Shown here: piece after piece, positions 1 to 64,000 of the stretch
Layout: every line of letters begins with the position of its first letter
Numbering within the stretch: position 1 is the stretch's first letter
Virus record (IMG/VR): IMGVR_UViG_3300047471_000325
Location: 1,927-65,926 of that record
Origin: a virus
Taxonomy: Duplodnaviria; Caudoviricetes
DNA length: 64,000 nt
Reading direction: 5' to 3' (one strand)
The notes under the pieces: generated by a model
What the model was told of the DNA's origin: nothing
What the model saw: the letters and a program-made list of their open reading frames with translations, nothing else
Databases searched by the model: none
Position numbers and translations under genes: made by a program

Positions 1-116
1 TGCACCTGGTCCGTCTTGCCGTACATGTCGTTCGGCTGGTAGACGCTGACCTTCGTGCCGGCGGCGATGGCGTCCTTGAGGGCTTTCTTCGACGGGTAGT
101 TCGTGGTGGTGTACAT
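1..116 (-). CDS. Small early protein, runs off the window edge (MYTTTNYPSKKALKDAIAAG...)
   Basis: ATG at 116 preceded by AGGAGCAGCA; open to position 1. Confidence 0.6.
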   Translation of the reverse strand, partial: MYTTTNYPSKKALKDAIAAGTKVSVYQPNDMYGKTDQV

Positions 117-141
117 GATGCTGCTCCTTGAAGTTCAATGC

Positions 142-897
142 CTATGAAATCTGTTTACGTGTTGAAGTCCCGACGCCCTTCTGCCCGAGCTTCATCTGAT
201 CTGCCGCCGCACGACCTGCACGATAGCCAGCCGCGCTGTTGCCGCCTGTCGCTGCTGCGCGAATCTTGCTCTTATACTTCTCGTCGATGTGCTTCGAGAC
301 TCGCGTCAGCGCGTTGTCGAGACGCATGAGCGCGGTGCTGCTGTTCGTCGCCTGCGCAACCTCGACCTTGCGCGCCTCGCGAAACCGCTCGCCGATCCTG
401 CCGATGAAGCCACTGAGCCAGCTGGCGCGAAAGCCGCCTGACTCCAGGTGCTGCCCGCCGCACTCCTCCTTCCACCAGTCTTCGCGCGCCTTCATGCTCA
501 TACGATCGGCTGCGGATGCCAAGACGCCGTAAGCATACTCAGCGACTGCGACGTGCTCGCGCGTGCCGACGAAGGTGATGAAGTTACTTCCGCTGTGAAC
601 CAGAAAGCGGCAGAGGTGTGCCGGCGCCACGATCCTGGCGAGCGCCTCCTGCCAGCCGACGCGTACGCGGCTGTACTTGATGCCGTAGGCTCTGAGGTCG
701 ACCTGCTGCTCGATGATCGGCTCGTCCTTCACGCCGCCGATCGGAATGTCGACCTCGGAGAGTTCATGCTGGATGAGCAGTCGGTTGATGGCCTCGGCGA
801 ACGCCTCGGCGGCAGCGGAGTTGCCGAGGGCGGCTTCGCCTTCGCGCGCCGCCTTCAGCTTGGAGAGCTTGTCGAGGACCTTGTCGATGGGAGACAT
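142..897 (-). CDS. DUF2786-family protein
   Basis: N-terminal 'KVLDKLSKLKA...EAFAEAINRLLIQHELSE' pattern; C-terminal 'AAGYRAGRAAAD'. Confidence 0.7.
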   Translation of the reverse strand: MSPIDKVLDKLSKLKAAREGEAALGNSAAAEAFAEAINRLLIQHELSEVDIPIGGVKDEPIIEQQVDLRAYGIKYSRVRVGWQEALARIVAPAHLCRFLVHSGSNFITFVGTREHVAVAEYAYGVLASAADRMSMKAREDWWKEECGGQHLESGGFRASWLSGFIGRIGERFREARKVEVAQATNSSTALMRLDNALTRVSKHIDEKYKSKIRAAATGGNSAAGYRAGRAAADQMKLGQKGVGTSTRKQIS

Positions 898-1140
898 CTA
901 CTTGACCTCCTGCTCTGCCCAGCGGATAACGTTAGCGACTTCTTCGATCTTCCCCGCGAGTACGGCCAGGTTCTGGCAGGTCGCCGACATATTGAACGGA
1001 CCGTGATCCGAGTAGCTGTCGCGCTTTACGATGGCGCTGCGGGCGTCGGCGACGCGCTGCTCGAGCGATTCCAGTTCGCGGCTGTAACGATCCTTGAGGT
1101 TTGCCAGCTCGTTGCGGAGGTCGGTGATGTTGAGTGTCAT
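898..1140 (-). CDS. Coiled-coil hypothetical early protein
   Basis: 80-aa ORF with AAGGAGAAGCAG directly before ATG; abuts the next gene. Confidence 0.7.
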   Translation of the reverse strand: MTLNITDLRNELANLKDRYSRELESLEQRVADARSAIVKRDSYSDHGPFNMSATCQNLAVLAGKIEEVANVIRWAEQEVK

Positions 1141-1160
1141 CTGCTTCTCCTTGTGCGGCG

Positions 1161-1203
1161 CCCAGTGTCTCTGGGTCGCGGCCGATGGAGAGATACTACT
1201 ACG
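1161..1203 (-). promoter_or_regulatory. Leftward early promoter motif (CGTAG-TAGTAT-CTCT) plus 5-bp leader hairpin
   Basis: The 15-mer at 1189-1203 is identical to 53040-53054; hairpin CCCAG-AGACA-CTGGG at 1161-1175; -35 poor. Confidence 0.55.
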
Positions 1204-1276
1204 TTCTAAAAAGAAATGGTTACTTTTATTGTAAAAGATTGTCTTCGCGCGGAATGTTTAAGGAAAACGCGGGAAT

Positions 1277-1305
1277 TAGACATCTTTTCTAGGATGAGTT
1301 AAACT
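1277..1305 (+). promoter_or_regulatory. Sigma70-like rightward promoter TAGACA-N17-TAAACT
   Basis: Hexamers at 1277-1282 and 1300-1305 with a 17-nt spacer in an AT-rich divergent intergenic region. Confidence 0.6.
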
Positions 1306-1310
1306 GTAGA

Positions 1311-1385
1311 GTGGCTCGGCGGGGCGGCCGCCCCCTGCCTTGTCTGCTGCTCCTCCGCTAGACCCGGATGAGCGGGCCGAGCCGC
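1311..1385 (+). ncRNA. Candidate structured small RNA or leader (three-way junction)
   Basis: Closing stem 1311-1320/1376-1385, hairpins 1321-1334 and 1355-1375, 20-nt unpaired linker; starts just after the -10 box. Confidence 0.5.
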
Positions 1386-1410
1386 TCTTTACAACACAGA
1401 GGTCTAGACT

Positions 1411-1908
1411 GTGCCTACCTTTGATTATCAGGCGTATCTTGCTAGTCGCGAATGGGCGCTCAAACGAGAAGCCGTCCGTGAACGCTCGGGAAACAGATGC
1501 GAACGCTATATAGGTGCGTATCGCTGTCCTTCACCTCATGAGTCTACACACCATATAACTTACGCAAACATTGGAAATGAGCCTCTCGACGATCTAATGG
1601 CAGTTTGTAATAACTGTCACCGATGGCTTTCAGGTAAGACGGACGTCGATCCCCTCATCTGTTTAGTTAACAGACCACGTAAACCACGTACGGATTGTTC
1701 TCTTGCCGAATTTCTACGTATCTGCGATCTATGTGGTGAAGACTCTGAAGATGGATATTATGTTTCGCATGAGTCTTTTTCACACCATATTTGTGGAGCA
1801 TGTAAGCAAGGATTAGAAAAGCAAGATAAACTATCGTGGGATGTAGTTGATGCATTACACGTTATGCTGGTCGTGCGCCGATATCTTGATGAGCAGGTTA
1901 CTTTATGA
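1411..1908 (+). CDS. HNH endonuclease with additional CxxC motifs
   Basis: 'YLASREW...RCE...THHITY..IGNE..DDLMAVCNNCH'. Confidence 0.75.
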   Translation: MPTFDYQAYLASREWALKREAVRERSGNRCERYIGAYRCPSPHESTHHITYANIGNEPLDDLMAVCNNCHRWLSGKTDVDPLICLVNRPRKPRTDCSLAEFLRICDLCGEDSEDGYYVSHESFSHHICGACKQGLEKQDKLSWDVVDALHVMLVVRRYLDEQVTL

Positions 1909-4403
1909 TCCGCGAAACCATCGACCTGCTCTGTCCAAATGCGCCCGTCGAAATCCGCATCTTGCTCGACAAGATGCTGACACCAAAACGCTTCATTGAC
2001 CACGATGAGGCAGCACGCTGGGTGCTTGACTGGCCTAAAGCGCGCGGCATCTATATCGTTCTGAATCCGTTTGACGAAACGAAGATCAAGGGCTTCGGCG
2101 CTGACGACGAATCAATCACGTGGCGACGCTGGCTGCTGATCGATGTTGATCCTAATCGGCCTAGAGATACCAATGCAACTGACGTCGAACTTGGTTATGC
2201 GCTAACAGTCATCGAACGCATCAAAGCCTTCTTAACGTCGCAAGGCTGGCCAGCTCCAGTCGAAGCACTCTCAGGCAACGGTGGACACCTACTCTACCGC
2301 ATCGATCTACCGAATGACGGCGACTCGCTGCAGATCGTCGAACGCATTCTCAAGTATCTAGCCAAGCACTTCGATACGCCGCAGGCGCACGTTGACGTCG
2401 CGGTTGGCAATGCCTCGCGCATCACGAAGCTCTATGGCACGATGACGCATAAGGGCCCAGATACGATCGAACGCCCGGCACGTATCTCGGCCATGACAAA
2501 AGCCCCTGAGCCTCTTGGAACAGTCAACCTAGAGGCTCTTCGCGTTGTTTCTGCACTTACGCATGAGGATAGGCCGAAAAAGAAAGCGCAGAAATCTCTC
2601 TACGACTGGAGCAAGGTGCTCGCGCGCGTTGAAGTCTTGAAGACGTTCACGCGAGGAGACGTTACCTACTATCAGATACGATGCCCATGGGACGCCGAGC
2701 ATACGACGAAGGACGATACAGGTACGGTTCTGACGGTCAACGCATCTGGTGCTGTCGGCTTCAAGTGTCAGCATGATCACTGTAGAGAACGCACGTGGAA
2801 GGTGCTGCGCGATCATCTCGGCATTACGACGGAAGACAAGGCCAAGCGTGATATTACCGATGCTATCTTGATTCAGAGTGGACGTCTAACTGACATCGTT
2901 AATCAGTCAGAAGTCGCATTGCTCAAGCATGCAGACATCTATCAACGCGGTGGACAGCTGACGCGTGCCATTACGCTTGACAGCCCGATCAGTGACATAA
3001 AAGAGGTGCGCCGCGAAATCGGTTCAACGATGTTGATCGCCGTCAAAGAACCCTGGCTTGTTGAGCACATGGGCTGCTCTTCAGTGTGGTTGAAATACGA
3101 TCAGAAGGCTGATGATTGGACGCCTGCCGATCCGCCGCCCCTCTATGCACGGACGCTGCTTGGACGCGCTGAGTGGAAATTCCCTGTCCTTCGTGGCGTC
3201 GTTACTGCGCCGACGTTGACGCGAGATGGAAGGGTCGTTGAAGCTCCTGGCTATGATCCATCAACAGGGCTCTTGCTTGACATCTCGCCGAATCTTTTCC
3301 CTCCAATACCAAGAGAACCGACGCAAGAAGATGCGTATCTCGCGCTCATCCGTCTTTCGCGCCCGCTGCGGCAGTTTCCATTCGTTAACGAAGCAGCGCG
3401 TGCTGTCGCAATCTCTGGTCTACTTGCTGGTCTCATACGCTTCAGCATGAAAACGGCACCGCTACATAGTTATGATGCACCGACTGCGGGGACTGGTAAG
3501 TCGCTGCTCGCAGAGATGGTCGGTCTGCTGGCTACAGGATGTCGGCCTCCAGCGATGAGTCAAGGTAAGAGCGAAGAGGAAGATGAAAAACGCCTCTCAA
3601 CTGTGCTCTTCGCCGGCGATCCGGTCATTCACATTGATAACTGCGAACGGGCACTGTCAGGCGACTTTCTTTGCTCGATGCTGACGCAAGAGGTCGTACA
3701 GGCACGCATCCTTGGGTTGAGTGAACGACGCATCCTTCCCTCGACGGCGCTCGTGCTTGCGAGCGGTAACAATCTTGTCTTTGCTGGTGATACATCGCGC
3801 CGCGCCGTCATCTGTCGTCTCGATGCACAGGTTGAACGTCCAGATACACGTACGTTCGACTTTGATTGTCATGCAGAGGTTCTCGCAGAACGTCCGCAGC
3901 TTGTTGTCGACGCACTAACGATCTTACTTGCATATCATCTTGCTGGGCGTCCGTGTTCATTGCAACCGATGGGGTCTTTCGCAGACTATGAGTGGATACG
4001 CGGTGCCCTAGTATGGCTTGAGTGCGCAGACCCTGCTGAGACGAGACTATCCATCCTTGCAAATGACCCTCGTAAGGATGAACTCATTCTCATCATGGAG
4101 ATGTGGGAGCAAGCATTTGGTAGCATGGCGATCGATGTTGCAGAGATTGAACGTCGTGCACTGCAGCATGGACAAACGCCTGACGCCGTCACGCTACTAC
4201 GTAATAAGTTAGTTGAGGTTTGTTGTCGCAGCGGATGGAGCGGAAAGAGTGTTGGTTGGTGGCTACGCCGCAACAAGGATCGTATCGTCGGAGGTCGCTC
4301 GTTTCGTTGTTATGCTGAAGGTAGGACGAATACATGGGCGTTGGCTGGCGCCGAAGAGAGATCTTCCGAAGCTCAGGACTACCAGCTCATCGATGATATG
4401 TAG
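1905..4403 (+). CDS. AEP primase-polymerase fused to a P-loop helicase
   Basis: 'LLIDVD', 'SGNGGHLLYRI', Zn-finger 'CPWDAEH...FKCQHDHC', Walker A 'APTAGTGKS', Walker B 'IHIDN'. Confidence 0.85.
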   Translation: MIRETIDLLCPNAPVEIRILLDKMLTPKRFIDHDEAARWVLDWPKARGIYIVLNPFDETKIKGFGADDESITWRRWLLIDVDPNRPRDTNATDVELGYALTVIERIKAFLTSQGWPAPVEALSGNGGHLLYRIDLPNDGDSLQIVERILKYLAKHFDTPQAHVDVAVGNASRITKLYGTMTHKGPDTIERPARISAMTKAPEPLGTVNLEALRVVSALTHEDRPKKKAQKSLYDWSKVLARVEVLKTFTRGDVTYYQIRCPWDAEHTTKDDTGTVLTVNASGAVGFKCQHDHCRERTWKVLRDHLGITTEDKAKRDITDAILIQSGRLTDIVNQSEVALLKHADIYQRGGQLTRAITLDSPISDIKEVRREIGSTMLIAVKEPWLVEHMGCSSVWLKYDQKADDWTPADPPPLYARTLLGRAEWKFPVLRGVVTAPTLTRDGRVVEAPGYDPSTGLLLDISPNLFPPIPREPTQEDAYLALIRLSRPLRQFPFVNEAARAVAISGLLAGLIRFSMKTAPLHSYDAPTAGTGKSLLAEMVGLLATGCRPPAMSQGKSEEEDEKRLSTVLFAGDPVIHIDNCERALSGDFLCSMLTQEVVQARILGLSERRILPSTALVLASGNNLVFAGDTSRRAVICRLDAQVERPDTRTFDFDCHAEVLAERPQLVVDALTILLAYHLAGRPCSLQPMGSFADYEWIRGALVWLECADPAETRLSILANDPRKDELILIMEMWEQAFGSMAIDVAEIERRALQHGQTPDAVTLLRNKLVEVCCRSGWSGKSVGWWLRRNKDRIVGGRSFRCYAEGRTNTWALAGAEERSSEAQDYQLIDDM

Positions 4404-4580
4404 CAGATTCTAAAATGTTCTTTCTTAGCTTTGTTGTATTTCTTTTGACCCGGAACCGGTGGGATAGGATCTAGAAAGGCGTAGGTATGGCGAAGATCCG
4501 TTAGAAAAAAAGTCTTACGCGGTTAGATTGACTATGGAAAAATACAAGAAAGAGCAGAAAGAACATTTTAGGATTTGCTA
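4401..4580 (+). repeat. Long imperfect inverted repeat (candidate structured RNA, origin or packaging element)
   Basis: 4401-4425 pairs with 4556-4580 (two G-U pairs); pairing continues 4429-4441/4540-4552. Confidence 0.7.
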
Positions 4581-4653
4581 GTAGAAAGATATCTTTTCTT
4601 TTTAGGCGAATTTAATAGACAGCCGGGCAGAACTGTAGTAAGTCTAGACCGTC

Positions 4654-5004
4654 TTGGCCTCAGAAGACGACTCAGTTTCGGAAACCGCTCCAAAATTAGT
4701 GCGTAATGGCTATTTTGGCAATGGCCGCCCGGGGCCTGGACGCCCGAAGGGCGTCATTCCTAAGGTGACGCTCGAAGTGCGAGCTGCGGCGCGTGCTCTT
4801 CTTGATGATCCCGTCTACAAAGATTCACTACGCGCGAGACTGAATGCTGGCACTGCGCCGCATATGGAAACACTCCTGTGGCATTATGCCTTCGGCAAGC
4901 CAAAAGAAACCGTTGAGATCGAAGGTACCGTAACGCTCGAAAAGATTGTCCGCGAAGTGGTTCGCGCTCCTGAATCTCACGACATAATCGATGCCGTCCA
5001 CTGA
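4654..5004 (+). CDS. terS: Terminase small subunit
   Basis: 'PGPGRPKG...GKPKETVEIEG' pattern; directly upstream of and overlapping the large subunit. Confidence 0.7.
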   Translation: MASEDDSVSETAPKLVRNGYFGNGRPGPGRPKGVIPKVTLEVRAAARALLDDPVYKDSLRARLNAGTAPHMETLLWHYAFGKPKETVEIEGTVTLEKIVREVVRAPESHDIIDAVH

Positions 5005-6187
5005 TGGCGTCCTTCGCATCCCTACCCCTGCGGTCTTCGTGCCACTGCTCGAACCGAGCCGTTATAAGGGCATTCACGGCGGCCGCGGCGGCGCGAAGTC
5101 TCACTTCTTTGCCGATCAGATCATCGAGCGCTGCTTTCTTCGCAAGCCGTGTCGTGCCGTCTGCGTGCGCGAAGTGCAACGCACGTTGGCGCAGTCTGTC
5201 AAGCGGCTACTCGAGGACAAGATTCGAGCATACGGGCTTGAACGTGAGTTCCGCGTGCTGACGTCACACATCGAAGCGCCGCACGGCGGCATCATCATTT
5301 TCAACGGCATGCAAGATCACACGGCAGAGTCAATCAAGTCTCTTGAAGGGTTCGACGTGGCGTGGGTCGAAGAAGCACAGTCATTGAGTCAGAGGTCGCT
5401 CGACCTCCTGCGGCCTACGATCCGCGAAGAAGACTCCGAACTGTGGTTCTCCTGGAACCCACGCCACGCGACTGACCCCGTCGATAGACTGCTGCGCAGT
5501 GATCCGCCGCCTGACTCTATCGTCATCGAGACGTCATATAAAGATAATCCATTCTTCCCCGACGTACTCCGCAAGGAGATGGAGTGGGACCGCAGTCGCG
5601 ACGTCGAGAAGTATCAACACATCTGGCTTGGTGGCTATGAGCGGCACAGCGAGGCGCGCGTCTTTAAGAATTGGGTGATCGATGAGTTCGAATCTCCTGC
5701 TGATGCTACTTACTACTATGGTGCTGACTGGGGTTTTTCAGTTGATCCGAGCACGATGGTACGGTGTCGACTTGACGGGCGCAAGTTATTCGTCGACTAC
5801 GAGGCGTATCGGATAGGCGTCGAGATCGATCATCTCGGTAGTCTCTTTGACATGGTACCCGGTGCGCGAGACTGGCCAGTCAGGGCAGACTCTGCCCGTC
5901 CTGAGACGATCTCCTATCTCCAGCGCAACGGCTTCCCCAGGATAAAGCCCGCGACCAAGGGGCCGAATTCTGTCAAAGAAGGCGTCATCTTCCTCCAGGG
6001 TTATGACATCGTGGTGCACCCTCGTTGTGTGCACACGATCGATGAATTAACGATGTACTCGTATGTCGTCGACAAGATGTCGGGTCTTGTCACGCCAGTC
6101 CTCGCCGACAAAAAGAATCACATCATAGACCCGCTGCGTTATGCGACTGAAGAACTCCGCGTGCCGAACATAGGTCTCACATGGTAG
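4991..6187 (+). CDS. terL: Terminase large subunit, PBSX type
   Basis: 'GGRGGAKS', 'AWVEEA', 'SWNP', nuclease 'ADWGFSVDP...NHIIDPLRY'. Confidence 0.95.
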   Translation: MPSTDGVLRIPTPAVFVPLLEPSRYKGIHGGRGGAKSHFFADQIIERCFLRKPCRAVCVREVQRTLAQSVKRLLEDKIRAYGLEREFRVLTSHIEAPHGGIIIFNGMQDHTAESIKSLEGFDVAWVEEAQSLSQRSLDLLRPTIREEDSELWFSWNPRHATDPVDRLLRSDPPPDSIVIETSYKDNPFFPDVLRKEMEWDRSRDVEKYQHIWLGGYERHSEARVFKNWVIDEFESPADATYYYGADWGFSVDPSTMVRCRLDGRKLFVDYEAYRIGVEIDHLGSLFDMVPGARDWPVRADSARPETISYLQRNGFPRIKPATKGPNSVKEGVIFLQGYDIVVHPRCVHTIDELTMYSYVVDKMSGLVTPVLADKKNHIIDPLRYATEELRVPNIGLTW

Positions 6188-8154
6188 CCCCCGCCGGCGA
6201 CTTCCGCTTCGAGTCGAAGCCGAACAGCAACGGCCACGCTGAGCCCGAACCACGCACAGCCGAAGTCGTACAGAGCATGCTCCGCACGCTCGACGTCTTG
6301 CTCGACCGTCAAGCGTTCATGAAGCAGGCGGGGTTTCAGTTCGACAGCAAACGCGATCTGTACGCGATCTTCGGTTACGACCGCATCATTACTGGCCGTC
6401 AGTTCCGCGACGAGTATGCACGTGGCGGGTTAGCAAAGGTCATCATCGACACGTACCCAGAGGCGACATGGCGTGGCGGCGTCGAGGTCTACGAGGATGA
6501 AGATACGAAGACGAACACCGCCTTCGAAAAGGCGTTTGATGAGATCAATAAAAAGCATCGTATCTTCTTCAAGTGTCAAGCCGCAGATATACTCGCGCAG
6601 CTGAGTACCTATTCGGTCATGCTCATCGGTGTACCAGGAGACTTGAGCGAAGAGATGCCGCGCGGCAATCCCACGCAAATGCTTTACTTGCAGCCGTTCT
6701 GGGGCGGCGGCGGGCCAGGTGACCAGAGTCGCGGCACGAACATGGGTGTCCAGTCGATGGACACCGACGTCACCATCGAGACGTTCGACATTGATCCCAC
6801 CTCTGAGCGCTTCGGCGAGCCACTGACCTACCGCATCCGACGCACCGACATCTCGTCACCATTACTTGCGCGCTCAGTCCACTGGTCGCGCATCATTCAT
6901 ATCCCTGCGAAAGGCGCACTTGACAGTAACGTCTATGGCCCTCCTGGACTTGAGTGCGTGTGGAATCTACTCTTCGACTTAGAGAAGATCACTGGCGGGA
7001 CGGCTGAGTCCTTCTTCCAGCGCGCCAAGCAAGTGCTGCATGCGAACATCGACAAAGATGTAATATTCACCGATCCGCAGATGGCGGCGATGAAGTCGAA
7101 GTTCGAGGAGTACCAGAACAATATTACGACATTCATTCCGACTCGTGGCGTGGACGTGAAGTTCCTTGAATCGTCGAGTGCGAAGTCTGCTGCTGAAGCC
7201 GATGTGATCTTGACGCAGATCGCGGGCACGACAAAGATCCCGAAGCGCATCTTGACCGGCTCTGAGATGGGCGAACTCGCGAGCACGCAAGACGCGGCGA
7301 ACTTCGACAGCCGCGTGAAAGATCGCCGCACAGGCTATGCTGAGCCTGTCATCATGCGCCCGCTTGTTGATCGACTTATTCAGTACGGCTATCTTCCGAC
7401 CCCAGCGCAGTACGAAGTGGGCTGGCCTGTCGAAGAGACGATGGACGAGAAGGGCAAGTCGGACTTCGCGATGACGTTGGCGAACGTCAACAAGACCTTC
7501 GACGGCGTTGTGTTTACTGAAGACGAGATCCGTGACATGGCGTTCGACAAAGAGCCGCTGCCGACCGTCGATACCAACCAACTGCTCTCTGAAAGCCAGA
7601 AGGCGGAGATCGCCGTCAAGCTTTCGATGGTCAACAAGCAGATGGGCATCACGGTCTTCACCGACGACGAGATCCGCGACATCACCTATGGCTTCTCGCC
7701 GCTGAGTGATGACGAGAAGGTGCCGATTGGCGCGCCAGAGCGCATCTCAGTCACCGCACCGCCGCCGATTGGTGAGGATGGGAAGCCGATCCCGCAAGAT
7801 ACGCTCGGTCAGCCTATCGCGCCAGCAAAGCCCGTCGCTGTCAAGCCAAAAGTCCCACCTGCACTGAAAGCCGCCGCTGACGCGGGCATGCTCAGCGTGC
7901 TCGAAGCGGCCATCGTCGCGAAGGACCGCACGACGATTGACCGCATCCTCTTCGGGGCGATGGCGATTACGCCTGAGTCGGCCGTCTCGATGCTCTCCGA
8001 CAAGCAAGGCGCCGAGGCGCTGGTCTTGGCGAAGCAGTTCGTCGTCGTGCTTGGCGATACGCTGGCGCAGTACGACGTCGAGCGACTGTTCATCGAGTTC
8101 GAGGATTACGTCCAGCGGCATGGGACGGGGTTCGATGGGCATCGCGATGCTTAG
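6181..8154 (+). CDS. Portal protein (DUF1073 type) with C-terminal extension
   Basis: Follows terL; 'VHWSRIIH', 'IPKRILTGSEMGELASTQD'. Confidence 0.85.
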   Translation: MVAPAGDFRFESKPNSNGHAEPEPRTAEVVQSMLRTLDVLLDRQAFMKQAGFQFDSKRDLYAIFGYDRIITGRQFRDEYARGGLAKVIIDTYPEATWRGGVEVYEDEDTKTNTAFEKAFDEINKKHRIFFKCQAADILAQLSTYSVMLIGVPGDLSEEMPRGNPTQMLYLQPFWGGGGPGDQSRGTNMGVQSMDTDVTIETFDIDPTSERFGEPLTYRIRRTDISSPLLARSVHWSRIIHIPAKGALDSNVYGPPGLECVWNLLFDLEKITGGTAESFFQRAKQVLHANIDKDVIFTDPQMAAMKSKFEEYQNNITTFIPTRGVDVKFLESSSAKSAAEADVILTQIAGTTKIPKRILTGSEMGELASTQDAANFDSRVKDRRTGYAEPVIMRPLVDRLIQYGYLPTPAQYEVGWPVEETMDEKGKSDFAMTLANVNKTFDGVVFTEDEIRDMAFDKEPLPTVDTNQLLSESQKAEIAVKLSMVNKQMGITVFTDDEIRDITYGFSPLSDDEKVPIGAPERISVTAPPPIGEDGKPIPQDTLGQPIAPAKPVAVKPKVPPALKAAADAGMLSVLEAAIVAKDRTTIDRILFGAMAITPESAVSMLSDKQGAEALVLAKQFVVVLGDTLAQYDVERLFIEFEDYVQRHGTGFDGHRDA

Positions 8155-8920
8155 TCTTCCGTTGCCCTCATCGCACGGCGCCCGACTGCTGCTGCAGGCG
8201 TGGCAGAACGTGCGGTTAGCTGCGCATCCCCGCGAAACCGCCATCCACAAGGTTGCGGACGCGCACATCGCTCCGATCCAACAAGTCGTCAGCGCGGCGT
8301 TCGCTAAGGGTCGTGCCGCTGGGAAGGCCGGCGCGCCTGAGGTTATCCGCGCGGCGCTGACAAAGAGCCTGCCTCCCGTGCTGCTGGCTGCGCTGAGCGA
8401 CGCGGGGAATGCGGCACTCGGGATGCTGCCACGACACCTCGAGATGCGCACCGCGAAAGACAAGGCCGATAAGGTTCCACCTGTCAAGCTCAAGATGTCC
8501 TTCGACGCCAGCAACCCCGACGCTGCCAAGTGGGCGCGCGAGCATGGCGCTGAGCTGGCAAAGGATATCAGTGACACGACACGCGACCGCATTCGAGATG
8601 CAGTCGCTCGTGAGCACGAGACAGGCGAGAGCGCCGAGGATGCGCTCGACTCGATCTTCGACGATGCACGTGCCGAGATGATTGCACGCACTGAGTCAAT
8701 GGATGCGGCGAATGAGGGACTCGCCCAAGGCTGGGATCAAGCGGTCGAGGAAGGCCTGCTCACCGGCGACGAGCAGAAGACATGGATCGCCGCCGAAGAC
8801 CCATGCCCCGAGTGCGAAGAGGTCGACGGCGAGACCGTGCCGATGGATGAGGACTTCTCTGTCGGTGATGATCCGCCACTGCATCCAAACTGTCGGTGCA
8901 CGATGGGGCTCGTCTCATGA
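8147..8920 (+). CDS. Head morphogenesis / minor head protein (SPP1 gp7, Mu F like)
   Basis: 'RAEMIARTE', 'KTW...CPEC', 'PPLHPNCRC'; start set at ATG 8147 overlapping the portal stop. Confidence 0.9.
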   Translation: MLSLPLPSSHGARLLLQAWQNVRLAAHPRETAIHKVADAHIAPIQQVVSAAFAKGRAAGKAGAPEVIRAALTKSLPPVLLAALSDAGNAALGMLPRHLEMRTAKDKADKVPPVKLKMSFDASNPDAAKWAREHGAELAKDISDTTRDRIRDAVAREHETGESAEDALDSIFDDARAEMIARTESMDAANEGLAQGWDQAVEEGLLTGDEQKTWIAAEDPCPECEEVDGETVPMDEDFSVGDDPPLHPNCRCTMGLVS

Positions 8921-9012
8921 TGGCGGCTCTTATCGTCTTCGCAGTTGCACTCGCGACGTTCGTCTGTTCGTATGTTGTCGGGTTAGTACTGGTCAGGTTG
9001 TTCGGATGGTAA
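8917..9012 (+). CDS. Very small single-TM protein
   Basis: MMAALIVFAVALATFVCSYVVGLVLVRLFGW, ATGA-coupled to the previous gene. Confidence 0.4.
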   Translation: MMAALIVFAVALATFVCSYVVGLVLVRLFGW

Positions 9013-9073
9013 CGTAGTTCCCTATGAAGGAGAACTCCACCATGGAGTCGAGGGCTTTTGGGCTCATGCGTGC

Positions 9074-9403
9074 ATGACCTCGATTACGGATCGGAACAAG
9101 TACGATGGAGTGGACCGTCGCCTACCAGATGCTGGTACCCTCGAAGGCTTGCCGTGGCTCGTCAAGGCCGTCGGCTTCGTAGGGTTTCCAGCAGCGGTCG
9201 CCGCGTACTTGATTTGGATAGGGTCTGCATCACTACCATCGATTCAGGCAAGCGTCCAAGTGCTGACTGCTGACAACAAGAGGATCATCGAACTCGTGTC
9301 TGATCACGTCCGACAGCAGGAAGAAGTCCTTCGCATGCTGCAACGTGTCTGTAGTAATACGGCGAAGAATGACGTCGAAAAACAAAGGTGCTTTGACAGA
9401 TGA
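9074..9403 (+). CDS. Membrane protein with coiled coil (BhlA-like holin shape)
   Basis: 'VGFVGFPAAVAAYLIWI' TM then amphipathic helix. Confidence 0.55.
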   Translation: MTSITDRNKYDGVDRRLPDAGTLEGLPWLVKAVGFVGFPAAVAAYLIWIGSASLPSIQASVQVLTADNKRIIELVSDHVRQQEEVLRMLQRVCSNTAKNDVEKQRCFDR

Positions 9404-9416
9404 GGGAGAAGCAGCG

Positions 9417-9767
9417 ATGCTTCGAACGTTGAGCAGCGTCATTAGGTCGGCGTTCTTTATCGTCAGCATTGCTATTACCGTGACCTACTTGCTCGCGAAC
9501 CGGATTGCTGTCTATCGACTGACGACTGAGGTGGCGCTTCTGCACGCGAAGTTCAACGCGTATCTGATCACAGAAGAACAGCGCGACCAGACCTTTCGAG
9601 ACGAGCTGACGACATTAGAGAAGACGATTTATTCGCCGCCGACGATAGAGAAGGATACTATCCGCAAGCCCGCCGCCGTCGAGCAGTGGATGGTGAACTC
9701 GGACAATGACCTGCGCAAGCGAATCGTGGCACTGGAGCAGTGGCGAATGAAGCAGGAGGCAAAGTGA
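9417..9767 (+). CDS. N-terminally anchored coiled-coil membrane protein
   Basis: GGAGAAGCAGCG before ATG 9417; one TM segment. Confidence 0.55.
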   Translation: MLRTLSSVIRSAFFIVSIAITVTYLLANRIAVYRLTTEVALLHAKFNAYLITEEQRDQTFRDELTTLEKTIYSPPTIEKDTIRKPAAVEQWMVNSDNDLRKRIVALEQWRMKQEAK

Positions 9768-10144
9768 TCTTCTTGCTTCTCCAGCTCGCGCTGCCAAACG
9801 CGATGACACCTGGACTCATACGCGGACTGACGCAAGAGCAGATTTGTGCAACGAAGTGGGGCGCTGATCGCAGGCATGTGACGCCAGCGATGCGGCAAGA
9901 AGTTTTAAGACGTTACAGGCTCGATCATATTGATGCACGCGGTAAGGGAGTCTGCTGCGAGATCGACCACAAAGTGCCGCGCGAGCTTGGCGGAGCAGAC
10001 GACCCTTCGAACCTCTGGCCGCAACCGTGGGCCGAGGCTGCACTGAAGGATGCTGAAGAGAATTTCTATCATCGAGCAGTCTGTGCTGGCACGATGACGC
10101 TCTTTGCCGCGCAGTACCACTTCATGCATTGGGGTGAAGAATGA
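9764..10144 (+). CDS. HNH-like nuclease-fold protein with short hydrophobic N-terminus
   Basis: 'EIDHKVPRELGGADDPSNLWPQP'. Confidence 0.7.
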   Translation: MIFLLLQLALPNAMTPGLIRGLTQEQICATKWGADRRHVTPAMRQEVLRRYRLDHIDARGKGVCCEIDHKVPRELGGADDPSNLWPQPWAEAALKDAEENFYHRAVCAGTMTLFAAQYHFMHWGEE

Positions 10145-10377
10145 GGAACGCATCCGCACGCTGGTCGGCACTCTCAACGATCCTGACCTACGTCGAGCGG
10201 TGCCTAGAGGCGACTTGTCGGATGGACGATCCTCGGAGCACAAACGCCGTAGACTATGGCGCACCGATCGGCGAGCGCATCGACGCGGCGCAGCGAAAGG
10301 TCAGTAAAGAGTTGAACCGACTGACCGTCGAACTGCTGATGCGAGACTTGGCCAAGAAGAAGAGGAAGGCGGCATGA
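10141..10377 (+). CDS. Hypothetical protein
   Basis: Coupled ORF in the operon. Confidence 0.5.
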   Translation: MRNASARWSALSTILTYVERCLEATCRMDDPRSTNAVDYGAPIGERIDAAQRKVSKELNRLTVELLMRDLAKKKRKAA

Positions 10378-10631
10378 CTCCTGTTGAACCTACTTTGCAC
10401 GACAAAGCGCGATTAGTGCTCTTCGCGAAAGATCAACCAGAGTATATTCCGCTGCCTGCATCGGTCGATGACGACGGCGTGGTGATGACCGAGTGGGAAC
10501 CGACTGAGGTGGAACTTGATCGGCTGCTCAGTGGCGGCCGCATCCGCCTCTGGGTGCATACATTCGGACATCCGCTGCAGCCGGTGAATGTCGAGGCCAT
10601 CGAGCCAGAGTGCGGAATGAGGGGCGAATGA
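10374..10631 (+). CDS. Conserved-looking small phage protein
   Basis: 'FAKDQPEYIPLPA...VMTEWEPT..E..RL..GGRIRLWV.TFG.PLQPV'. Confidence 0.65.
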   Translation: MTPVEPTLHDKARLVLFAKDQPEYIPLPASVDDDGVVMTEWEPTEVELDRLLSGGRIRLWVHTFGHPLQPVNVEAIEPECGMRGE

Positions 10632-12388
10632 CCGAAGCGACACTCTCATACGTGAAGGCGGTCTTGGGGAAGAAGTCCGAGTCTCGTTCTTTGCACCTCC
10701 TTGGCGCTACCGGCAAGGCAACCATCGAGATGGACGGGAAGACTGAATATCTCGTCGTCCCAGTCGTCGCGCTGATGGAAGGCGTGATCCACGCCGTGAA
10801 CGCCGAGACGCCAGAGTTCGTACCCTTCGAGACGCTGGAGAAGTGCGCCGAGAGCTGGAACGGCAAACCGATTACGATCGGGCACCCGAAGGGGAGCGAC
10901 GGGAAACAGTGCTCAGCACAAGACGACGGCATCATCCGCGCGGTCGGCATCGGCAAGATTCGCAATGCGCACGTTGACGTCGCTTCGAAGAAGATGCTGA
11001 TGGAGGCGCTCATCGATACGTCGAAGGCGAAGAAGCTTCACCCGGACATGTATCAGCGACTCGCTGAGGGTGGGACTGAAGAAGTCTCAGTCGGCGCAAT
11101 GGTCGTCACAGACCACAAGCCCGGACTCTGGAACAAAGTCAAGAAGTATCTTGGCACGTGGACGCACGCCGAGGGCGATCACCTCGCGTTCCTGCCTGGT
11201 GGACGCGGCGCGTGCAGCGTCGAGATGGGCTGCGGGACGCATCGGGCGGCGATGCGGGTGTGTGAGGGCGACATGAAGTTAGAGACGCTGCGCGACATTC
11301 CACAGAGCGAGCGCGACAAGATGAGCGAGTCGGACTTCGCCGGACCCGATGAGACATACCCTATCAAGACGCAGGCCGACGTCGAAGCGGCCGCACACTT
11401 GATTGGTAAGGCGAAAGACCCCGCTGCCGTCAAGGCGAAGGTAATCTCCATTGCGAAAAAGAAGGGCCTGAAGCTGCCCGACGCGTGGATGAAGGCGGCG
11501 TCGAATCCCGAGGGGATCAATCAATATACGCAAGGCGGCGGAGGTGGCGGGCTTCCGACAAACAAAGGCAGCGGGGCCGGATCCAAAGGTGGCATCCCGC
11601 GCGGCGGACATACGGGGGCAACGACGTCTACGAAGCAAGGCGACACGACGCACTACCGCGGCGAAGGTGGGCATTACAGCGTCCAAAGTTCATACTCCCA
11701 CATGAGTACGGATAAGCAGGTTCCGACTGTATTTTCACATACACATTTTTCTCACGGTCTTGGAAGTACCGCTGCGCCGCACAGCACGCATGCATCTATG
11801 TCGGCCGCCCACGAAACTGCCAACAGGCTCGCGTCTACACCCGGGGCGCGTAACCTTGAGGACGGCGACACCACAGAGCAAGAGACCGCAGAAGAGTCTG
11901 CTGAACTCACGATGTATCAGACGATGCGTTCACTCTGGGATTCGAGCGACAAGACATGGGATGAGATGAGCACGTTGATCGATGCGCTCATCGCCGATGA
12001 GACTGAGAGCCCAACTGAGACGCCTGCTGAAGAAGATGCAGAAGAGACGGTTGAGACTGCGCGACTTGAATCGATTCGTGCGCTCTGCTCCGCGATGATG
12101 GGCTGCTGCCAAGGCATCTTGAGTGCGACTTACTCGCAGTCGCTGGCTGAAGATCCACCAACGATGCGCGGCTACGCAGGCGCACGGCACAACATGGCTG
12201 ATACGAAAGCGATCCAAGCGGTCCACGACCACTCGATGTCACTTGGCGCCGTCTGTGATCGGAGCAATTACAAACAGCTCGAAGGCAATTTGGAGGATGC
12301 GCCAGTCAAATTGGACGTCTCTAAAATGAGTGACCCTGTCCGATTTTATATAGAGTCGGTCCGTCAGCGTGCGGCGGGAGCACGGTAA
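10628..12388 (+). CDS. Prohead protease / scaffold (DUF2213 like) with inserted domains
   Basis: 'WNGKPITIGHP', 'EVSVG', 'DHLAFLPGGRGACS...GCG'. Confidence 0.8.
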   Translation: MTEATLSYVKAVLGKKSESRSLHLLGATGKATIEMDGKTEYLVVPVVALMEGVIHAVNAETPEFVPFETLEKCAESWNGKPITIGHPKGSDGKQCSAQDDGIIRAVGIGKIRNAHVDVASKKMLMEALIDTSKAKKLHPDMYQRLAEGGTEEVSVGAMVVTDHKPGLWNKVKKYLGTWTHAEGDHLAFLPGGRGACSVEMGCGTHRAAMRVCEGDMKLETLRDIPQSERDKMSESDFAGPDETYPIKTQADVEAAAHLIGKAKDPAAVKAKVISIAKKKGLKLPDAWMKAASNPEGINQYTQGGGGGGLPTNKGSGAGSKGGIPRGGHTGATTSTKQGDTTHYRGEGGHYSVQSSYSHMSTDKQVPTVFSHTHFSHGLGSTAAPHSTHASMSAAHETANRLASTPGARNLEDGDTTEQETAEESAELTMYQTMRSLWDSSDKTWDEMSTLIDALIADETESPTETPAEEDAEETVETARLESIRALCSAMMGCCQGILSATYSQSLAEDPPTMRGYAGARHNMADTKAIQAVHDHSMSLGAVCDRSNYKQLEGNLEDAPVKLDVSKMSDPVRFYIESVRQRAAGAR

Positions 12389-12993
12389 TGTGCGTAGATA
12401 ATGCAGCCTGCACGTGCGGCTGCGGAGGTAGAAAGATGGATCGAGACGAACTTATTGCAGCGCTCGTGACCGACAAGTATTCGGGGTTCAAGACCGGCGA
12501 CGAAGCCATTCTGGCAACGGCATCCGACGTGCGGTTGGATGAATTTCGCACCGCGGCGGAAGCGAATCGTACGACGCACAGCAATATCGTGAAGATGGAA
12601 GGCGATCAGCGCCAGACGGCGGCACGACTCAAGGTCGCCGAAGATCGCATCGTGAAGCTCGAACAGCCTATGACTGACGACGAGTTCATCCAGCGTGCGC
12701 CGACGTCGGTAAAGGCGGTACTTGAGGCACGCGCCGCAGAAGAAGCCTCACTGAAGGCCTCGCTCGTGAACTCGCTGAAGGATCTCGGCGGCGAGACAGA
12801 AGAGGTCCTTAAGAAGCGCTCGATTCCTGAGCTGCAGACGCTGGCGCAGTATGCGCGCATCAAGGTGTTAGACTTCAGCGGCAAGGGAGTCCCGATGGAG
12901 CGCTATGCCGCAGACAAGCACGCGACCTATGCGCCGCCTGACCCGTATAAGGAGGGCCTCGAGCGGATGCGCGCAGCCGAGTCGAAGCACTAA
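12388..12993 (+). CDS. Capsid scaffolding protein (probable)
   Basis: Helical, charged; lies between protease and decoration/capsid genes. Confidence 0.6.
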   Translation: MCVDNAACTCGCGGRKMDRDELIAALVTDKYSGFKTGDEAILATASDVRLDEFRTAAEANRTTHSNIVKMEGDQRQTAARLKVAEDRIVKLEQPMTDDEFIQRAPTSVKAVLEARAAEEASLKASLVNSLKDLGGETEEVLKKRSIPELQTLAQYARIKVLDFSGKGVPMERYAADKHATYAPPDPYKEGLERMRAAESKH

Positions 12994-13041
12994 AACAATT
13001 TTGGGTGATCCGAAGTCGAGGTCACAAAGGAGATAGAGGCA

Positions 13042-13482
13042 ATGTCGATCACGAGACTCAATCCGAACACCATCTTCCTCGGCGGGGAGCGCATTCAGGT
13101 CAACGACCTGGCATGCTCCGAGGTTGTCACACCCGGTCAGATCGTCGAGCGCTTCAACAACGGCGGTATCATCCGGTGGAGGAAGAACACGATCGTCACG
13201 GGCAACCTGCCGTGCGCGGTGGCTTGCGAGCACTCGATGGCGAATAAGGGCGTCGATGATACGTATGCGGCCAATGACCTCGTCGAGGTCAGCATCGTGC
13301 AGCCCGGAGGCGCGTTCTGGGGCTACATTGCGTCGGGGCAGAATATCGTCGCCGGCAACCAGCTGCAGACGGTCAGTGGTGGCACGCTGGCGATCTACAG
13401 CTCGGGTTCACTGGTCGCGACGGCGCTTGAGAACAAGGCGAACGTCAACGTGCTGACGCGCATCCGCTGCGAGGCCGTGTAA
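13042..13482 (+). CDS. Head decoration / capsid cement protein
   Basis: Small beta-rich protein immediately upstream of the MCP; 'VTPGQIVE...GQNIVAGNQL..VATALE'. Confidence 0.7.
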   Translation: MSITRLNPNTIFLGGERIQVNDLACSEVVTPGQIVERFNNGGIIRWRKNTIVTGNLPCAVACEHSMANKGVDDTYAANDLVEVSIVQPGGAFWGYIASGQNIVAGNQLQTVSGGTLAIYSSGSLVATALENKANVNVLTRIRCEAV

Positions 13483-13549
13483 ACAACAGATTGACCCTGG
13501 TGCGCCAGGGCAGAATGAGTGTGACGCCCAGCGCGTCAGGAGGCTTTCG

Positions 13550-14659
13550 ATGGGAAACGAGATGAGATTTCGGGTAGCAGGATCGGGCGCGAGCCCGCTC
13601 AACGACATCGTCACGCGGTCGCTGATGGAGACGGGAGGATGGTCGATCGAGGCCATGCGCGCTCCAGGCTTCCGCATGATGGAAGCGGCAGAGAACGAGA
13701 TGCGTGAGTTCAGGACTCTGGCGCCCTTGATGGACAAGGCGCAGGTCAGCATCGATAAGGCAGTGGTCGAGGTCGGGCTTCAGCGCCTGACGCTTGTCGC
13801 CGACATGATGGCGGCGGGAATGACCTACACGCTGAGCGATCCACTCTCGATTGCGCAGCTCGAATGGAGCACGCAGTCGAAGATTGGTGCGGCGCAAAGG
13901 ACGATGAGCCCGGCAGCACGCGGTGAGAGCAAGCTGCCGATCATCACGCCGAACCGCCTGCCGATCTACCTCACGACCGACCAGTTCGAGATCGACATCC
14001 GCACGTTGAAGACCTCACAGCGCGTCGGCACTCCGCTCGATACGGCGATCGTGAAGCAGTGCGTGCGGGCCGTCAACGAAGCGGTCGAGGACGCGATGAT
14101 CAACGGCGCCACGACGCTGGACGGTCAGAACCTGCAGGATGCAGGCTATACCGCTCCGGGACTGCTGAACGCGCCGAACGTCAACACGAAGGCGAACCTC
14201 ACGGCGGCGGCGTGGACGACCACGCCAGTCGGCTCGACGGTGTTTAACGAAGTGATGGCGATGATCAACATCCTGCAGGCGGACAAGAAGTTCGGACCCT
14301 ACCGCCTCTACGTTGGTACGCAGATCGGCAATACGATGGACACCGACTACAACTCGGGCACATCGAATCCGATTACCATCCGGCAGCGCCTCCTGCAGAT
14401 CGAATCGCTGCAGGCCGTGCGCGTGGCGGACTTGCTGACCTCGGGCAACGGCGCGACGCCGTCCATCGGCAACAAGGTCGTGCTGATGCAGATGACGTCT
14501 GACGTTGCGGACGTGGTCGTTGGTCAGGCGCCGACGGTCATCCCCTGGACATCGCTCGATGGGTTCATGATCCACAACCTCGTGATGGCGATCATGGTTC
14601 CTCGCGTTCGCTCGGATGCTGACGGCAACTCGGGCATCTGCGTTGGAACAACCGCGTAA
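13550..14659 (+). CDS. Major capsid protein (HK97 fold, encapsulin/Linocin-like branch)
   Basis: 369 aa; 'FEIDIRTLKTS..GTPLDT', 'GLLNAP', 'MVPRVRSDADGNSGI'; position in head module. Confidence 0.85.
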   Translation: MGNEMRFRVAGSGASPLNDIVTRSLMETGGWSIEAMRAPGFRMMEAAENEMREFRTLAPLMDKAQVSIDKAVVEVGLQRLTLVADMMAAGMTYTLSDPLSIAQLEWSTQSKIGAAQRTMSPAARGESKLPIITPNRLPIYLTTDQFEIDIRTLKTSQRVGTPLDTAIVKQCVRAVNEAVEDAMINGATTLDGQNLQDAGYTAPGLLNAPNVNTKANLTAAAWTTTPVGSTVFNEVMAMINILQADKKFGPYRLYVGTQIGNTMDTDYNSGTSNPITIRQRLLQIESLQAVRVADLLTSGNGATPSIGNKVVLMQMTSDVADVVVGQAPTVIPWTSLDGFMIHNLVMAIMVPRVRSDADGNSGICVGTTA

Positions 14660-14667
14660 GATTGGAG

Positions 14668-14692
14668 GGGCGAGGTCACGACTGACTCGCCC
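14668..14692 (+). terminator. Hairpin after the MCP gene (possible terminator or mRNA stabiliser)
   Basis: GGGCGAG...CTCGCCC; no U-tract. Confidence 0.35.
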
Positions 14693-14700
14693 AACACCCG

Positions 14701-14967
14701 ATGGCACAAGAAGTCGTCCCATTCATCGCGAAGCCAGTCGGCTGGAAGCGCTGCTTCGCGTGCAAGGACTACAAGCGGCACCCTGGCAAGATGTGGTTGG
14801 GATATAACCATGCGACGCACGAGGACATCATGATTGACTGTCCGCAGTGCAAAGGAACCGGGCAAATTGAGGTCCTCAAGCACTATGATGTGCGCACGGG
14901 CCTTGAGATCGATTACGAGCGACCAGATCAGAAGTTTGTGTACCTAGGAGAAGAACCGCATGGCTGA
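14701..14967 (+). CDS. Small zinc-finger protein
   Basis: CFAC...CPQCKGTG. Confidence 0.65.
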   Translation: MAQEVVPFIAKPVGWKRCFACKDYKRHPGKMWLGYNHATHEDIMIDCPQCKGTGQIEVLKHYDVRTGLEIDYERPDQKFVYLGEEPHG

Positions 14968-15457
14968 TCGCACGTATACGGTATCGGGTGACAACATCTC
15001 GGTGACAGGTTCGCCGAAACTCGTCTGGCTCAATCCGTCTGCCGCAGGCGCAGGCGTACCTGGCTTCGAACTATTGCGCGCATGGGTTGGACAGCGAGCG
15101 GATACGACGAGTCGTCAACAGGGCGTCTCGATTGGCACGAAGGTCTCAGCATTCCCCACGATGGTTGGCGCGACACCAGCGAAGAGTTCGCTTGGACTGC
15201 CGGTAGCGAACTTAGTCAGTGGCACTGGAGCGGCGGGCACGGCCGGCATCAATAGTTCGGTAGACGGTGCTGGCACGGAGGTCAACGTCTATCCGGACAA
15301 CTTTAACACGCTGGTTGGACATCTCTGGGTGCCGACGCAAGAAGAGCGCATGCAATTCATGCCAGGTGGCACGAGTGGATGGTTTTATCGGTTTACAGCG
15401 ACGCCGGGTTCGACGTCCGGATGGTCGTTCGGCGCCGTGTACAGAGAAATCGGATAA
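14960..15457 (+). CDS. Probable virion structural protein (G/S/T rich)
   Basis: Beta-rich composition within the late operon. Confidence 0.6.
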   Translation: MADRTYTVSGDNISVTGSPKLVWLNPSAAGAGVPGFELLRAWVGQRADTTSRQQGVSIGTKVSAFPTMVGATPAKSSLGLPVANLVSGTGAAGTAGINSSVDGAGTEVNVYPDNFNTLVGHLWVPTQEERMQFMPGGTSGWFYRFTATPGSTSGWSFGAVYREIG

Positions 15458-15475
15458 TTTCACAAAGGAGCGACG

Positions 15476-16132
15476 ATGTCATTCAAGCAGGGCGAGAAAA
15501 TCCGGATGCACGATGGCAGCATCCGTCGCGTTGGGAAAGACGGCAAGCTGCCGAAGATGGGGCGGAAACGAACTGGAGATGGCATCTCGATTCGAGGCTT
15601 CGTGCGCGGCGCACTGGTCGACTGCATCTCTGGCGAAGAGCAGGTCGGCGACTGGCACGAGAACGTCATCACGACCTACGGTCATGGCGCGGTGATTCGC
15701 GCGTTCGTCGGGCTGCAGTCGTCGCAGGGCTCGACTGCATCGAGCGCGGCGACCGTGCTGACCGACCTCGGGCTGGCGCGCTTCTGGGCTGTCGGCCACA
15801 TGACTGAGGCACAGTCGTCGAACTTCTCGACGAAGTCGGCGATTGATAGCTCTGAGCAGGGCACAGCGTCGACGTCGGGCTCGACGGCTGGCGGAGCGCG
15901 AGCGACGGTGAGCGCCGGCATTCAGTCGCTGGCGGCGACGTGGACGCTCTCACAGAGCTTCCAGTACGTCTCGACGGCGATCAGTAACGCAGTGACGATC
16001 AACGCCATTGCACAGTACCACAACGCGACTGTCGGATCGGGGACGGCGCTGAGCATTGCGACGTTCGCGAGCAGCACGAAGGGAACGACCCAGGCACTCA
16101 ACATCACATATAACTGGGTCTTCAGCACATAG
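15476..16132 (+). CDS. Probable virion structural protein (very S/T/A rich)
   Basis: 'HENVITTYG...LNITYNWVF' resembles collar/fibre N-terminal domains. Confidence 0.6.
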   Translation: MSFKQGEKIRMHDGSIRRVGKDGKLPKMGRKRTGDGISIRGFVRGALVDCISGEEQVGDWHENVITTYGHGAVIRAFVGLQSSQGSTASSAATVLTDLGLARFWAVGHMTEAQSSNFSTKSAIDSSEQGTASTSGSTAGGARATVSAGIQSLAATWTLSQSFQYVSTAISNAVTINAIAQYHNATVGSGTALSIATFASSTKGTTQALNITYNWVFST

Positions 16133-16178
16133 CACGGGTGCCGGTCTCGCTGGCCGGCACTCACCTTAAGGAGCAGCA

Positions 16179-16427
16179 ATGACGAAGAAGCAGAACGAAG
16201 CACAGAACAAAGGACCGATGCAAGTCAATATCAACGCGCTGAACGATGGCACGGTCTCACTCGTGTTTACGAGATCCCTTACACAATTCACAGCTGGCGC
16301 AAACGAGATGGTGCAGCTCGGGGTGAACCTGATCAAGGCGGCACAGGTCGCATTGATGCAACAAGAGCAGAATAGCGTCCGCGGTGCTGACTACATCGCG
16401 ACCGTCCAGCCGTTGAGGAAGATGTGA
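16179..16427 (+). CDS. Hypothetical protein
   Basis: AGGAGCAGCA directly before ATG; preceded by a GC hairpin at 16136-16162. Confidence 0.65.
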   Translation: MTKKQNEAQNKGPMQVNINALNDGTVSLVFTRSLTQFTAGANEMVQLGVNLIKAAQVALMQQEQNSVRGADYIATVQPLRKM

Positions 16428-17026
16428 CGCTTCCAAGAGGCGGCATCGTACTCGATAAACCGCACATGACTCCGAAGCAAGTCAAGAAGCTTCTCGCCCG
16501 CAAGAAGGGCATCCTTCTCGACATCTCACTCGGCGGCGAGACGCAGCCACGAAGCGTACACATGTCACCAATGGGAGACCTGAAGTACGATCCGACGTGG
16601 CGTGCGCTTGGGCCGCACTTCCACCAGAAGTTCCCGCTTCCTGATTCATGCGTCCACACGGCCGTCGTCACGCACGTCCTCGAATATCTTGCACCGCAAC
16701 AGTTCTTCACGTGGTGGGACGAACTCCACCGCGTGATGCAGCCGAGCGGCATCGTGTACGTGAGCGGCCCCTACGGCGGTGACGAGTCATGCGGGTGGAT
16801 CTCTGACCCGCAGCACGTCACGCGCGTCATCGAGCAGAGCTTCGCGTGGCTCGATCCAAGGACGCCGTTCTACGAGGTGCATGACAACCTTGGGCGGCCG
16901 CGACCGAAGCCCTGGCACCCGCTCACGCTCTCGCGCGTGCCCGGTGCGCATGGGACGCTGAGCTACAACGTGACGCTCCAGAAGCCGAAGCAGGAAGCAT
17001 TGCGTAAGAAGGAGAAGAAGCGATGA
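16424..17026 (+). CDS. Class I SAM-dependent methyltransferase
   Basis: 'LLDISLGG', 'FPLPDSCV....THVLEY', 'ELHRVMQPSG', 'DPQHV'. Confidence 0.75.
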   Translation: MTLPRGGIVLDKPHMTPKQVKKLLARKKGILLDISLGGETQPRSVHMSPMGDLKYDPTWRALGPHFHQKFPLPDSCVHTAVVTHVLEYLAPQQFFTWWDELHRVMQPSGIVYVSGPYGGDESCGWISDPQHVTRVIEQSFAWLDPRTPFYEVHDNLGRPRPKPWHPLTLSRVPGAHGTLSYNVTLQKPKQEALRKKEKKR

Positions 17027-17256
17027 GTATTAACGATTCGAAGAGTACCGATGACCTAATGATTAGTAAAGAAACACTTGAATATATCGAACGTTATATC
17101 TCCGGCTGTGAGTGTGCCTGGCTTGGCGGAAAGCGTTATCACGATTGCATGTGTATGGTACATGGTGAGCCATCACAGAAGAATGATAGTTCCGCTGCAG
17201 AAGCGCTCCAGAAGCCGAAGCAGGAAGCATTGCGTAAGAAGGAGAAGAAGCGATGA
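16974..17256 (+). repeat. Perfect 53-nt direct repeat (16974-17026 and 17204-17256)
   Basis: CGCTCCAGAAGCCGAAGCAGGAAGCATTGCGTAAGAAGGAGAAGAAGCGATGA twice, 230 nt apart. Confidence 0.95.
17023..17256 (+). CDS. Inserted small Cys-rich protein sharing its C-terminus with the upstream methyltransferase
   Basis: Bounded by the 53-nt repeat; visibly more AT rich. Confidence 0.6.
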   Translation: MSINDSKSTDDLMISKETLEYIERYISGCECAWLGGKRYHDCMCMVHGEPSQKNDSSAAEALQKPKQEALRKKEKKR

Positions 17257-17522
17257 TCGACGCACAAGATATCGCAGACCGTACGAAGAATGCGTTCAGT
17301 TATACACGCTTCGGACGAGCGCGTTGGATAGCTATCACTCGAATCCTCCTTAACCACGGCTTTGACGCGCAACAAGCTGAAATCATACTGCGCTCGAAGT
17401 TCATGCGCTGGGCGATGGACTCTATTGGCGAAGATATGAGCGCGGAGGAATTTGCTCAGGCTCTCGATGCTGAAGGAAACTTGAATCTGGCATGGGACAT
17501 CGTGCAGGAAGTGACACGATGA
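17253..17522 (+). CDS. Hypothetical protein
   Basis: ATGA-coupled at both ends. Confidence 0.6.
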   Translation: MIDAQDIADRTKNAFSYTRFGRARWIAITRILLNHGFDAQQAEIILRSKFMRWAMDSIGEDMSAEEFAQALDAEGNLNLAWDIVQEVTR

Positions 17523-18307
17523 GCGACTACAAGCCGCTCACCGTCGTCGATGACGAAACCGCCTGCCCGACCGAGGTGCTGATCGAGCGCATCAAGCAGT
17601 CGCGCGAGCAGAACGCCGACCTGCTCCAGCGCTACCACGACCTCTGGTACTCCTCGGGCCACACGTGGCACTATACGCACTTCCTCGGCGTGGGGATGAT
17701 GAAGTGCCCGAACGACATCTGGATGTATCAAGACCTGATGACGAAACTGTGCCCGCAGGTCGTCATCGAGACTGGCACCTATCAGGGCGGGTCGGCGTTG
17801 TGGTTCGCGTTCTTGATGGACATGTTGCGGATCAAGGACGGTAAGGTACTGACAGTCGATATCCATGACTACCGGAAGACGTGGCTCGTCGAGCATCCGC
17901 GCATTACCTACATCGAGGGTAACAGTGCTGATCCGGCGATCAGAGATCTGATCTCTGAGAAGTCTGGAGTCTGGCAGTCTGACTTAGCAGGTCCACCGAG
18001 TATCAATACGCGGACGTTCTCGACACTCGTCGTCCTCGACTCAGACCATTCAGCGGAGCATGTCTACAATGAACTCACTCTCTACGCCCCAATGCTCAGA
18101 GTCGGCGACTGGCTCGTGGTGGAAGATACAAACATTGGCTGGACAGATAACAACGGCGGAGGTGATCGAGGAGCCCGAGGCGGCGTGCAAGATTACATGG
18201 ACCAGCACCCAGGCGAGTTTACTCAAGATCTACTTTCTGAACGTTATCTATTGACCATGAATCCGGGCGGATGGATGCAGCGCGTGAAGGAGCACGGTCA
18301 TGTCTGA
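17519..18307 (+). CDS. CmcI / rhamnosyl O-methyltransferase family protein
   Basis: 'KCPNDIWMYQDL...PQVVIETGTYQGGSALW', 'LDSDHSAEHV', 'LVVEDT'. Confidence 0.9.
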   Translation: MSDYKPLTVVDDETACPTEVLIERIKQSREQNADLLQRYHDLWYSSGHTWHYTHFLGVGMMKCPNDIWMYQDLMTKLCPQVVIETGTYQGGSALWFAFLMDMLRIKDGKVLTVDIHDYRKTWLVEHPRITYIEGNSADPAIRDLISEKSGVWQSDLAGPPSINTRTFSTLVVLDSDHSAEHVYNELTLYAPMLRVGDWLVVEDTNIGWTDNNGGGDRGARGGVQDYMDQHPGEFTQDLLSERYLLTMNPGGWMQRVKEHGHV

Positions 18308-18635
18308 CCAAGTAGAGGCGCGTAACGGCAATCATCTCGTTGTGCGCGGTGGTGTGCGTCTTCCTTTCGGTTCTCAGATTGATTTTTCTAATCATCCAGA
18401 ACCAATCGGCTCGATTACTCAATATATGGAGCCAATTAAACCAGGCGCATATTATTGTGAGGTGTGGGTGGATGATAACTATACACGAACTTCACTCGGG
18501 CATCGTGTGACGCCCACTGGATTGTATTTTCAGTTCGTACCGCCTCTGCCGCCACGTCAGACTTACGGGTTCAAGTATTTCCGCATCGACGATAATGGTG
18601 ATCGCTATGACATTGTTATCGAGGGGATACTTTGA
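18300..18635 (+). CDS. Hypothetical protein (more AT rich)
   Basis: Coupled ORF. Confidence 0.55.
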   Translation: MSDQVEARNGNHLVVRGGVRLPFGSQIDFSNHPEPIGSITQYMEPIKPGAYYCEVWVDDNYTRTSLGHRVTPTGLYFQFVPPLPPRQTYGFKYFRIDDNGDRYDIVIEGIL

Positions 18636-19471
18636 TGTCTAAGATGAACGGCAAGACGAACGGACATAAGCTCGCCCTCAACCCCGTCCACCCGAAACCC
18701 GGCAGCGACACCGTGCAAGTATTGCTTGGTACCCCGACGCTCGGCATCATTCGCATCGAGTGGTACAACGCGATGGTCGGCATGGTGACGCCGCCGAACT
18801 GGGCACTCGTCCGCAGCGTGCCGATGGGCTACACGGTGCCCGACGCGCAGAACATGATCGTCGACTCGATGCTGCGCGGATCGTTTCGCGCGCTGCTGCT
18901 GATTGAGGATGATACCTGCCCGCCACCTGAGACGATTCTGACCTTCGACCGCTGGTTCTGGAAGATGGAGCGCAAGAAGGCGCCGCCCGTTGTCAGCGGT
19001 CTGTACCACATCAAGGGAAGCGGCGAGGTGCGCAAGGGAAAGACGGGTGGCATCGAACTGCTCGGACCCGAACCATTGGCCTACCGCGGAAGCGGCACGC
19101 GTGCCTACCGCGACTGGAAGTACGGCGACGTGATCTGGGTGCGCGGTGTCCCGACTGGCGCGCTACTGATCCATCGCTCGGTACTCGAAGCTTGGGCGAA
19201 GGAGCCTGACGTCGAGACATATACCGTGCCTGGCTATCCATACCCCATCAAGCGCATCTTCATTGCACCCGCGCGCGTGTGGGTGGATAGCTTCGGTGGC
19301 AAGCATATCGCGAGCGGCACGAGCGACCTCTACTGGAGCGACCAGACGATCAAGCGCGACATCCTGACGAAGGCCGGTTACGGTAAGTGGGCGAAGAAGG
19401 AAAACCCCTACATCATCGACACGAGCCTCGTGTTCAAGCACGTTGACCGCTCGAATGGAGCGATGTATTAG
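18635..19471 (+). CDS. GT-A fold glycosyltransferase (divergent GT2 like)
   Basis: 'VLLGTPT', 'DAQN', 'LLLIEDDT', 'PTGALLIHRSV', 'SDLYW'. Confidence 0.75.
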   Translation: MSKMNGKTNGHKLALNPVHPKPGSDTVQVLLGTPTLGIIRIEWYNAMVGMVTPPNWALVRSVPMGYTVPDAQNMIVDSMLRGSFRALLLIEDDTCPPPETILTFDRWFWKMERKKAPPVVSGLYHIKGSGEVRKGKTGGIELLGPEPLAYRGSGTRAYRDWKYGDVIWVRGVPTGALLIHRSVLEAWAKEPDVETYTVPGYPYPIKRIFIAPARVWVDSFGGKHIASGTSDLYWSDQTIKRDILTKAGYGKWAKKENPYIIDTSLVFKHVDRSNGAMY

Positions 19472-20599
19472 ATGGCTGATCTCTTTCGGCGGGTTGGCGG
19501 GTTAGGACGGTCGCCAATTCCTGGGGATATCTCCGGAGCAACGAATGTATGGTCTAATGTAACACCAGCAGATATGATCCTTGATAATAACGATGCTGGG
19601 ATTGCTGCGCGTGCAGGAGCAGGTAGTAACTTCGGTTGTCAAGGTGTGCGCCTCGATCCTGCGAATTATGGCGTGATGTACACATCAGCGACGTATCAGA
19701 AATTATGGAAGTCTACTGACTTTGGCCTGACGTGGAATCCAGTGACGATCTCTGGGCTGGATCCGTTCTTCAACGCTCGGCCAAACCTGAACATCGCGTG
19801 TGATGGCAGCTACATGATTACGACGGCGCTATATAACGCCGGTGGTGGAGTGCAGAATGGCTGCTGGCGAGCGACGCCACCATTTACGAGTTGGACGCGC
19901 TATAACATAGGGTTTGACAACGGTGATGATGCCGGTCGCATGAACGTTTGTCCGTTCACAGCGACGATCAACGGCGTGGCGGGACGGGACCGCATTGTGG
20001 CATCAGCTCACAGCGGCACGGACCACATGTGGGAATCTAAAGACGGCGGTCTGACGTGGACTGATCAAGGTGCCCAACCTGCAACACCAGAGGCAGAGTA
20101 TTTTTGGGTTGACCAAGACACGTTACTCGCAATTCCTGATAGTTCTGGTGCAGCGCATACATATCGTGGCGTGCGATCTGGTAATTCATGGCCTTGGACA
20201 TGGACATGGACCGATGTAGATACGCAGCAACACTACCACGGTACATGCCAGCCCTATATGGACCCGAGTTCTGGATCGATTTGGACTGGCGGTAATGCGA
20301 ACATTCGTAAGTCTACAGATGCTGGAGCGACATGGTCACAAGTTGACTCGCACATCGGTTCTGGTATTTTAGCAACTAGCAAGACGCTCTTTTCAACACA
20401 GCAATTTGCGACGGGTGGCACGAACGGACCATGGTTGTTGCATGCAAGCCTTCCTGCTGGTACATCATGGACACTTGACACTGAGCCGTCAGGGTTCACC
20501 AATGGTTGGCTTTATGGTTGCTCTGCGACAGATGGTTTTCGATGGGCGGTAGTCGGTGGTTGTTGGTGCGCTGGTATTTGGCGGTATGTAGAAACCTAG
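19472..20599 (+). CDS. BNR/Asp-box beta-propeller protein (sialidase/xyloglucanase like)
   Basis: Asp boxes 'STDFGLTW', 'SKDGGLTW', 'STDAGATW'. Confidence 0.8.
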   Translation: MADLFRRVGGLGRSPIPGDISGATNVWSNVTPADMILDNNDAGIAARAGAGSNFGCQGVRLDPANYGVMYTSATYQKLWKSTDFGLTWNPVTISGLDPFFNARPNLNIACDGSYMITTALYNAGGGVQNGCWRATPPFTSWTRYNIGFDNGDDAGRMNVCPFTATINGVAGRDRIVASAHSGTDHMWESKDGGLTWTDQGAQPATPEAEYFWVDQDTLLAIPDSSGAAHTYRGVRSGNSWPWTWTWTDVDTQQHYHGTCQPYMDPSSGSIWTGGNANIRKSTDAGATWSQVDSHIGSGILATSKTLFSTQQFATGGTNGPWLLHASLPAGTSWTLDTEPSGFTNGWLYGCSATDGFRWAVVGGCWCAGIWRYVET

Positions 20600-21285
20600 T
20601 GGCTATTTCTCTCGTCAGCGGTGCTAATCTCGCGCAGGACTTGAACCCTGCCGGTACACAGTCGTCTACTTTCGACACTAGTGGCTCAGACTTCCTAGGA
20701 CTGGCGGCGGCATACTTCGACACGGTGCCTACGATTACGGACAACAAGGTCAACACGTGGAACCTAATTGACCACGCAGGACAGTTTGATACGCAGGCGT
20801 TTATTGATTCGTATTACGCTACTGCTCCACCAGTCGTCGGTACTGGTGAATGGATGAAACCCACTGTCGGCCGGGCCGCACTTGCGATGGCGGGTTTCGT
20901 TGGAGTAGCGCAGTCTTCACCGCTTGATGGCGCGAATCATGCAGCGCACGGTGGCGGCAGCGGCGTAACAGAACAACCCGGGAGTATTACACCTTCGATA
21001 GACGGATGCCTCGTCCTTGTCTTCATTTACTTCGAGTCGGGGACGATCTCCACTGTCAGTGGATGTACGATCATTTGTCAGGCGACAGGCGCGTCTGGCG
21101 TTGGACTTGCCTATGTAGTACAGACTACGGCAGGAGCGATTAATCCACTCATTACGTTCTCAGGGAGCCAGACGCGATCAGCATCGGCTATTGCGGCGTT
21201 TAAACCACAGCCTATAGCTGATCTCAACGCTTTGATCGGTGAGCCGATTACCGGTTCAAGTCTCATCGAAGGGGGATTGCGCTAA
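20599..21285 (+). CDS. Probable virion structural beta-sandwich protein
   Basis: GTG start overlapping the upstream stop; 'ITDNKVNTW', 'GVAQSSPLD' typical of phage appendage domains. Confidence 0.6.
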   Translation: MAISLVSGANLAQDLNPAGTQSSTFDTSGSDFLGLAAAYFDTVPTITDNKVNTWNLIDHAGQFDTQAFIDSYYATAPPVVGTGEWMKPTVGRAALAMAGFVGVAQSSPLDGANHAAHGGGSGVTEQPGSITPSIDGCLVLVFIYFESGTISTVSGCTIICQATGASGVGLAYVVQTTAGAINPLITFSGSQTRSASAIAAFKPQPIADLNALIGEPITGSSLIEGGLR

Positions 21286-21467
21286 TGGATGAAGGACAGC
21301 TTGGCATCGGCGAGGAACTGCACGCCGAGTTGATTGATTGCACGATTGTGAAGATACATCGAGGAGTTCTTGAGAACGTGCTGCGCCATCTTGACCGTGA
21401 TAGCTTGACGAACGATCAGACAGAAGCGCGTTTGGCACAACAGGTACGAGATATCTTGAATGGCTGA
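21285..21467 (+). CDS. Small hypothetical protein
   Basis: Coupled at both ends. Confidence 0.5.
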   Translation: MDEGQLGIGEELHAELIDCTIVKIHRGVLENVLRHLDRDSLTNDQTEARLAQQVRDILNG

Positions 21468-23274
21468 CCTCTCGATCAACGTCCAGCAAGACTCCTTCCG
21501 CGTCCGAGATTTCCTCCTCGGGGCTGCGCTAGGTGTTGCTCTATCTGCTGGTTTGATTGAGATCCCGAAGATATCTGACAGCGTTCAAGCTGCATTAAAT
21601 CCGCCGCCAGATCTCTCGATTCAAGTGTCGGATGAAGGTTGCAGACCGCGCGAGTTTGTCTATGGCGCCACACGCTACGTGCAGTCGCAGAACGCGCTGT
21701 CTGCTGGGCTGCGTGAAGGTTACGTCAAGCTCTCTGAGACACCGACTGCGCTACGCACGCTTGACCCAGGCCTCATCCAAGAGGTCATGCGCCTCGACGA
21801 CTTCGGGCAGATCGATCTGCGCGGTCTCGGTGCATGGGTCAAGGTTGCTGATCAGACGCCCATTGCCATATTGTTTGATGGCATCTCAGCCTCTGGGTTT
21901 GATGAAAGTCTAAAGGTTCAGGATCAACCTACAGCAGGCACGACGCCATTCGGCGTAACGGTTCCAGCGGAAAGCCTTAAGATATCAGAAGGCGGATTCG
22001 TTGAACTTAGCGTCGAAGCTGAGATCCTACACATTACTGATACTGTAACAGCTGGTTTAGAGTTTGGCCCCGAGATTCTACATGTACAGGACCAGACGCC
22101 ACTTGCGTCGCTCACTGGCGGTGGCAATCTTTCAGCATCGGGATTTGATGAACTCCTTCATGTTCAAGATACTGTTACTGCACTCCTGAATCCTGAACAG
22201 ACAACGCCTGCGGAATCGCTGAAGGTTCAGGACATCGTCATCAATACCTTGCTCAACCCAGAGCAAGCGAATGGGTTTGACGAGTCGCTAAAGATCGCTG
22301 ATACAGTTCTTGGACCGACACTGAACCCCGAGCAAGCAAACCCCTCGGAGTTGCTGAAGGTCCAGGATACTCCGAGCACGACACTCGATCCAGAGCAGAC
22401 ATCGACGGCATCTGAGGCACTGAAGGTCCAAGACACCGTTACTGTTGCTCTCGATCCGCTGAACGCGCCGACGCTGACAGAGTCGCTGAAGGTTCAAGAT
22501 ACCGTTACACCCGCATTGTGGCTGGCAACACAAGCTGGCGATGAGACGCTGCACGTCCAGGACAGTGTCCAGAACACGCTGCTAAACCCACTGCAGACAT
22601 CTGGTTTCGATGAGCTACTGCACGTTCAAGACCAGACGCCGAACACAGGATCGAACCTTGCTGCGAGTGGGTTTGATGAGTCGCTAAAGATTGCCGACAT
22701 CGTCACCCCGCAGCTGACAGCGCTCTTCGCGTCAGGCTTCGATGAGAGTCTGAAAGTCGCGGACGTCGTTACCCCGAGCATCACCCCGCTCCTCGCCTCT
22801 GGCTTTGATGAATCGCTGAAGGTTCAAGATGCTGTTACTGGGCTGACGCTCAACCCACTGCAGACTTCGGGCTTTAATGAGCTATTGCACGTCGTCGACC
22901 AGACACCGCAAGTCGGGGCAAGCATCGCGCCACCTGTTCTGACTGAGACGTGCAAACTCGCTGATCAGGTTTTTGCGCAGCTCGATACGTTACTAGCAAC
23001 GCCCATAGAATCACTTAAGGTCGTCGATACTGTCTTACAGCAGATTACACCGCTGCTGGCGTCTGGTTTCGACGAGCAAGCAAAGGTTTCTGACAGCATC
23101 AGTGAGTCGATTACGCCGCTGCTTGCGCAAGCATCAGAGTCGCTGAAGATTGAAGATAAGCAACCGAATTTCGCTGGGCCATCAATCATTGACGTGAATG
23201 GTTCCTACATCACAAAGGTCGATGTCGGTGGTTCCTATATCCCACATATCGACGTGATCGGACAGGTGGAGTAA
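21460..23274 (+). CDS. Tandem-repeat fibre-like protein (about 20 E-x-L-K/H-V-x-D repeats)
   Basis: Repeats such as 'SGFDESLKVQD' every about 21 aa; acidic, S/T rich. Confidence 0.8.
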   Translation: MADLSINVQQDSFRVRDFLLGAALGVALSAGLIEIPKISDSVQAALNPPPDLSIQVSDEGCRPREFVYGATRYVQSQNALSAGLREGYVKLSETPTALRTLDPGLIQEVMRLDDFGQIDLRGLGAWVKVADQTPIAILFDGISASGFDESLKVQDQPTAGTTPFGVTVPAESLKISEGGFVELSVEAEILHITDTVTAGLEFGPEILHVQDQTPLASLTGGGNLSASGFDELLHVQDTVTALLNPEQTTPAESLKVQDIVINTLLNPEQANGFDESLKIADTVLGPTLNPEQANPSELLKVQDTPSTTLDPEQTSTASEALKVQDTVTVALDPLNAPTLTESLKVQDTVTPALWLATQAGDETLHVQDSVQNTLLNPLQTSGFDELLHVQDQTPNTGSNLAASGFDESLKIADIVTPQLTALFASGFDESLKVADVVTPSITPLLASGFDESLKVQDAVTGLTLNPLQTSGFNELLHVVDQTPQVGASIAPPVLTETCKLADQVFAQLDTLLATPIESLKVVDTVLQQITPLLASGFDEQAKVSDSISESITPLLAQASESLKIEDKQPNFAGPSIIDVNGSYITKVDVGGSYIPHIDVIGQVE

Positions 23275-23645
23275 TGGCGATACAAGCGACGGTTGGCGGG
23301 AGTGGGACGCTCTTCGTAGGAGAAGATAAGATCTTCAGACTGAAGAATGTTATCGATGAGAATGGTGTTCTCATCGATATGTCTGGATGGACCGTGCTCT
23401 TCGATGTGCGCGCGAAGGTCACCTCGGCAGACCCGGCAATCATCTCAATCAACGCAACGCTCATCGGCATCTATAGCGTGACACCCGCGCTGAATACACA
23501 GATGTGGACGGCATCAGTGACAGACGATCTGATGAACCTGTTCAAAGCGAAGACGTATCAATATTCCTGGAAGCGAATGGATACGGGTGTCGAGACGGTG
23601 CTTGCTTATGGCCCGTTCGTGCCCGAGAAAGCGACGGCCCCTTAA
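23274..23645 (+). CDS. BppU N-terminal-like fibre attachment protein
   Basis: 'DENGVLIDMSGWTVLFDVR...YQYSWK...TVLAYGPF'. Confidence 0.6.
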   Translation: MAIQATVGGSGTLFVGEDKIFRLKNVIDENGVLIDMSGWTVLFDVRAKVTSADPAIISINATLIGIYSVTPALNTQMWTASVTDDLMNLFKAKTYQYSWKRMDTGVETVLAYGPFVPEKATAP

Positions 23646-24251
23646 ATGCCTGTCATCGTCTCGACTCCTGGTGCGAGTAACGCGAACAGCTACTTAACAG
23701 TCGCTGAGGCAGATGCTTACTATGATACGCGCGTACCTGGCGTGGTGTTTGACGCGTGGGATGGTGCAGATAGTAAAGAAGCACTGCTGATCAATGCCAC
23801 GCGCATGCTCGATAAGTTGCTGCTACCTGACGTCAAAGAACTCTACTATCAGAACGGCAAAGCCTACTATCGCGTCCGACCGGCATGGACAGGAGCTGCT
23901 GCGACGACGGTGCAGCGTCTCTGTTGGCCGCGCTCAAGTATGTTCGACCAGAATAACAATGCGATTGCGACGAATGTTATCCCAGACGATTTGAAGTTCG
24001 CGACCGCAGAGTTCGCCGGGCAACTTGGCGTCGCTGATCGTCAGCTTGATAACGATGTCGTCTTGCAGGGACTAACGTCAGTGAAAGCTGGCAGTGTGGC
24101 GCTGACGTTTAAGACGGACGGGCTCGCGGTGACATATACGATTCCGCAAGCGGTCTATGATCTGCTTGTGCCGAGTTGGTATACGAATGAGTCCTTCGAG
24201 TCAGCACTCGCGGGTATCTTCGACGTTATCACGCAGGAGGATAACGCGTGA
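23646..24251 (+). CDS. Head-tail adaptor (DnaT-like annotated family)
   Basis: 'ANSYLTVAEADAYY', 'QRLCWPR', 'IPDDLKFAT.E', 'KAGSV'. Confidence 0.85.
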   Translation: MPVIVSTPGASNANSYLTVAEADAYYDTRVPGVVFDAWDGADSKEALLINATRMLDKLLLPDVKELYYQNGKAYYRVRPAWTGAAATTVQRLCWPRSSMFDQNNNAIATNVIPDDLKFATAEFAGQLGVADRQLDNDVVLQGLTSVKAGSVALTFKTDGLAVTYTIPQAVYDLLVPSWYTNESFESALAGIFDVITQEDNA

Positions 24252-24628
24252 GTCTTTTAGATACACTTAGGGGCGGCGTTAAGCTCGCGAATAAGATCAC
24301 GCGGCCACTGCAGGCAACCGTGATGTATGCGCGCAAGACCTCGGGCGGCGGCTATGGCCCGGTCTATGCCAACGCCGTACCCCTGCATGCTATCGTTGAC
24401 TTCAAGGCCGTACAAGTAAGAACGCAAGATGGGACGTTGACAGCGACGCGGGCAGTGATCACACTGCTCGATATCAATGAAGTCGTCGCAGCAACGGCTG
24501 GAAATGGTATCGGGAACGACGATATCTTCACGCTGCCTGATGGTGATACGGGGCCGATCCTTGATATTGCTGGATTCATCGACGCAGGGACAGGACACCC
24601 TATCGCCACTGAAATCATGATGGGTTGA
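24248..24628 (+). CDS. Head closure / stopper protein (probable)
   Basis: Size and position after the adaptor; 'DIFTLPDG'. Confidence 0.65.
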   Translation: MSLLDTLRGGVKLANKITRPLQATVMYARKTSGGGYGPVYANAVPLHAIVDFKAVQVRTQDGTLTATRAVITLLDINEVVAATAGNGIGNDDIFTLPDGDTGPILDIAGFIDAGTGHPIATEIMMG

Positions 24629-24870
24629 AGGAGGAGATAATGGACTTTACACCGACGGAAAAAGATAAGGTACCGGCCGCAGCATCAACGACTACCGCGA
24701 CCGTGACTTCGGAAGGCATGGTGTTTTCTCATGCGGCGCCACAGAAAACAGCGCTGCTTGAATGCTCTGTCTGCCATAACACCGACACGGTCGAAGGCGT
24801 GCTAGGGCGGCAGCACTATCCAGGGTCGTGCGGGCACTGCGGCAGCGCGTTCAGGGTCATCGAGAAATGA
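24625..24870 (+). CDS. Small zinc-ribbon protein
   Basis: CSVC...CGHC. Confidence 0.6.
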   Translation: MKEEIMDFTPTEKDKVPAAASTTTATVTSEGMVFSHAAPQKTALLECSVCHNTDTVEGVLGRQHYPGSCGHCGSAFRVIEK

Positions 24871-25625
24871 TCACGATCTGCTTCACCTACTTCAAGAGTC
24901 TGACGCTGCAGAACCTAGATGCGGCGCTCTACTCGGTGAGTCGTCAGGACTTGTCACTGGTGGAGGAGATCATCATCGTCGATAACGATACGCCGGATGC
25001 CGTTGAGGAGATTGAGGCTATCGTTGCGCTGCAGCACTTCCCAGTACCGGCGCGCGTCATCTCCTATAAGCACGGTGATCTATCGCGTTGCCAAGCGTGG
25101 TCGACGAATGCGACCGTCCGACTGGCCACATCGCCGTGGGTCTTCTACACGCGAGCAGACTACCTGCTTGACTTCACCATGCTGGGGAAGTTCATCGACG
25201 TCGCCGGCAGCAAGCCTGAGGGCTGGGACGGGTTCATCGTTAGTCATGGCGCGCACCTCGGGAATACGATCACGGAGTGCGAAGCGACTGGCTGGCGCGT
25301 GACCGGCCCTCGTCACCTCGGAGGCATCGTCTATGACTACACCGAGATCGACTCCGGCGTCTGGATGGCTCGACGGGATACCTATGACCGCATCGGCGGG
25401 TTTGACGAGCGACTCTTTGCTTGGGGGCATGCGCAGACCGAGTTTCAATACCGGATGTACTTGGCCGGCGTCGAGTTCGTGCGGATCCCAGAAGTGCTGT
25501 TCTGCCACCCTGGACATGGCGGCGATAAGGACATGGACCTGGCGATGAAGCAGTTGGCGGCGCAGGGGACGGACCTGAAGGCGATGTGGGCACGCTATCA
25601 TGGAGTGTCGCCCTATGGCCATTAG
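24867..25625 (+). CDS. GT2 family glycosyltransferase
   Basis: 'EIIIVDND', 'YTRADYL', 'IGGFDERLFAWG'. Confidence 0.85.
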   Translation: MITICFTYFKSLTLQNLDAALYSVSRQDLSLVEEIIIVDNDTPDAVEEIEAIVALQHFPVPARVISYKHGDLSRCQAWSTNATVRLATSPWVFYTRADYLLDFTMLGKFIDVAGSKPEGWDGFIVSHGAHLGNTITECEATGWRVTGPRHLGGIVYDYTEIDSGVWMARRDTYDRIGGFDERLFAWGHAQTEFQYRMYLAGVEFVRIPEVLFCHPGHGGDKDMDLAMKQLAAQGTDLKAMWARYHGVSPYGH

Positions 25626-26316
25626 GCCGTACACGCGGTCGCTTGACTTGAGCGACTATGAGTTCCTCCGCCCGCACGTCGATCCGCTTGCTGAGTTCCA
25701 GCGAGACATGACAGCGAAGGGCGTTCCGCACCGTGAGTGGCATCCGCACCGCTTCTGGGAGTACGCGTCGATCTTACAGCAGATGTTAGAACTTGGTGTA
25801 CCGCAGAATGGATGGTTCATCGACGTTGGAGCTGGCGCGTCATTCTTTGATCCCTACTTCGCGCGACTCTATCCAAACCTTTGCTGCACGGACACTGAGA
25901 AGTATGGTGACTATCGGTGGATGGTGCAGAAACAGCGCGAGGCATATGGCGTAACACTACCACTCTTCGATGTGCCGCTCGAAGATATGTCGGTATTTGG
26001 CGACTCGCAGTTCGATGCGACCTTCTGCATTTCGACCATCGAGCATGTTGATGATCACGATCAAGCGTTCGGCGAGTTAGTGCGGATTACGAAGCCTAGC
26101 GGCTATATCATGCTGACGTCAGACTACTTTCGTGACCTTCCACATTATGAGCAGAGTATCTCTCGGCACTTGCAAGTTACTCCCTATCGTGAAGAGTTTG
26201 TGCTAGACTTACCGAGGCGCTTTGGAGTAGAATTTGTCGGGGCAACTGACTTAGCCTATCGCGGCGACTATATCCATAACTATTCGTTCTGTAACATCTG
26301 CCTGAGGAAGCTATGA
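25615..26316 (+). CDS. Class I SAM-dependent methyltransferase
   Basis: 'RFWEY', 'IDVGAGAS', 'FDATFCISTIEHV', 'RITKPSG'. Confidence 0.9.
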   Translation: MAIRPYTRSLDLSDYEFLRPHVDPLAEFQRDMTAKGVPHREWHPHRFWEYASILQQMLELGVPQNGWFIDVGAGASFFDPYFARLYPNLCCTDTEKYGDYRWMVQKQREAYGVTLPLFDVPLEDMSVFGDSQFDATFCISTIEHVDDHDQAFGELVRITKPSGYIMLTSDYFRDLPHYEQSISRHLQVTPYREEFVLDLPRRFGVEFVGATDLAYRGDYIHNYSFCNICLRKL

Positions 26317-27551
26317 CGGGTTATTGCCGCGTCTGCTGCAAAGCGCTCGTATCTGTTTTTGATATGGGTATGATGAAGCTCTCAGGATTCCCGCTGACAG
26401 ATGATGTGCTGCCTGAATCACCGCTTGATCTCTGTCGCTGCCCACTGTGCGGCCTCGTGCAGCTTCGGCATACAGTCTCTCCTGATCGCATGTTCAGAGA
26501 GTATTGGTATCGAAGCGGCATTAATGAGGCGATGTGCGCTGAGCTGAAGGACGTCGTCGAGGATGCAGTAGAGCACCTAGGGTATCTGGAAGAAGATGAC
26601 GTTGTCGTGGATGTCGGTGCAAACGACGGGACGCTGCTCTCGGTCTATCCGAAGAACGTGAAGCGCGTTGCGTTTGAACCAGCAGAGAACTTACAGGAGC
26701 AAGTCAGTCAACATTGCGACGTGCTGATTCCTGACTACTTTCCGGATGGTGGCTTATTGGCGCAAGGCAGCGTCACACTGTTAACCTCCATCGCGTGCTT
26801 CTACGCCGTAGATAAACCCATGCAGTTCGTCTCTGCCGTGAACGACGTGTTGTCGGCAAACGGCATCTGGGTGGTACAATTCCAAGACCTCGCCCAGATG
26901 CTGGAGACGACGGCCTTCGACGATATCTGCCACGAGCACCTTTTCTATCCAAGCATGGCGTCGGTCGCCAGGATGCTTGAGCCGTTCGACTTGGCGATCA
27001 TTGACGCCGAGCGACGTGAGATTAACGGCGGGAGCCTTCGACTGACGATCGGGCGTCGGTGGCGCAAGGTCTCTCCGCATGTCTTGGAACTCTACATCAA
27101 GGAGAAGAACTGCGAGAGCCCGGTGGCGCTTCGCATGTTCGCGCAGCACGTCTATGAGATGCGGCTGGCGATACGCGATGTTATCGTCAATCAGCATGGC
27201 ACCGTGGACCTATATGGCGCATCGACGAAGGGCAACACACTGCTGCAGTTCTGCAATCTCGGCGCTGGGCTCATTCGGCAGGCATGGGAGCGGTCGCCGG
27301 CGAAGATTGGGCGCCGGACGGTGACCGGCATTCCTATCGTGAGCGAGGAGTCGGGTCGTGCTGATCCTCCGGATATGCTCTTCGTCGGCATCTGGCAGTT
27401 TCGTGAAGCAGTCATTCAGCGCGAGGCGGCATACTTAGAGGCGGGTGGCAAGCTACTCTTTCCACTGCCGACGGTTGAGATCATCTCAAATGGAAGCGAT
27501 GGTATTTACGAAGATCTCCGTACTCATCCCGACGCGCCAGCGGTTGGCTAG
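26313..27551 (+). CDS. NDP-sugar C-methyltransferase (Zn-binding N-terminus, C-methyltransferase C-terminus)
   Basis: 'CRVC...CPLCGLVQL', 'YWYRSG', 'DVGANDGTLL', 'FDDICHEH', 'NGGSLR', 'YGASTKGNTLLQ'. Confidence 0.9.
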   Translation: MTGYCRVCCKALVSVFDMGMMKLSGFPLTDDVLPESPLDLCRCPLCGLVQLRHTVSPDRMFREYWYRSGINEAMCAELKDVVEDAVEHLGYLEEDDVVVDVGANDGTLLSVYPKNVKRVAFEPAENLQEQVSQHCDVLIPDYFPDGGLLAQGSVTLLTSIACFYAVDKPMQFVSAVNDVLSANGIWVVQFQDLAQMLETTAFDDICHEHLFYPSMASVARMLEPFDLAIIDAERREINGGSLRLTIGRRWRKVSPHVLELYIKEKNCESPVALRMFAQHVYEMRLAIRDVIVNQHGTVDLYGASTKGNTLLQFCNLGAGLIRQAWERSPAKIGRRTVTGIPIVSEESGRADPPDMLFVGIWQFREAVIQREAAYLEAGGKLLFPLPTVEIISNGSDGIYEDLRTHPDAPAVG

Positions 27552-28179
27552 ACTCGCGACGATGCTCGACTCGTTCGAGCAGACGACGAGTGGTCGGGCG
27601 GACCTCGTGTTCCGCGTTGATGATGATGACATCGCGACGCAGGAGTATCTTCGCGACGATGCACGTGCGCACTGGCGGATGGTCGTCGGTCCGAGACTGG
27701 GCTATGCGAACCTTCCGAAGATGTACAACGAGCTGTACCAATGGTCGAATGGCGACGTGCTGATGGTCGGGAACGATGACATGATCTTTAAGACGCCCAA
27801 TTGGGACCACATCATCCTCGACGAGGCGAGGAAGTACCCAGATGGCCTCTTCGACTTCGGCGTCATGACACACAACTACTTGAACTTCCCGTTCGCGACG
27901 ATCAGCAAGCGGATGGCCGACTGCCTCGGGTTCTTCTTCGACGAGCGGTTCTTCTGGGGTGACATCTTCTGGCGGGACGTCACGTCGCGCTTTGGACGCG
28001 CGCTCCCGCTGCACTCGGTCGAAATTGATCATGACTGGGTCGGGTTCAAGCCAGACAGAGTCTTCTTGGCTGGAGACAGCGCACGTAGGGCGGATCACTC
28101 GAAGTATCACGCGATAGCCGTAGCAGAAGCAGCACGAAAATTGGAGGCAGTATGGTTCACGTCTGCGTCCCGGTCTTAA
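27499..28179 (+). CDS. GT2 family glycosyltransferase
   Basis: 'ISVLIPTRQR', 'FRVDDDD', 'VGNDDM'. Confidence 0.85.
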   Translation: MVFTKISVLIPTRQRLARLATMLDSFEQTTSGRADLVFRVDDDDIATQEYLRDDARAHWRMVVGPRLGYANLPKMYNELYQWSNGDVLMVGNDDMIFKTPNWDHIILDEARKYPDGLFDFGVMTHNYLNFPFATISKRMADCLGFFFDERFFWGDIFWRDVTSRFGRALPLHSVEIDHDWVGFKPDRVFLAGDSARRADHSKYHAIAVAEAARKLEAVWFTSASRS

Positions 28180-28775
28180 GGCGGTATGATCTGCTTCGTA
28201 ACTTGCTAGAATCGCTGAATTCCAGCACGATCCCCTATGAGGTGCGCATCCTCGATAATGGTCGCGATGCTGCTCGGTTGAAGCAGGCGACGGCATACTT
28301 TGATGTCGATGTCGAGACGCCACATCAGCCTTATGGCGTCGCTGAATCGTGGAACCACTTCATCAATCAGGTGCCAGAAGAGCGCGTCATCGTCAACGAC
28401 GACGTCATCTTCGCGCCCGACTCGCTGGAGCGCATGGTCGCGACGAAGTACGACCTCGCATGGTCGTATGAGGCGGGCTTCTCGTGCTTCCTCATCCGGG
28501 ACAAGTGCGTCGAGACAGTCGGACTATTCGATGAGAGTATTTCTCCTGGCTATGCCTACTTCGAAGATGAAGACTATATGCAGCGCGTGAACGGGAAGGG
28601 CACGAAGCCGTCGCTCATCAACTGCGGGCACGTCGAGTGCGGCGTGATGCACCCGGTCCAGAGCCAGACGCTGAAGGCAGCGACACGTAAGGAGCTGGGC
28701 GAGCACCACAAGAAGTTCATGGTCGCGCGTGCGAACTTCGCGGCGAAGTGGGGAGAAGCGGCGGTGCCGAAGTGA
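28152..28775 (+). CDS. GT2 family glycosyltransferase
   Basis: 'ILDNG', 'GVAESWN', 'VNDDV', 'VGLFDE...YFEDEDY'. Confidence 0.9.
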   Translation: MVHVCVPVLRRYDLLRNLLESLNSSTIPYEVRILDNGRDAARLKQATAYFDVDVETPHQPYGVAESWNHFINQVPEERVIVNDDVIFAPDSLERMVATKYDLAWSYEAGFSCFLIRDKCVETVGLFDESISPGYAYFEDEDYMQRVNGKGTKPSLINCGHVECGVMHPVQSQTLKAATRKELGEHHKKFMVARANFAAKWGEAAVPK

Positions 28776-29305
28776 TCACCTTCCTCGTCCCGACTCTTGG
28801 CCGTCGCTCGCTGAGGTCCACGCTTCGGTCCATCGAGACGTGGCCTGGTGACGAGATACTCGTGGTTGGGAACGTCGCTGGACTGAACGGTGGCAATCCT
28901 ATCGTGCGTTACGTGGAGTGCGCACCCGGCAAAGACTGGGGACACAGCGAGCGCAATTTCGCCACGCCGTTGGCGAAGGGTCGCTACATCGCACACATCG
29001 ACGATGACGACATCTACGTACCCGGCACGCGGGCGCTGATGCAAGACGCCATCGAGAAGACACCCGACCGTCCGGTGCTATTCCGGATGCAATTCCCGAA
29101 CGGCATCACGCTGTGGCACGAACCGAAGATTGAGTGTGGTAATGTCGGGACACCGATGTTCCTGATCCCGAACGTGCCTGAGAAGCTCGGCACGTGGAAG
29201 CCGTACGTTGGTGGTGATTGCGACTTTCTCGCAGAGTGTAAGTGGAGCGCAGAAGAAATCGTCTGGCGACCCGAGGTCACGGTAAGCCTTGGACATAATA
29301 CGTAG
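28772..29305 (+). CDS. GT2 family glycosyltransferase
   Basis: 'LVPTLGR', 'GHSERN', 'HIDDDD'. Confidence 0.85.
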   Translation: MITFLVPTLGRRSLRSTLRSIETWPGDEILVVGNVAGLNGGNPIVRYVECAPGKDWGHSERNFATPLAKGRYIAHIDDDDIYVPGTRALMQDAIEKTPDRPVLFRMQFPNGITLWHEPKIECGNVGTPMFLIPNVPEKLGTWKPYVGGDCDFLAECKWSAEEIVWRPEVTVSLGHNT

Positions 29306-29315
29306 GAGAAGCAGC

Positions 29316-29456
29316 ATGACACAAGAAGACTTCGAGATGGTGCAAAAAGGTTTCCTGTTGGTGGATCAGAATCTGGCACAAGTAACGCGGACGTTGAAGG
29401 CTATCCTCGACCAGATGATTTACATGAATGAACAACTGGCCGGGAAGAAGTCATAG
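29316..29456 (+). CDS. 46-aa hypothetical protein
   Basis: MTQEDFEMVQKG...; flanked by identical TAGGAGAAGCAGCATG. Confidence 0.55.
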   Translation: MTQEDFEMVQKGFLLVDQNLAQVTRTLKAILDQMIYMNEQLAGKKS

Positions 29457-29466
29457 GAGAAGCAGC

Positions 29467-29664
29467 ATGCAACTCATGTCAAGTTTTGGACTATACAAGG
29501 CGCTGAAAGATGAAGGTTTCGAGTTACCCCCGGAGTGCGGTGACATTACTTTGGAACTACCGGTCGATGGCGTCATCCGTCTCAACTGCCCGCTGATGTT
29601 GACTGGCGAGCGCCTCGCGCAGCTCGGTCGAGCATTGACCAAGATGGCGGAGGCGCAATCATGA
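29467..29664 (+). CDS. Hypothetical protein
   Basis: Strong SD before ATG 29467. Confidence 0.55.
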   Translation: MQLMSSFGLYKALKDEGFELPPECGDITLELPVDGVIRLNCPLMLTGERLAQLGRALTKMAEAQS

Positions 29665-29978
29665 ATTACAAAGACAAGACGAACGGCGATATTGTCACAG
29701 CGTGGCAGTGGGATGGTAAAGACGAAGTGTCACTTAAACAGATGCTCTTCGGACTGCTGTCATATACCGTTGAGGATGGCGAAGTCTCTGTGCGGCTTGG
29801 CAGGTTTGACTATCTTAAGATCGTGCCCGGCACATTCATCGTCAATGGTCCTGCGACCAATCAGCTTCGCACGTTCAACGCTGGAATCTTTGCCAAACAG
29901 TTTGAGAAGATCGTCGTAGCAGCACCAGCACCGACGCAGATTACTCATGATACGGAGAAGAAGGAGAAGCAGTCATGA
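29661..29978 (+). CDS. Small phage protein (AxQWxG family like)
   Basis: 'VTAWQWDG...PGTFIV...IFAKQFE'. Confidence 0.6.
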   Translation: MNYKDKTNGDIVTAWQWDGKDEVSLKQMLFGLLSYTVEDGEVSVRLGRFDYLKIVPGTFIVNGPATNQLRTFNAGIFAKQFEKIVVAAPAPTQITHDTEKKEKQS

Positions 29979-31264
29979 AAAACCTCCTCTGGGTCGGCGA
30001 TGCAGTCGTCCCCTCTGGCTTCGCTACGGCGACGCACAAGATCCTCGAGCATCTGATACCGCACTATAACATCAGTGTGCTTGGGATGAACTACAATGGC
30101 GATCCGCACGAGTACCCGTATCACATCTACCTCGCTGGCGTTGGTGGTGATGGCTTCGGCGTGAAGCGCATCGCGCAGATCGCGTTGAAGACACAAGCTG
30201 ACGTCATCGTCATCCAGCAAGATGGGTGGAACATCCCAGGATATATCCACTATCTTCAGCAGTTCGAAGAGACGAAGGACATCCCTGTCGTGGCTGCAGT
30301 GGCCGTCGATGGGAAGAACTTCAACGGACAATGGCTGCGCGGCGTGTCGCTCGCAATCTTCTGGACGCAGTTCGCGCTCGACGAAGCGCGGGCAGGTGGT
30401 TACCACGGTCCGGCGCAAGTCATCCCACTTGGCGTCGACCTCGACACCTACAAGCCGCTCGACAAGATCGAGACACGCAAGACGCACGGTGGCGCACTGG
30501 CACTCAGTGCCGTGCTCGGCAACCCGGACAATTTCATCGTCGGTAATGTGAACCGCAATCAGCCGCGCAAGCGCTGGGACTTGACGATCAAGTATTTCGC
30601 CAAGTGGATCGAAGACAACAACATCAATAATGCATGGCTCTACATGCATTCGGCGCCGACGGGTGACATGAGCGTGAATGTCATCGACCTCGCGCGCTAC
30701 TACAATTGTCTCGACCGCACGCTCTACATCGAGCCGCCGACGTTCACCGGGCTGACCGAAGAGGAGATGTGCAAGACCTATAACTGCTTCGACGTCTTGA
30801 TCAGCACGACGCAGGGCGAGGGGATGGGGCTGCCGGCGATGGAGGCGATGGCGTGCGGCGTGCCGTGCATCCTACCCAACTGGTCGGCCTTTGGCGATTG
30901 GGCGCGTGATGCAGCGGTGCTCGTACCATGCACCTCGACGCGGGTGGATTTCCCTTACGTGAACGTCATCGGCGGCGTGCCGGATGAGGGTGAGTTCATC
31001 GCAGAACTCGATAGGGTTTATCACGATAACAATTACAGAATGCACCTCGCATCGGGTGGTTTACGCCGCGTGCATGAGGATCGTTTCCGCTGGGCGACCA
31101 TCGGGTTGCGATATGTTGCAGCTATCGGGGAATTGCTCGCGGAGGTCGAGGCGAAGCAAGGCGACAAAGTCAATGCTGAACTTCTTAAGAAGGAACACGA
31201 AGAGATGCAGCAACGCCTCGTCGAGCGCCGGATGAAGATCATGAGCGGCGAGGTGCAGGCGTGA
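29975..31264 (+). CDS. GT-B (GT4 family) glycosyltransferase
   Basis: 'VIPLGVDLDTY', 'NRNQPRKR', 'YNCFDV..STTQGEGMGLPAMEAMACGVP'. Confidence 0.92.
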   Translation: MKNLLWVGDAVVPSGFATATHKILEHLIPHYNISVLGMNYNGDPHEYPYHIYLAGVGGDGFGVKRIAQIALKTQADVIVIQQDGWNIPGYIHYLQQFEETKDIPVVAAVAVDGKNFNGQWLRGVSLAIFWTQFALDEARAGGYHGPAQVIPLGVDLDTYKPLDKIETRKTHGGALALSAVLGNPDNFIVGNVNRNQPRKRWDLTIKYFAKWIEDNNINNAWLYMHSAPTGDMSVNVIDLARYYNCLDRTLYIEPPTFTGLTEEEMCKTYNCFDVLISTTQGEGMGLPAMEAMACGVPCILPNWSAFGDWARDAAVLVPCTSTRVDFPYVNVIGGVPDEGEFIAELDRVYHDNNYRMHLASGGLRRVHEDRFRWATIGLRYVAAIGELLAEVEAKQGDKVNAELLKKEHEEMQQRLVERRMKIMSGEVQA

Positions 31265-31668
31265 AGACTGCCATAGCTGGTGTCAATGAGATGCTGGCGA
31301 AGATCAAAGGCATCGCCAACTCGTTCCCTGACCGTGTCGGCGCAGCGCTCTATCAGGAAGCCCAGGTCGAGATGACTGAGGCGAAGCGTCGGTGTCCGGT
31401 GGATACCGGCAAGCTGCGTGCTAGTGGACAGGTCTCGAAGCCTGAGCGCGAAGGTCGGCGTATCTCGGTGACGCTCTCATTCGGTGGAGCGGCGGCGGAC
31501 TATGCGATCTATGTGCATGAGAACCTCGAAGCGAACCACGCCAGTCCGCCATTCGGGGGTGGTCAGGCGAAGTTCTTAGAGAGTGTGCTCAATGAGTCAC
31601 AGCCTTATATGGCAGAGCGTCTGGCACGTCGTCTTGATTTGAACAAGAGCAAGGAGGAGGTTGAGTAA
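31261..31668 (+). CDS. HK97 gp10-like neck/tail completion protein
   Basis: 'AKRRCPVDTGKLRAS', 'YAIYVHE', 'AKFLE'. Confidence 0.88.
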   Translation: MKTAIAGVNEMLAKIKGIANSFPDRVGAALYQEAQVEMTEAKRRCPVDTGKLRASGQVSKPEREGRRISVTLSFGGAAADYAIYVHENLEANHASPPFGGGQAKFLESVLNESQPYMAERLARRLDLNKSKEEVE

Positions 31669-32072
31669 TGCCTTTCCTCGATGAAGTCGCCGCTCGCCTC
31701 GTCTCTTCTGGAGTCGGCACGATTGGCTCGAACATCTTTCTCGGTTCGAAGGCCGTGATTCCTCCAGGGCCAGGGCCGTATCTGACACTCATCGAAACCG
31801 GTGGCATGGCACCAACACGAGTGCGGAACAAGGCGAGCGCGAATACACAACGCCCGACAGCGCAAGTTGCCGTGCGCGGAATCAGCTATACGACCACTCG
31901 CACGATGCTGAAAGCGGCGTATGACGCACTTGACGGCATCTTCAATACGACACTCAGTGGGACGTTCTACCACAAGGTGACAGCGCGGCAAGAACCGACA
32001 GACATCGGGCAAGACGCGGATGGGCGTCCGACAATTGTCTTCAACATCGAAGCAGAGAAGATACCTTCGTAA
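31668..32072 (+). CDS. Tail terminator (minor-capsid-like family)
   Basis: 'IFLG', 'ETGG', 'PTAQVAVRG', 'IGQDADGRP..VFN'. Confidence 0.8.
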   Translation: MPFLDEVAARLVSSGVGTIGSNIFLGSKAVIPPGPGPYLTLIETGGMAPTRVRNKASANTQRPTAQVAVRGISYTTTRTMLKAAYDALDGIFNTTLSGTFYHKVTARQEPTDIGQDADGRPTIVFNIEAEKIPS

Positions 32073-32144
32073 ATAGAAGCAGAAGCATTCCAGAGGTCGT
32101 ACCAATAACGGTACACCTCATCTCTTATATCAGAGAGGAATTGC

Positions 32145-32579
32145 ATGGCTATCAGCGCACACGGAACAGTCGTTGCCAGGGCACCAGTTGCCACCCCTAC
32201 AGTCTTCACCAACATCGCCGAGATGGGCGATGTCACGCCGCCAGAACTCAGCCGCAAAGAGTTCGACGCGACGACGCAGACGCTGAACATCGACACCTAC
32301 GTGGTCGGTGTGCTGCGTCGCTCGGGCTTTACGATGAAGCTCAACGCGTTGCAGACGGACGCTTCGCAGGACCATCTCACTGGTCTGCTCAAGGCAATGA
32401 TCACTGAGCCGCCGCCTGTTGATGGTTACCGCATCTCGTTTCCAGACGGTCTCGTCTGGTTGATGAGCGGTCAGGTGTCGATGTTCAAGAACCTGTCGCC
32501 AGTAGATGGGTTGATGTCTGTCGAAGTGACCATCCGCCCGACGGGCAAGATGGTGATCGGCGGCATCGTCGTTGGGTAA
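32145..32579 (+). CDS. Major tail tube protein
   Basis: 'FTNIAEMGDVTPPELSRKEFDAT', 'YRISFPDG', 'VTIRPTG'. Confidence 0.85.
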   Translation: MAISAHGTVVARAPVATPTVFTNIAEMGDVTPPELSRKEFDATTQTLNIDTYVVGVLRRSGFTMKLNALQTDASQDHLTGLLKAMITEPPPVDGYRISFPDGLVWLMSGQVSMFKNLSPVDGLMSVEVTIRPTGKMVIGGIVVG

Positions 32580-32586
32580 TTGAGTG

Positions 32587-32610
32587 GGTGCCGCTCGCAA
32601 GGGCGGCACC
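32587..32610 (+). terminator. GC hairpin after the tail tube gene
   Basis: GGTGCCGC...GCGGCACC, weak U-tract. Confidence 0.4.
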
Positions 32611-32632
32611 TGACTTCTTGAGGAGCAGTAGC

Positions 32633-32851
32633 ATGATGACGGTGAAGCACATCGAATCAGACGGTACTGAGCACGTCTTTCAGGTTGAATCGCTCAGCCG
32701 ATTGCCAGACGGCGAACTCGTCTTCAATACACTCAAGCGCATCTCGTCCGGTCGGATTTATGTCATGGACATGGGCAAGACGGTTGCCACCTATGACTTC
32801 ACCAAGCGCGTACTAAGTATTCCCAAACCCTCGGAGAAGGAGCAGCAATGA
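32633..32851 (+). CDS. Small hypothetical protein
   Basis: AGGAGCAGTA before ATG 32633; 'IYVMDMGKTVATY'. Confidence 0.6.
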   Translation: MMTVKHIESDGTEHVFQVESLSRLPDGELVFNTLKRISSGRIYVMDMGKTVATYDFTKRVLSIPKPSEKEQQ

Positions 32852-33207
32852 CTGAAGCAGTACAGACGCAGATCGACTCGATGGAAGAGATCCTCGCCTC
32901 GGACGACGTCGAGTTCGCCACCATCGAAGGCTTCACAAAGAACAAGCCATTCCGCATCGGCTCGCTCTCTGCCGGTGACCTTATCGAATGGTCAGAAGCG
33001 AACGAGGGCGAAGCGAAGCGCACGGCAGGCTTGCGTCTCATTTGCAAGAGCCTCGTCGATACTGGCGGCAAGCGCTTCGCGTCTGACCCAAAGAACATCG
33101 CCGTCTTCCGACTGAAGTCTCACAAGGTGACTGAGCGCATCGTGCGCGAGATCCTGAAGCTGAACGGGATGGTCGTCAAGGATGCGGAGAAGGCAAAAAA
33201 CGACTGA
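32848..33207 (+). CDS. Tail assembly chaperone (gpG analogue)
   Basis: Between tube and tape measure; ends in slippery A AAA AAC. Confidence 0.85.
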   Translation: MTEAVQTQIDSMEEILASDDVEFATIEGFTKNKPFRIGSLSAGDLIEWSEANEGEAKRTAGLRLICKSLVDTGGKRFASDPKNIAVFRLKSHKVTERIVREILKLNGMVVKDAEKAKND

Positions 33208-33548
33208 GGCGGAGCCCACGTCGTCGCCTCGCGTATCGGTTGGAACTGAGAGGCATTCAGGTGCGCAAGCTGACGGCGAAACAATTCATCGGGTGGGAGC
33301 ACTTCGCCGAGATCGAGCCATTCACACTAGATACAGAACTGCGTGCTGATATCCGCGCTGCACAGATCGCACAAGTGATCGCGAACGTCAACCGAGGCAA
33401 GGGGCAGAAAGCGTATACGATCAAGGACTTCCTCGTCCAGTTCGATGGGGAAGCACAGCAACCAGAGCGCAAGAAGACGTGGCAAGAGATGCAGCAAATC
33501 GCCTACATGATTGCCTCGGCGTATAACGCACCTGGAGTGACGAGCTGA
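33198..33548 (+). CDS. Tail assembly chaperone -1 frameshift extension (gpT analogue)
   Basis: The -1 frame is open from 33198 to 33548; 'WEHFAEIEPF...RADIRAAQIAQ..AN..R...KDF'. Confidence 0.8.
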   Translation, partial: KRLRRSPRRRLAYRLELRGIQVRKLTAKQFIGWEHFAEIEPFTLDTELRADIRAAQIAQVIANVNRGKGQKAYTIKDFLVQFDGEAQQPERKKTWQEMQQIAYMIASAYNAPGVTS

Positions 33549-36500
33549 TGGAGATCGGAACACTCACTGGCGAGATCACTCTTGAAGATACTTTCTCGTC
33601 CGGCCTTGAGATGGCGAACGAGAAGGTTAAAGAGTTCGCTGAGAGCTTCGAGGGGATGGCTGGCGCGGTCATCGCTGGGTCAGCGCTCATTGCGACAGCG
33701 ATCATCGGCGTCGGTGCCACGGTCTTTGGCCTCGCCGAGCACGCGGCGAAAGCAGGTGAAGAAGTCGAGGCATTCAGCCTGAAGACGGGTATTGCGGTCG
33801 AGAACGTTGGACCGCTGAAGTTCGCCGTCGATGCTGCTGGCGGAAGTCTCGATCAGCTGAACTCTACGCTCATGCGCATGACGATGAAGGAGGCGGCCGA
33901 TTCTAGCGGGAAGTTCTCCAGTGCGCTGAAAGACCTCGGCATCAACGCAGATGCATTCGGGAGAATGGATGCCGAGCAGAAGATCATGGCCCTTGGCGAA
34001 GGGTTCAGGAAGGGTGCTGAGAACGGCACGAACATGGCCGATGCGATGGCGCTGATGGGGCGCGGCGGCGCGAACATGATCCCGACGCTAGAGAAGCTCA
34101 CGCCCGAGCTGATGGCGATTGCGCAGCAGACCGCGATCATCTGGACGCCCGAGAGCATCGAGGCGGCGAAACAGTTCAGCGTGGCGACGAACATTGTGCA
34201 CCAGTCGCTCGCCAACATCACAACGCGCGTCGGTGCTGAACTCCTCCCCGCAATGTCTGCACTCGCTGACGCACTCGCGAAAGACCCAGCATTCCTCAAT
34301 GCCGTAACAACAGGTGTTGACCTTCTTGCGCACGGCCTCGGTTACGCTGTCGAAGCGGCCGGTTATCTTGTGACCGGGTTCATCTCGCTCGGCGCTGGAC
34401 TCGTGAACATCTACGGCATGCTGCTTGAAGGCTCGGTGAAGTTTGATCAGTTCTTTCTCACCATCGTCACTGGGCTTGGCAAGATTCCTGGCATGGGCGA
34501 TAAGATGAAGGGTTCTATCGAAGGACTCACGCTTACCATCGCTGAGAACCAAGCGAAGGTCGACGGCGCGAATAAGACCTATACCTCGATGATCAACGTC
34601 GGCGGCGCAGTCTACGACACGACGCAGCACATGGGCCAAGGGCTGCTCGACGTCGGCACGGCAAGCGACCATGCGACAGAGAGCGTCGGGAAGAACACCA
34701 AGGGGCTGGCCGAGAACGGCAAACAGGCTGCCGCCGCTGCTGCTGCGCAGAAAGCCTATTGGGATGCCGTCCTTGGCATCTACGATGGACTCGCCGGAGA
34801 GACGAAAAAGCTCTACGAACAGAACGACGCGCTCAATCTCATCATCGACTCTGGTGAGACGAATACTGAGGTCGTCAAGCGCACCATCGACATGATGGAT
34901 AAGTACGTGAAGGCTGGCGGCGTGCTGACCGACGTGCAGAAGAACTGGTACGACAGCAACAAGACGATCAGCGGGTCGCTCGACAACGTTGGCATGCACC
35001 TGACGCAGGTCGGCGTGCTCGTGCCAGAGAACACCGAGCACATCCAGGAGATGACCGCCGAGTTCATGAACGCGGCGAGCGGCGAAGATGTCCTGACCGC
35101 GAGTGCGCTAGAGACCTCGAATGCGCTGACGAGCACGAGCGATGTGACGGATAACTTCCGCCTGTCGCTTGTGAAGCTTCAGCCAGACATGAAGGGCATG
35201 AACCAGGGTTTTGTGGATGCCGCGCTGAACGCTGGGAACTTTGCCGATGAACTCGGCGGAGACCTGACGCAGGCACTCACCGCGATGCCGAACCTGCTCG
35301 TCAAGGCTTTTACCGGCGGTGGCGGATTCTCTGGCGCCATTTCGGCATTCGGCTCGAAGTTTGGTGCTGATGTGGGTAAGAGCCTCGAAAAAGATGCGAT
35401 GCCGGCGCTGACGAACTCCCTTGGCAAGACGCTTGGCGGCGCACTGGGATCGGCAATTCCAGTGGTTGGTGCGCTCATCGGCCCGCTCATCGGCAAGCTC
35501 TTCGACTCATTCGGTCCGTCGCAGGCAGAACTTGCTGGCCGCAAGGCTGAAGCCTCCTTCGAGGCTGGGTTCGGCGGCTTCCAAGGCATGATGGACAAGA
35601 TCGGAGTCGCCTATGCTGACACAGGGCGCTCAGCAGCGCAGGCGCAAGCCGACGTGCAGGCGCTCTTCGCAGCTGAAAAGCAAGGACCAGATGCCGTCAA
35701 GGCGGCGCTCAATACGATCAATCAAGTCTTCGCCGACCAGAAGGCAAAGATCGATAGCGACACGACGGCGATGGGCGCACTCCTCAAGGAAGGCGCCACG
35801 CTCGGTATCACGCTCCCGCAGTCGATTCAAGATTCAATTCAGAAGTTGATCGACATGGGCAAAGTGACTGGTGATACGCAGTCGCTCTTGTCTCAGTTGA
35901 CTGGCGCACAGACCGTGAATTTCGGCACGATGCGCGACCTCGCCACGAAGTATGGCGCGGACTTGACGCAGCTCGGTCCGGCCTTCGAGAAGGCGAAGAT
36001 CGACGACACCGCGACGACGATCATCAATGACTTCGATACCCTGCAGCGCGGACTCGGTGATACCGATACCGCGCTGACGGTGATGAAGAAGCCGATCAAT
36101 GATCTCGTGAACGAGTCGATCAAGTTCGGCGTTGACATCCCGGCGAACATGCAGCCATGGGTCGATCAATTGGAGAAGACAGGACAACTGACCGACGAGA
36201 ATGGCAATCAGCTGACTGACATCTCAAAGATCAAGTTCTCAGCACCTATTGAGACGCAGTTTCAGTTGCTGATTGATAAGATCTCGAAGTTGATTGATAC
36301 GATCACTGGTCCGAGCGGACTCAATGCGGCGATTAACAGCGTACCGAATAAGCAGACTGAAATCGTCACAGTGCATACCGACGTCTATAAGACTGAGCGA
36401 CAGGATGATTCAGCGGCATATGCTTCTATGGGTGGCCGAGTGACAGCATCTGGCGTCTCTTACTATGGCGGCGGTGGCAATGTCTTGTCGCCAGCGTTCG

Positions 36501-36706
36501 TTCCGCGTGGTACAGATACAGTTCCTGCGATGCTGACACCAGGTGAGACAGTCACGAGCACGCATGACGTCGGGTCGCAAGCGCAGAGCATGGAGAGCAT
36601 GGCGAACGACATGGCGAGCATTCGTAACTTGCTCGCCGCGCAACCTGGAGCGATGGCCGTGGCCTTGAAGGACGCCATCGTCTTGCTGCCGCGTAGGGTC
36701 GCCTGA
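33548..36706 (+). CDS. Tape measure protein
   Basis: 1052 aa, Ala/Gly-rich helical; 'EIGTLTGEITL' start; 'GTDTVPAMLTPGE' C-terminus. Confidence 0.92.
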   Translation: MEIGTLTGEITLEDTFSSGLEMANEKVKEFAESFEGMAGAVIAGSALIATAIIGVGATVFGLAEHAAKAGEEVEAFSLKTGIAVENVGPLKFAVDAAGGSLDQLNSTLMRMTMKEAADSSGKFSSALKDLGINADAFGRMDAEQKIMALGEGFRKGAENGTNMADAMALMGRGGANMIPTLEKLTPELMAIAQQTAIIWTPESIEAAKQFSVATNIVHQSLANITTRVGAELLPAMSALADALAKDPAFLNAVTTGVDLLAHGLGYAVEAAGYLVTGFISLGAGLVNIYGMLLEGSVKFDQFFLTIVTGLGKIPGMGDKMKGSIEGLTLTIAENQAKVDGANKTYTSMINVGGAVYDTTQHMGQGLLDVGTASDHATESVGKNTKGLAENGKQAAAAAAAQKAYWDAVLGIYDGLAGETKKLYEQNDALNLIIDSGETNTEVVKRTIDMMDKYVKAGGVLTDVQKNWYDSNKTISGSLDNVGMHLTQVGVLVPENTEHIQEMTAEFMNAASGEDVLTASALETSNALTSTSDVTDNFRLSLVKLQPDMKGMNQGFVDAALNAGNFADELGGDLTQALTAMPNLLVKAFTGGGGFSGAISAFGSKFGADVGKSLEKDAMPALTNSLGKTLGGALGSAIPVVGALIGPLIGKLFDSFGPSQAELAGRKAEASFEAGFGGFQGMMDKIGVAYADTGRSAAQAQADVQALFAAEKQGPDAVKAALNTINQVFADQKAKIDSDTTAMGALLKEGATLGITLPQSIQDSIQKLIDMGKVTGDTQSLLSQLTGAQTVNFGTMRDLATKYGADLTQLGPAFEKAKIDDTATTIINDFDTLQRGLGDTDTALTVMKKPINDLVNESIKFGVDIPANMQPWVDQLEKTGQLTDENGNQLTDISKIKFSAPIETQFQLLIDKISKLIDTITGPSGLNAAINSVPNKQTEIVTVHTDVYKTERQDDSAAYASMGGRVTASGVSYYGGGGNVLSPAFVPRGTDTVPAMLTPGETVTSTHDVGSQAQSMESMANDMASIRNLLAAQPGAMAVALKDAIVLLPRRVA

Positions 36707-39700
36707 TGGGTCAGATCGTCACAGACTCCTTCAATCGGGCTAATTCCACCGGCCTCGGTGCGGATTGGACGAACAATATCACCGACCAAGGTCGCTGGGA
36801 TATTGCGTCTACTCTGTGCTTCGGTGCGACCAGTAATGGTGCGGCACTCTCTTCTTTTACGGGTGGTGCATGGACGGGCGGTGCCGATCAATACTCAGAA
36901 GCACAGATCTTCGAAGTATCTGCATCTGACAAAGATTGCGGACCCGCCGTACGATGCTCCGGCTCGGTCGCATCGAACTCGAACTGCTACCTCTTTGACT
37001 TCAATGACAGCAGTCCAGGGCTTGCCCTCGGGTCTTCGACATTCAGTGTCTCGCTCTACAAGTTAGTTAACGGCACCTACACGCAGCTTGGCGTAAGCGT
37101 CACCGGCCAGACAGTCAACGCTGGCGATGTTATCCGCGTAGAGGTCACCGGGACAGGCGTATCAACGATTGTCGTCGGGAAGATCAACGGCACGACGATT
37201 ATCACCAGGACAGATACAGCAGGAAGCATTGCAAGTGGCAACCCTGGCCTCTTCGGCGTAGACATCGGTTGGGGATGGTTGAACTTCGCAGCTGGAGATT
37301 TTTCAGGCGGCGATATCAGCGCTACTCCTACAGAGTCGCTGAAGGTTGTTGACCAAACGCCTGCAGCAAGCTTAGTCAGCATACCTAACCTTTCTGTCAC
37401 AGTATCGACTGAAGGCATCCGACTCGTCGACCGTGTCTATGGTGCGACGCGCTTTGTCCAGTCACAGAATCAGCTTGAGGCTGGACTTTACGAGCAGCAC
37501 GTCAAGATCTCTGAGCAACTCACGATCTGTCCGCTCATCGGTCTACCAGCGCATGATGAATTTAATGGCGTCGCTTCAGGAGTATTAGACCCTTGTAATT
37601 GGACGCAAGCCTACGGTCAGCTCGGCGTCGATGGCTCGGGTCATGCGTATCGAGTGAACCCAGCGAGCAGTCTCGCCTTCTGGAAAGAGACCGCCTTCTC
37701 GCCCGACCAGTATGCGCAAGTCACCGTCACGGCCTACAACGGTGACTCACCAGCACCATGCGTCCGCATCTCGCCGAGTGGTGATGCGTCGTATGCCATG
37801 CTGGCGACTCCCGCATTATCTCAGATCAATCTTTATCAGACTATCGCTAATGTCGGCACGCTGATCCAGACCGTCTCATCTGTCTCACTCGCTGACGGCG
37901 ACGTGCTTCGACTGCAGATCGTTGGAACGACCCTGAGCATGTTCCTGAATGGAACGCAGGTCGGGACCAATCAGATTGATACAGGCGTCGCTTCTGGACA
38001 GCCAGGAATCTACTGCAATAATGGCGGCGCGACAGCGACACTACTTGATAACTTCGTCGCTAATAATATCGGTGTGCAAGCGCATGATTCACCGATTGGC
38101 GCTCATCCAACCGGGTGGCTGAATCCCGGCATCGTAGCCTCGGTCTTTCAGCCTTTCACCCTGCAGATCGTCGATACGAACGTTGTCATTCAGCAGCCGC
38201 CGCCGGGAGAAGATCTCTCGATATCGCTTGTCGATGCCATTAAGATCTCAGATACTGCGCAGACAATACCGAACCCCTATCCACTTATCATACCCGCTGA
38301 AGCAGCGAAGATTACTGACACGGTACAGGTCCGGATCTCTCCGATTCAGTTACTCGTCCCTGCCGAATCACTGAAGGTCCAAGACGTTACGCCGCAAGCG
38401 GGACTTGTTCTCCCACTCGCGCTTGTAGAGACGCTGAAGATTTCAGATACGGCGCGGGCTGCGCTGAACCCGTATCCGCTCGTTATCCCTGCTGAAACAC
38501 TGAAGCTCTCAGACAGTCTGCAGGCAGGACTGACCGCTCCGCCTCCGCTTATCCAAGCCGTCTACGAAGCGAAGTTTGATGGCGTCAATTGGACAAACTT
38601 TACGCCAGATGTCATCGACGCAGGTGCAACGGCCGCCTGGGGCATTACGACCGGGAACGGTCCGCTGGACAGCGTCGCCGGCAGCGGTACATGTACCTTC
38701 CTACTGCGCAATGACTTAGAGAACGGGCATCCGATCGGTTACTACTCGCCGAATCATGCGGCGTGCCGCGCTGGTTGGACGTTCGGCATCCCGTTTCGTT
38801 TGAGCTATATCTTTAACGGGTCGACGTATCAGAGGTTTACTGGGAAGGTCTACTCTATCTTGCCCGATTCTGGCATTCATGAACGTCGTCAAGTTGCTGT
38901 CACCGCGTACGACATCATGCGCGACTTATCAGAGATTGACTTGAACACGATCGGCATCCAGGTCAGCATGACCGAGTCGCAGATCATCGCCAATATCATT
39001 GCATCACTGCCTGCCGCGTCACAGCCGTTCGCGACGAGTTATGATTCGGGCGTCGATACGTTCCCCTACGCGCTCGATACGATTGGCTCTGGCGCGAAAG
39101 CATTGTCAGTCATCGCTGATGTCGCTCGCAGTTCATTCTCTCTGGTCTTCTGTAAGAGCGATGGGACGTTTACGGTTGTGAACCGGCATACACGCACGCT
39201 CGGTTCAGCAGCGATTGAGTTCTCTGGCGACTTCATGGACTTCCAGGTGCCGTCTGACCTGTCGAACGTCTACAACTTGGCGCGCGTCGTCATCCACCCG
39301 AAGACGATTGATGCGGCAGCGACGACTGTGCTCTATGCCCTCACAGGTACTGTACCTTCGATCTCCGCAGGACAGACGCTGACACTGTGGGGCACCTACA
39401 ATGACCCCGCGAACGCGCAGCGGCTCGTCGGCGGACTCAGTATGGTCACGACGCTCGTGGCCTATCCGACCGCTAACTGGGACTATGCAGGTAACGCGGC
39501 TGCTGATGGCAGTGGCTCGAACTTGACATCGAGTCTGTCTATCGTAGCCACAGCATTCGCGACGACGGTGAAGTTCGAGATCACGAACACCGGCGGCGCG
39601 TCGGTCTATCTCATCGAGCCGAGTGGAACGACTGGGCCTAAGCTGCGCATCCGCGGCAAGGGTGTCTATGATCGCGGTCCGCAGACGTATCAGTCTTCTT

Positions 39701-40086
39701 CGACGCAGCCTTACGGCACGCGACCGATCGACATCGACATGCCGTACCAAGCCGACCCGAACGTCGGGCAATCGACAGCAGAGTATGTCGTGGCGTCATA
39801 TAAGACGCTCTCGGCTCAAGTGAAGCAGCTGACATTCATTGCGAATGACTCTCCTGCGCACATGCTTTTCGCGTTGACCGTGGAACCGGGCACTCGCCTC
39901 ATTGTCTCAGAGACTGTAACAGGCATTTCAGCCATCACAGCGACCGTGCAATCTGTCGCGCTGACGATGACTGAGAAGTATATGGTCGTCGTCATCAATC
40001 TTGCACCAGTTAGCCCGTTCACTGTGTGGCTCTGGGGCATCGTCGGTCAATCAGAGTGGGGTATTACGACAGTGTATGGATTCTAA
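36706..40086 (+). CDS. Large tail tip/hub protein with two lectin-like beta-sandwiches and E-x-L-K-V-x-D repeats
   Basis: Follows the tape measure; duplicated 'D.FN...DQY...GDV.R....G..NGT..ASG.PG' domain; hub-like C-terminal half. Confidence 0.75.
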   Translation: MGQIVTDSFNRANSTGLGADWTNNITDQGRWDIASTLCFGATSNGAALSSFTGGAWTGGADQYSEAQIFEVSASDKDCGPAVRCSGSVASNSNCYLFDFNDSSPGLALGSSTFSVSLYKLVNGTYTQLGVSVTGQTVNAGDVIRVEVTGTGVSTIVVGKINGTTIITRTDTAGSIASGNPGLFGVDIGWGWLNFAAGDFSGGDISATPTESLKVVDQTPAASLVSIPNLSVTVSTEGIRLVDRVYGATRFVQSQNQLEAGLYEQHVKISEQLTICPLIGLPAHDEFNGVASGVLDPCNWTQAYGQLGVDGSGHAYRVNPASSLAFWKETAFSPDQYAQVTVTAYNGDSPAPCVRISPSGDASYAMLATPALSQINLYQTIANVGTLIQTVSSVSLADGDVLRLQIVGTTLSMFLNGTQVGTNQIDTGVASGQPGIYCNNGGATATLLDNFVANNIGVQAHDSPIGAHPTGWLNPGIVASVFQPFTLQIVDTNVVIQQPPPGEDLSISLVDAIKISDTAQTIPNPYPLIIPAEAAKITDTVQVRISPIQLLVPAESLKVQDVTPQAGLVLPLALVETLKISDTARAALNPYPLVIPAETLKLSDSLQAGLTAPPPLIQAVYEAKFDGVNWTNFTPDVIDAGATAAWGITTGNGPLDSVAGSGTCTFLLRNDLENGHPIGYYSPNHAACRAGWTFGIPFRLSYIFNGSTYQRFTGKVYSILPDSGIHERRQVAVTAYDIMRDLSEIDLNTIGIQVSMTESQIIANIIASLPAASQPFATSYDSGVDTFPYALDTIGSGAKALSVIADVARSSFSLVFCKSDGTFTVVNRHTRTLGSAAIEFSGDFMDFQVPSDLSNVYNLARVVIHPKTIDAAATTVLYALTGTVPSISAGQTLTLWGTYNDPANAQRLVGGLSMVTTLVAYPTANWDYAGNAAADGSGSNLTSSLSIVATAFATTVKFEITNTGGASVYLIEPSGTTGPKLRIRGKGVYDRGPQTYQSSSTQPYGTRPIDIDMPYQADPNVGQSTAEYVVASYKTLSAQVKQLTFIANDSPAHMLFALTVEPGTRLIVSETVTGISAITATVQSVALTMTEKYMVVVINLAPVSPFTVWLWGIVGQSEWGITTVYGF

Positions 40087-40494
40087 ATGGCTATCATCTT
40101 GACAGTACGACACATCAATGGGCTCTGGGGCGTCGTCCCTTACGAGCGACGCACGCTTGCACTACTCAAAGAAAACCAAGCCGCCTACGTCGCGAAGAAT
40201 CCTGCGACGCAGGCGCCGACTGAGATCGTCAGCGAGATACCGGCTTACATCGGCAGTGGATGCTGGCGCATACATTGCCGCTGTGGGGAGCGGACACACA
40301 CAGACCCCGAGTGGAAAGAAGCGTGCTGCTTTGGGTGTGGGGCTATCTGGACGAACGTCGTCTTTCCTGAAGACTGGCAGAAGATTGACACATTGCTTGC
40401 AAAACGCGCCGTGCAGGGCATGCGGAACTGGCAAGCACCTGAGACGCTCGACGACTTAATCACAGAGCAGGTCGCGCATGGAGAACCTACCTAA
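40087..40494 (+). CDS. Cys-rich tail-associated protein
   Basis: 'WRIHCRCG...CFGCGAIW.NVVFP..W.KID.LL.KR...RNW..PETL.DL'. Confidence 0.65.
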   Translation: MAIILTVRHINGLWGVVPYERRTLALLKENQAAYVAKNPATQAPTEIVSEIPAYIGSGCWRIHCRCGERTHTDPEWKEACCFGCGAIWTNVVFPEDWQKIDTLLAKRAVQGMRNWQAPETLDDLITEQVAHGEPT

Positions 40495-40757
40495 TGGGCA
40501 TGCCAAAGATTTGGAATGATTCAGGATTGATCTCGACCCATGATAATGACCTTCGTGATGGTGACTTGAAGGTCGCTGGCTCTGAGCCTCCCTATACGTT
40601 GCAGATCAGGCAAGATGGCGCATGGATAGACTTCTTCCCGCGTCTCGATGACGCGGGACTCGTGCCACCGAAGTGCTTACCTCCGCCAGATACGAACGCA
40701 GAATTTATGGCCTTGAAAGCTGATGTCGAAGACCTTAAGAAAGCATTGAAGCCATGA
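40494..40757 (+). CDS. Small tail-region protein
   Basis: Coupled ORF with C-terminal coiled coil. Confidence 0.55.
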   Translation: MGMPKIWNDSGLISTHDNDLRDGDLKVAGSEPPYTLQIRQDGAWIDFFPRLDDAGLVPPKCLPPPDTNAEFMALKADVEDLKKALKP

Positions 40758-41755
40758 GTTATACGATCCTCTCCCATGTAGCGACCGGCGACCTCGCGAC
40801 AGCAGCGCTGCAGAACGCGCTCATCGACGACCTCGCCGTCTTGAAGGTGTCGATTACGAATGCGGGTGACATCAGCGCACCAAATGCGATTGTCAGCGCA
40901 GCGCAAGGCAATCGGTTGGGCACAGTGGCTGGAGATTCTGTTACACCACTGCGCACCAATACGAACGTCTTGCTTTATGACGCCGGCCCCACGAGTTGGG
41001 CTGGGTTCGGAGTTGACGCGACCGGTTCTCTATATGTCGTCACTGGAGCAATCGCGCCTACAACGCGCATGAAGATTGATCAGGTAGGTAATACGCAGGT
41101 TGCAGGACGCATGCAGTTCGGTAATACTGGCGGGATGTCACCGTTATTTCCTGCGTGGCGCAATACAGGCGCGCGCATGGAAGCGGTGCTCGGAGATAAC
41201 TCGAATTGGGCAAGCGTTGCTGCGCTGAACTACTTCGCTGTTGGAACAGGAAACAGCCTTGCCGACCTAACGGTGACTGGCGCGACGAACTTTCAGAATG
41301 GTGTGACGCTTACAGGGGGCAACATCACCGGTCCTGGCTACCTTCAGATCACTGGCGTCGTCTATCCTGGACGTGTCGATACTCCAGGATCGCAGGGCAG
41401 TTGGTATCTCGCTTCGCATGGCAGCTTCGGGCTCTATACGAATACAGGGTTGTATATCGCAGGCGCGTTGACGGTTATCGGTCAGGCTTATGTACCGAAT
41501 CGATTCGGCATCGTCATCACCGGCATCGCTGTCACTGCTGCTGCTGGGCAGTTCATCCTCTGCAGCGGGACGTTCAACGTCACGCTACCTGCTCCGACTT
41601 CGGGTAGTGTAATAGACGTCAAGAACTACGGAACTGGTGTCATCACGGTCGTTCCATCGAGCGGTTCGATTGATCTCGCTGGGTCATACGTTCTATCAGT
41701 ACAGAACATGTCGGTAACTCTCGTGGCAGACGGAGGGAACTGGTGGATAAGATAA
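40754..41755 (+). CDS. Tail fibre protein
   Basis: G/T-rich; C-terminal 'VTLPAPT...DVKN.GTG.ITV...SVTLVADGGNW'. Confidence 0.75.
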   Translation: MSYTILSHVATGDLATAALQNALIDDLAVLKVSITNAGDISAPNAIVSAAQGNRLGTVAGDSVTPLRTNTNVLLYDAGPTSWAGFGVDATGSLYVVTGAIAPTTRMKIDQVGNTQVAGRMQFGNTGGMSPLFPAWRNTGARMEAVLGDNSNWASVAALNYFAVGTGNSLADLTVTGATNFQNGVTLTGGNITGPGYLQITGVVYPGRVDTPGSQGSWYLASHGSFGLYTNTGLYIAGALTVIGQAYVPNRFGIVITGIAVTAAAGQFILCSGTFNVTLPAPTSGSVIDVKNYGTGVITVVPSSGSIDLAGSYVLSVQNMSVTLVADGGNWWIR

Positions 41756-42399
41756 GAATACTCGCGGCACTCATCGTGCTCTGGGTCTGGACGATACTCG
41801 TGGCGAGCATCGCTCAGAATCCGAATGGGATGGTCTATCGCAACCTATCACCCTACATCTGGCTCTGGCAAGGCGTACCAGTCGAAGCGACCTATACGCC
41901 GACGCCGATCCAGTCTGTGCAGCACCTCCAATGCACGGGCAACGGGACGGTCAACTTTACGGCCATCGATTTGAATTACTCGGTCATCAGCACGCTTGGT
42001 GGAGGCGCACAGAATGGTAGCGGCAACCTCTCCAACCAAGCCATTCGTGCCGTATTCAATTCGGCCTCACAAGCAGGTTGCGGCAGTGCCACCGGTTCTT
42101 CTGTCATCGACTTCGATGTGATCTATTTCGTGCCCACACTCCTCAAGCATGCCGTCGTACGCGACTTGGCTGTCACGATTGGGACTGGCGTGAACGTCAA
42201 CGGAGTCTCGTCGACCGGCTACACCGTGACCCTTGCGAAGTCGATAGCATTCTTCCAGGGATGCACGATCAACAACGGTCAGTCAATTAACGAAGTCAAC
42301 TTCACAGCGCGGCAGAACAGCACGACGCAGATCACCGTCTATAAGAACAACAGCGACAACGGGTTTGACTGCAACGTGGGGATGGTGGAGTTCAAATGA
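41743..42399 (+). CDS. Beta-rich protein with N-terminal signal/TM segment
   Basis: Hydrophobic N-terminus then two related beta repeats. Confidence 0.55.
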   Translation: MDKIRILAALIVLWVWTILVASIAQNPNGMVYRNLSPYIWLWQGVPVEATYTPTPIQSVQHLQCTGNGTVNFTAIDLNYSVISTLGGGAQNGSGNLSNQAIRAVFNSASQAGCGSATGSSVIDFDVIYFVPTLLKHAVVRDLAVTIGTGVNVNGVSSTGYTVTLAKSIAFFQGCTINNGQSINEVNFTARQNSTTQITVYKNNSDNGFDCNVGMVEFK

Positions 42400-42569
42400 A
42401 ATCCTGGTACCTCTCTAAGACGCTCTGGGTCAACCTCCTGGCGCTCCTCGCGACGTGGGTCATTGGGCGCTCAGACTTCTACGTCAACCCGCAGGTCATG
42501 ATCGTCGGCATGGCCGTGCTCAACGTTGGGCTGCGGTTCCTCACCTCTACGGCGATAGGGCGAGCCTAA
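42396..42569 (+). CDS. Holin (2 TM)
   Basis: MKSWYLSKTLWVNLLALLA...LNVGLRFLTST; K-x-W-x-x-SKT-x-W-x-N holin-like pattern (below the ORF-track cutoff). Confidence 0.7.
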   Translation: MKSWYLSKTLWVNLLALLATWVIGRSDFYVNPQVMIVGMAVLNVGLRFLTSTAIGRA

Positions 42570-42581
42570 TAGGAGCAGCAT

Positions 42582-42845
42582 ATGAAGTATGTGGTCGACA
42601 TGCACGTCGCGACGGTCAAGCTCATCCCGTGCTCCATCGTGGCGAGCACGAACCCTGGCTACTATCTCTGCGTGCATGAAGATGGCTCGTCGCTCGTCGT
42701 CGAGCCTGACGGTTCGCAGAACCGCACAGTACCCGCAGGGCAGACGAACTGGGACTCGCCGTGGACGCAAGCCGCGCTGCTCGGCGACAAGTTAGTCTAT
42801 CGCAGTTCAGGCGGGACGCCCCGTGGCTATCTGGTGATCGGATGA
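42582..42845 (+). CDS. Small beta-rich protein
   Basis: AGGAGCAGCA before ATG. Confidence 0.6.
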   Translation: MKYVVDMHVATVKLIPCSIVASTNPGYYLCVHEDGSSLVVEPDGSQNRTVPAGQTNWDSPWTQAALLGDKLVYRSSGGTPRGYLVIG

Positions 42846-43936
42846 ATCCCGGTCAAGTGGCGCTGTTCAGCGGACGCGGTGGAGGTGGCGGCGGTACAAT
42901 TACACCTATCAAGCGTGCACCATTCGGCCCAGCTCCGCAGCCTATCGATTATCGTAACGTCTTGCCGTTTACGCCGCCAGGTCGCGACCTGCACTTCTAT
43001 CGCGGGAACTTCTGCGGCTTAACCATTCCAGGTGCGCCACCAGTGCCAGGCGGCAATGACTCGAACCCTGAAATGGTGATGGCTTGTCTGCTCGACAACT
43101 ATCCGCCAGTGGTGCAAGATCAGTATCTACTTGCCTATGCGCAGGCTGGCTATACACATCTGCAGCGCAGCCTTGGGCATTCACTCTACTATGGACATAG
43201 CATCGAAGATCATATTATACTGAGTCGCAAAGCACAAGGCTATGGATTGTTCTGCGATGAATGGTGGCTCGGTGGAGGAGAAGGCGATGACTGGACATTC
43301 AAATCGAGAGACAAAGATGCAGCGTATTGGGCGCCTATTCTGCAACCATATGTCGACCAACTCGTTGGCGCAGGGGTGGTGGATTGCGCGTGCGTTGGAT
43401 GGCAACTCGACCAGTGGAACGCTCCAGGCAACCCCATCATCTCCATCATTGCCTATCTCGCGAGTGCGCTCCCCCAGTCCGTTCCGCTTTACACACATTG
43501 GGTGAACGAGGCGCTCGCGTGGTGGAAGACTGGCGGCGAGGTGTGGAGCGACAAGTATCAGACGGTCAACGTTGATAATCGCTTCTCATGGTGGGGCGCC
43601 ATGCAGCCTTACTTGACTGGCGGGCATCATCAGGGTGATAACCAGATCGCGTTGACGAATCCGAAGCTCTATCAGGATAAGTTGCTCGATACGCTTGATC
43701 CCTTCGGCGGCGACCAAAGCAAAGGCAACATGGGCCAGAGCCAGCGCGGCGGGGTATTGCGACCGTTCTCTCTCGTCGGCTTCGAGGTAATGGCACAGTT
43801 CGAGTTCGACGCAAGAGCTTCAGAGTTACAAGGCGATCAGGCGGGTTACTACGTCATGTGTACGACATCGCATACTGGATTGGCGATGGGTGGATACGGA
43901 AATGGTGCTCGACGTCCGGATGGAACAGCTCTCTAA
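42842..43936 (+). CDS. Possible divergent TIM-barrel glycoside hydrolase
   Basis: 'YAQAGYTHLQ', 'VGWQLD', 'LYTHW', 'VGFEV' alpha/beta alternation; start ATG 42842. Confidence 0.45.
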   Translation: MNPGQVALFSGRGGGGGGTITPIKRAPFGPAPQPIDYRNVLPFTPPGRDLHFYRGNFCGLTIPGAPPVPGGNDSNPEMVMACLLDNYPPVVQDQYLLAYAQAGYTHLQRSLGHSLYYGHSIEDHIILSRKAQGYGLFCDEWWLGGGEGDDWTFKSRDKDAAYWAPILQPYVDQLVGAGVVDCACVGWQLDQWNAPGNPIISIIAYLASALPQSVPLYTHWVNEALAWWKTGGEVWSDKYQTVNVDNRFSWWGAMQPYLTGGHHQGDNQIALTNPKLYQDKLLDTLDPFGGDQSKGNMGQSQRGGVLRPFSLVGFEVMAQFEFDARASELQGDQAGYYVMCTTSHTGLAMGGYGNGARRPDGTAL

Positions 43937-43948
43937 AGGAGAACAGTC

Positions 43949-44086
43949 ATGTCATTAGTCTTGCTCGTCTTCGCGTTCGTGCTCTTCGTCCTTGCGGCGG
44001 TTCCTGTTCCTACACGCTTTAACTTGGTCGCGGCTGGCCTAGCATGCTGGGTCGCCGCGAACCTCTTTGCACAGGTGATCAGATGA
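43949..44086 (+). CDS. 45-aa two-TM membrane protein
   Basis: MSLVLLVFAFVLFVLAAVPVPTRFNLVAAGLACWVAANLF; SD AAGGAG. Confidence 0.6.
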   Translation: MSLVLLVFAFVLFVLAAVPVPTRFNLVAAGLACWVAANLFAQVIR

Positions 44087-44403
44087 AAACACGTATTGCG
44101 CTCGTCATCATCGCACTCGCCATCAGCGCGTGCCACCTCTCGCATCCGCTGACGCAAGCACAAGTCCAGACGTTCATCTCAGAGGCGCACGACGGCGTGA
44201 CCTACTCATGTGATGTGCAGTGGCTCCAGCCACCTGTCTGCGTCGTCGCGCTGCGCATCTTGGATGATGCCCAGGCGGCGACCATCGGCTTGACCTCTGG
44301 CTGGCAGGCGGCAGCGAAGGCCGTGCTGATCAAGGAGGAAGCACTGCTCGCAGCAGACTCGCGTATCCGTCCGTACCTAGATGCAGTGATCTCACTGTTA
44401 TGA
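44083..44403 (+). CDS. Lipoprotein
   Basis: MKTRIALVIIALAISAC lipobox. Confidence 0.7.
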   Translation: MKTRIALVIIALAISACHLSHPLTQAQVQTFISEAHDGVTYSCDVQWLQPPVCVVALRILDDAQAATIGLTSGWQAAAKAVLIKEEALLAADSRIRPYLDAVISLL

Positions 44404-45353
44404 GGTGGATCTTTGTGCTAACTGGACTGCTCGGTGCTTGCCTGGTATGGTTCGGGAGCAGTTTGATTGACCGCAAGGAGCGGTTTGGCTGGACTCTCTC
44501 ATTGTCAGGAGTATGCCTCGTCGTTCTGTTCATTGCGCTACTAGGTATCGGCGGTTGCGGCCACTCGCTGGTGGTCGTGCCGCCGACGCCGTTCGTCGTC
44601 CACACGGAACCCATTCCTCACCTCGGGGTCAATGGGCTCTATGGCGGTGTGCTGCCCTCTGACACGTTGAACGCGCTCGATGCTATGAACATTCTTACGC
44701 TGCGTGCCACCGTGCGCACGAAGGCTGAAGCTCAGGCCGCGCTTGACAGCGTTCATGGGTATCCAGACCTTAACGTGCTTCTGCTCGTCGGCACGGCGGA
44801 CCTTGGGCTCGTGGGAGACATCGCGACCCTCGCGTCATCGTCGCATTGGGTCGGCGTCGAGCTGGGAAACGAGCTGGACCTCGCCGGACTCTCGGCGGCG
44901 CAGTTCGGTAAGTTTGTGAGCGATGGTGATCAAGTCTTGCGTGCGCACGGCTTCACCGGCGACGTCATCAGCGGCGGCGTCTACACCGTCACGAATGAGA
45001 CGCTCGGCTACCTGCAGGAAGCCATGCAGTTGATGCCGCCTGACGTCGTGCTGGGACTGCATTGGTATGGTGACTCTGGCCCTGCGCTTCAAGCCACCGT
45101 GCAAGCGCTGGCCGGCAGTCGGAAGGTCGCGGTGACAGAGTTCGGGATGCCGAGTCAGGATGCAGACCAAGACGCACAGCAGCTCGCTTACCTACAGCAG
45201 CAACTGGCGGCGTTTCAACGCTTAGGTGCAACGTATGCGCTCATCTATCAGCTCGTCTCAGGCCCGACGACGAGCGCGAACGATAACTTCGGTCTCCAGC
45301 GCTATGACGGGACATGGAAACCAGCAGCAGCGTTACTCGGGAGGAAGCCATGA
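44400..45353 (+). CDS. Membrane-anchored clan GH-A glycoside hydrolase
   Basis: Two TM segments; acid/base 'ELGNEL', 'LHWY', nucleophile 'VTEFG', 'NFGL.RYDGTWKPAA'. Confidence 0.8.
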   Translation: MRWIFVLTGLLGACLVWFGSSLIDRKERFGWTLSLSGVCLVVLFIALLGIGGCGHSLVVVPPTPFVVHTEPIPHLGVNGLYGGVLPSDTLNALDAMNILTLRATVRTKAEAQAALDSVHGYPDLNVLLLVGTADLGLVGDIATLASSSHWVGVELGNELDLAGLSAAQFGKFVSDGDQVLRAHGFTGDVISGGVYTVTNETLGYLQEAMQLMPPDVVLGLHWYGDSGPALQATVQALAGSRKVAVTEFGMPSQDADQDAQQLAYLQQQLAAFQRLGATYALIYQLVSGPTTSANDNFGLQRYDGTWKPAAALLGRKP

Positions 45354-45535
45354 GTGAGATACTCGACGTACGTGAGAATAAGGTCGGTGATGGATGGTGG
45401 TTGATCCTGGACTGTGGACATTGGTTCAAGTGGGCAGGCTCTCCACGTCCGTCTGATAACCATGACCCTCCGGCAATCGGTGATGACTTCCCTTGTCCCT
45501 CAGATAAACCAATCGTCGTGAAGCGTGGCGTTTGA
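45350..45535 (+). CDS. Small hypothetical protein
   Basis: 'LILDCGHW...CP'. Confidence 0.5.
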   Translation: MSEILDVRENKVGDGWWLILDCGHWFKWAGSPRPSDNHDPPAIGDDFPCPSDKPIVVKRGV

Positions 45536-46170
45536 CTATGACGCCTATGAACGCAAGATCAGGAAGCAGTGGAGCGCAGTCATTGAAGCGCATTATCTAC
45601 GTTGTGTGGATGCTGCTGGCAACATCCACTGGGTTGAGCGCACAGCCGACAGTCTCAAACCCAGTGAGCTTCACGTGGAATGCGAACGCCCCGAGTGACA
45701 ATGTTACTGGGTACCGTTTCATCCTTGACTCGACGATCACTGACGTTGGTAACGTCGTCATCTTTACGGCGCCGACGCTAACGCCAGGACCGCACACAGC
45801 GTCCGTCTTAGCCTATAGTGGAGCGGCAGTCAGTCCACCATCGGCGCCGTTGACGTTTACGATTGCGGGGCAGACTGACCCGTGCATCGGGCTGTCTGTC
45901 GTCGTAACGAGCTATACAACGCCGCTCAAGGGAGGTGTCGAGGGGCAGGTTGTAGCGAAGGTTCTCGGGCCAGCACCTGTCCTTCAGATACAGGTGAAGC
46001 TTGATGCGCAGGTCATTGGCGAGATCAACGGAACTGAGTTGCGCTTCGTCAGAGCAATTGGCTTCGGCACGCCGCGCATACCAGGCACGTATAATCTGTT
46101 TGTGACTGCAGCAGATAACCGAGGGTGCCATACTTCGACGACGGCCGCACGGCCACTGGTGATTCAATGA
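45532..46170 (+). CDS. Signal-peptide protein with Fn3/Ig-like domains
   Basis: Signal ending 'LSA-Q'; 'FTWNAN...VTGYRF...GPHTASVLAY..SPPS'. Confidence 0.7.
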   Translation: MTMTPMNARSGSSGAQSLKRIIYVVWMLLATSTGLSAQPTVSNPVSFTWNANAPSDNVTGYRFILDSTITDVGNVVIFTAPTLTPGPHTASVLAYSGAAVSPPSAPLTFTIAGQTDPCIGLSVVVTSYTTPLKGGVEGQVVAKVLGPAPVLQIQVKLDAQVIGEINGTELRFVRAIGFGTPRIPGTYNLFVTAADNRGCHTSTTAARPLVIQ

Positions 46171-46667
46171 GCTGCGATCCGCTGGTCATCGAACACGGGT
46201 GTCGTCCAGTCACCGTAAAGGTGACAGATGACACGACGATCATCACTGTTACACATAAGCGTGGACCGATGTCGGTCCCGCTGCTCGTCTGGACGTTCGG
46301 TCCCGTTCAGGAGCAACCGTCAGGACCGCTTCCAGGAGTTTCAATGCAGACAATGAGTGCGACGCAGCAGACGACGGGTACCGTTCAGCCGGTCGACCAC
46401 CTCGGACATCCGGCGCCAGTGCAGGCTGGGTCGTCAGTCTTCACTTCTTCGGACGTCAACGTGCTCACCGTGAGCGCGGACCCGACCAACGAACTGAGCG
46501 TGCTTGTTAAGGGTGTGCTATCGGGCACGGCGCAGGTGCGTTGGTCGGCTGATGCGGATCTTGGGGATGGGGTGGTGACGATCTCGGCGGCGGAAGACTT
46601 CACCATCACGAGCGCGATGGCCACCGGCGCGTCGTTCGGCTTTACGCCTCCCGTCGAGCAGGCGTAA
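46167..46667 (+). CDS. Ig-like domain protein
   Basis: 'FTSSDVNVLTV...VKGVLSGTAQV..SADADLGDGV'. Confidence 0.65.
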   Translation: MSCDPLVIEHGCRPVTVKVTDDTTIITVTHKRGPMSVPLLVWTFGPVQEQPSGPLPGVSMQTMSATQQTTGTVQPVDHLGHPAPVQAGSSVFTSSDVNVLTVSADPTNELSVLVKGVLSGTAQVRWSADADLGDGVVTISAAEDFTITSAMATGASFGFTPPVEQA

Positions 46668-46709
46668 ACAGTTTGTATAATGTATAGGGACTGAGGTTCT
46701 TATACAGCT

Positions 46710-46749
46710 TAGCCCCTAGGGACGCTGTAGAGCGCCTAGGGGCTATTTT
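46710..46749 (+). terminator. Intrinsic terminator at the convergence of the two arms
   Basis: TAGCCCCTAGG...CCTAGGGGCTA then TTTT. Confidence 0.7.
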
Positions 46750-46814
46750 CTTAGACTCGATAGCTAGACAAGGGACTGACTGCGAACGCTGCGCTAGCGT
46801 GCTCTGGGCGCTTG

Positions 46815-47012
46815 CTAGACTGGCCCACCTTGGTCGAACGTACCTGTTGACGTCGTGTCAGCGTCAGCAGGTGGCGCAAAGCCCGCCATCAGCCCAGTCC
46901 ATTCGTGAGGCGTCTCCAACCAGATGGATGGTGGACAGAGATGTTCGTCGCCAAAATGTCCGCAGTTCCCGCATTGGTCATCTTCGCAGGACGGATAATA
47001 GGTTTCACTCAT
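46815..47012 (-). CDS. Small Cys-rich protein ending in EWTGLMAGFAPPA
   Basis: GAGGAG SD and ATG supplied by repeat C. Confidence 0.55.
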   Translation of the reverse strand: MSETYYPSCEDDQCGNCGHFGDEHLCPPSIWLETPHEWTGLMAGFAPPADADTTSTGTFDQGGPV

Positions 47013-47383
47013 CTCGGCTCCTCTCGCGGCTCCACGGCGGGACGGGCCGCCCATGTTTCTGATGCAGCATGCTTGCCGTGAAGAATCGACTGGTCACCAA
47101 AACACGCCTCTGAGCCATCATCCACAGCGTTGCTGGACGCTTTGTCGAGGAAGTCCGAGAGCAGCGATGAACCGTCCTCGCGCTCGTCCTGCATCGCTCG
47201 CTTCACATCCTTGGCGAATTGCTCTGCGTCCGCGATTGCGAACGTGCGGATGTAGTCGTGCTTTTCTTCGTCGTAGGGGTTCGCCCAATCCGCATAGCTC
47301 ACAGCATGGGCCAGCACGTTGACGCCGATGACAATTCGCAGTTCACCATCAGCCACTTCAACCCTTAACGGACTATCTCGCAT
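47009..47383 (-). CDS. Hypothetical protein
   Basis: 124-aa coupled ORF. Confidence 0.65.
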   Translation of the reverse strand: MRDSPLRVEVADGELRIVIGVNVLAHAVSYADWANPYDEEKHDYIRTFAIADAEQFAKDVKRAMQDEREDGSSLLSDFLDKASSNAVDDGSEACFGDQSILHGKHAASETWAARPAVEPREEPR

Positions 47384-47754
47384 CTTCTGCCTCGGCTTTC
47401 TGCCTTAGTCCTTCCGCGATGTCATGGAGGGTCTGCGAGTCGTCCTTCCCCTCGCTCACGCGCTCAGGCGGGGCGGCTGATCGAAGAAGTTTCGCCCTGA
47501 TGCGCTCGTGGCGCTTCAGATAGTGATCACGGCGACCGTAGTAGCTACCTTCCGACTCTGCATCGCGCAACAGCGTCAAGAGGTGGTCTATCTCAACCTC
47601 TGTGAAATCAATGGACATGGCCAGTGCCTTTACAAACGGGACACGTAAATGCGGGGCTTCCCTCGCACCAACCGCAACCAGAACACGCGACACAAATCGG
47701 CTGTTGCTCTGGTTCCGCTGTCGGTGCAGGCGGGGCGGCAGCCTGGAGGAGCGC
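47014..47754. repeat. Left copies of anchor repeats C (47014-47047), B (47443-47479), A (47711-47754)
   Basis: 34, 37 and 44 nt identical to 63388-63421, 63554-63590 and 63788-63831. Confidence 0.95.
47373..47618 (-). CDS. Hypothetical protein containing repeat B
   Basis: MSIDFTEVEIDHLL...SAAPPERVSEGK. Confidence 0.55.
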   Translation of the reverse strand: MSIDFTEVEIDHLLTLLRDAESEGSYYGRRDHYLKRHERIRAKLLRSAAPPERVSEGKDDSQTLHDIAEGLRQKAEAEDAR

Positions 47755-47856
47755 AGCGACGATAGCGTCACGCAACTTGGCGCAAAAATGCTCATGGCCT
47801 CGCACGATGGCCTCAGCAATTTTCAGCGCCTCCAGCGGTCGCACCGGCTCAGTCAT
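47608..47856 (-). CDS. Small protein with repeat A linker and CxxCxGxG zinc finger
   Basis: AAAGGAG SD; 'CVACSGCG...CPVCKGTG'. Confidence 0.65.
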   Translation of the reverse strand: MTEPVRPLEALKIAEAIVRGHEHFCAKLRDAIVAALLQAAAPPAPTAEPEQQPICVACSGCGWCEGSPAFTCPVCKGTGHVH

Positions 47857-47858
47857 GA

Positions 47859-48149
47859 CTATTCTCCTTTCGTTACGAGTCGTTTGACCTGCTCACCAAA
47901 CGAGATGAACTGATCCGGGTCGCAGTGATGGAGGTGCCTCGGCAACCGCACATCGCCATAGATGTCCTCGCCATCGAAGGGAAACTCACCGTCGTGCCAG
48001 ACGTACGCCTCGAAGCACGAGTTGTAGGAATATTTCACCATGGCTCTCCCGACGTAGCCGCCCATCTGCGGATACCAGATGGCGATCCATCCATCACCAA
48101 GGTCAGCGTTCATCGAGCACTGTTCTGGCGTTGGCTCTTTGTAATTCAT
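47859..48149 (-). CDS. Hypothetical protein
   Basis: 'AIWYPQMGGYVG...WHDGEFPF...LHHCDPDQFI'. Confidence 0.65.
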   Translation of the reverse strand: MNYKEPTPEQCSMNADLGDGWIAIWYPQMGGYVGRAMVKYSYNSCFEAYVWHDGEFPFDGEDIYGDVRLPRHLHHCDPDQFISFGEQVKRLVTKGE

Positions 48150-48154
48150 GACCG

Positions 48155-48379
48155 CTATATCTCCTCAAAGAAGTCGAACAGCCGCGAGCCATCTTTGCGA
48201 GCTATAGTCCCACGACGCTGAAACGTCCTGATAGACTCAGTGTTGCATGGTGCCCAATCCATAGTACTGAGTTTGGCTGGTCGGCGGTCATGCATCTGGT
48301 AATACTCAAGGTCGAATGACGGTTGTTGTATGTCTACACGCAGGAGGTCGCCGTTCTTCGCGATGAGCAGAAGCGTCAT
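48155..48379 (-). CDS. Hypothetical protein
   Basis: GGGAG SD before ATG 48379. Confidence 0.5.
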   Translation of the reverse strand: MTLLLIAKNGDLLRVDIQQPSFDLEYYQMHDRRPAKLSTMDWAPCNTESIRTFQRRGTIARKDGSRLFDFFEEI

Positions 48380-48390
48380 ACTGGTCTCCC

Positions 48391-49791
48391 CTAACAATTC
48401 ACCGAGAACACATGCACGATCGGTCGGTGATCGCCTTCACTGTTGCGCGCGGTCATGAAGAGCAGCTTGCTCGTCGGTTCGAACCATGCGCCGCCGTGAC
48501 AGTTCTGACAGGGCGCGATCTCAGGGAATGCGCCTCCACCTGGTAAGTCGAAGAGGCGTGCGGAATCCGTGGTTGGCGGCAGGAGAACCGAAGACTTCAG
48601 ACCACCTGCCACGAGGGCGAAGTCAGCAGGGTCATAGATCCACATCGTTGATTGCATCGTTGTCGTGCCCGGTCCAGTGGCCTCATTGCCATAGCGCGTA
48701 TCATTCTGACCATGTGCGCACAACTTCTTCACACCGTAGATCTGCGCAGGGCCATACCACTGGTGACACTTCTGATCAGGTGGATAGACTCCTGTTCCGA
48801 CCAGTGAGGCAACAGTTCTAGCAAGTTGGCCGATGAAGACCACACCTTGCTTCGTCGCGCCGTTGATCCAGACCGACGCATTGACGACGTCAACTGCGGT
48901 GAAGACCGAGACAGGACCGTATTGCACGCCGCAGAGCACGCCGTCGATATTGCATCCGCTTCCGTCCTGCACGGGGTTCAACTGCGGCTGACGTGGTGGA
49001 TCGTTATCAGGTATGCCGTAGTTCGTCCATCCGCAGTCATCCACATCAGACGGACGAGACTGTTTGCTGCCGAGATCAGAGTGAACTAGATTGGTGACAG
49101 GGATCGTCACGTGTCCGTCATTATAGCCGTCTGCAGGCACGCTGTTAGCAGGCACATCGCAAGACGACGTCTCGACGCCCCACGGCGATCCCGCATTGCC
49201 AGATCCAATCGGTGCCCCGGTGATGATGCGCCCGTGCAGTGTCGATTGATAGGCCGCTGGCACGGGTGCCATATAACCGGCAGTGAAACCTGAGAACGAA
49301 GATGTCCGCCACGGGCCAAAGGCTGTCACAAGTCCAGGAGCGAGAATTGAACTCCCGAAGCTCGGATTCCAATCGCCGCCGACGTTGTACTGATCCTGAT
49401 AGGACCAGATCAACTGCTGCGTCACCTCATCCCAGAGCAGACCGCGCGTCGGCTTAGAGTTCGCCGACCCGACTTTCTTGCCCATCGTCACGTCCCACCA
49501 GTTCGTGACGAAGGTGGCGACGTTTCCTACACCGTTGTATCTAATCTCGTAGACCGGATCAGGCCAGCCTGTCTCGGCTTGTGAACCGCAGACGAGCAAG
49601 TAGATCTGGCCGCCGACAACACGCCCAGTGAGTGCGCCAGCGGAATAGGCGAAGCGAATGCCATTCGCCTGATCTTCAGGCGGCATCGTTATAAATCCGA
49701 GGTAGAGAAAGTCGTTCGGCTGCAGTAGAGACCCTATGGGAGAAGGTGGCACATACGGTGTTGGTACGCCGTGTCGTCGCTGAAGGTACAT
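48391..49791 (-). CDS. Beta-propeller-like, carbohydrate-interacting-type protein
   Basis: AGGAG SD before ATG 49791; G/P/W/Y-rich beta strands, paired Cys; 'GGAWFEPTSKLLFM...PIVHVF'. Confidence 0.6.
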   Translation of the reverse strand: MYLQRRHGVPTPYVPPSPIGSLLQPNDFLYLGFITMPPEDQANGIRFAYSAGALTGRVVGGQIYLLVCGSQAETGWPDPVYEIRYNGVGNVATFVTNWWDVTMGKKVGSANSKPTRGLLWDEVTQQLIWSYQDQYNVGGDWNPSFGSSILAPGLVTAFGPWRTSSFSGFTAGYMAPVPAAYQSTLHGRIITGAPIGSGNAGSPWGVETSSCDVPANSVPADGYNDGHVTIPVTNLVHSDLGSKQSRPSDVDDCGWTNYGIPDNDPPRQPQLNPVQDGSGCNIDGVLCGVQYGPVSVFTAVDVVNASVWINGATKQGVVFIGQLARTVASLVGTGVYPPDQKCHQWYGPAQIYGVKKLCAHGQNDTRYGNEATGPGTTTMQSTMWIYDPADFALVAGGLKSSVLLPPTTDSARLFDLPGGGAFPEIAPCQNCHGGAWFEPTSKLLFMTARNSEGDHRPIVHVFSVNC

Positions 49792-49815
49792 GAAGACTCC
49801 TCTAATTGAGAGATA

Positions 49816-49898
49816 TTCCGCCGTCCCCACCGACAGACCGCCGCAGCAGTCTCGATGCGTGATTGACGCGATACCCTCGTTCGCGCGGGACGGCGGAA
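49816..49898 (-). ncRNA. Candidate structured intergenic RNA (three-way junction)
   Basis: 12-bp perfect closing stem 49816-49827/49887-49898 with two inner hairpins. Confidence 0.4.
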
Positions 49899-49908
49899 AC
49901 TTTACCGG

Positions 49909-50124
49909 CTACACCGGTACTACTTGATCCGCACGCAATACGGCGCACGCTGGTCCGAGTGACGACGATCCCTTACCGATCCTTACGAGATAGACAGGGA
50001 CTTGCTCATCGTCACCAGTTAGTTGCTTATCGTCCTGCGGCCATGTAAGAGAACCATAGCCGATTATCGAGCCAACGATGTTGATTGTTCTCTTACTTTT
50101 GACTCGTTGTCCTATCCTGAACAT
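49909..50124 (-). CDS. Small SH3/KOW-like protein
   Basis: 'MFRIGQRVK...GSII...VYLV'. Confidence 0.55.
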   Translation of the reverse strand: MFRIGQRVKSKRTINIVGSIIGYGSLTWPQDDKQLTGDDEQVPVYLVRIGKGSSSLGPACAVLRADQVVPV

Positions 50125-50142
50125 AAAATCCTCTGATCTGAA

Positions 50143-50240
50143 TTGGGGCAGCCGCAGTGCTCCCACACGTGATCAACGGGATTGTTGATCACCCCGACAA
50201 GGTGCCCAATAACACCACCATCAGGAACGGCTGGCCCCAA
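50143..50240 (-). ncRNA. Candidate structured intergenic RNA (multi-branch)
   Basis: Closing stem 50143-50154/50228-50240; 9-bp hairpin 50169-50192; short hairpin 50201-50216. Confidence 0.4.
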
Positions 50241-50244
50241 ACCT

Positions 50245-51021
50245 TTACATCTCGCTCGCTGTCGCTGCGTGCTGGCCTTCGAACTGCGCCGGGTCGAAGC
50301 TGTCCGGGTCAGCGTCGTGATGGACCATCTCGGGCGCGATGTCCTTCACAGCCTCGAACATCTCCTCGCCGAGCGCGTAGTCGGCCTCACTGACCCACCC
50401 TGCTTGTTCGACTTTGTAGATCTGATGCGGCTTTGGCGTCAGCTTCACGCCAGTGGTAATCTTTAGCCGTACGGCGAAGCAGTCGCGGTTGGCCATCGTC
50501 GCCAAGCCCCAGAGCGTCTTCGCGGCGTTGATGCCAGATGACTTGAAGCTCAGTGCGATGATCTCGCGCGCTGGCAGGATGACGGCCAAGAAGTCACGAA
50601 AGAGCGTCGCCTTCGGGCGGTCGGTCTTCTTGTCGCCGCTCGTACCCCACCGCAGACGTTCGTCGCCGATTGGCACATTCGGGTCGACGACTCCACCGCC
50701 ATCGTCGATGCTGCGAAACTCCATTGCGCGAAGCGGCATCTTGCGCACGACCTGCACATAGACTTCTTTGCCGTAGCTGACGCCGGTGATCGAGTTGAAA
50801 AGGTCGCCAGCCTTCAGCCCAGCGATGCGCGCCGGGTCGCCGTCGGTTACCTGCGGGCTGAGCGCCTGTGCAAGCGCCAACCTAGGGATCATGAGGTCGC
50901 TTTGGACGGTGTCCTCGAAGCCTCTACGGCTGCCCTTCTTGATGTAGTTGGGTGCGGGCGCGAGAGTGCCAGCTTGCGTCGTGGCGATGTCAGTCGTTGC
51001 GTTCTTCGTTTCAGTGCTCAT
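50245..51021 (-). CDS. ssDNA-binding-like replication protein
   Basis: 'DLMIPRLALAQALSPQV...GDLFNSITG', acidic C-terminus; sits in a PolA/SNF2/VRR-NUC module. Confidence 0.6.
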   Translation of the reverse strand: MSTETKNATTDIATTQAGTLAPAPNYIKKGSRRGFEDTVQSDLMIPRLALAQALSPQVTDGDPARIAGLKAGDLFNSITGVSYGKEVYVQVVRKMPLRAMEFRSIDDGGGVVDPNVPIGDERLRWGTSGDKKTDRPKATLFRDFLAVILPAREIIALSFKSSGINAAKTLWGLATMANRDCFAVRLKITTGVKLTPKPHQIYKVEQAGWVSEADYALGEEMFEAVKDIAPEMVHHDADPDSFDPAQFEGQHAATASEM

Positions 51022-51065
51022 TTGATTCTGACTCCTGATGTCTGATTTAATGCTGTGTATTACTG

Positions 51066-51248
51066 TTACTCAACCGCCGTCTCGATCTTCACCTCCAGTC
51101 CAGTGATGCGCGATAGGTGCCGCTCGGTCTCCCAGATGCGCTCCGTCAGGTCGCCGACGGTGAGTTTATCATACAAGACCTCAACGCCGTGTATGGTGTG
51201 CTCGCTCATGCCAAGCGTGAACTTGACTTGGACCTTGATACTACTCAT
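51066..51248 (-). CDS. Hypothetical protein
   Basis: 60-aa ORF in the operon. Confidence 0.5.
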   Translation of the reverse strand: MSSIKVQVKFTLGMSEHTIHGVEVLYDKLTVGDLTERIWETERHLSRITGLEVKIETAVE

Positions 51249-51250
51249 AG

Positions 51251-51868
51251 CTACCCCCGATTCAACCGGACCATAACTTTTGCCGTCACCTCGACGCCGT
51301 CCGGCGGAGCCTCGCCAGCCAGAGTGCGTTCTTTCGCGATGGCATTCGTCGTCATCCAGAGCAGCTGCATCTGCGGCTCGTAGCCGTTATCGATGCACCA
51401 ATTCCTGAATGCCTCGCGGTCAACGATCTTGCTATAAGGCTCCATGTAGGTACTGACCGAGGCGCCCGACTCCAGACGCAGGCTGGCGACGCCTTCCTCT
51501 TCCATCTTCTCGACCATCAGCCGCTCGTAGGCGTCTTGAAGCAGCTGGGCGGCGGACTTCAGGTCGCCGAGCGTGTCGACGACCGTCCTGGTCGCGGCGT
51601 AGGCAGAGGCGAAGGCGGCGGCGCTGCGCTTGTCACCGACCTGCTGCTTGCCCAGCGCAAGGATGGACGCGACCTGCGTTTTGACGTCAGCGAGGCGCGA
51701 AAGCATCTGCACGTCGATGTTCCAGTTATTGTCAAGCATGCAGCTGGCAGGAGTCGCGAGAATCTCGTCACGCACCTTGTTCAGCAGCTCGACTCTGCCT
51801 GGATCGTCACCGAGGTACTTCGGCAGATCCTTGACGACCGATGCGTACTTCGTCTGTCTTGTCGCCAT
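51251..51868 (-). CDS. Replication-module coiled-coil protein
   Basis: 'MEEEGVASLRL...DREAFRNW...E...GEAPPDGVEV'; GAGGAT SD. Confidence 0.65.
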   Translation of the reverse strand: MATRQTKYASVVKDLPKYLGDDPGRVELLNKVRDEILATPASCMLDNNWNIDVQMLSRLADVKTQVASILALGKQQVGDKRSAAAFASAYAATRTVVDTLGDLKSAAQLLQDAYERLMVEKMEEEGVASLRLESGASVSTYMEPYSKIVDREAFRNWCIDNGYEPQMQLLWMTTNAIAKERTLAGEAPPDGVEVTAKVMVRLNRG

Positions 51869-52260
51869 CAAATCCTCCTCGGATCGAGCAGCACGCTCTC
51901 TTCGCACACCCAGTCAACGATTTCAACCTCGCGCTCCGGCTGCGCGGGTACGATCTTGTGTCCGACGACGATCTTGCGGCAGACCTGCTCGCGACTGACG
52001 TTGATGTCGAGCTTCACGTCTTCGCTGAACGTGCGGCGCAGCGCGAACCACGAGTCGTAGTATTCTTTCGACCACCCGCCAAGGCGCGCGAGCGCGGTCA
52101 GTTCGCTGCGCTCGACGAAGATGTTGCCGTCGATGCTGCAAGTCTTGATCTGCGGATGCTGCTCGAAGAAGTCGGCCATCTTTCGCAGGCCGTCGATGAA
52201 GTCGGCGCGGCGCTTGGCGGCGGCGTAGTCGTAGGTCGGGTCAGGGGTTTCACTTGTCAT
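51868..52260 (-). CDS. Hypothetical protein
   Basis: 'FIDGLRKMADFFEQHP...REQVCRKIVVG...WVCE'; AAGGAGCAGTAGA before ATG. Confidence 0.7.
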   Translation of the reverse strand: MTSETPDPTYDYAAAKRRADFIDGLRKMADFFEQHPQIKTCSIDGNIFVERSELTALARLGGWSKEYYDSWFALRRTFSEDVKLDINVSREQVCRKIVVGHKIVPAQPEREVEIVDWVCEESVLLDPRRI

Positions 52261-52261
52261 T

Positions 52262-52525
52262 CTACTGCTCCTTCTGATAATAACCCTTACCGTTGCACTC
52301 CGGGCACGGCAGCATGCGCGTGATGTCGTCGGTGACGTGCTGCTCTGTTTCGCGGCTGCCCATGCAATCCGGGCAGACCTCGATCTCGCCGCCGAGTTTC
52401 CTGAATGCGAGGTCACCGGTCGCTTCTTGATGCATCTTTGTTGCTGTAGCAATCACCGACCGCGCAAACGCCTGATCTCGTCGGTCGCGGTTGGTGCGCG
52501 AGCCTGAACGTAGGTGGCGGTTCAT
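52262..52525 (-). CDS. Zinc-finger protein
   Basis: CPDCMG...CPECNGKG. Confidence 0.6.
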   Translation of the reverse strand: MNRHLRSGSRTNRDRRDQAFARSVIATATKMHQEATGDLAFRKLGGEIEVCPDCMGSRETEQHVTDDITRMLPCPECNGKGYYQKEQ

Positions 52526-52764
52526 GACCTTTCTCCTGCGACCTTGAACGCATACTCCTGAAGCCCCCGCCGCCTGACCTCGGCGCTGAGCGCGGTGCTG
52601 ACTGCCGCCGGTTCCTGCTCCCGCAGCGCCTTGAGCAGCGCGTTGACGAGGTGCGCGTCGTTCATCAGCGCGATCGCCACGCACTTGCCGTGGCTCGTCT
52701 GCCAGAGGCCGGCTTCGGCGGCTTTGATTCTTGTTGAGGCTGAGAGGCGGAGGAGGTGGGTCAT
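52522..52764 (-). CDS. Hypothetical protein
   Basis: 'WQT..G..VAI..MNDAHLVNA...EVRRRG'. Confidence 0.6.
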   Translation of the reverse strand: MTHLLRLSASTRIKAAEAGLWQTSHGKCVAIALMNDAHLVNALLKALREQEPAAVSTALSAEVRRRGLQEYAFKVAGERS

Positions 52765-52982
52765 TTCGCCACCTTGAAGAGCGACTTCAGCCAGCCGAGA
52801 TCGCCGACCATGTCGCCGCCGGCAGCCTTCCAAAGGCAGTCATCATCAAGTCGGATGCTTACAGTGATTTTTCCGTAGACGCCCGGATGTGCGATGGAGG
52901 GGACTGCCAACTCCCGATATACGATCTCACCGGTAGCGCCGTCTCGCTTGCGGATAACCTTAGTGCCGATGGCTGAATTCAT
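52761..52982 (-). CDS. Hypothetical early protein
   Basis: First gene after the promoter; AGGAG SD. Confidence 0.6.
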   Translation of the reverse strand: MNSAIGTKVIRKRDGATGEIVYRELAVPSIAHPGVYGKITVSIRLDDDCLWKAAGGDMVGDLGWLKSLFKVAK

Positions 52983-53003
52983 GTCTGTCTCCTAGTGACG
53001 GGC

Positions 53004-53072
53004 CTCGGTGTTTCCGAGCGCCGGTTGACTGCTTACAAAAGAGATACTACTACGAGTTGGGGCCGGTGTAAA
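53004..53072 (-). promoter_or_regulatory. Sigma70-like promoter TTTACA-N17-TAGTAT with leader hairpin
   Basis: -35 at 53072-53067, -10 at 53049-53044; hairpin CTCGG-AAACA-CCGAG at 53004-53018. Confidence 0.75.
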
Positions 53073-53114
53073 CAACTATTTTTAACTATTTGAAAACCGC
53101 TAAAACATTAAGGA

Positions 53115-54677
53115 TTATTCGTCTTTCAGCGCCTTGACCCAGCCTGCCGCTGTCCGCTGTGCGATATCCTCGCCGTTACGCCGCGTCAGCAGGATGTCGC
53201 GGTCAATGGTGTGCTGCCCCTTCGGACCGACGGCGATGATGTCGTAGTACGCGATGGGAAACTTTTGTCCTGGACCATAGACACGATCGAGCGTCTGCGC
53301 CGAGCGTCCAGGTGAGTAGCCGCTGCTCATCGTCACGCACGTATGTGCCGCGCACATGTCGAGGCCGAAGCTGCCCGTGCCCTCGATGCCGGCGACGAAG
53401 ACTGGACCAGTCGGCGATGTCTCGGGCTTCAGTAGTGCAAGAGCGCGGAGTCGTTCGGCCTTCTTCTGGCCGCCCATGATCGTCGCTGTCTCGAACTGCG
53501 GGAACTTTACTTTGACTTCTGCCTCGGCGCGCAGCACCTCTGCTCTGAAGCGTCCCCACGCGACGAGGTGGAGGTTCTCGTCCTCAGCGAGCCGCTGCTC
53601 GATGAACCAGAGGAGGACGTCGAGCTTCTCGTGGCCGATCTCGCGAATAGGATCAACGGACCTGTTCGTCGGTGGCCAGTCTGGGTATTGAACATCGATG
53701 CCAGAATCTTCGACCCCACCGATGAACCCACCCGTGATCTGCGACAGCCGCAGCGCCTTGATCGCCGCCGTCGCTGAGGTTGCGACGTCGTTTGACGACA
53801 GCCACACGACCATCTCCTCGCGCATGTCCTTGTAGGCCTTCCACGTCTCCGGCGTCAGCGTCGTCGTCAGCGTCACCGGATCGAGCTTTGGCGGGAGATC
53901 GAGACAATCTTTTTGAAGACGCCTGACCGTGACTGGCGCGAAGCGTCGCTGCAGGTCGTCGAGGTTCGTCCACCCATTGACCTTCATGATCGGCCTGCCC
54001 CACGCGTTGACCATCGGACTGCCGCCGTTGCGCAGCACAGGACCTTGTATCGCGTATCTGGCCTTGAAGTGCGTCACGTACTTCGTGCCGATGATGCTCT
54101 CGTGAAGTATGTTCCCCTGTGAAAAAAGGTCGAGCGGCGAGTGAAACAGCGGCGTGCCATTGAGCAGCACGACGCGCCCGCATGCCCGGCGCAGCTGCAG
54201 GCAGGCCTTCGTCTGCTCGGCGGCGTGGTTCTTGACGAAGCTCGACTCGTCGAGGACGAGGAGCGTCTTCTGGTTGCAGAAGGGCAACAACTGTATTAAC
54301 CGGTTCTTGCTGCGCAGGAACTCGAAGTTCGTTACCGCCCACTGCAATCGACGTACGCCTGGAGCATCATTCAGCCATTGGCGACATCGAGCGTGGAATT
54401 CAGATACTTTAATGGGCAGGTCTAGCCAGGCGTGCTTGGCGATCTCGCCGATCTGTTCATCGTACCACACGTCGCGCACGGGCGCCGGGGAGACGACGAT
54501 CACCTTATCGATGACGCCGGCCTCGAAGAGGAACTGCGCGGCATCGACGATGATCTTGCTTTTTCCGGTCCGCATCTCCGACGCGACGAAGAAGTACGGA
54601 TGGTCGATCACCGCCTGCACATCCTCACGTTGATGCTGGAACGGTGCAAGACGACACCGACTGAAGTCGAGCGTCAC
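53115..54677 (-). CDS. SNF2-family helicase
   Basis: 'PFQHQ', 'EMRTGKS', 'LDES', 'LLNGTP', 'DCLDLPPK'; GTG start coupled to the exonuclease stop. Confidence 0.88.
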   Translation of the reverse strand: MTLDFSRCRLAPFQHQREDVQAVIDHPYFFVASEMRTGKSKIIVDAAQFLFEAGVIDKVIVVSPAPVRDVWYDEQIGEIAKHAWLDLPIKVSEFHARCRQWLNDAPGVRRLQWAVTNFEFLRSKNRLIQLLPFCNQKTLLVLDESSFVKNHAAEQTKACLQLRRACGRVVLLNGTPLFHSPLDLFSQGNILHESIIGTKYVTHFKARYAIQGPVLRNGGSPMVNAWGRPIMKVNGWTNLDDLQRRFAPVTVRRLQKDCLDLPPKLDPVTLTTTLTPETWKAYKDMREEMVVWLSSNDVATSATAAIKALRLSQITGGFIGGVEDSGIDVQYPDWPPTNRSVDPIREIGHEKLDVLLWFIEQRLAEDENLHLVAWGRFRAEVLRAEAEVKVKFPQFETATIMGGQKKAERLRALALLKPETSPTGPVFVAGIEGTGSFGLDMCAAHTCVTMSSGYSPGRSAQTLDRVYGPGQKFPIAYYDIIAVGPKGQHTIDRDILLTRRNGEDIAQRTAAGWVKALKDE

Positions 54678-55558
54678 GCCTTCCTCACTGGATACACCCC
54701 AAGCTTCGCCTGCGCCGCGATCCGCTTCGTCTCGACTGGAAAGTCCTTGCTCAGGATCCAATCCCAGTATCCGACGTCGGCCGCCGTCATAGGCTTGCCG
54801 CCGTACTTCCCCCAGCGCGTGAAGCAAGGGACGTCCTTGACGTAGCAGAACTTTCCCTCGAGGTCGATCATCGTCGGCCACTGGAGTGCGTGCAGTGCGT
54901 CGAGGTCGTGGGGCAGTAAGTCACCATCGTCGTTGAGGCTTGCGTTAAGTTGCAGTTCGATGACTTCCGCAACAGCTTCGACGTCCGCCATCGCACCGTG
55001 CGCACCTGGGAATGCTTGATCAGTATACTTCTTGTAGAGGTGCGTCAGGCTGCGCGGCACGAGCAGCGCCTCGAGCCGGTCGGCATCGATGATTCGCGCA
55101 TCACCAATCGACCACTCGACGCCGGCACGAGCGAACTCGGCCGAGAGGATGCGGAGGTCAAAGCGGATGTTTTTGCCGGCATAGTCGACGTTGGTGAAGC
55201 CGACGGCGAGATTTGGCGCGAGGTGCTTGAAGGTGGGCCAACCACGCGGATCGATGCAAGGCCAATTGACGCATTCATCTGACTTATCGATTGGATGACC
55301 TGCTAGTTCAGCATTGCATGTCCGACACAGCCAGAAGTCCTCATCCTTGTAGCCGTGCACCTCGGTTGCTTCCGCCGGGATCGGCACGCCCGGATTGACC
55401 AATGTCCGATACTTCTTTACGTCGCGCCCATCGTGATAGTAGACCTGGAACGCCAGCTCCACGATGCGGTCATTCGTCGTGTCAAGGCCTGTCGTCTCGG
55501 TGTCGAGGACGATGAGCGGACGGGGGAGGGTGAGGAGGTCGGTGATCATGATTCGCAC
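54674..55558 (-). CDS. DEDDh 3'-5' exonuclease (DnaQ / Pol III epsilon like)
   Basis: 'LDTETTGL', 'NIRFD', 'AHGAMADV'; C-terminal 'WGKYGGKP...YWDWIL' module. Confidence 0.9.
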   Translation of the reverse strand: MRIMITDLLTLPRPLIVLDTETTGLDTTNDRIVELAFQVYYHDGRDVKKYRTLVNPGVPIPAEATEVHGYKDEDFWLCRTCNAELAGHPIDKSDECVNWPCIDPRGWPTFKHLAPNLAVGFTNVDYAGKNIRFDLRILSAEFARAGVEWSIGDARIIDADRLEALLVPRSLTHLYKKYTDQAFPGAHGAMADVEAVAEVIELQLNASLNDDGDLLPHDLDALHALQWPTMIDLEGKFCYVKDVPCFTRWGKYGGKPMTAADVGYWDWILSKDFPVETKRIAAQAKLGVYPVRKA

Positions 55559-55721
55559 ACCTCATCGAAATCGATCGCTGTGGTGCATTCGTGGCCATCG
55601 ACCCAGACAGTACCTTCATCCGCGCTGAAAGCAAACTCAAGGATAGAACCATCTTCAAAGGTTAGCTTCAATCCGATGTCACCTTGATCCGTCGGTTCGA
55701 GTTTGATGAGCTTTTTACCGA

Positions 55722-55919
55722 TCACGGCTTCATCCCCCTCAGCTCATCCCAGATGCCGCGCCGAATGGCTTCTTCTTTCAGATGCTTGAAGAGCGTTGCC
55801 GTTGACTGGATGATCAACTTGAACTTGTCATTCGGCACTTCTTCGAGCAGCTTCTCGGTCGTCATGCGGCTGGCTTCTGCGTAGCGCTCGATGATCGTGA
55901 GCAGGTCGCGAGCTTTCAT
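55722..55919 (-). CDS. Hypothetical protein
   Basis: ATGA-coupled ORF. Confidence 0.5.
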   Translation of the reverse strand: MKARDLLTIIERYAEASRMTTEKLLEEVPNDKFKLIIQSTATLFKHLKEEAIRRGIWDELRGMKP

Positions 55920-56251
55920 TTCGCCTTCCACTGGACGCAGCCGAAGTCTACTTTTGTTTCGAGTGTGCCTAAGGCTCGCGGATATTGTCTTTCAGGAGGG
56001 TCAGCTACTACCCCACATCTACCGATGTCTTCTAATTCGAATCGATGCCAATAAGCGCACGTCTCGCACCTCGGTACCGGCATGTAGGCGACGCCTGGCT
56101 GTGCGGGTATATAGACGACGTCAGGCTCGAAGGGCCAATGCGCTTCGATGATGCGTGCAATCAGTGCCTTGCGGTCTTCGGACCCGACGACGAGTCCTTC
56201 AGATCGCTGGATGTTTTCTGCGGCTTCTACAACCCAATCTTTAGATATCAT
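55916..56251 (-). CDS. Cys-containing hypothetical protein
   Basis: 'CETCAYW...GRC...DFGCVQW'. Confidence 0.6.
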   Translation of the reverse strand: MISKDWVVEAAENIQRSEGLVVGSEDRKALIARIIEAHWPFEPDVVYIPAQPGVAYMPVPRCETCAYWHRFELEDIGRCGVVADPPERQYPRALGTLETKVDFGCVQWKAK

Positions 56252-56342
56252 CGCTGATTCCTGATGTACTCATCCAACCATCGTGCGCTCATGTAGATCT
56301 TCGGCGTGCGATAGAAGATGTCTTGCAGGCGCTCCCAGAAGG

Positions 56343-56531
56343 TCATTCTTTCACCTCCACGAAGCCGCACCGAATGCGTACGCAGTCTTTGATAAACCTT
56401 TCTAGGCCGCCGACAACTTCAGGCTCAAGCACAATTGTGTTTATCACCTCGGTCCAATTCTCGGTTGTCAGGGTGATACTGAAGCCATCATAGGAGACGT
56501 AGACGCCATCGCCGATATAACGCTTGATCAT
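56343..56531 (-). CDS. Small protein, paralogue of 62851-63030
   Basis: 'YIGDGVYVSYDG..ITLTTEN...NTIVLEPEV'. Confidence 0.7.
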   Translation of the reverse strand: MIKRYIGDGVYVSYDGFSITLTTENWTEVINTIVLEPEVVGGLERFIKDCVRIRCGFVEVKE

Positions 56532-56869
56532 AAGTCCTCAACCTGTGTGATAACGCGGACTCCAGGTAGGTGGTGAAAATTACTCGACCTAGCGCCGAGT
56601 ACGACCAGTCGCTTACCGATAGCGGCGGCGTACCCCATCTCGAAGTGCCGACCTCCGGTGCCAGCATTATGCCAGGCAATTGGATTCCAGAGTAGCAGTA
56701 CATCGCAGCGCTCGATGTCCATGATATCCATCATCGCAGCATCAGGCCCATCGTCATCGATCTGTGTCAGCCACCTACTCGTTACGCTGTGACCAAGCTT
56801 CTCGATGGCGTGCATGAGCGTGATAGCGTCATTCCGAGTGGGGTATGGGGCTGCTATATACACTCTCAT
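56528..56869 (-). CDS. Nucleoside 2-deoxyribosyltransferase-like protein
   Basis: 'VYIAAPY', 'DIMDIERCD', 'GGRHFEMGYAAAIGK'. Confidence 0.8.
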   Translation of the reverse strand: MRVYIAAPYPTRNDAITLMHAIEKLGHSVTSRWLTQIDDDGPDAAMMDIMDIERCDVLLLWNPIAWHNAGTGGRHFEMGYAAAIGKRLVVLGARSSNFHHLPGVRVITQVEDL

Positions 56870-57165
56870 CGTACTGCCTCATCGAGCACGTCGGACGCAA
56901 ACTTCGAGACGCTGACGCCCTTCGCATCTGCCTGCTCCTTCAGCGCATCCTTGGTCTCGGCGGTGACGTTCACGCCGAGGAACTTCTCGCGCCCCTGCTT
57001 GACGTATGGCTTCCAGGCGCCGGCGGCTTGAAGGATCTGCAGGATGCGTTGACGCCCGAGCTGAAACTCCGACGCACACTGCTTGAGCGTCTTGCCCGAT
57101 GCGTAGCAGTCGCAGATCATCTTGTTGCGAGTCGTCATCTGTCGCGCCCTCTCTTCGTCAGTCAT
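56866..57165 (-). CDS. Transcription regulator, HTH plus ribbon-helix-helix
   Basis: 'RNKMI...GKTLKQCASEFQLGRQRILQIL' and 'LGVNVTAETKDALKEQA...VSVSKF'. Confidence 0.75.
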   Translation of the reverse strand: MTDEERARQMTTRNKMICDCYASGKTLKQCASEFQLGRQRILQILQAAGAWKPYVKQGREKFLGVNVTAETKDALKEQADAKGVSVSKFASDVLDEAVR

Positions 57166-57319
57166 CTTCGGCATCCTCATCGTCAATGTCATAACCTTCA
57201 AGATTGCTTTCGTTAAATTCATGCGGATGCAGACTCTGATCTTTCTCATGCATCGGGCAGAACGTCTTCTCGGTCATCGCCACGCACCAGGTGATCGCAC
57301 AGGGATACATAGACGTCAT
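57158..57319 (-). CDS. Small Cys/His protein with acidic tail
   Basis: MTSMYPCAITWC...FCPMH...DIDDEDAEDD, coupled at both ends. Confidence 0.45.
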   Translation of the reverse strand: MTSMYPCAITWCVAMTEKTFCPMHEKDQSLHPHEFNESNLEGYDIDDEDAEDD

Positions 57320-58386
57320 CCTTTCAGCAACATGATTACGGCGATGTGGTCGTCTCCATCGGTGAGGAGTAGCGGACTCTTAGCGTCCTTCAGCTTCAGT
57401 GTGATGTGCGACTGCGTCGCCGCGTTGAGAAAGTCCAGTACGAAGCCTGCGTTCACGCAGACCTTCAGCGGCTGGCCGTCATACTCACCGGCAACAACCT
57501 CGCTTGCCGCGCCGACCTCAGCCGACTGCGTTGTCAGCTCGAGCTGTCCAGCACTAAGCGATAGATACGTTGCCTTGTTGTCTTCCGACACCAGCACGAT
57601 GCGCCGCAGTGCGGCAGTCAACGCCAGCCTATCGATCGTCAACATCAAGGCATTGTCCTGCGGGATGATGCGCTCGTAGGCGGGGAACTTCCCCTCCAGC
57701 ATGCGTGAGACGAGCAGCCTACCACCAGAGGCGAAGAAGATATGGCGCTCGCCGACGGTCAGCTCCATCGTCCCCTGCTCAGAGCCACCGGCCAGCACGT
57801 CGAGCGCCTTCACTGGTATAGTAATGCTACCATCCGGCCCGCTGCGACTCATTGTCGCCAGCGCGAGACGCCTGCTGTCGGTTGCGACCATCGCCGCGCC
57901 GTCGCCACTCATCGTCAGTAGGGCGCCCTTCAGGATGTACTTGCTGCTGGCCGCGTTGATGGCGTAGCGCGTCTTGGCGATCAGCATGCGAAAGTCTGCG
58001 GCGTCGAACTGATACGTCGTGCCGCTGGCCTCGGGTAGCGCCGGGAAATCGTTAACGGATAGCGATGAGAGGCGAGACTTAAACGCGCCACAGCTGACTG
58101 CTGCATGCATCTTGTCTAGCTGCATGCTGACGTCGGCATCAGGAAACTGCTCCACCAGTGAGAGCAGCTTCGCGGCCGGTAGCGCCACCTCGCCAGGCTC
58201 GTCGACGCGTGCCGCGCAGTCGGTCGACAGGCCAACCTCGACATCCGTCGCATAGAGGTGCAGACCGTCACTGTCACCGCGTAGGCGAACGTGGCCGAGG
58301 ATGGCGATCGCTGGCTTGCTTGGGACGACGCGGTTGAGAAGTCTCAATTCAGCCGCGAGGACTTGTGAGTTTACAACGATGTGCAT
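57316..58386 (-). CDS. dnaN: DNA polymerase III beta sliding clamp
   Basis: 'ATDVEVG', 'VATDSRRLA', 'SRMLEGKFPAYERIIP', 'NAGFVLDFL'; start ATG 58386. Confidence 0.95.
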   Translation of the reverse strand: MHIVVNSQVLAAELRLLNRVVPSKPAIAILGHVRLRGDSDGLHLYATDVEVGLSTDCAARVDEPGEVALPAAKLLSLVEQFPDADVSMQLDKMHAAVSCGAFKSRLSSLSVNDFPALPEASGTTYQFDAADFRMLIAKTRYAINAASSKYILKGALLTMSGDGAAMVATDSRRLALATMSRSGPDGSITIPVKALDVLAGGSEQGTMELTVGERHIFFASGGRLLVSRMLEGKFPAYERIIPQDNALMLTIDRLALTAALRRIVLVSEDNKATYLSLSAGQLELTTQSAEVGAASEVVAGEYDGQPLKVCVNAGFVLDFLNAATQSHITLKLKDAKSPLLLTDGDDHIAVIMLLKG

Positions 58387-58394
58387 GCTGCTCC

Positions 58395-58784
58395 TTATGT
58401 TCGATGCTCTTTCAACACTTGCTCCACCAGCCACCGCATATCAAATCCCACGCACCACGCCTCGGGAATCAAATCCCACCCGTCGCGGTCCATCACCGTC
58501 CTCGGATGCACGATCAGCGTCTGCTCGATGCCGCGGTGTTCTTTCCAGATAACATAACGGCAATGGCCTGCAGCGGCAAGACGAGCGCAGCAGAGTTGCT
58601 GGTCACCTGGACTATCGAAGTGCGGCGTCGCGTGCTTTCCTTCCCAGCGACTCGTCCGTCCGCAGCCGACGACCTCGATGTCGGGAGCGCCGTTCGTCGC
58701 ATAGGCAAGCAGCATAAAGCTTGGCGCTTGACGCTTCAACTCTTTCCTAAATAACGACTTCAATTCGCCTTCACGCTTGGACAT
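58395..58784 (-). CDS. VRR-NUC / PD-(D/E)xK nuclease
   Basis: 'GAPDI...WEGK'. Confidence 0.7.
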   Translation of the reverse strand: MSKREGELKSLFRKELKRQAPSFMLLAYATNGAPDIEVVGCGRTSRWEGKHATPHFDSPGDQQLCCARLAAAGHCRYVIWKEHRGIEQTLIVHPRTVMDRDGWDLIPEAWCVGFDMRWLVEQVLKEHRT

Positions 58785-58790
58785 ATATCA

Positions 58791-58819
58791 AGACTAGCAC
58801 AAAATTTTAGTGGTGTCTA
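58791..58819 (-). promoter_or_regulatory. Promoter TAGACA-N17-TAGTCT with extended -10 TG, likely leaderless
   Basis: The -10 ends 6 nt before ATG 58784; no SD. Confidence 0.6.
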
Positions 58820-61800
58820 CTTACAATCCGCCCAGTTCTTTCCAGTCCCACATTCCCACAAGATCGGTACTTTCAGCGGAAAGCTCTGCGCGTTCAGGAT
58901 CGCCGAGACCTTCTCTTTCGTCTCCGGCGTCGTGGCGTCACCAAGTACGGCGTCGTGATTCGTGATGCGCAGGATGAAGCCTATCTCCTTACGCTGCGCG
59001 TGCAGCTCGACGAGCTTCTGCTTCATGATGTCGGCGCCGGTGCCCTGCAGCACTCGGTTGAGACCGATGTATGGCTTATAGTTGTTGACGCAGCGACTTC
59101 GTCGTCCGAGCAACGTCTTGACGTAGCCGCGGTGCTGAAACTGTCGGTGCAATATGTCGTTCTTCTTGCAGTACTCGTCGCACTCGTTCTTCATCAAGTG
59201 CGAAGCACGATCCAGCAGCGCGCCAGCCTCTGGGTGCGCCTTCTTGTAGGCAGCCTCGATCTCCTTGATGGTCTTCAGCCTCGGGTCATCCCAGCGCTTT
59301 GCTCTGCGTATCTCTTCGCCGACGCGCTCCGAGATGAAGCCCATCATCACGGCAAGCTTGATGCTCTTTGCGCCATACTGTGCCGCGAAGTTGTAGCTCT
59401 TCGTGTGCGTATAGTTCATGTCGGGCTTGTAGGCGACCAGCATCTCTTGCATCTTCTTGTGAAATGACATCCACGGGTCGTCTTTATAGGCTTGAAGCAG
59501 CTTAGCGTTACCCGAATATTGCACGAGCAGTCGAAACTCGATCTGCGCGGCATCACCTTCGAAGTACTCGCCAGAGCCAGGCACGAACAGACGACGGGGG
59601 AAGAGTTCGTCGCCGAAGATCTCACCGTGATTATAGGCATTCGGCACCTGCTGAACGATGCCGATCGAGAAGCGTCCGCTTACCGTGCCGCCGTCGTCGC
59701 TCGCCAGCTGATTGATGTTATAGCGAAGAACGCCATCTTGGATGTGCTCTGGGTACGCCTTAAAGATCTTGCTGTTCAGCGACGCATACTGACTTGCGCG
59801 CTGCCCCTTGCGAACCAGCGGATGATCGACTTCGTTCAGCACGCTCTCGGAAAACGAGTCTGGTACTACTAAGTGTAGCGACTCGATGAGCCGCTTCCAC
59901 CCTGCCGCCGTATGTTCGAATGCGAAGCCACATTCGCGGCTGACCTCCCACAGCAGCCGATCGTGCTCGGCCATGCATTCGCGGCCGTACTGTTCGAGCA
60001 GCAGCACGTCGATCGGACTGCCGTTCTTCTCCATCTCGACGACGGTCGGGATGACGGCGTCTTCGAGGTCGTGTACCGCGCGCAGTTCCTGCTTACTGAT
60101 CTCAGGATCCATGACGGCGCGCAGCCTACCAACGAGTCGCGCTGTCGCCCGCTCACGCTCTGCTGCCTGCGCTGCCGTAAATCGATGATGCTGCGTCTCG
60201 TCGAGTCGCAGTGCAAACTGCTCGCCTGGAAAGTAGTCGGCTGCCAGCAGGTCGAGACTGAAGCGCTTGCGACGGTCGTCGAGTAGAGCCGCCGTATGTT
60301 GTACGTCGGAGAACGTACAACCTTGTTCTTCAAGGTCGATGCCCCACTCGCGCGCCACGTGGACGTCGAACTTCGTCTTGCTATTAACAATTTTCTTACC
60401 GCGCAGCTGCTCCAGCGCCCAGCGCTTGACGGTCTCTTCACTGAGGTTGCCATCAGCGAAGCCGAACGGCAGGAAACGACACAGCTGCCCGTCAAGCGTG
60501 CTTACCGTCACGCCGCATGGCCTGTCGCCGCCGGCCCAATTCAGGCCGGTGGTGGCGAAGTTCAGAACCACTTCGTCGATGCCGGTGAGGTCAGGCGGCT
60601 CGTCTGGCACGTAGTCAGTCGGCGATGACGCATCGAGAAACTGTGCCAGCGTCTGCCCTGAGCGCGCTTCTTCGAAGAGCGTCTCGGAGGTATCGGCCGG
60701 CATCTGCTCGACGACGAGGGGCTCGAGCCACACTGTCGCCAGCGGGATCAGTTGCTCGCGATGCTGCTTGATCGTCGCGCGCTCGACGTCAGTCAGGCTG
60801 CTTGACTCTGAAACGAAGAACTTTCCGTCTCGCGTCAGCAGGCGGTGGCTGTTCAGGGCCAGCTCAGCCTTGAATCTAACTGGGTCGAAATCAGTCTCAG
60901 GCTCCTGCGGCCTGGATTCCGGCTGAGGACTGGCTAGGGCCGGCTGTTCGGAGGTCGGGCTAGACTTCTCTAGGCTGGGCTCGGGCCCGGCAGGGACAGG
61001 CTGTACTGCCCGGATGAAGCTCAGCGCGGAGATGGTCGGTTTGGAGCTCGCCAGCTGGCTCTGCTGTATCGGGCGGGGCCGTGCATCGTCGAGCGGCATG
61101 GCGTCCAGCGTCAGGTCGTAGATATTCGTCAGGTCAGCGTCAGATCGGAGCTTTAGCACGTTGCGGCCATATTCTTGACCGAATGCGCGATAGTCGACGC
61201 TGTGTTGCCAACGCTTAATGCCCTCTTCACTTGATCCGAACTTCCGCTCGACAGTCGTACAGTCTGGGTGCTGCTCACGTAGACTCTCGGCCATCAGCCA
61301 GCGACCGTCTCTCGACAGAATACTTCGTCCTACGTCGCATGGCGTCAGACGAGAGTCGTAGCCGTCGTTACACGAGGCGCACTGTTGACATGTAATGCAG
61401 TGCTCCTGCCAGTCCGCTTCGACTCCACCTGAACCCTTATAGAGTTCGTCGGCGTTGCCGCCCTTCATCGTCAGGGTCGGCTTCTTGTACATCAAGAACG
61501 CGTTGAAGAGTACCGTACAGTGCCCGTCTTTCAGGATTCTCAGACTCAGGTCAGTGTCCTCATTATAGCGCCCACGCCAGCGCATCGGCGTGCCGTCAGT
61601 ATTCGTTAGATCGTTACGCAGGAGAATGCCAGAATAGCACCGCGTATTGAGCGTGATCGGCTTGATCTTGGCACCTTGCTTGCGCGGCGCAAAATAATCG
61701 TAGTTAAATGCCGCCATCGCGACATCTTCATAGCGGTCGACCCAGTCCTCGATGGCGCAGTGTAGGATACCGCTGTCGACCTCGACCTTCAGGTTGTCCT

Positions 61801-62359
61801 GAAAGCGACAGAAGCCCGAGATGTTATCATCGAAGATCCAGTGACGCTTTGCGCCAGTCGCCACTGCATGATCCCAGACGAAGTTACGCGCCGGGATACT
61901 CCCTTGCCCGAGGTTGCTGAATGGCAGAACGATGATCTTCTCACGCGGCATAACACGCGCATACTGCTCGAGATCTTGCGGCTCGATGACAATGTGATAT
62001 GGCACGTGGATAAATTCTTCGAAGCACTTCTGCGTGAGACGTGTATCTGCACGGTTCTTGCTGATGATGTAAATAGGATAGCGTGGCGTGACTTTCGTAC
62101 TCGTATACACCTTATCACTCGCCTTGCGTATCTCCGCACGTGGGTGCCAGATGAACTTCGTCTTCGCGTGAAGGTGCTGCCCGACAAGCTGTGCGAAGTC
62201 AGCTCTATCTTTATCTGTACGAAAGTGTACTAACAGCGTCTGCTTTGGTTGAAGATCGCTATGGCTATACTCTGGCATGCCGCGCCACTGCTCTTGCCAG
62301 TCATGCTCGACGTCGATGAGGTTCTCTTGCTCGATGTCGCCCATCAAGTCGTCGGTCAT
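58817..62359 (-). CDS. Fusion: TAGT/GREB1-like glycosyltransferase + linker + degenerate 3'-5' exonuclease + family A DNA polymerase
   Basis: GT motifs 'YPIYIISKNR', 'ARNFVW', 'HWIFDDNI', 'YNEDTDLSL', 'MKGGN'; PolA motifs 'SGRFS', 'DAAQIEFR', 'KSYNFAAQYG', 'GYVKTLLGRR', 'QGTGADIMK', 'HDA'. Confidence 0.88.
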   Translation of the reverse strand: MTDDLMGDIEQENLIDVEHDWQEQWRGMPEYSHSDLQPKQTLLVHFRTDKDRADFAQLVGQHLHAKTKFIWHPRAEIRKASDKVYTSTKVTPRYPIYIISKNRADTRLTQKCFEEFIHVPYHIVIEPQDLEQYARVMPREKIIVLPFSNLGQGSIPARNFVWDHAVATGAKRHWIFDDNISGFCRFQDNLKVEVDSGILHCAIEDWVDRYEDVAMAAFNYDYFAPRKQGAKIKPITLNTRCYSGILLRNDLTNTDGTPMRWRGRYNEDTDLSLRILKDGHCTVLFNAFLMYKKPTLTMKGGNADELYKGSGGVEADWQEHCITCQQCASCNDGYDSRLTPCDVGRSILSRDGRWLMAESLREQHPDCTTVERKFGSSEEGIKRWQHSVDYRAFGQEYGRNVLKLRSDADLTNIYDLTLDAMPLDDARPRPIQQSQLASSKPTISALSFIRAVQPVPAGPEPSLEKSSPTSEQPALASPQPESRPQEPETDFDPVRFKAELALNSHRLLTRDGKFFVSESSSLTDVERATIKQHREQLIPLATVWLEPLVVEQMPADTSETLFEEARSGQTLAQFLDASSPTDYVPDEPPDLTGIDEVVLNFATTGLNWAGGDRPCGVTVSTLDGQLCRFLPFGFADGNLSEETVKRWALEQLRGKKIVNSKTKFDVHVAREWGIDLEEQGCTFSDVQHTAALLDDRRKRFSLDLLAADYFPGEQFALRLDETQHHRFTAAQAAERERATARLVGRLRAVMDPEISKQELRAVHDLEDAVIPTVVEMEKNGSPIDVLLLEQYGRECMAEHDRLLWEVSRECGFAFEHTAAGWKRLIESLHLVVPDSFSESVLNEVDHPLVRKGQRASQYASLNSKIFKAYPEHIQDGVLRYNINQLASDDGGTVSGRFSIGIVQQVPNAYNHGEIFGDELFPRRLFVPGSGEYFEGDAAQIEFRLLVQYSGNAKLLQAYKDDPWMSFHKKMQEMLVAYKPDMNYTHTKSYNFAAQYGAKSIKLAVMMGFISERVGEEIRRAKRWDDPRLKTIKEIEAAYKKAHPEAGALLDRASHLMKNECDEYCKKNDILHRQFQHRGYVKTLLGRRSRCVNNYKPYIGLNRVLQGTGADIMKQKLVELHAQRKEIGFILRITNHDAVLGDATTPETKEKVSAILNAQSFPLKVPILWECGTGKNWADCK

Positions 62360-62592
62360 CGTAACGCCTCCACCGCGTAAGACTCTGCCCGCTGCTGATA
62401 GAACTCCGGATCCTCGCCGCGCTCGTGGGCCGTCTCTGCGCTGGCGAGGTCTCGCGCCGCGCAGTAGGCGAACTGCATCTGCCGCTTCCAGGAGAGGAAG
62501 CGCGCCTGCGGAACCTCGTGCCAGTGGACGTAGGGCCTCTCGGCCGACGGTGCTGCAGACGGCTCGAACTCGAACTCAGGCTGCTCGCTCAT
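62356..62592 (-). CDS. Hypothetical protein
   Basis: ATGA-coupled to the polymerase fusion gene. Confidence 0.6.
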   Translation of the reverse strand: MSEQPEFEFEPSAAPSAERPYVHWHEVPQARFLSWKRQMQFAYCAARDLASAETAHERGEDPEFYQQRAESYAVEALR

Positions 62593-62774
62593 GACTGCTT
62601 TACCTTCGCCAGCAACTGTTTGTCTTCTGCGTCTTCCTTGTCCAGGGCTTGGCGCAGCTGCGCGATGATCTCCAGGCGGTGCTGGATGCGGTCGAGTTCA
62701 CCGAGCAGCTCCATGCTTACCTCGGCACGCTTGAAGGCGCGCTCGATGATGCCGGTGAGATTAGGATCAGTCAT
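62589..62774 (-). CDS. Coiled-coil hypothetical protein
   Basis: GGAGG SD before ATG 62774. Confidence 0.5.
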   Translation of the reverse strand: MTDPNLTGIIERAFKRAEVSMELLGELDRIQHRLEIIAQLRQALDKEDAEDKQLLAKVKQS

Positions 62775-62850
62775 CGCTTCCTCCCGCAGGCTTCGCAGCG
62801 CGGCGTCAGCCGGTTCCATGCAGTCCCGCAGTGCTTGCATATCCAGGCGA

Positions 62851-63030
62851 TCATCTCGTTACTCCCGGTGTCTGTGCTTTAATGAGTTCGACGAACACAT
62901 ACAACGCCGATAGGACTTCTGGCTCCAGTACGATAGTGTTCGTCACCCCGAGTCCGTTCTCAGTCGTCAAGATGATCTGATAGCCGTCGAATGCAATATA
63001 GACGCCGTCGCCTAGATAAGTCTTGATCAT
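62851..63030 (-). CDS. Small protein, paralogue of 56343-56531
   Basis: 'YLGDGVYIAFDG..IILTTENG..NTIVLEPEV'. Confidence 0.7.
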   Translation of the reverse strand: MIKTYLGDGVYIAFDGYQIILTTENGLGVTNTIVLEPEVLSALYVFVELIKAQTPGVTR

Positions 63031-63038
63031 TGTCCAAG

Positions 63039-63386
63039 TCAGCATATGTCACCGTGCGAGCGATCGGGTTCAGCGGGCGGCACGAAGCCAGCCATTAGGC
63101 CGGTCCACTCCTTAACGATCGGTCCGCCTAATTGGCCCTGCTCAAACTGTTTCGTGATCTCCTTGACCTGCCTGCGGAATCCTTCGGTCGCCGTCAATGG
63201 CCCATGATGGAGGTCATCCCATGACAGTTCTGATTCATTATTTTTCTCTTGGCTTTCAGCATCAAGAAGCGCTAAATTGCCGATATCAACTAATGCCGCG
63301 CGAAGAGTAAGTCTATCAACAGGCGGGTGCTGATATACGATTGTCGCTAACACTGCGATAGCTCGTAACCGTTCTCCTTCTGTCAT
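63039..63386 (-). CDS. Hypothetical protein ending in EWTGLMAGFVPPA
   Basis: SD and ATG supplied by repeat C. Confidence 0.55.
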   Translation of the reverse strand: MTEGERLRAIAVLATIVYQHPPVDRLTLRAALVDIGNLALLDAESQEKNNESELSWDDLHHGPLTATEGFRRQVKEITKQFEQGQLGGPIVKEWTGLMAGFVPPAEPDRSHGDIC

Positions 63387-63550
63387 TTCGGCTCCTCTCG
63401 CGGCTCCACGGCGGGACGGGCGGTTTTCCGCTTTGGCTTCGGCGCATTCTTCGGGCATCGCGGATTGCAGCACGCCCACACCGTTGGACAGATTGTGTAG
63501 CCGCACTTGCGGCACTTCGGAGGATTGAGGAACTGGCCCTCAGTCGTCAT
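63383..63550 (-). CDS. 55-aa Cys-rich protein ending RPAVEPREEPK
   Basis: MTTEGQFLNPPKCRKCG...CCNPRCP; ATGA-coupled at both ends (below the ORF-track cutoff). Confidence 0.55.
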   Translation of the reverse strand: MTTEGQFLNPPKCRKCGYTICPTVWACCNPRCPKNAPKPKRKTARPAVEPREEPK

Positions 63551-63831
63551 GGTTCCTTCCCCTCGCTCACGCGCTCAGGCGGGGCGGCTGCGAGTTTCGA
63601 TTCTGCTTCTTCAGCACGTAACCGCCAGTGCTTCGCATCCGTGTTCTCGCCAGCCGTATATCCCTTCACGGTGTAGTGCAGAATGGCGCGAGTGTGCTCA
63701 ACTTTGAGGCGTTCGATCTCGACATGCAGCGGTTTAGTCTGGGCATCCAGATCCATCTGTGAATACTTCAACCGTCGATGCTCGTCCGGTTCCGCTGTCG
63801 GTGCAGGCGGGGCGGCAGCCTGGAGGAGCGC
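63388..63831. repeat. Right copies of anchor repeats C (63388-63421), B (63554-63590), A (63788-63831)
   Basis: Identical to the copies at 47014-47754. Confidence 0.95.
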
Positions 63832-64000
63832 GGCGAGTTGATCGGCACAGACCAAGTAGATATTTGAACGTGTTGTCCAGCGCCTACACGCCTCAACATC
63901 GTCCTCTTTAAGGGCATACTCATCACAGTCAGCGGTCTTCTCTTGCCATTTAGCTATCAGCGCCGTCAGGTTGACGCGGAGCGCCGTCAGCTCCTGAAAA
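63547..64000 (-). CDS. Hypothetical protein containing repeats A and B (start uncertain, may lie beyond the window)
   Basis: 'AALLQAAAPPAPTAEP...AAPPERVSEGKEP'. Confidence 0.5.
   Translation of the reverse strand, partial: FQELTALRVNLTALIAKWQEKTADCDEYALKEDDVEACRRWTTRSNIYLVCADQLAALLQAAAPPAPTAEPDEHRRLKYSQMDLDAQTKPLHVEIERLKVEHTRAILHYTVKGYTAGENTDAKHWRLRAEEAESKLAAAPPERVSEGKEP

Follow-up and report, generated by a model that had tools for sequence, protein, structure and literature searches.

A family A DNA polymerase with an N-terminal TAGT glycosyltransferase domain in uncultured phages

The fused gene and its domains

The window analysed here is a 64,000-nucleotide stretch of the viral record IMGVR_UViG_3300047471_000325, whose source is a soil phage. 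It contains a gene for a DNA polymerase with a built-in sugar-adding enzyme, a layout that is common to dozens of uncultured phages. The gene is a single ATG-started open reading frame of 1180 amino acids with no internal stop in the ORF listing, and we refer to its translation as P0001. An earlier note, made from the DNA letters alone, had claimed such an uninterrupted frame and quoted seven motifs from it. All seven are present in P0001: five were located by script (YPIYIISKNR at residues 94-103, HWIFDDNI at 173-180, the NEDTD block at 265-270, MKGGN at 298-302 and RWQHSVDY at 383-390), and ARNFVWDH and NTRCYS were read by eye in the translation. The features of the gene and of its operon are as follows.

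58817..62359, minus strand: whole gene, TAGT glycosyltransferase plus family A DNA polymerase; one ORF with its stop codon at 58817-58819, both Pfam families above cut-off
62090..62302, minus strand: N-terminal conserved segment, residues about 20-90; W-x-G-M-P ... L-x-V-H-F ... D-R-x-x-F, no Pfam match
61457..62080, minus strand: TAGT (PF20691) GT-A catalytic core, residues 94-301
61145..61456, minus strand: TAGT C-terminal extension, residues 302-405 (alignments A1 and A3; pLDDT 67-93)
60890..61144, minus strand: Pro/Ser/Gln-rich linker, residues about 406-490, of variable length and poorly conserved except for one short motif
60728..60889, minus strand: small conserved helical segment, residues 491-544, at the head of the polymerase module (alignment A1)
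59960..60607, minus strand: exonuclease-like domain, about residues 585-800, ExoI motif degenerate; covered by matches to phrog_17 and to NCBIfam PolI/exonuclease models
58826..59854, minus strand: family A polymerase domain, residues 836-1178, with motif A (D936), motif B (K987/F991/Y995/G996) and motif C (H1135-D1136)
57316..58434, minus strand: beta sliding clamp (DnaN-like), same operon, three DNA_pol3_beta Pfam domains
54674..55558, minus strand: stand-alone RNase T/DnaQ-like exonuclease, same operon (Pfam RNase_T, E = 6e-13)

The neighbours of the gene also include an SNF2 helicase and a primase-like gene, and just one polymerase was seen. In 13 of 20 related loci or genomes the polymerase has a clamp homologue downstream of it, and homologues of the RNase T/DnaQ-like exonuclease occur in 12 of 20 related loci. 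The virion genes of the window include other glycosyl- and methyltransferases.

Residues 94-301 match the Pfam TAGT family at E = 1.1e-38 and 133.7 bits (cut-off 27.5), spanning profile positions 1-205 of 205; a genome-level search with PF20691 gives E = 8.7e-42. Likewise, residues 92-305 match the PHROGs family phrog_842, 'beta-glucosyl-HMC-alpha-glucosyltransferase', at 6e-34. No solved structure matching the N-terminal half by sequence was found. We modelled residues 1-430 with AF2 (pLDDT 80.5, pTM 0.76) and compared the model to the PDB with Foldseek, which returned 138 matches at E<=0.001. All of the matches listed are GT-A enzymes, among them WrtF, TarP, TarS, BcsA and GnT-I, with TM-scores of 0.25-0.47. 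In this model, the N-terminal half has the Rossmann-like, metal-dependent GT-A fold. The fold check proposed in the earlier note thus points to a glycosyltransferase, and the note's division of the protein into a TAGT/GREB1-like glycosyltransferase, an exonuclease-like region and a PolA domain is backed by Pfam, PHROGs, AF2 and Foldseek.

The alignment of 36 fusions, which are 37-73% identical, shows that both halves keep their catalytic residues in all 36. In the TAGT half, D177, D178, N179, N266, D268, T269 and D270 are invariant in 36/36 fusions and in 40/40 fused and stand-alone TAGTs, and the full active-site pattern, R158 ... D177-D178-N179 ... E267-D268-T269-D270, is invariant or nearly so in both sets. 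The segment at residues about 20-90, which is modelled weakly (pLDDT 36-87), is kept across the 36 fusions and duplicated in some; it is also present in stand-alone TAGTs of about 365 amino acids, and in some cases the upstream ORF ends with it. The C-terminal extension carries a Cys-rich insert at 320-341, which is missing in some relatives, and conserved DGRW...QHPD and RWQH-x-VDY blocks.

The polymerase domain matches DNA_pol_A (PF00476) at E = 1.7e-23 and 83.6 bits (cut-off 34.3), and residues 625-1180 match phrog_17, DNA polymerase, at 2e-44. D936, Q939, E941, R943, K987, F991, G996, H1135 and D1136 are present in 36/36 fusions, while the position of Y995 holds Y in 32 and F in 4. The helical segment at 491-544 is kept by an unfused 753-residue relative (L101), whose match to P0001 begins at residue 500, so this segment belongs to the polymerase and not to the glycosyltransferase. 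The ExoI motif, in which an active 3'-5' exonuclease has D-x-E, reads N600 and A602 in P0001, and the Pfam exonuclease model does not match P0001. Position 600 is N in 30 of the 36 fusions and D in 6, and position 602 is A in 29 and E in 7; the more distant members retain the ExoI D/E. From its sequence, the polymerase's own exonuclease site looks dead, and the RNase T/DnaQ-like exonuclease is a possible proofreader in trans. Assignment to DpoZ, the aminoadenine-incorporating polymerase (NCBIfam NF038380), was rejected at 136.6 bits against a cut-off of 500. PF00709, the PurZ family, matched none of three fusion genomes; the control was positive in 14/14 genomes.

We also examined the linker in independent sequencing data. 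One 9965-nt contig of Logan run X1 spans window positions 60300-61500 with 0 differences and 0 gaps, and a contig of run X2 likewise covers 60382-61500 with 0 differences and 0 gaps; X1 and X2 may both be the source sample. Two runs of other samples, X3 and X4, also show 0 differences over the parts of the 60300-61500 stretch that they cover. The only indels over the linker stretch lie in a 292-nt low-depth contig of a relative. The independent contigs of two runs therefore cross the linker without a stop or frameshift, the event that the earlier note had asked to have checked. The short conserved motif of the linker (residues 443-448, window 61016-61033) is found in most of the 36 fusions and also in a protein of locus L102, described below.

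Recurrence of the fusion and exchange of the N-terminal module

A search for the same architecture found PF20691 and PF00476 together in 57 of 111 matches including the query, that is, in 56 other 90%-identity protein clusters. We read the fused gene itself in L001/G001, L081/G004, L094, L096, L098 and L106. Because the same open architecture occurs in these 56 other clusters, on separate contigs, chance and misassembly are ruled out: the TAGT-PolA fusion is real and is not an assembly artefact. Public protein sets already contain this architecture as a machine annotation. Among the papers searched, none described it, in agreement with the earlier note, which knew of no described fusion of this kind.

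As that note had also held, TAGT genes usually stand alone, in 78 of the 80 best IMG/VR loci and in all 25 matching cultured-phage records. Pfam matches nevertheless place TAGT in several further fusions: PolB-exo + PolB + TAGT (P0062), TAGT-UDG-Exo-PolA in a second PolA lineage (P0064, P0066), TAGT-RecT (P0065), TAGT-SNF2 (P0094), TAGT-N6_N4 DNA methylase (P0083) and FkbM-ParB_N-TAGT (P0063). TAGT has joined three polymerase lineages, as well as other DNA-transaction proteins, in independent fusion events.

Polymerases of the same clade as P0001 can carry an N6_N4_Mtase-like N-terminus instead (L102, P0113, P0114, P0115, P0122 and P0128). These matches are weak, at 20-27 bits against a cut-off of 26.7 that P0115 alone passes; in L102, motif-I-like and motif-IV-like methylase stretches are visible. 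In L103, a DNA methylase gene adjoins an unfused polymerase. No published account of methylase-like-PolA fusions was found in the literature. On the polymerase tree, the TAGT label requires 6-7 changes, indicating that the TAGT module is dispensable for polymerase function.

A module that has been lost or swapped several times could be a non-catalytic accessory, such as a DNA- or nucleotide-sugar-binding aid to processivity or regulation. We consider this very improbable, since a relic would not be expected to keep catalytic residues, and all residues invariant across the 40 TAGTs, including the DDN metal-binding motif and the NEDTD block, are kept down to 37% overall identity. It is just as improbable that the glycosyltransferase modifies free nucleotides and passes modified dNTPs to the attached polymerase. 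Fusion would bring the two active sites near each other, and the polymerase motifs are unusual (of the 36 fusions, 34 have A at residue 937 of motif A, and in motif C the HD is followed by A in 17 and by E in 15). However, unfused and methylase-fused sister polymerases share these motifs, at 55% identity, so the motifs are not tied to TAGT. In addition, the long flexible linker fits a tether rather than a channel, and all known phage DNA glycosyltransferases, as described in PMC13326640 and PMC13216743, use polymer DNA.

A third alternative is that the enzyme glycosylates a protein, whether the polymerase itself, the clamp or another replisome component, a virion protein or a host protein, with fusion serving co-expression or localisation only. 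GREB1, a TAGT-family protein, is reported to O-GlcNAcylate the oestrogen receptor (PMC7968844). Genome position can be read the same way: in Vibrio phage 1.076.O the TAGT gene has the portal gene on one side and head-morphogenesis genes on the other, a stand-alone TAGT lies just upstream of the large terminase in 34/83 loci, and the virion genes noted above include further sugar and methyl transferases. The same place, upstream of the terminase, is one that phages use for late DNA methylases, which counts against a protein target. So do the fusion partners, all of which are DNA enzymes (PolA twice, PolB, RecT, SNF2, DNA methylase and ParB_N), the DNA methylase-like domains that sister polymerases carry in the position of the TAGT domain, and the T2/T6 TAGT prototype, which acts on DNA (PMC13216743). 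We regard a protein target as quite unlikely.

The acceptor of the glycosyltransferase domain

The earlier note had linked this domain to glycosylation of hydroxymethylated bases. In this classical route, sugar is added to 5-hydroxymethylcytosine, 5-hydroxymethyluracil or 5-hydroxycytosine, and the gene that makes the handle would lie in the unsequenced part of the genome or be too divergent to detect. Such a handle is used by every characterised member or neighbour of the TAGT family, as with the T2/T6 TAGT, the TET-linked GT-A enzymes and the 5-hydroxycytosine that thymidylate-synthase homologues make (PMC13216743; PMC13326640). In Nonlabens phage P12024L, a PF12851 (TET/JBP) gene lies directly upstream of the TAGT, and of the seven large cultured phages searched, all carriers of relatives of the TAGT domain, six (henriette, Aeh1, PTm1, Kuja, phage 65 and GD virus 1) encode one or more members of the thymidylate-synthase family.

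We searched for genes of this kind in the whole record and in related genomes. PF12851 has 0 matches in the record, as the note had reported for the window, and 0 in 37 related viral records and in nine cultured phages other than P12024L. PF00303 (thymidylate synthase) has 0 matches in the record and is found in one of the 37 related records, G005, a record retrieved because of its polymerase and not known to contain TAGT. PF00145 (C5-methylase) is likewise absent from the record and present in two of the 37, and the generic 2OG oxygenases PF13640 and PF13532 were found in none of five genomes. G001, which bears the fusion and is rated 100% complete, matches none of these five families. Twelve TAGT records rated >=90% complete, G005 excluded, have none of PF12851, PF00303 and PF00145, and Vibrio phages 1.124.O and 1.076.O (both partial records by their labels) carry TAGT with neither PF12851 nor PF00303. 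The same searches do detect the phage TET/JBP of P12024L (E = 2.8e-29) and the T4 gene-42 region (E = 3.9e-17). The premise of a hydroxymethylated acceptor is therefore unsupported in the record, in G001 and in 36 TAGT records, two C5-methylases apart. The record itself is rated 79% complete with ORFs running off both ends, so such a gene could lie in the missing part, and thousands of phage 5mYOX contigs carry no PF12851 annotation, according to PMC13229309. On balance, the classical route is a possible explanation and not a likely one.

It is also conceivable, if doubtful, that sugar is put directly on a canonical base without a hydroxyl or hydroxymethyl handle, for example on an exocyclic amine, or that the acceptor comes from novel chemistry. 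A sugar on an exocyclic amine would parallel the methyl group added by amino-methylases in the same slot of sister polymerases. If this handle-free reading is true, it would mean a DNA modification of a new class, with the replicase itself as its writer, and many 'orphan' viral GT-A genes set aside by earlier surveys would be DNA enzymes. The Pyle preprint (10.1101/2023.12.21.572611) judged glycosyltransferase contigs with neither a 5mYOX nor a ThyS neighbour 'less likely' to act on DNA; these make up about 65% of its about 25,000 glycosyltransferase contigs.

Proposed function and comparison with known systems

We propose, with a probability of about 0.6, that the gene encodes a replicative PolA with a catalytically intact, linker-tethered TAGT GT-A domain that adds sugar to phage DNA at or behind the fork. 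The gene product would be the replicative family A polymerase of the phage, with the TAGT domain joined to its N-terminus by a flexible linker. Its polymerase half would partner with the phage's own beta clamp, and the separate DnaQ-like exonuclease may proofread in place of the dead-looking exonuclease site. Using an NDP-sugar and a divalent metal held by the DDN motif, the glycosyltransferase would place sugar on DNA at or just behind the fork, and the genome would thereby be marked during synthesis. We infer that the sugar is put on DNA, that this happens during replication and that it serves to evade host nucleases. The earlier note's proposal that glycosylation is tethered to the replisome is still an inference, now backed by two comparative findings: TAGT is fused independently to several DNA enzymes, and methylase-like domains take the same N-terminal slot in sister polymerases. 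Both findings support a DNA-modifying module tethered to the replicase.

Among the closest known systems is the T2/T6 beta-glucosyl-HMC alpha-glucosyltransferase, the characterised prototype of TAGT, which shares the Pfam family PF20691, the PHROG and the GT-A fold and is likewise a phage enzyme that sugars phage DNA. It attaches a second glucose to the glucosyl-hmC of DNA; PMC13216743, which describes this, places the T6 TAGT beside GT2. The T6 enzyme is stand-alone, whereas the domain described here is fused to a polymerase. Its acceptor is a glucose on 5hmC, in a phage with an hmC-making thymidylate-synthase homologue and an alpha-glucosyltransferase; neither an hmC route nor a first glycosyltransferase of the T2/T6 kind was found in our record. 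The 25 phage records that match residues 1-430 at E<=0.001 do not include T2 or T6, which makes this a distant kinship.

TET-linked GT-A enzymes are reported to glycosylate 5hmC DNA (PMC8256090; preprint 10.1101/2023.12.21.572611). The 5mYOX-associated GT-A of Nonlabens phage P12024L (gp26-gp27-gp28) belongs to the same Pfam family, and its TAGT is 25% identical over residues 96-314. The active-site pattern published for such enzymes, R...DDD...EDY/F (preprint 10.1101/2023.12.21.572611), corresponds here to R158...D177-D178-N179...E267-D268-T269, with N in place of the third D and T in place of Y/F. These enzymes adjoin a dioxygenase and often a methylase, whereas no dioxygenase was found in our record, in G001 or in 37/37 related records. 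The genomic association with TET/JBP that gave the TAGT family its name, and that is not universal (T6 being one example), is thus not seen here, PF12851 being absent.

The T4 alpha-glucosyltransferase co-purifies with the gp45 clamp, which allows DNA to be glucosylated as it is replicated (PMC13216743, citing Sommer et al. 2004); promoter strength outweighs clamp binding for this enzyme according to the same source. Like the proposed fusion product, it is a DNA glycosyltransferase held at the replisome. It is, however, a GT-B enzyme (PF11440) bound non-covalently to the clamp, whereas the GT-A domain here is a covalent part of the polymerase.

The methylase-like-PolA protein of L102 belongs to the same polymerase clade, is 55% identical over residues 568-1180 and has the same order of modifier, low-complexity linker with the same short motif, and polymerase. 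Such fusions differ in that their N-terminal module matches N6_N4_Mtase and not TAGT. In eukaryotes, DNMT1 is recruited to PCNA at replication forks, and there too a DNA-modifying enzyme is linked to the replisome, which lets new DNA be marked without delay. The cellular system uses methylation, clamp binding and maintenance of a pattern, whereas the viral protein described here would use glycosylation, fusion and genome-wide marking.

Structure and occurrence of the fusion gene

The IMG/VR record is linear, 65,926 bp long and 79% complete as estimated by CheckV; the window corresponds to its bases 1927-65926. The fusion protein P0001 is encoded by a single open reading frame of 1180 codons with an ATG start (window 58817-62359, minus strand), and every motif quoted in the earlier note is present in its translation. 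Two Pfam families fall on the protein, both above their curated cut-offs: the TET-associated glycosyltransferase family TAGT (PF20691) on residues 94-301 (E = 1.1e-38, full 205-position profile) and DNA_pol_A (PF00476) on residues 836-1178 (E = 1.7e-23). PHROGs splits the protein likewise, into phrog_842, 'beta-glucosyl-HMC-alpha-glucosyltransferase', and phrog_17, DNA polymerase. The anatomy below comes from 36 aligned fusion proteins (37-73% identity to P0001) and from motif positions.

Residues ~20-90: conserved N-terminal segment that matches no family
Residues 94-301: TAGT core
Residues 302-405: C-terminal extension of TAGT, with a Cys-rich insert that is missing from some relatives
Residues ~406-490: Pro/Ser/Gln-rich linker of variable length
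Residues 491-544: small helical segment
Residues ~585-800: exonuclease-like region, followed by the polymerase domain

A Protein Atlas search with residues 15-92 returned just small viral clusters without names (0.84), no more than a lead. Residues 1-430 were modelled with AF2, with 40 TAGTs, fused and stand-alone, as input; the model has a mean pLDDT of 80.5 and a pTM of 0.76, with the first 40 residues poorly defined. Foldseek comparison of this model with the PDB gave 138 matches at E <= 0.001; the matches listed are all GT-A glycosyltransferases, none of them close (TM-scores 0.25-0.47), which bears out the glycosyltransferase assignment that the earlier note had made by recognition. An HMM of the TAGT alignment had no significant match among PDB sequences, that is, no solved structure related to the family by sequence.

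A search for the same architecture among 5.8 billion proteins, as the earlier note had proposed, returned 111 matches, of which 57 (including the query) combine PF20691 with PF00476; the other 54 are 42 TAGT proteins without PolA and 12 bacterial Pol I proteins. The TAGT-PolA fusions show 34-75% identity and are spread over separate contigs, the longest 108 kb, with JGI, ENA, NCBI and Logan as sources; their two-domain architecture already carries machine annotation in a protein collection. We read the fusion gene directly in related genomes and loci (L001/G001 at 58% identity, L081/G004, L094, L096, L098 and L106). Independent Logan contigs show zero differences across the linker, whose continuity the earlier note had left to be confirmed with reads. 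Sequencing run X1 covers all of window positions 60300-61500 and X2 covers 60382-61500, both possibly being the source sample; X3 and X4 derive from other samples and cover 60300-61500 in part, and X5-X19 contain small shares of the linker stretch. Runs holding the stretch are labelled as soil and rhizosphere metagenomes. An artefactual fusion is excluded for practical purposes. At one locus with 39% identity (L002), the fusion match is split over two ORFs (4313-6112 and 7352-8866, plus strand) about 1.2 kb apart, which could reflect an inserted element, an intron or a truly split gene.

No fusion was found in cultured phages: P0001 has 293 matching phage records, none of which reaches 80% coverage of the protein, and in the best 40 of the 293 the match is confined to the polymerase half, at 23-25% identity. 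The 25 phage records that match residues 1-430 hold stand-alone genes (25-39% identity), in line with the earlier note, which called such genes usually stand-alone. One species-genome scan gave neither a prophage copy nor a host, the sole relative (36%) being on a 3.7-kb MAG contig. In the literature searched, with the founding TAGT paper and supplements outside its coverage, we found no glycosyltransferase-polymerase fusion, in agreement with the earlier note, which knew of none; a methylase-polymerase fusion was likewise not found described there, supplements again lying outside coverage. In the Pyle preprint (10.1101/2023.12.21.572611), the words 'fused' and 'fusion' are absent and only adjacency to polymerase genes is reported. 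The TAGT-polymerase architecture is solid, widespread and, as far as the literature searched shows, hitherto undiscussed.

Catalytic residues and the replication module

The DDN motif (residues 177-179) and NEDTD block (266-270) of the TAGT domain are unchanged in all 36 fusions, and both are likewise invariant in the 40 TAGTs, fused and stand-alone. The polymerase half keeps D936, Q939, E941 and R943 of motif A, K987, F991 and G996 of motif B, and H1135-D1136 of motif C, again in 36 of 36 fusions. Judged by these residues, both halves of P0001 look active, and it seems to us very improbable that the TAGT domain is a non-catalytic accessory. The ExoI motif (window 60542-60565, minus strand) is degenerate, with N for D in 30 and A for E in 29 of the 36 fusions; more distant fusions retain the D and the E. 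The operon of the fusion gene also holds two genes that are conserved in related loci.

54674-55558, minus strand: stand-alone RNase T-type exonuclease
57316-58434, minus strand: full beta clamp

No second DNA polymerase was seen besides P0001; an 832-aa gene (window 1905-4403) matches PHROGs of primase/polymerase type. The top NCBIfam model for P0001 is DpoZ, yet it scores 136.6 bits against a cut-off of 500, and we rejected this identity. Since a PurZ-family gene was found in none of three fusion genomes, P0001 is not a Z-base polymerase.

Within the otherwise variable linker, a six-residue motif is conserved (residues 443-448; window 61016-61033, minus strand), which most of the 36 fusions share with a methylase-like-PolA protein from locus L102. 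This motif could be a docking site for the phage clamp; the predicted complex of the two scored 0.26 against a mark of 0.32, which speaks neither for nor against it. Between the clamp and exonuclease genes lies a gene for a 113-aa protein (window 56528-56869, minus strand) with a sub-threshold nucleoside 2-deoxyribosyltransferase match (E = 1.7e-4, 22 bits, cut-off 28.8), which could bear on nucleotide metabolism. Two small paralogous genes of 64 and 62 aa (window 62851-63045 and 56343-56531, both minus strand) flank the polymerase-clamp segment; their N-terminal halves are alike, and locus L109 has one relative.

Partner domains and stand-alone relatives

Pfam scans of further matches revealed TAGT domains with other partners.

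P0062: PolB-exonuclease and PolB, then a C-terminal TAGT
P0064 and P0066: TAGT-UDG-exonuclease-PolA, of a different, canonical PolA lineage
P0065: TAGT-RecT
P0094: TAGT-SNF2 helicase
P0083: TAGT-N6_N4 DNA methylase
P0063: FkbM methyltransferase-ParB_N-TAGT
P0089: TAGT-radical SAM
P0047 and P0058: tandem TAGTs

TAGT thus occurs on three polymerase lineages and in both orientations, and the fusions therefore arose in independent events.

Scanning JGI metagenomes with patterns from the polymerase half gave 29 loci, several of them with polymerases at 55-56% identity that lack TAGT, such as those of L101 (753 aa, helical segment kept) and L103 (619 aa). At L102 (8588-11848, plus strand), the polymerase half of a 1086-aa protein shares 55% identity with P0001 over residues 568-1180, and its N-terminus has a weak, below-cut-off N6_N4_Mtase match (E = 1.1e-4) in which motif-I-like and motif-IV-like stretches are visible. 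An exhaustive representative search (5693 matches at E <= 0.001) yielded many unfused polymerases of 600-700 aa and five more same-clade polymerases with N6_N4_Mtase-like N-termini (P0113, P0114, P0115, P0122 and P0128). Their scores are 20-27 bits, the cut-off of 26.7 being passed only by P0115, which additionally carries an intein/LAGLIDADG insert. Bona fide N6_N4 methylase genes lie on both sides of the L103 polymerase gene, the upstream one (E = 3e-29) overlapping its start, and L101 has a D12 methylase downstream of its polymerase gene. An FkbM-type methyltransferase gene adjoins the fusion gene in G001 and L094.

A quick maximum-likelihood tree built from 71 polymerase halves nests unfused and methylase-fused forms among TAGT-fused ones; on it the TAGT label changes 6-7 times, with at least 5 changes forced by well-supported branches. 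The sample over-represents fused forms, TAGT words having been used to find them, as the many unfused polymerases of 600-700 aa show, and the tree therefore tells nothing about the frequency of fusion. The picture is of a polymerase N-terminus and upstream gene slot that serve as a docking place where DNA modifiers are gained, lost and swapped.

For stand-alone TAGTs, we clustered 1618 ORFs from 82 IMG/VR loci (L001-L082) and the whole record, G000. A large-terminase gene follows the TAGT gene at ~0.3-3 kb in 34 loci (for example L024, TAGT at 3964-4803 and terminase at 5143-6357), with a portal gene next in 11; the identity of the terminase cluster was checked by Pfam on two members. The N-terminal 70-residue segment is sometimes found at the end of the preceding ORF (e.g., L046:4081-4713). 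Some TAGT relatives of cultured phages are found in replication modules: in Vibrio phage 1.124.O one adjoins a Dam-type methylase and a dUTPase, in phage henriette one lies between clamp-loader and polymerase genes, and in GD virus 1 one comes after two helicase genes. One relative, that of Vibrio phage 1.076.O, is flanked by portal and head-morphogenesis genes. Vibrio phage Kuja (Ackermannviridae; L129, NC_048827.1 30264-32952) has a pair of adjacent genes that bear the label of TAGT-type glycosyltransferases, with a 'DNA end protector' gene as neighbour, and one thymidylate-synthase-family gene.

The acceptor and the proposed mechanism

Published phage DNA glycosylation first needs a hydroxyl handle, which is made either by thymidylate-synthase homologues acting on nucleotides to give 5hmC, 5hmU and 5hoC, or by TET/JBP-type dioxygenases acting on DNA, often with a C5-methylase (PMC13326640, PMC8256090, PMC13229309). 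A scan of the kind suggested by the earlier note found no TET/JBP (PF12851), C5-methylase (PF00145) or thymidylate synthase (PF00303) gene within the 79%-complete record. Among 37 related viral records of at least 20 kb (36 with TAGT relatives, plus G005, which was included solely for its polymerase; 13 of the 37 have a completeness rating of 90% or more, among them fusion-bearing G001), PF12851 occurs in none, PF00303 in one (G005) and PF00145 in two. Generic 2OG-oxygenase families were absent from all five records searched for them (G000, G001, G004 and two Vibrio phages). As positive controls, the TET/JBP gene directly upstream of TAGT in Nonlabens phage P12024L was detected (E = 2.8e-29), as were both td and the gene-42 region of T4 (the latter at E = 3.9e-17). 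For P0001, modification at the nucleotide level with channelling is in our estimate highly improbable.

Ten cultured TAGT-carrying phages were also considered, T4 being an uncounted control without a match to the P0001 TAGT domain. P12024L has its dioxygenase; for each of henriette, Aeh1, PTm1, Kuja, phage 65 and GD virus 1 the searches gave one or more genes of the thymidylate-synthase family, whatever their role; and in Vibrio phages 1.124.O and 1.076.O, whose records are labelled partial, neither dioxygenase nor thymidylate-synthase family was found. As a rule, no known handle-making enzyme goes with the subfamily nearest the P0001 TAGT. In one survey, 83-95% of phage 5mYOX contigs bear a Pfam annotation, i.e., divergent dioxygenases exist (PMC13229309). 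ORFs run off both ends of our record (G000 bases 1-690 and window 63547-63999, both minus strand). Joining the ends as a circle was rejected, because by our own count their frames are offset by one base; the ends therefore do not abut, which fits the completeness estimate.

We weighed a Lys/Ala-rich protein, encoded on the upstream side of the fusion in G000, G001 and G004, as a candidate hidden dioxygenase; it was rejected because it is small and basic and has no H-x-D motif. Such a protein, of 160-250 aa and without a family match, is encoded upstream of the polymerase gene in eight related genomes or loci, and looks like a small DNA-binding protein, not an enzyme.

L088:1007-1633, minus strand: Lys/Ala-rich protein (G000 1007-1633, just left of the window)
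L085:11175-11666, minus strand: Lys/Ala-rich protein
L086:13741-14496, plus strand: Lys/Ala-rich protein

We also considered a glycosyl-/methyltransferase block among the virion genes as a DNA-glycan extension pathway.

16424-31264, plus strand: the whole sugar-enzyme block, containing
17492-18307: CmcI/rhamnosyl O-methyltransferase
24828-25625 and 28152-28775: GT2 enzymes
26313-27551: sugar C-methyltransferase
29975-31264: GT4 with a borderline 'GT4-conflict' match

This candidate was rejected because fusion-bearing G001 and G004 have no counterpart, which uncouples the block from the fusion.

The lack of a handle-making companion was also observed on a large scale in the Pyle preprint, which reports that ~65% of ~25,000 GT contigs are without a 5mYOX or ThyS neighbour and judges such contigs less likely to be DNA-acting (10.1101/2023.12.21.572611). 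The fusions, we argue, indicate that at least this part of the neighbourless set is DNA-directed: the protein to which TAGT is joined is beyond doubt a DNA enzyme and therefore ties a large set of viral GT-A genes without a known partner pathway to DNA. That the glycosyltransferase instead targets a protein, for which GREB1 offers a precedent, strikes us as quite unlikely. The chemistry of orphan viral GT-A genes becomes directly testable.

We propose, with a probability of about 0.6, that P0001 is the phage replicase and that its tethered GT-A domain would take an NDP-sugar and a metal and glycosylate phage DNA at the fork or just behind it. The gene, its domains and fold, the conserved residues, the recurrence, the independent fusions and the swapping of modifiers are shown by the data above; a DNA acceptor, this timing and a protective role are what we infer from them. 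Within the proposed mechanism, a classical hydroxylated acceptor is a minority possibility, and a handle-free or otherwise new acceptor a slightly smaller one.

Glycosylation of phage DNA is a main means of escaping restriction and CRISPR, and it also supplies enzymes for epigenetic sequencing; to our knowledge, every known case relies on a free-standing transferase whose substrate is a hydroxylated pyrimidine. Here, a widespread soil-phage group has the transferase joined to its replicase, and in sister phages a methylase-like domain sits at that position, so that fusion of modifier and polymerase looks like a general strategy that marks DNA during synthesis. The acceptor question could make the fusion considerably more important, and a canonical base, should it prove to be the acceptor, would mean new nucleic-acid chemistry. 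Bulky modifications made as the DNA replicates could skew how well such phages are recovered in metagenomes, and a polymerase able to copy glycosylated templates may serve as a tool.

The nearest known parallel is the T4 alpha-glucosyltransferase (alpha-GT) on the gp45 clamp, with which it is reported to co-purify (PMC13216743). The modifier-polymerase fusion would be the covalent counterpart of this clamp-bound enzyme, from which P0001 differs in that its link is covalent and its transferase belongs to another fold class.
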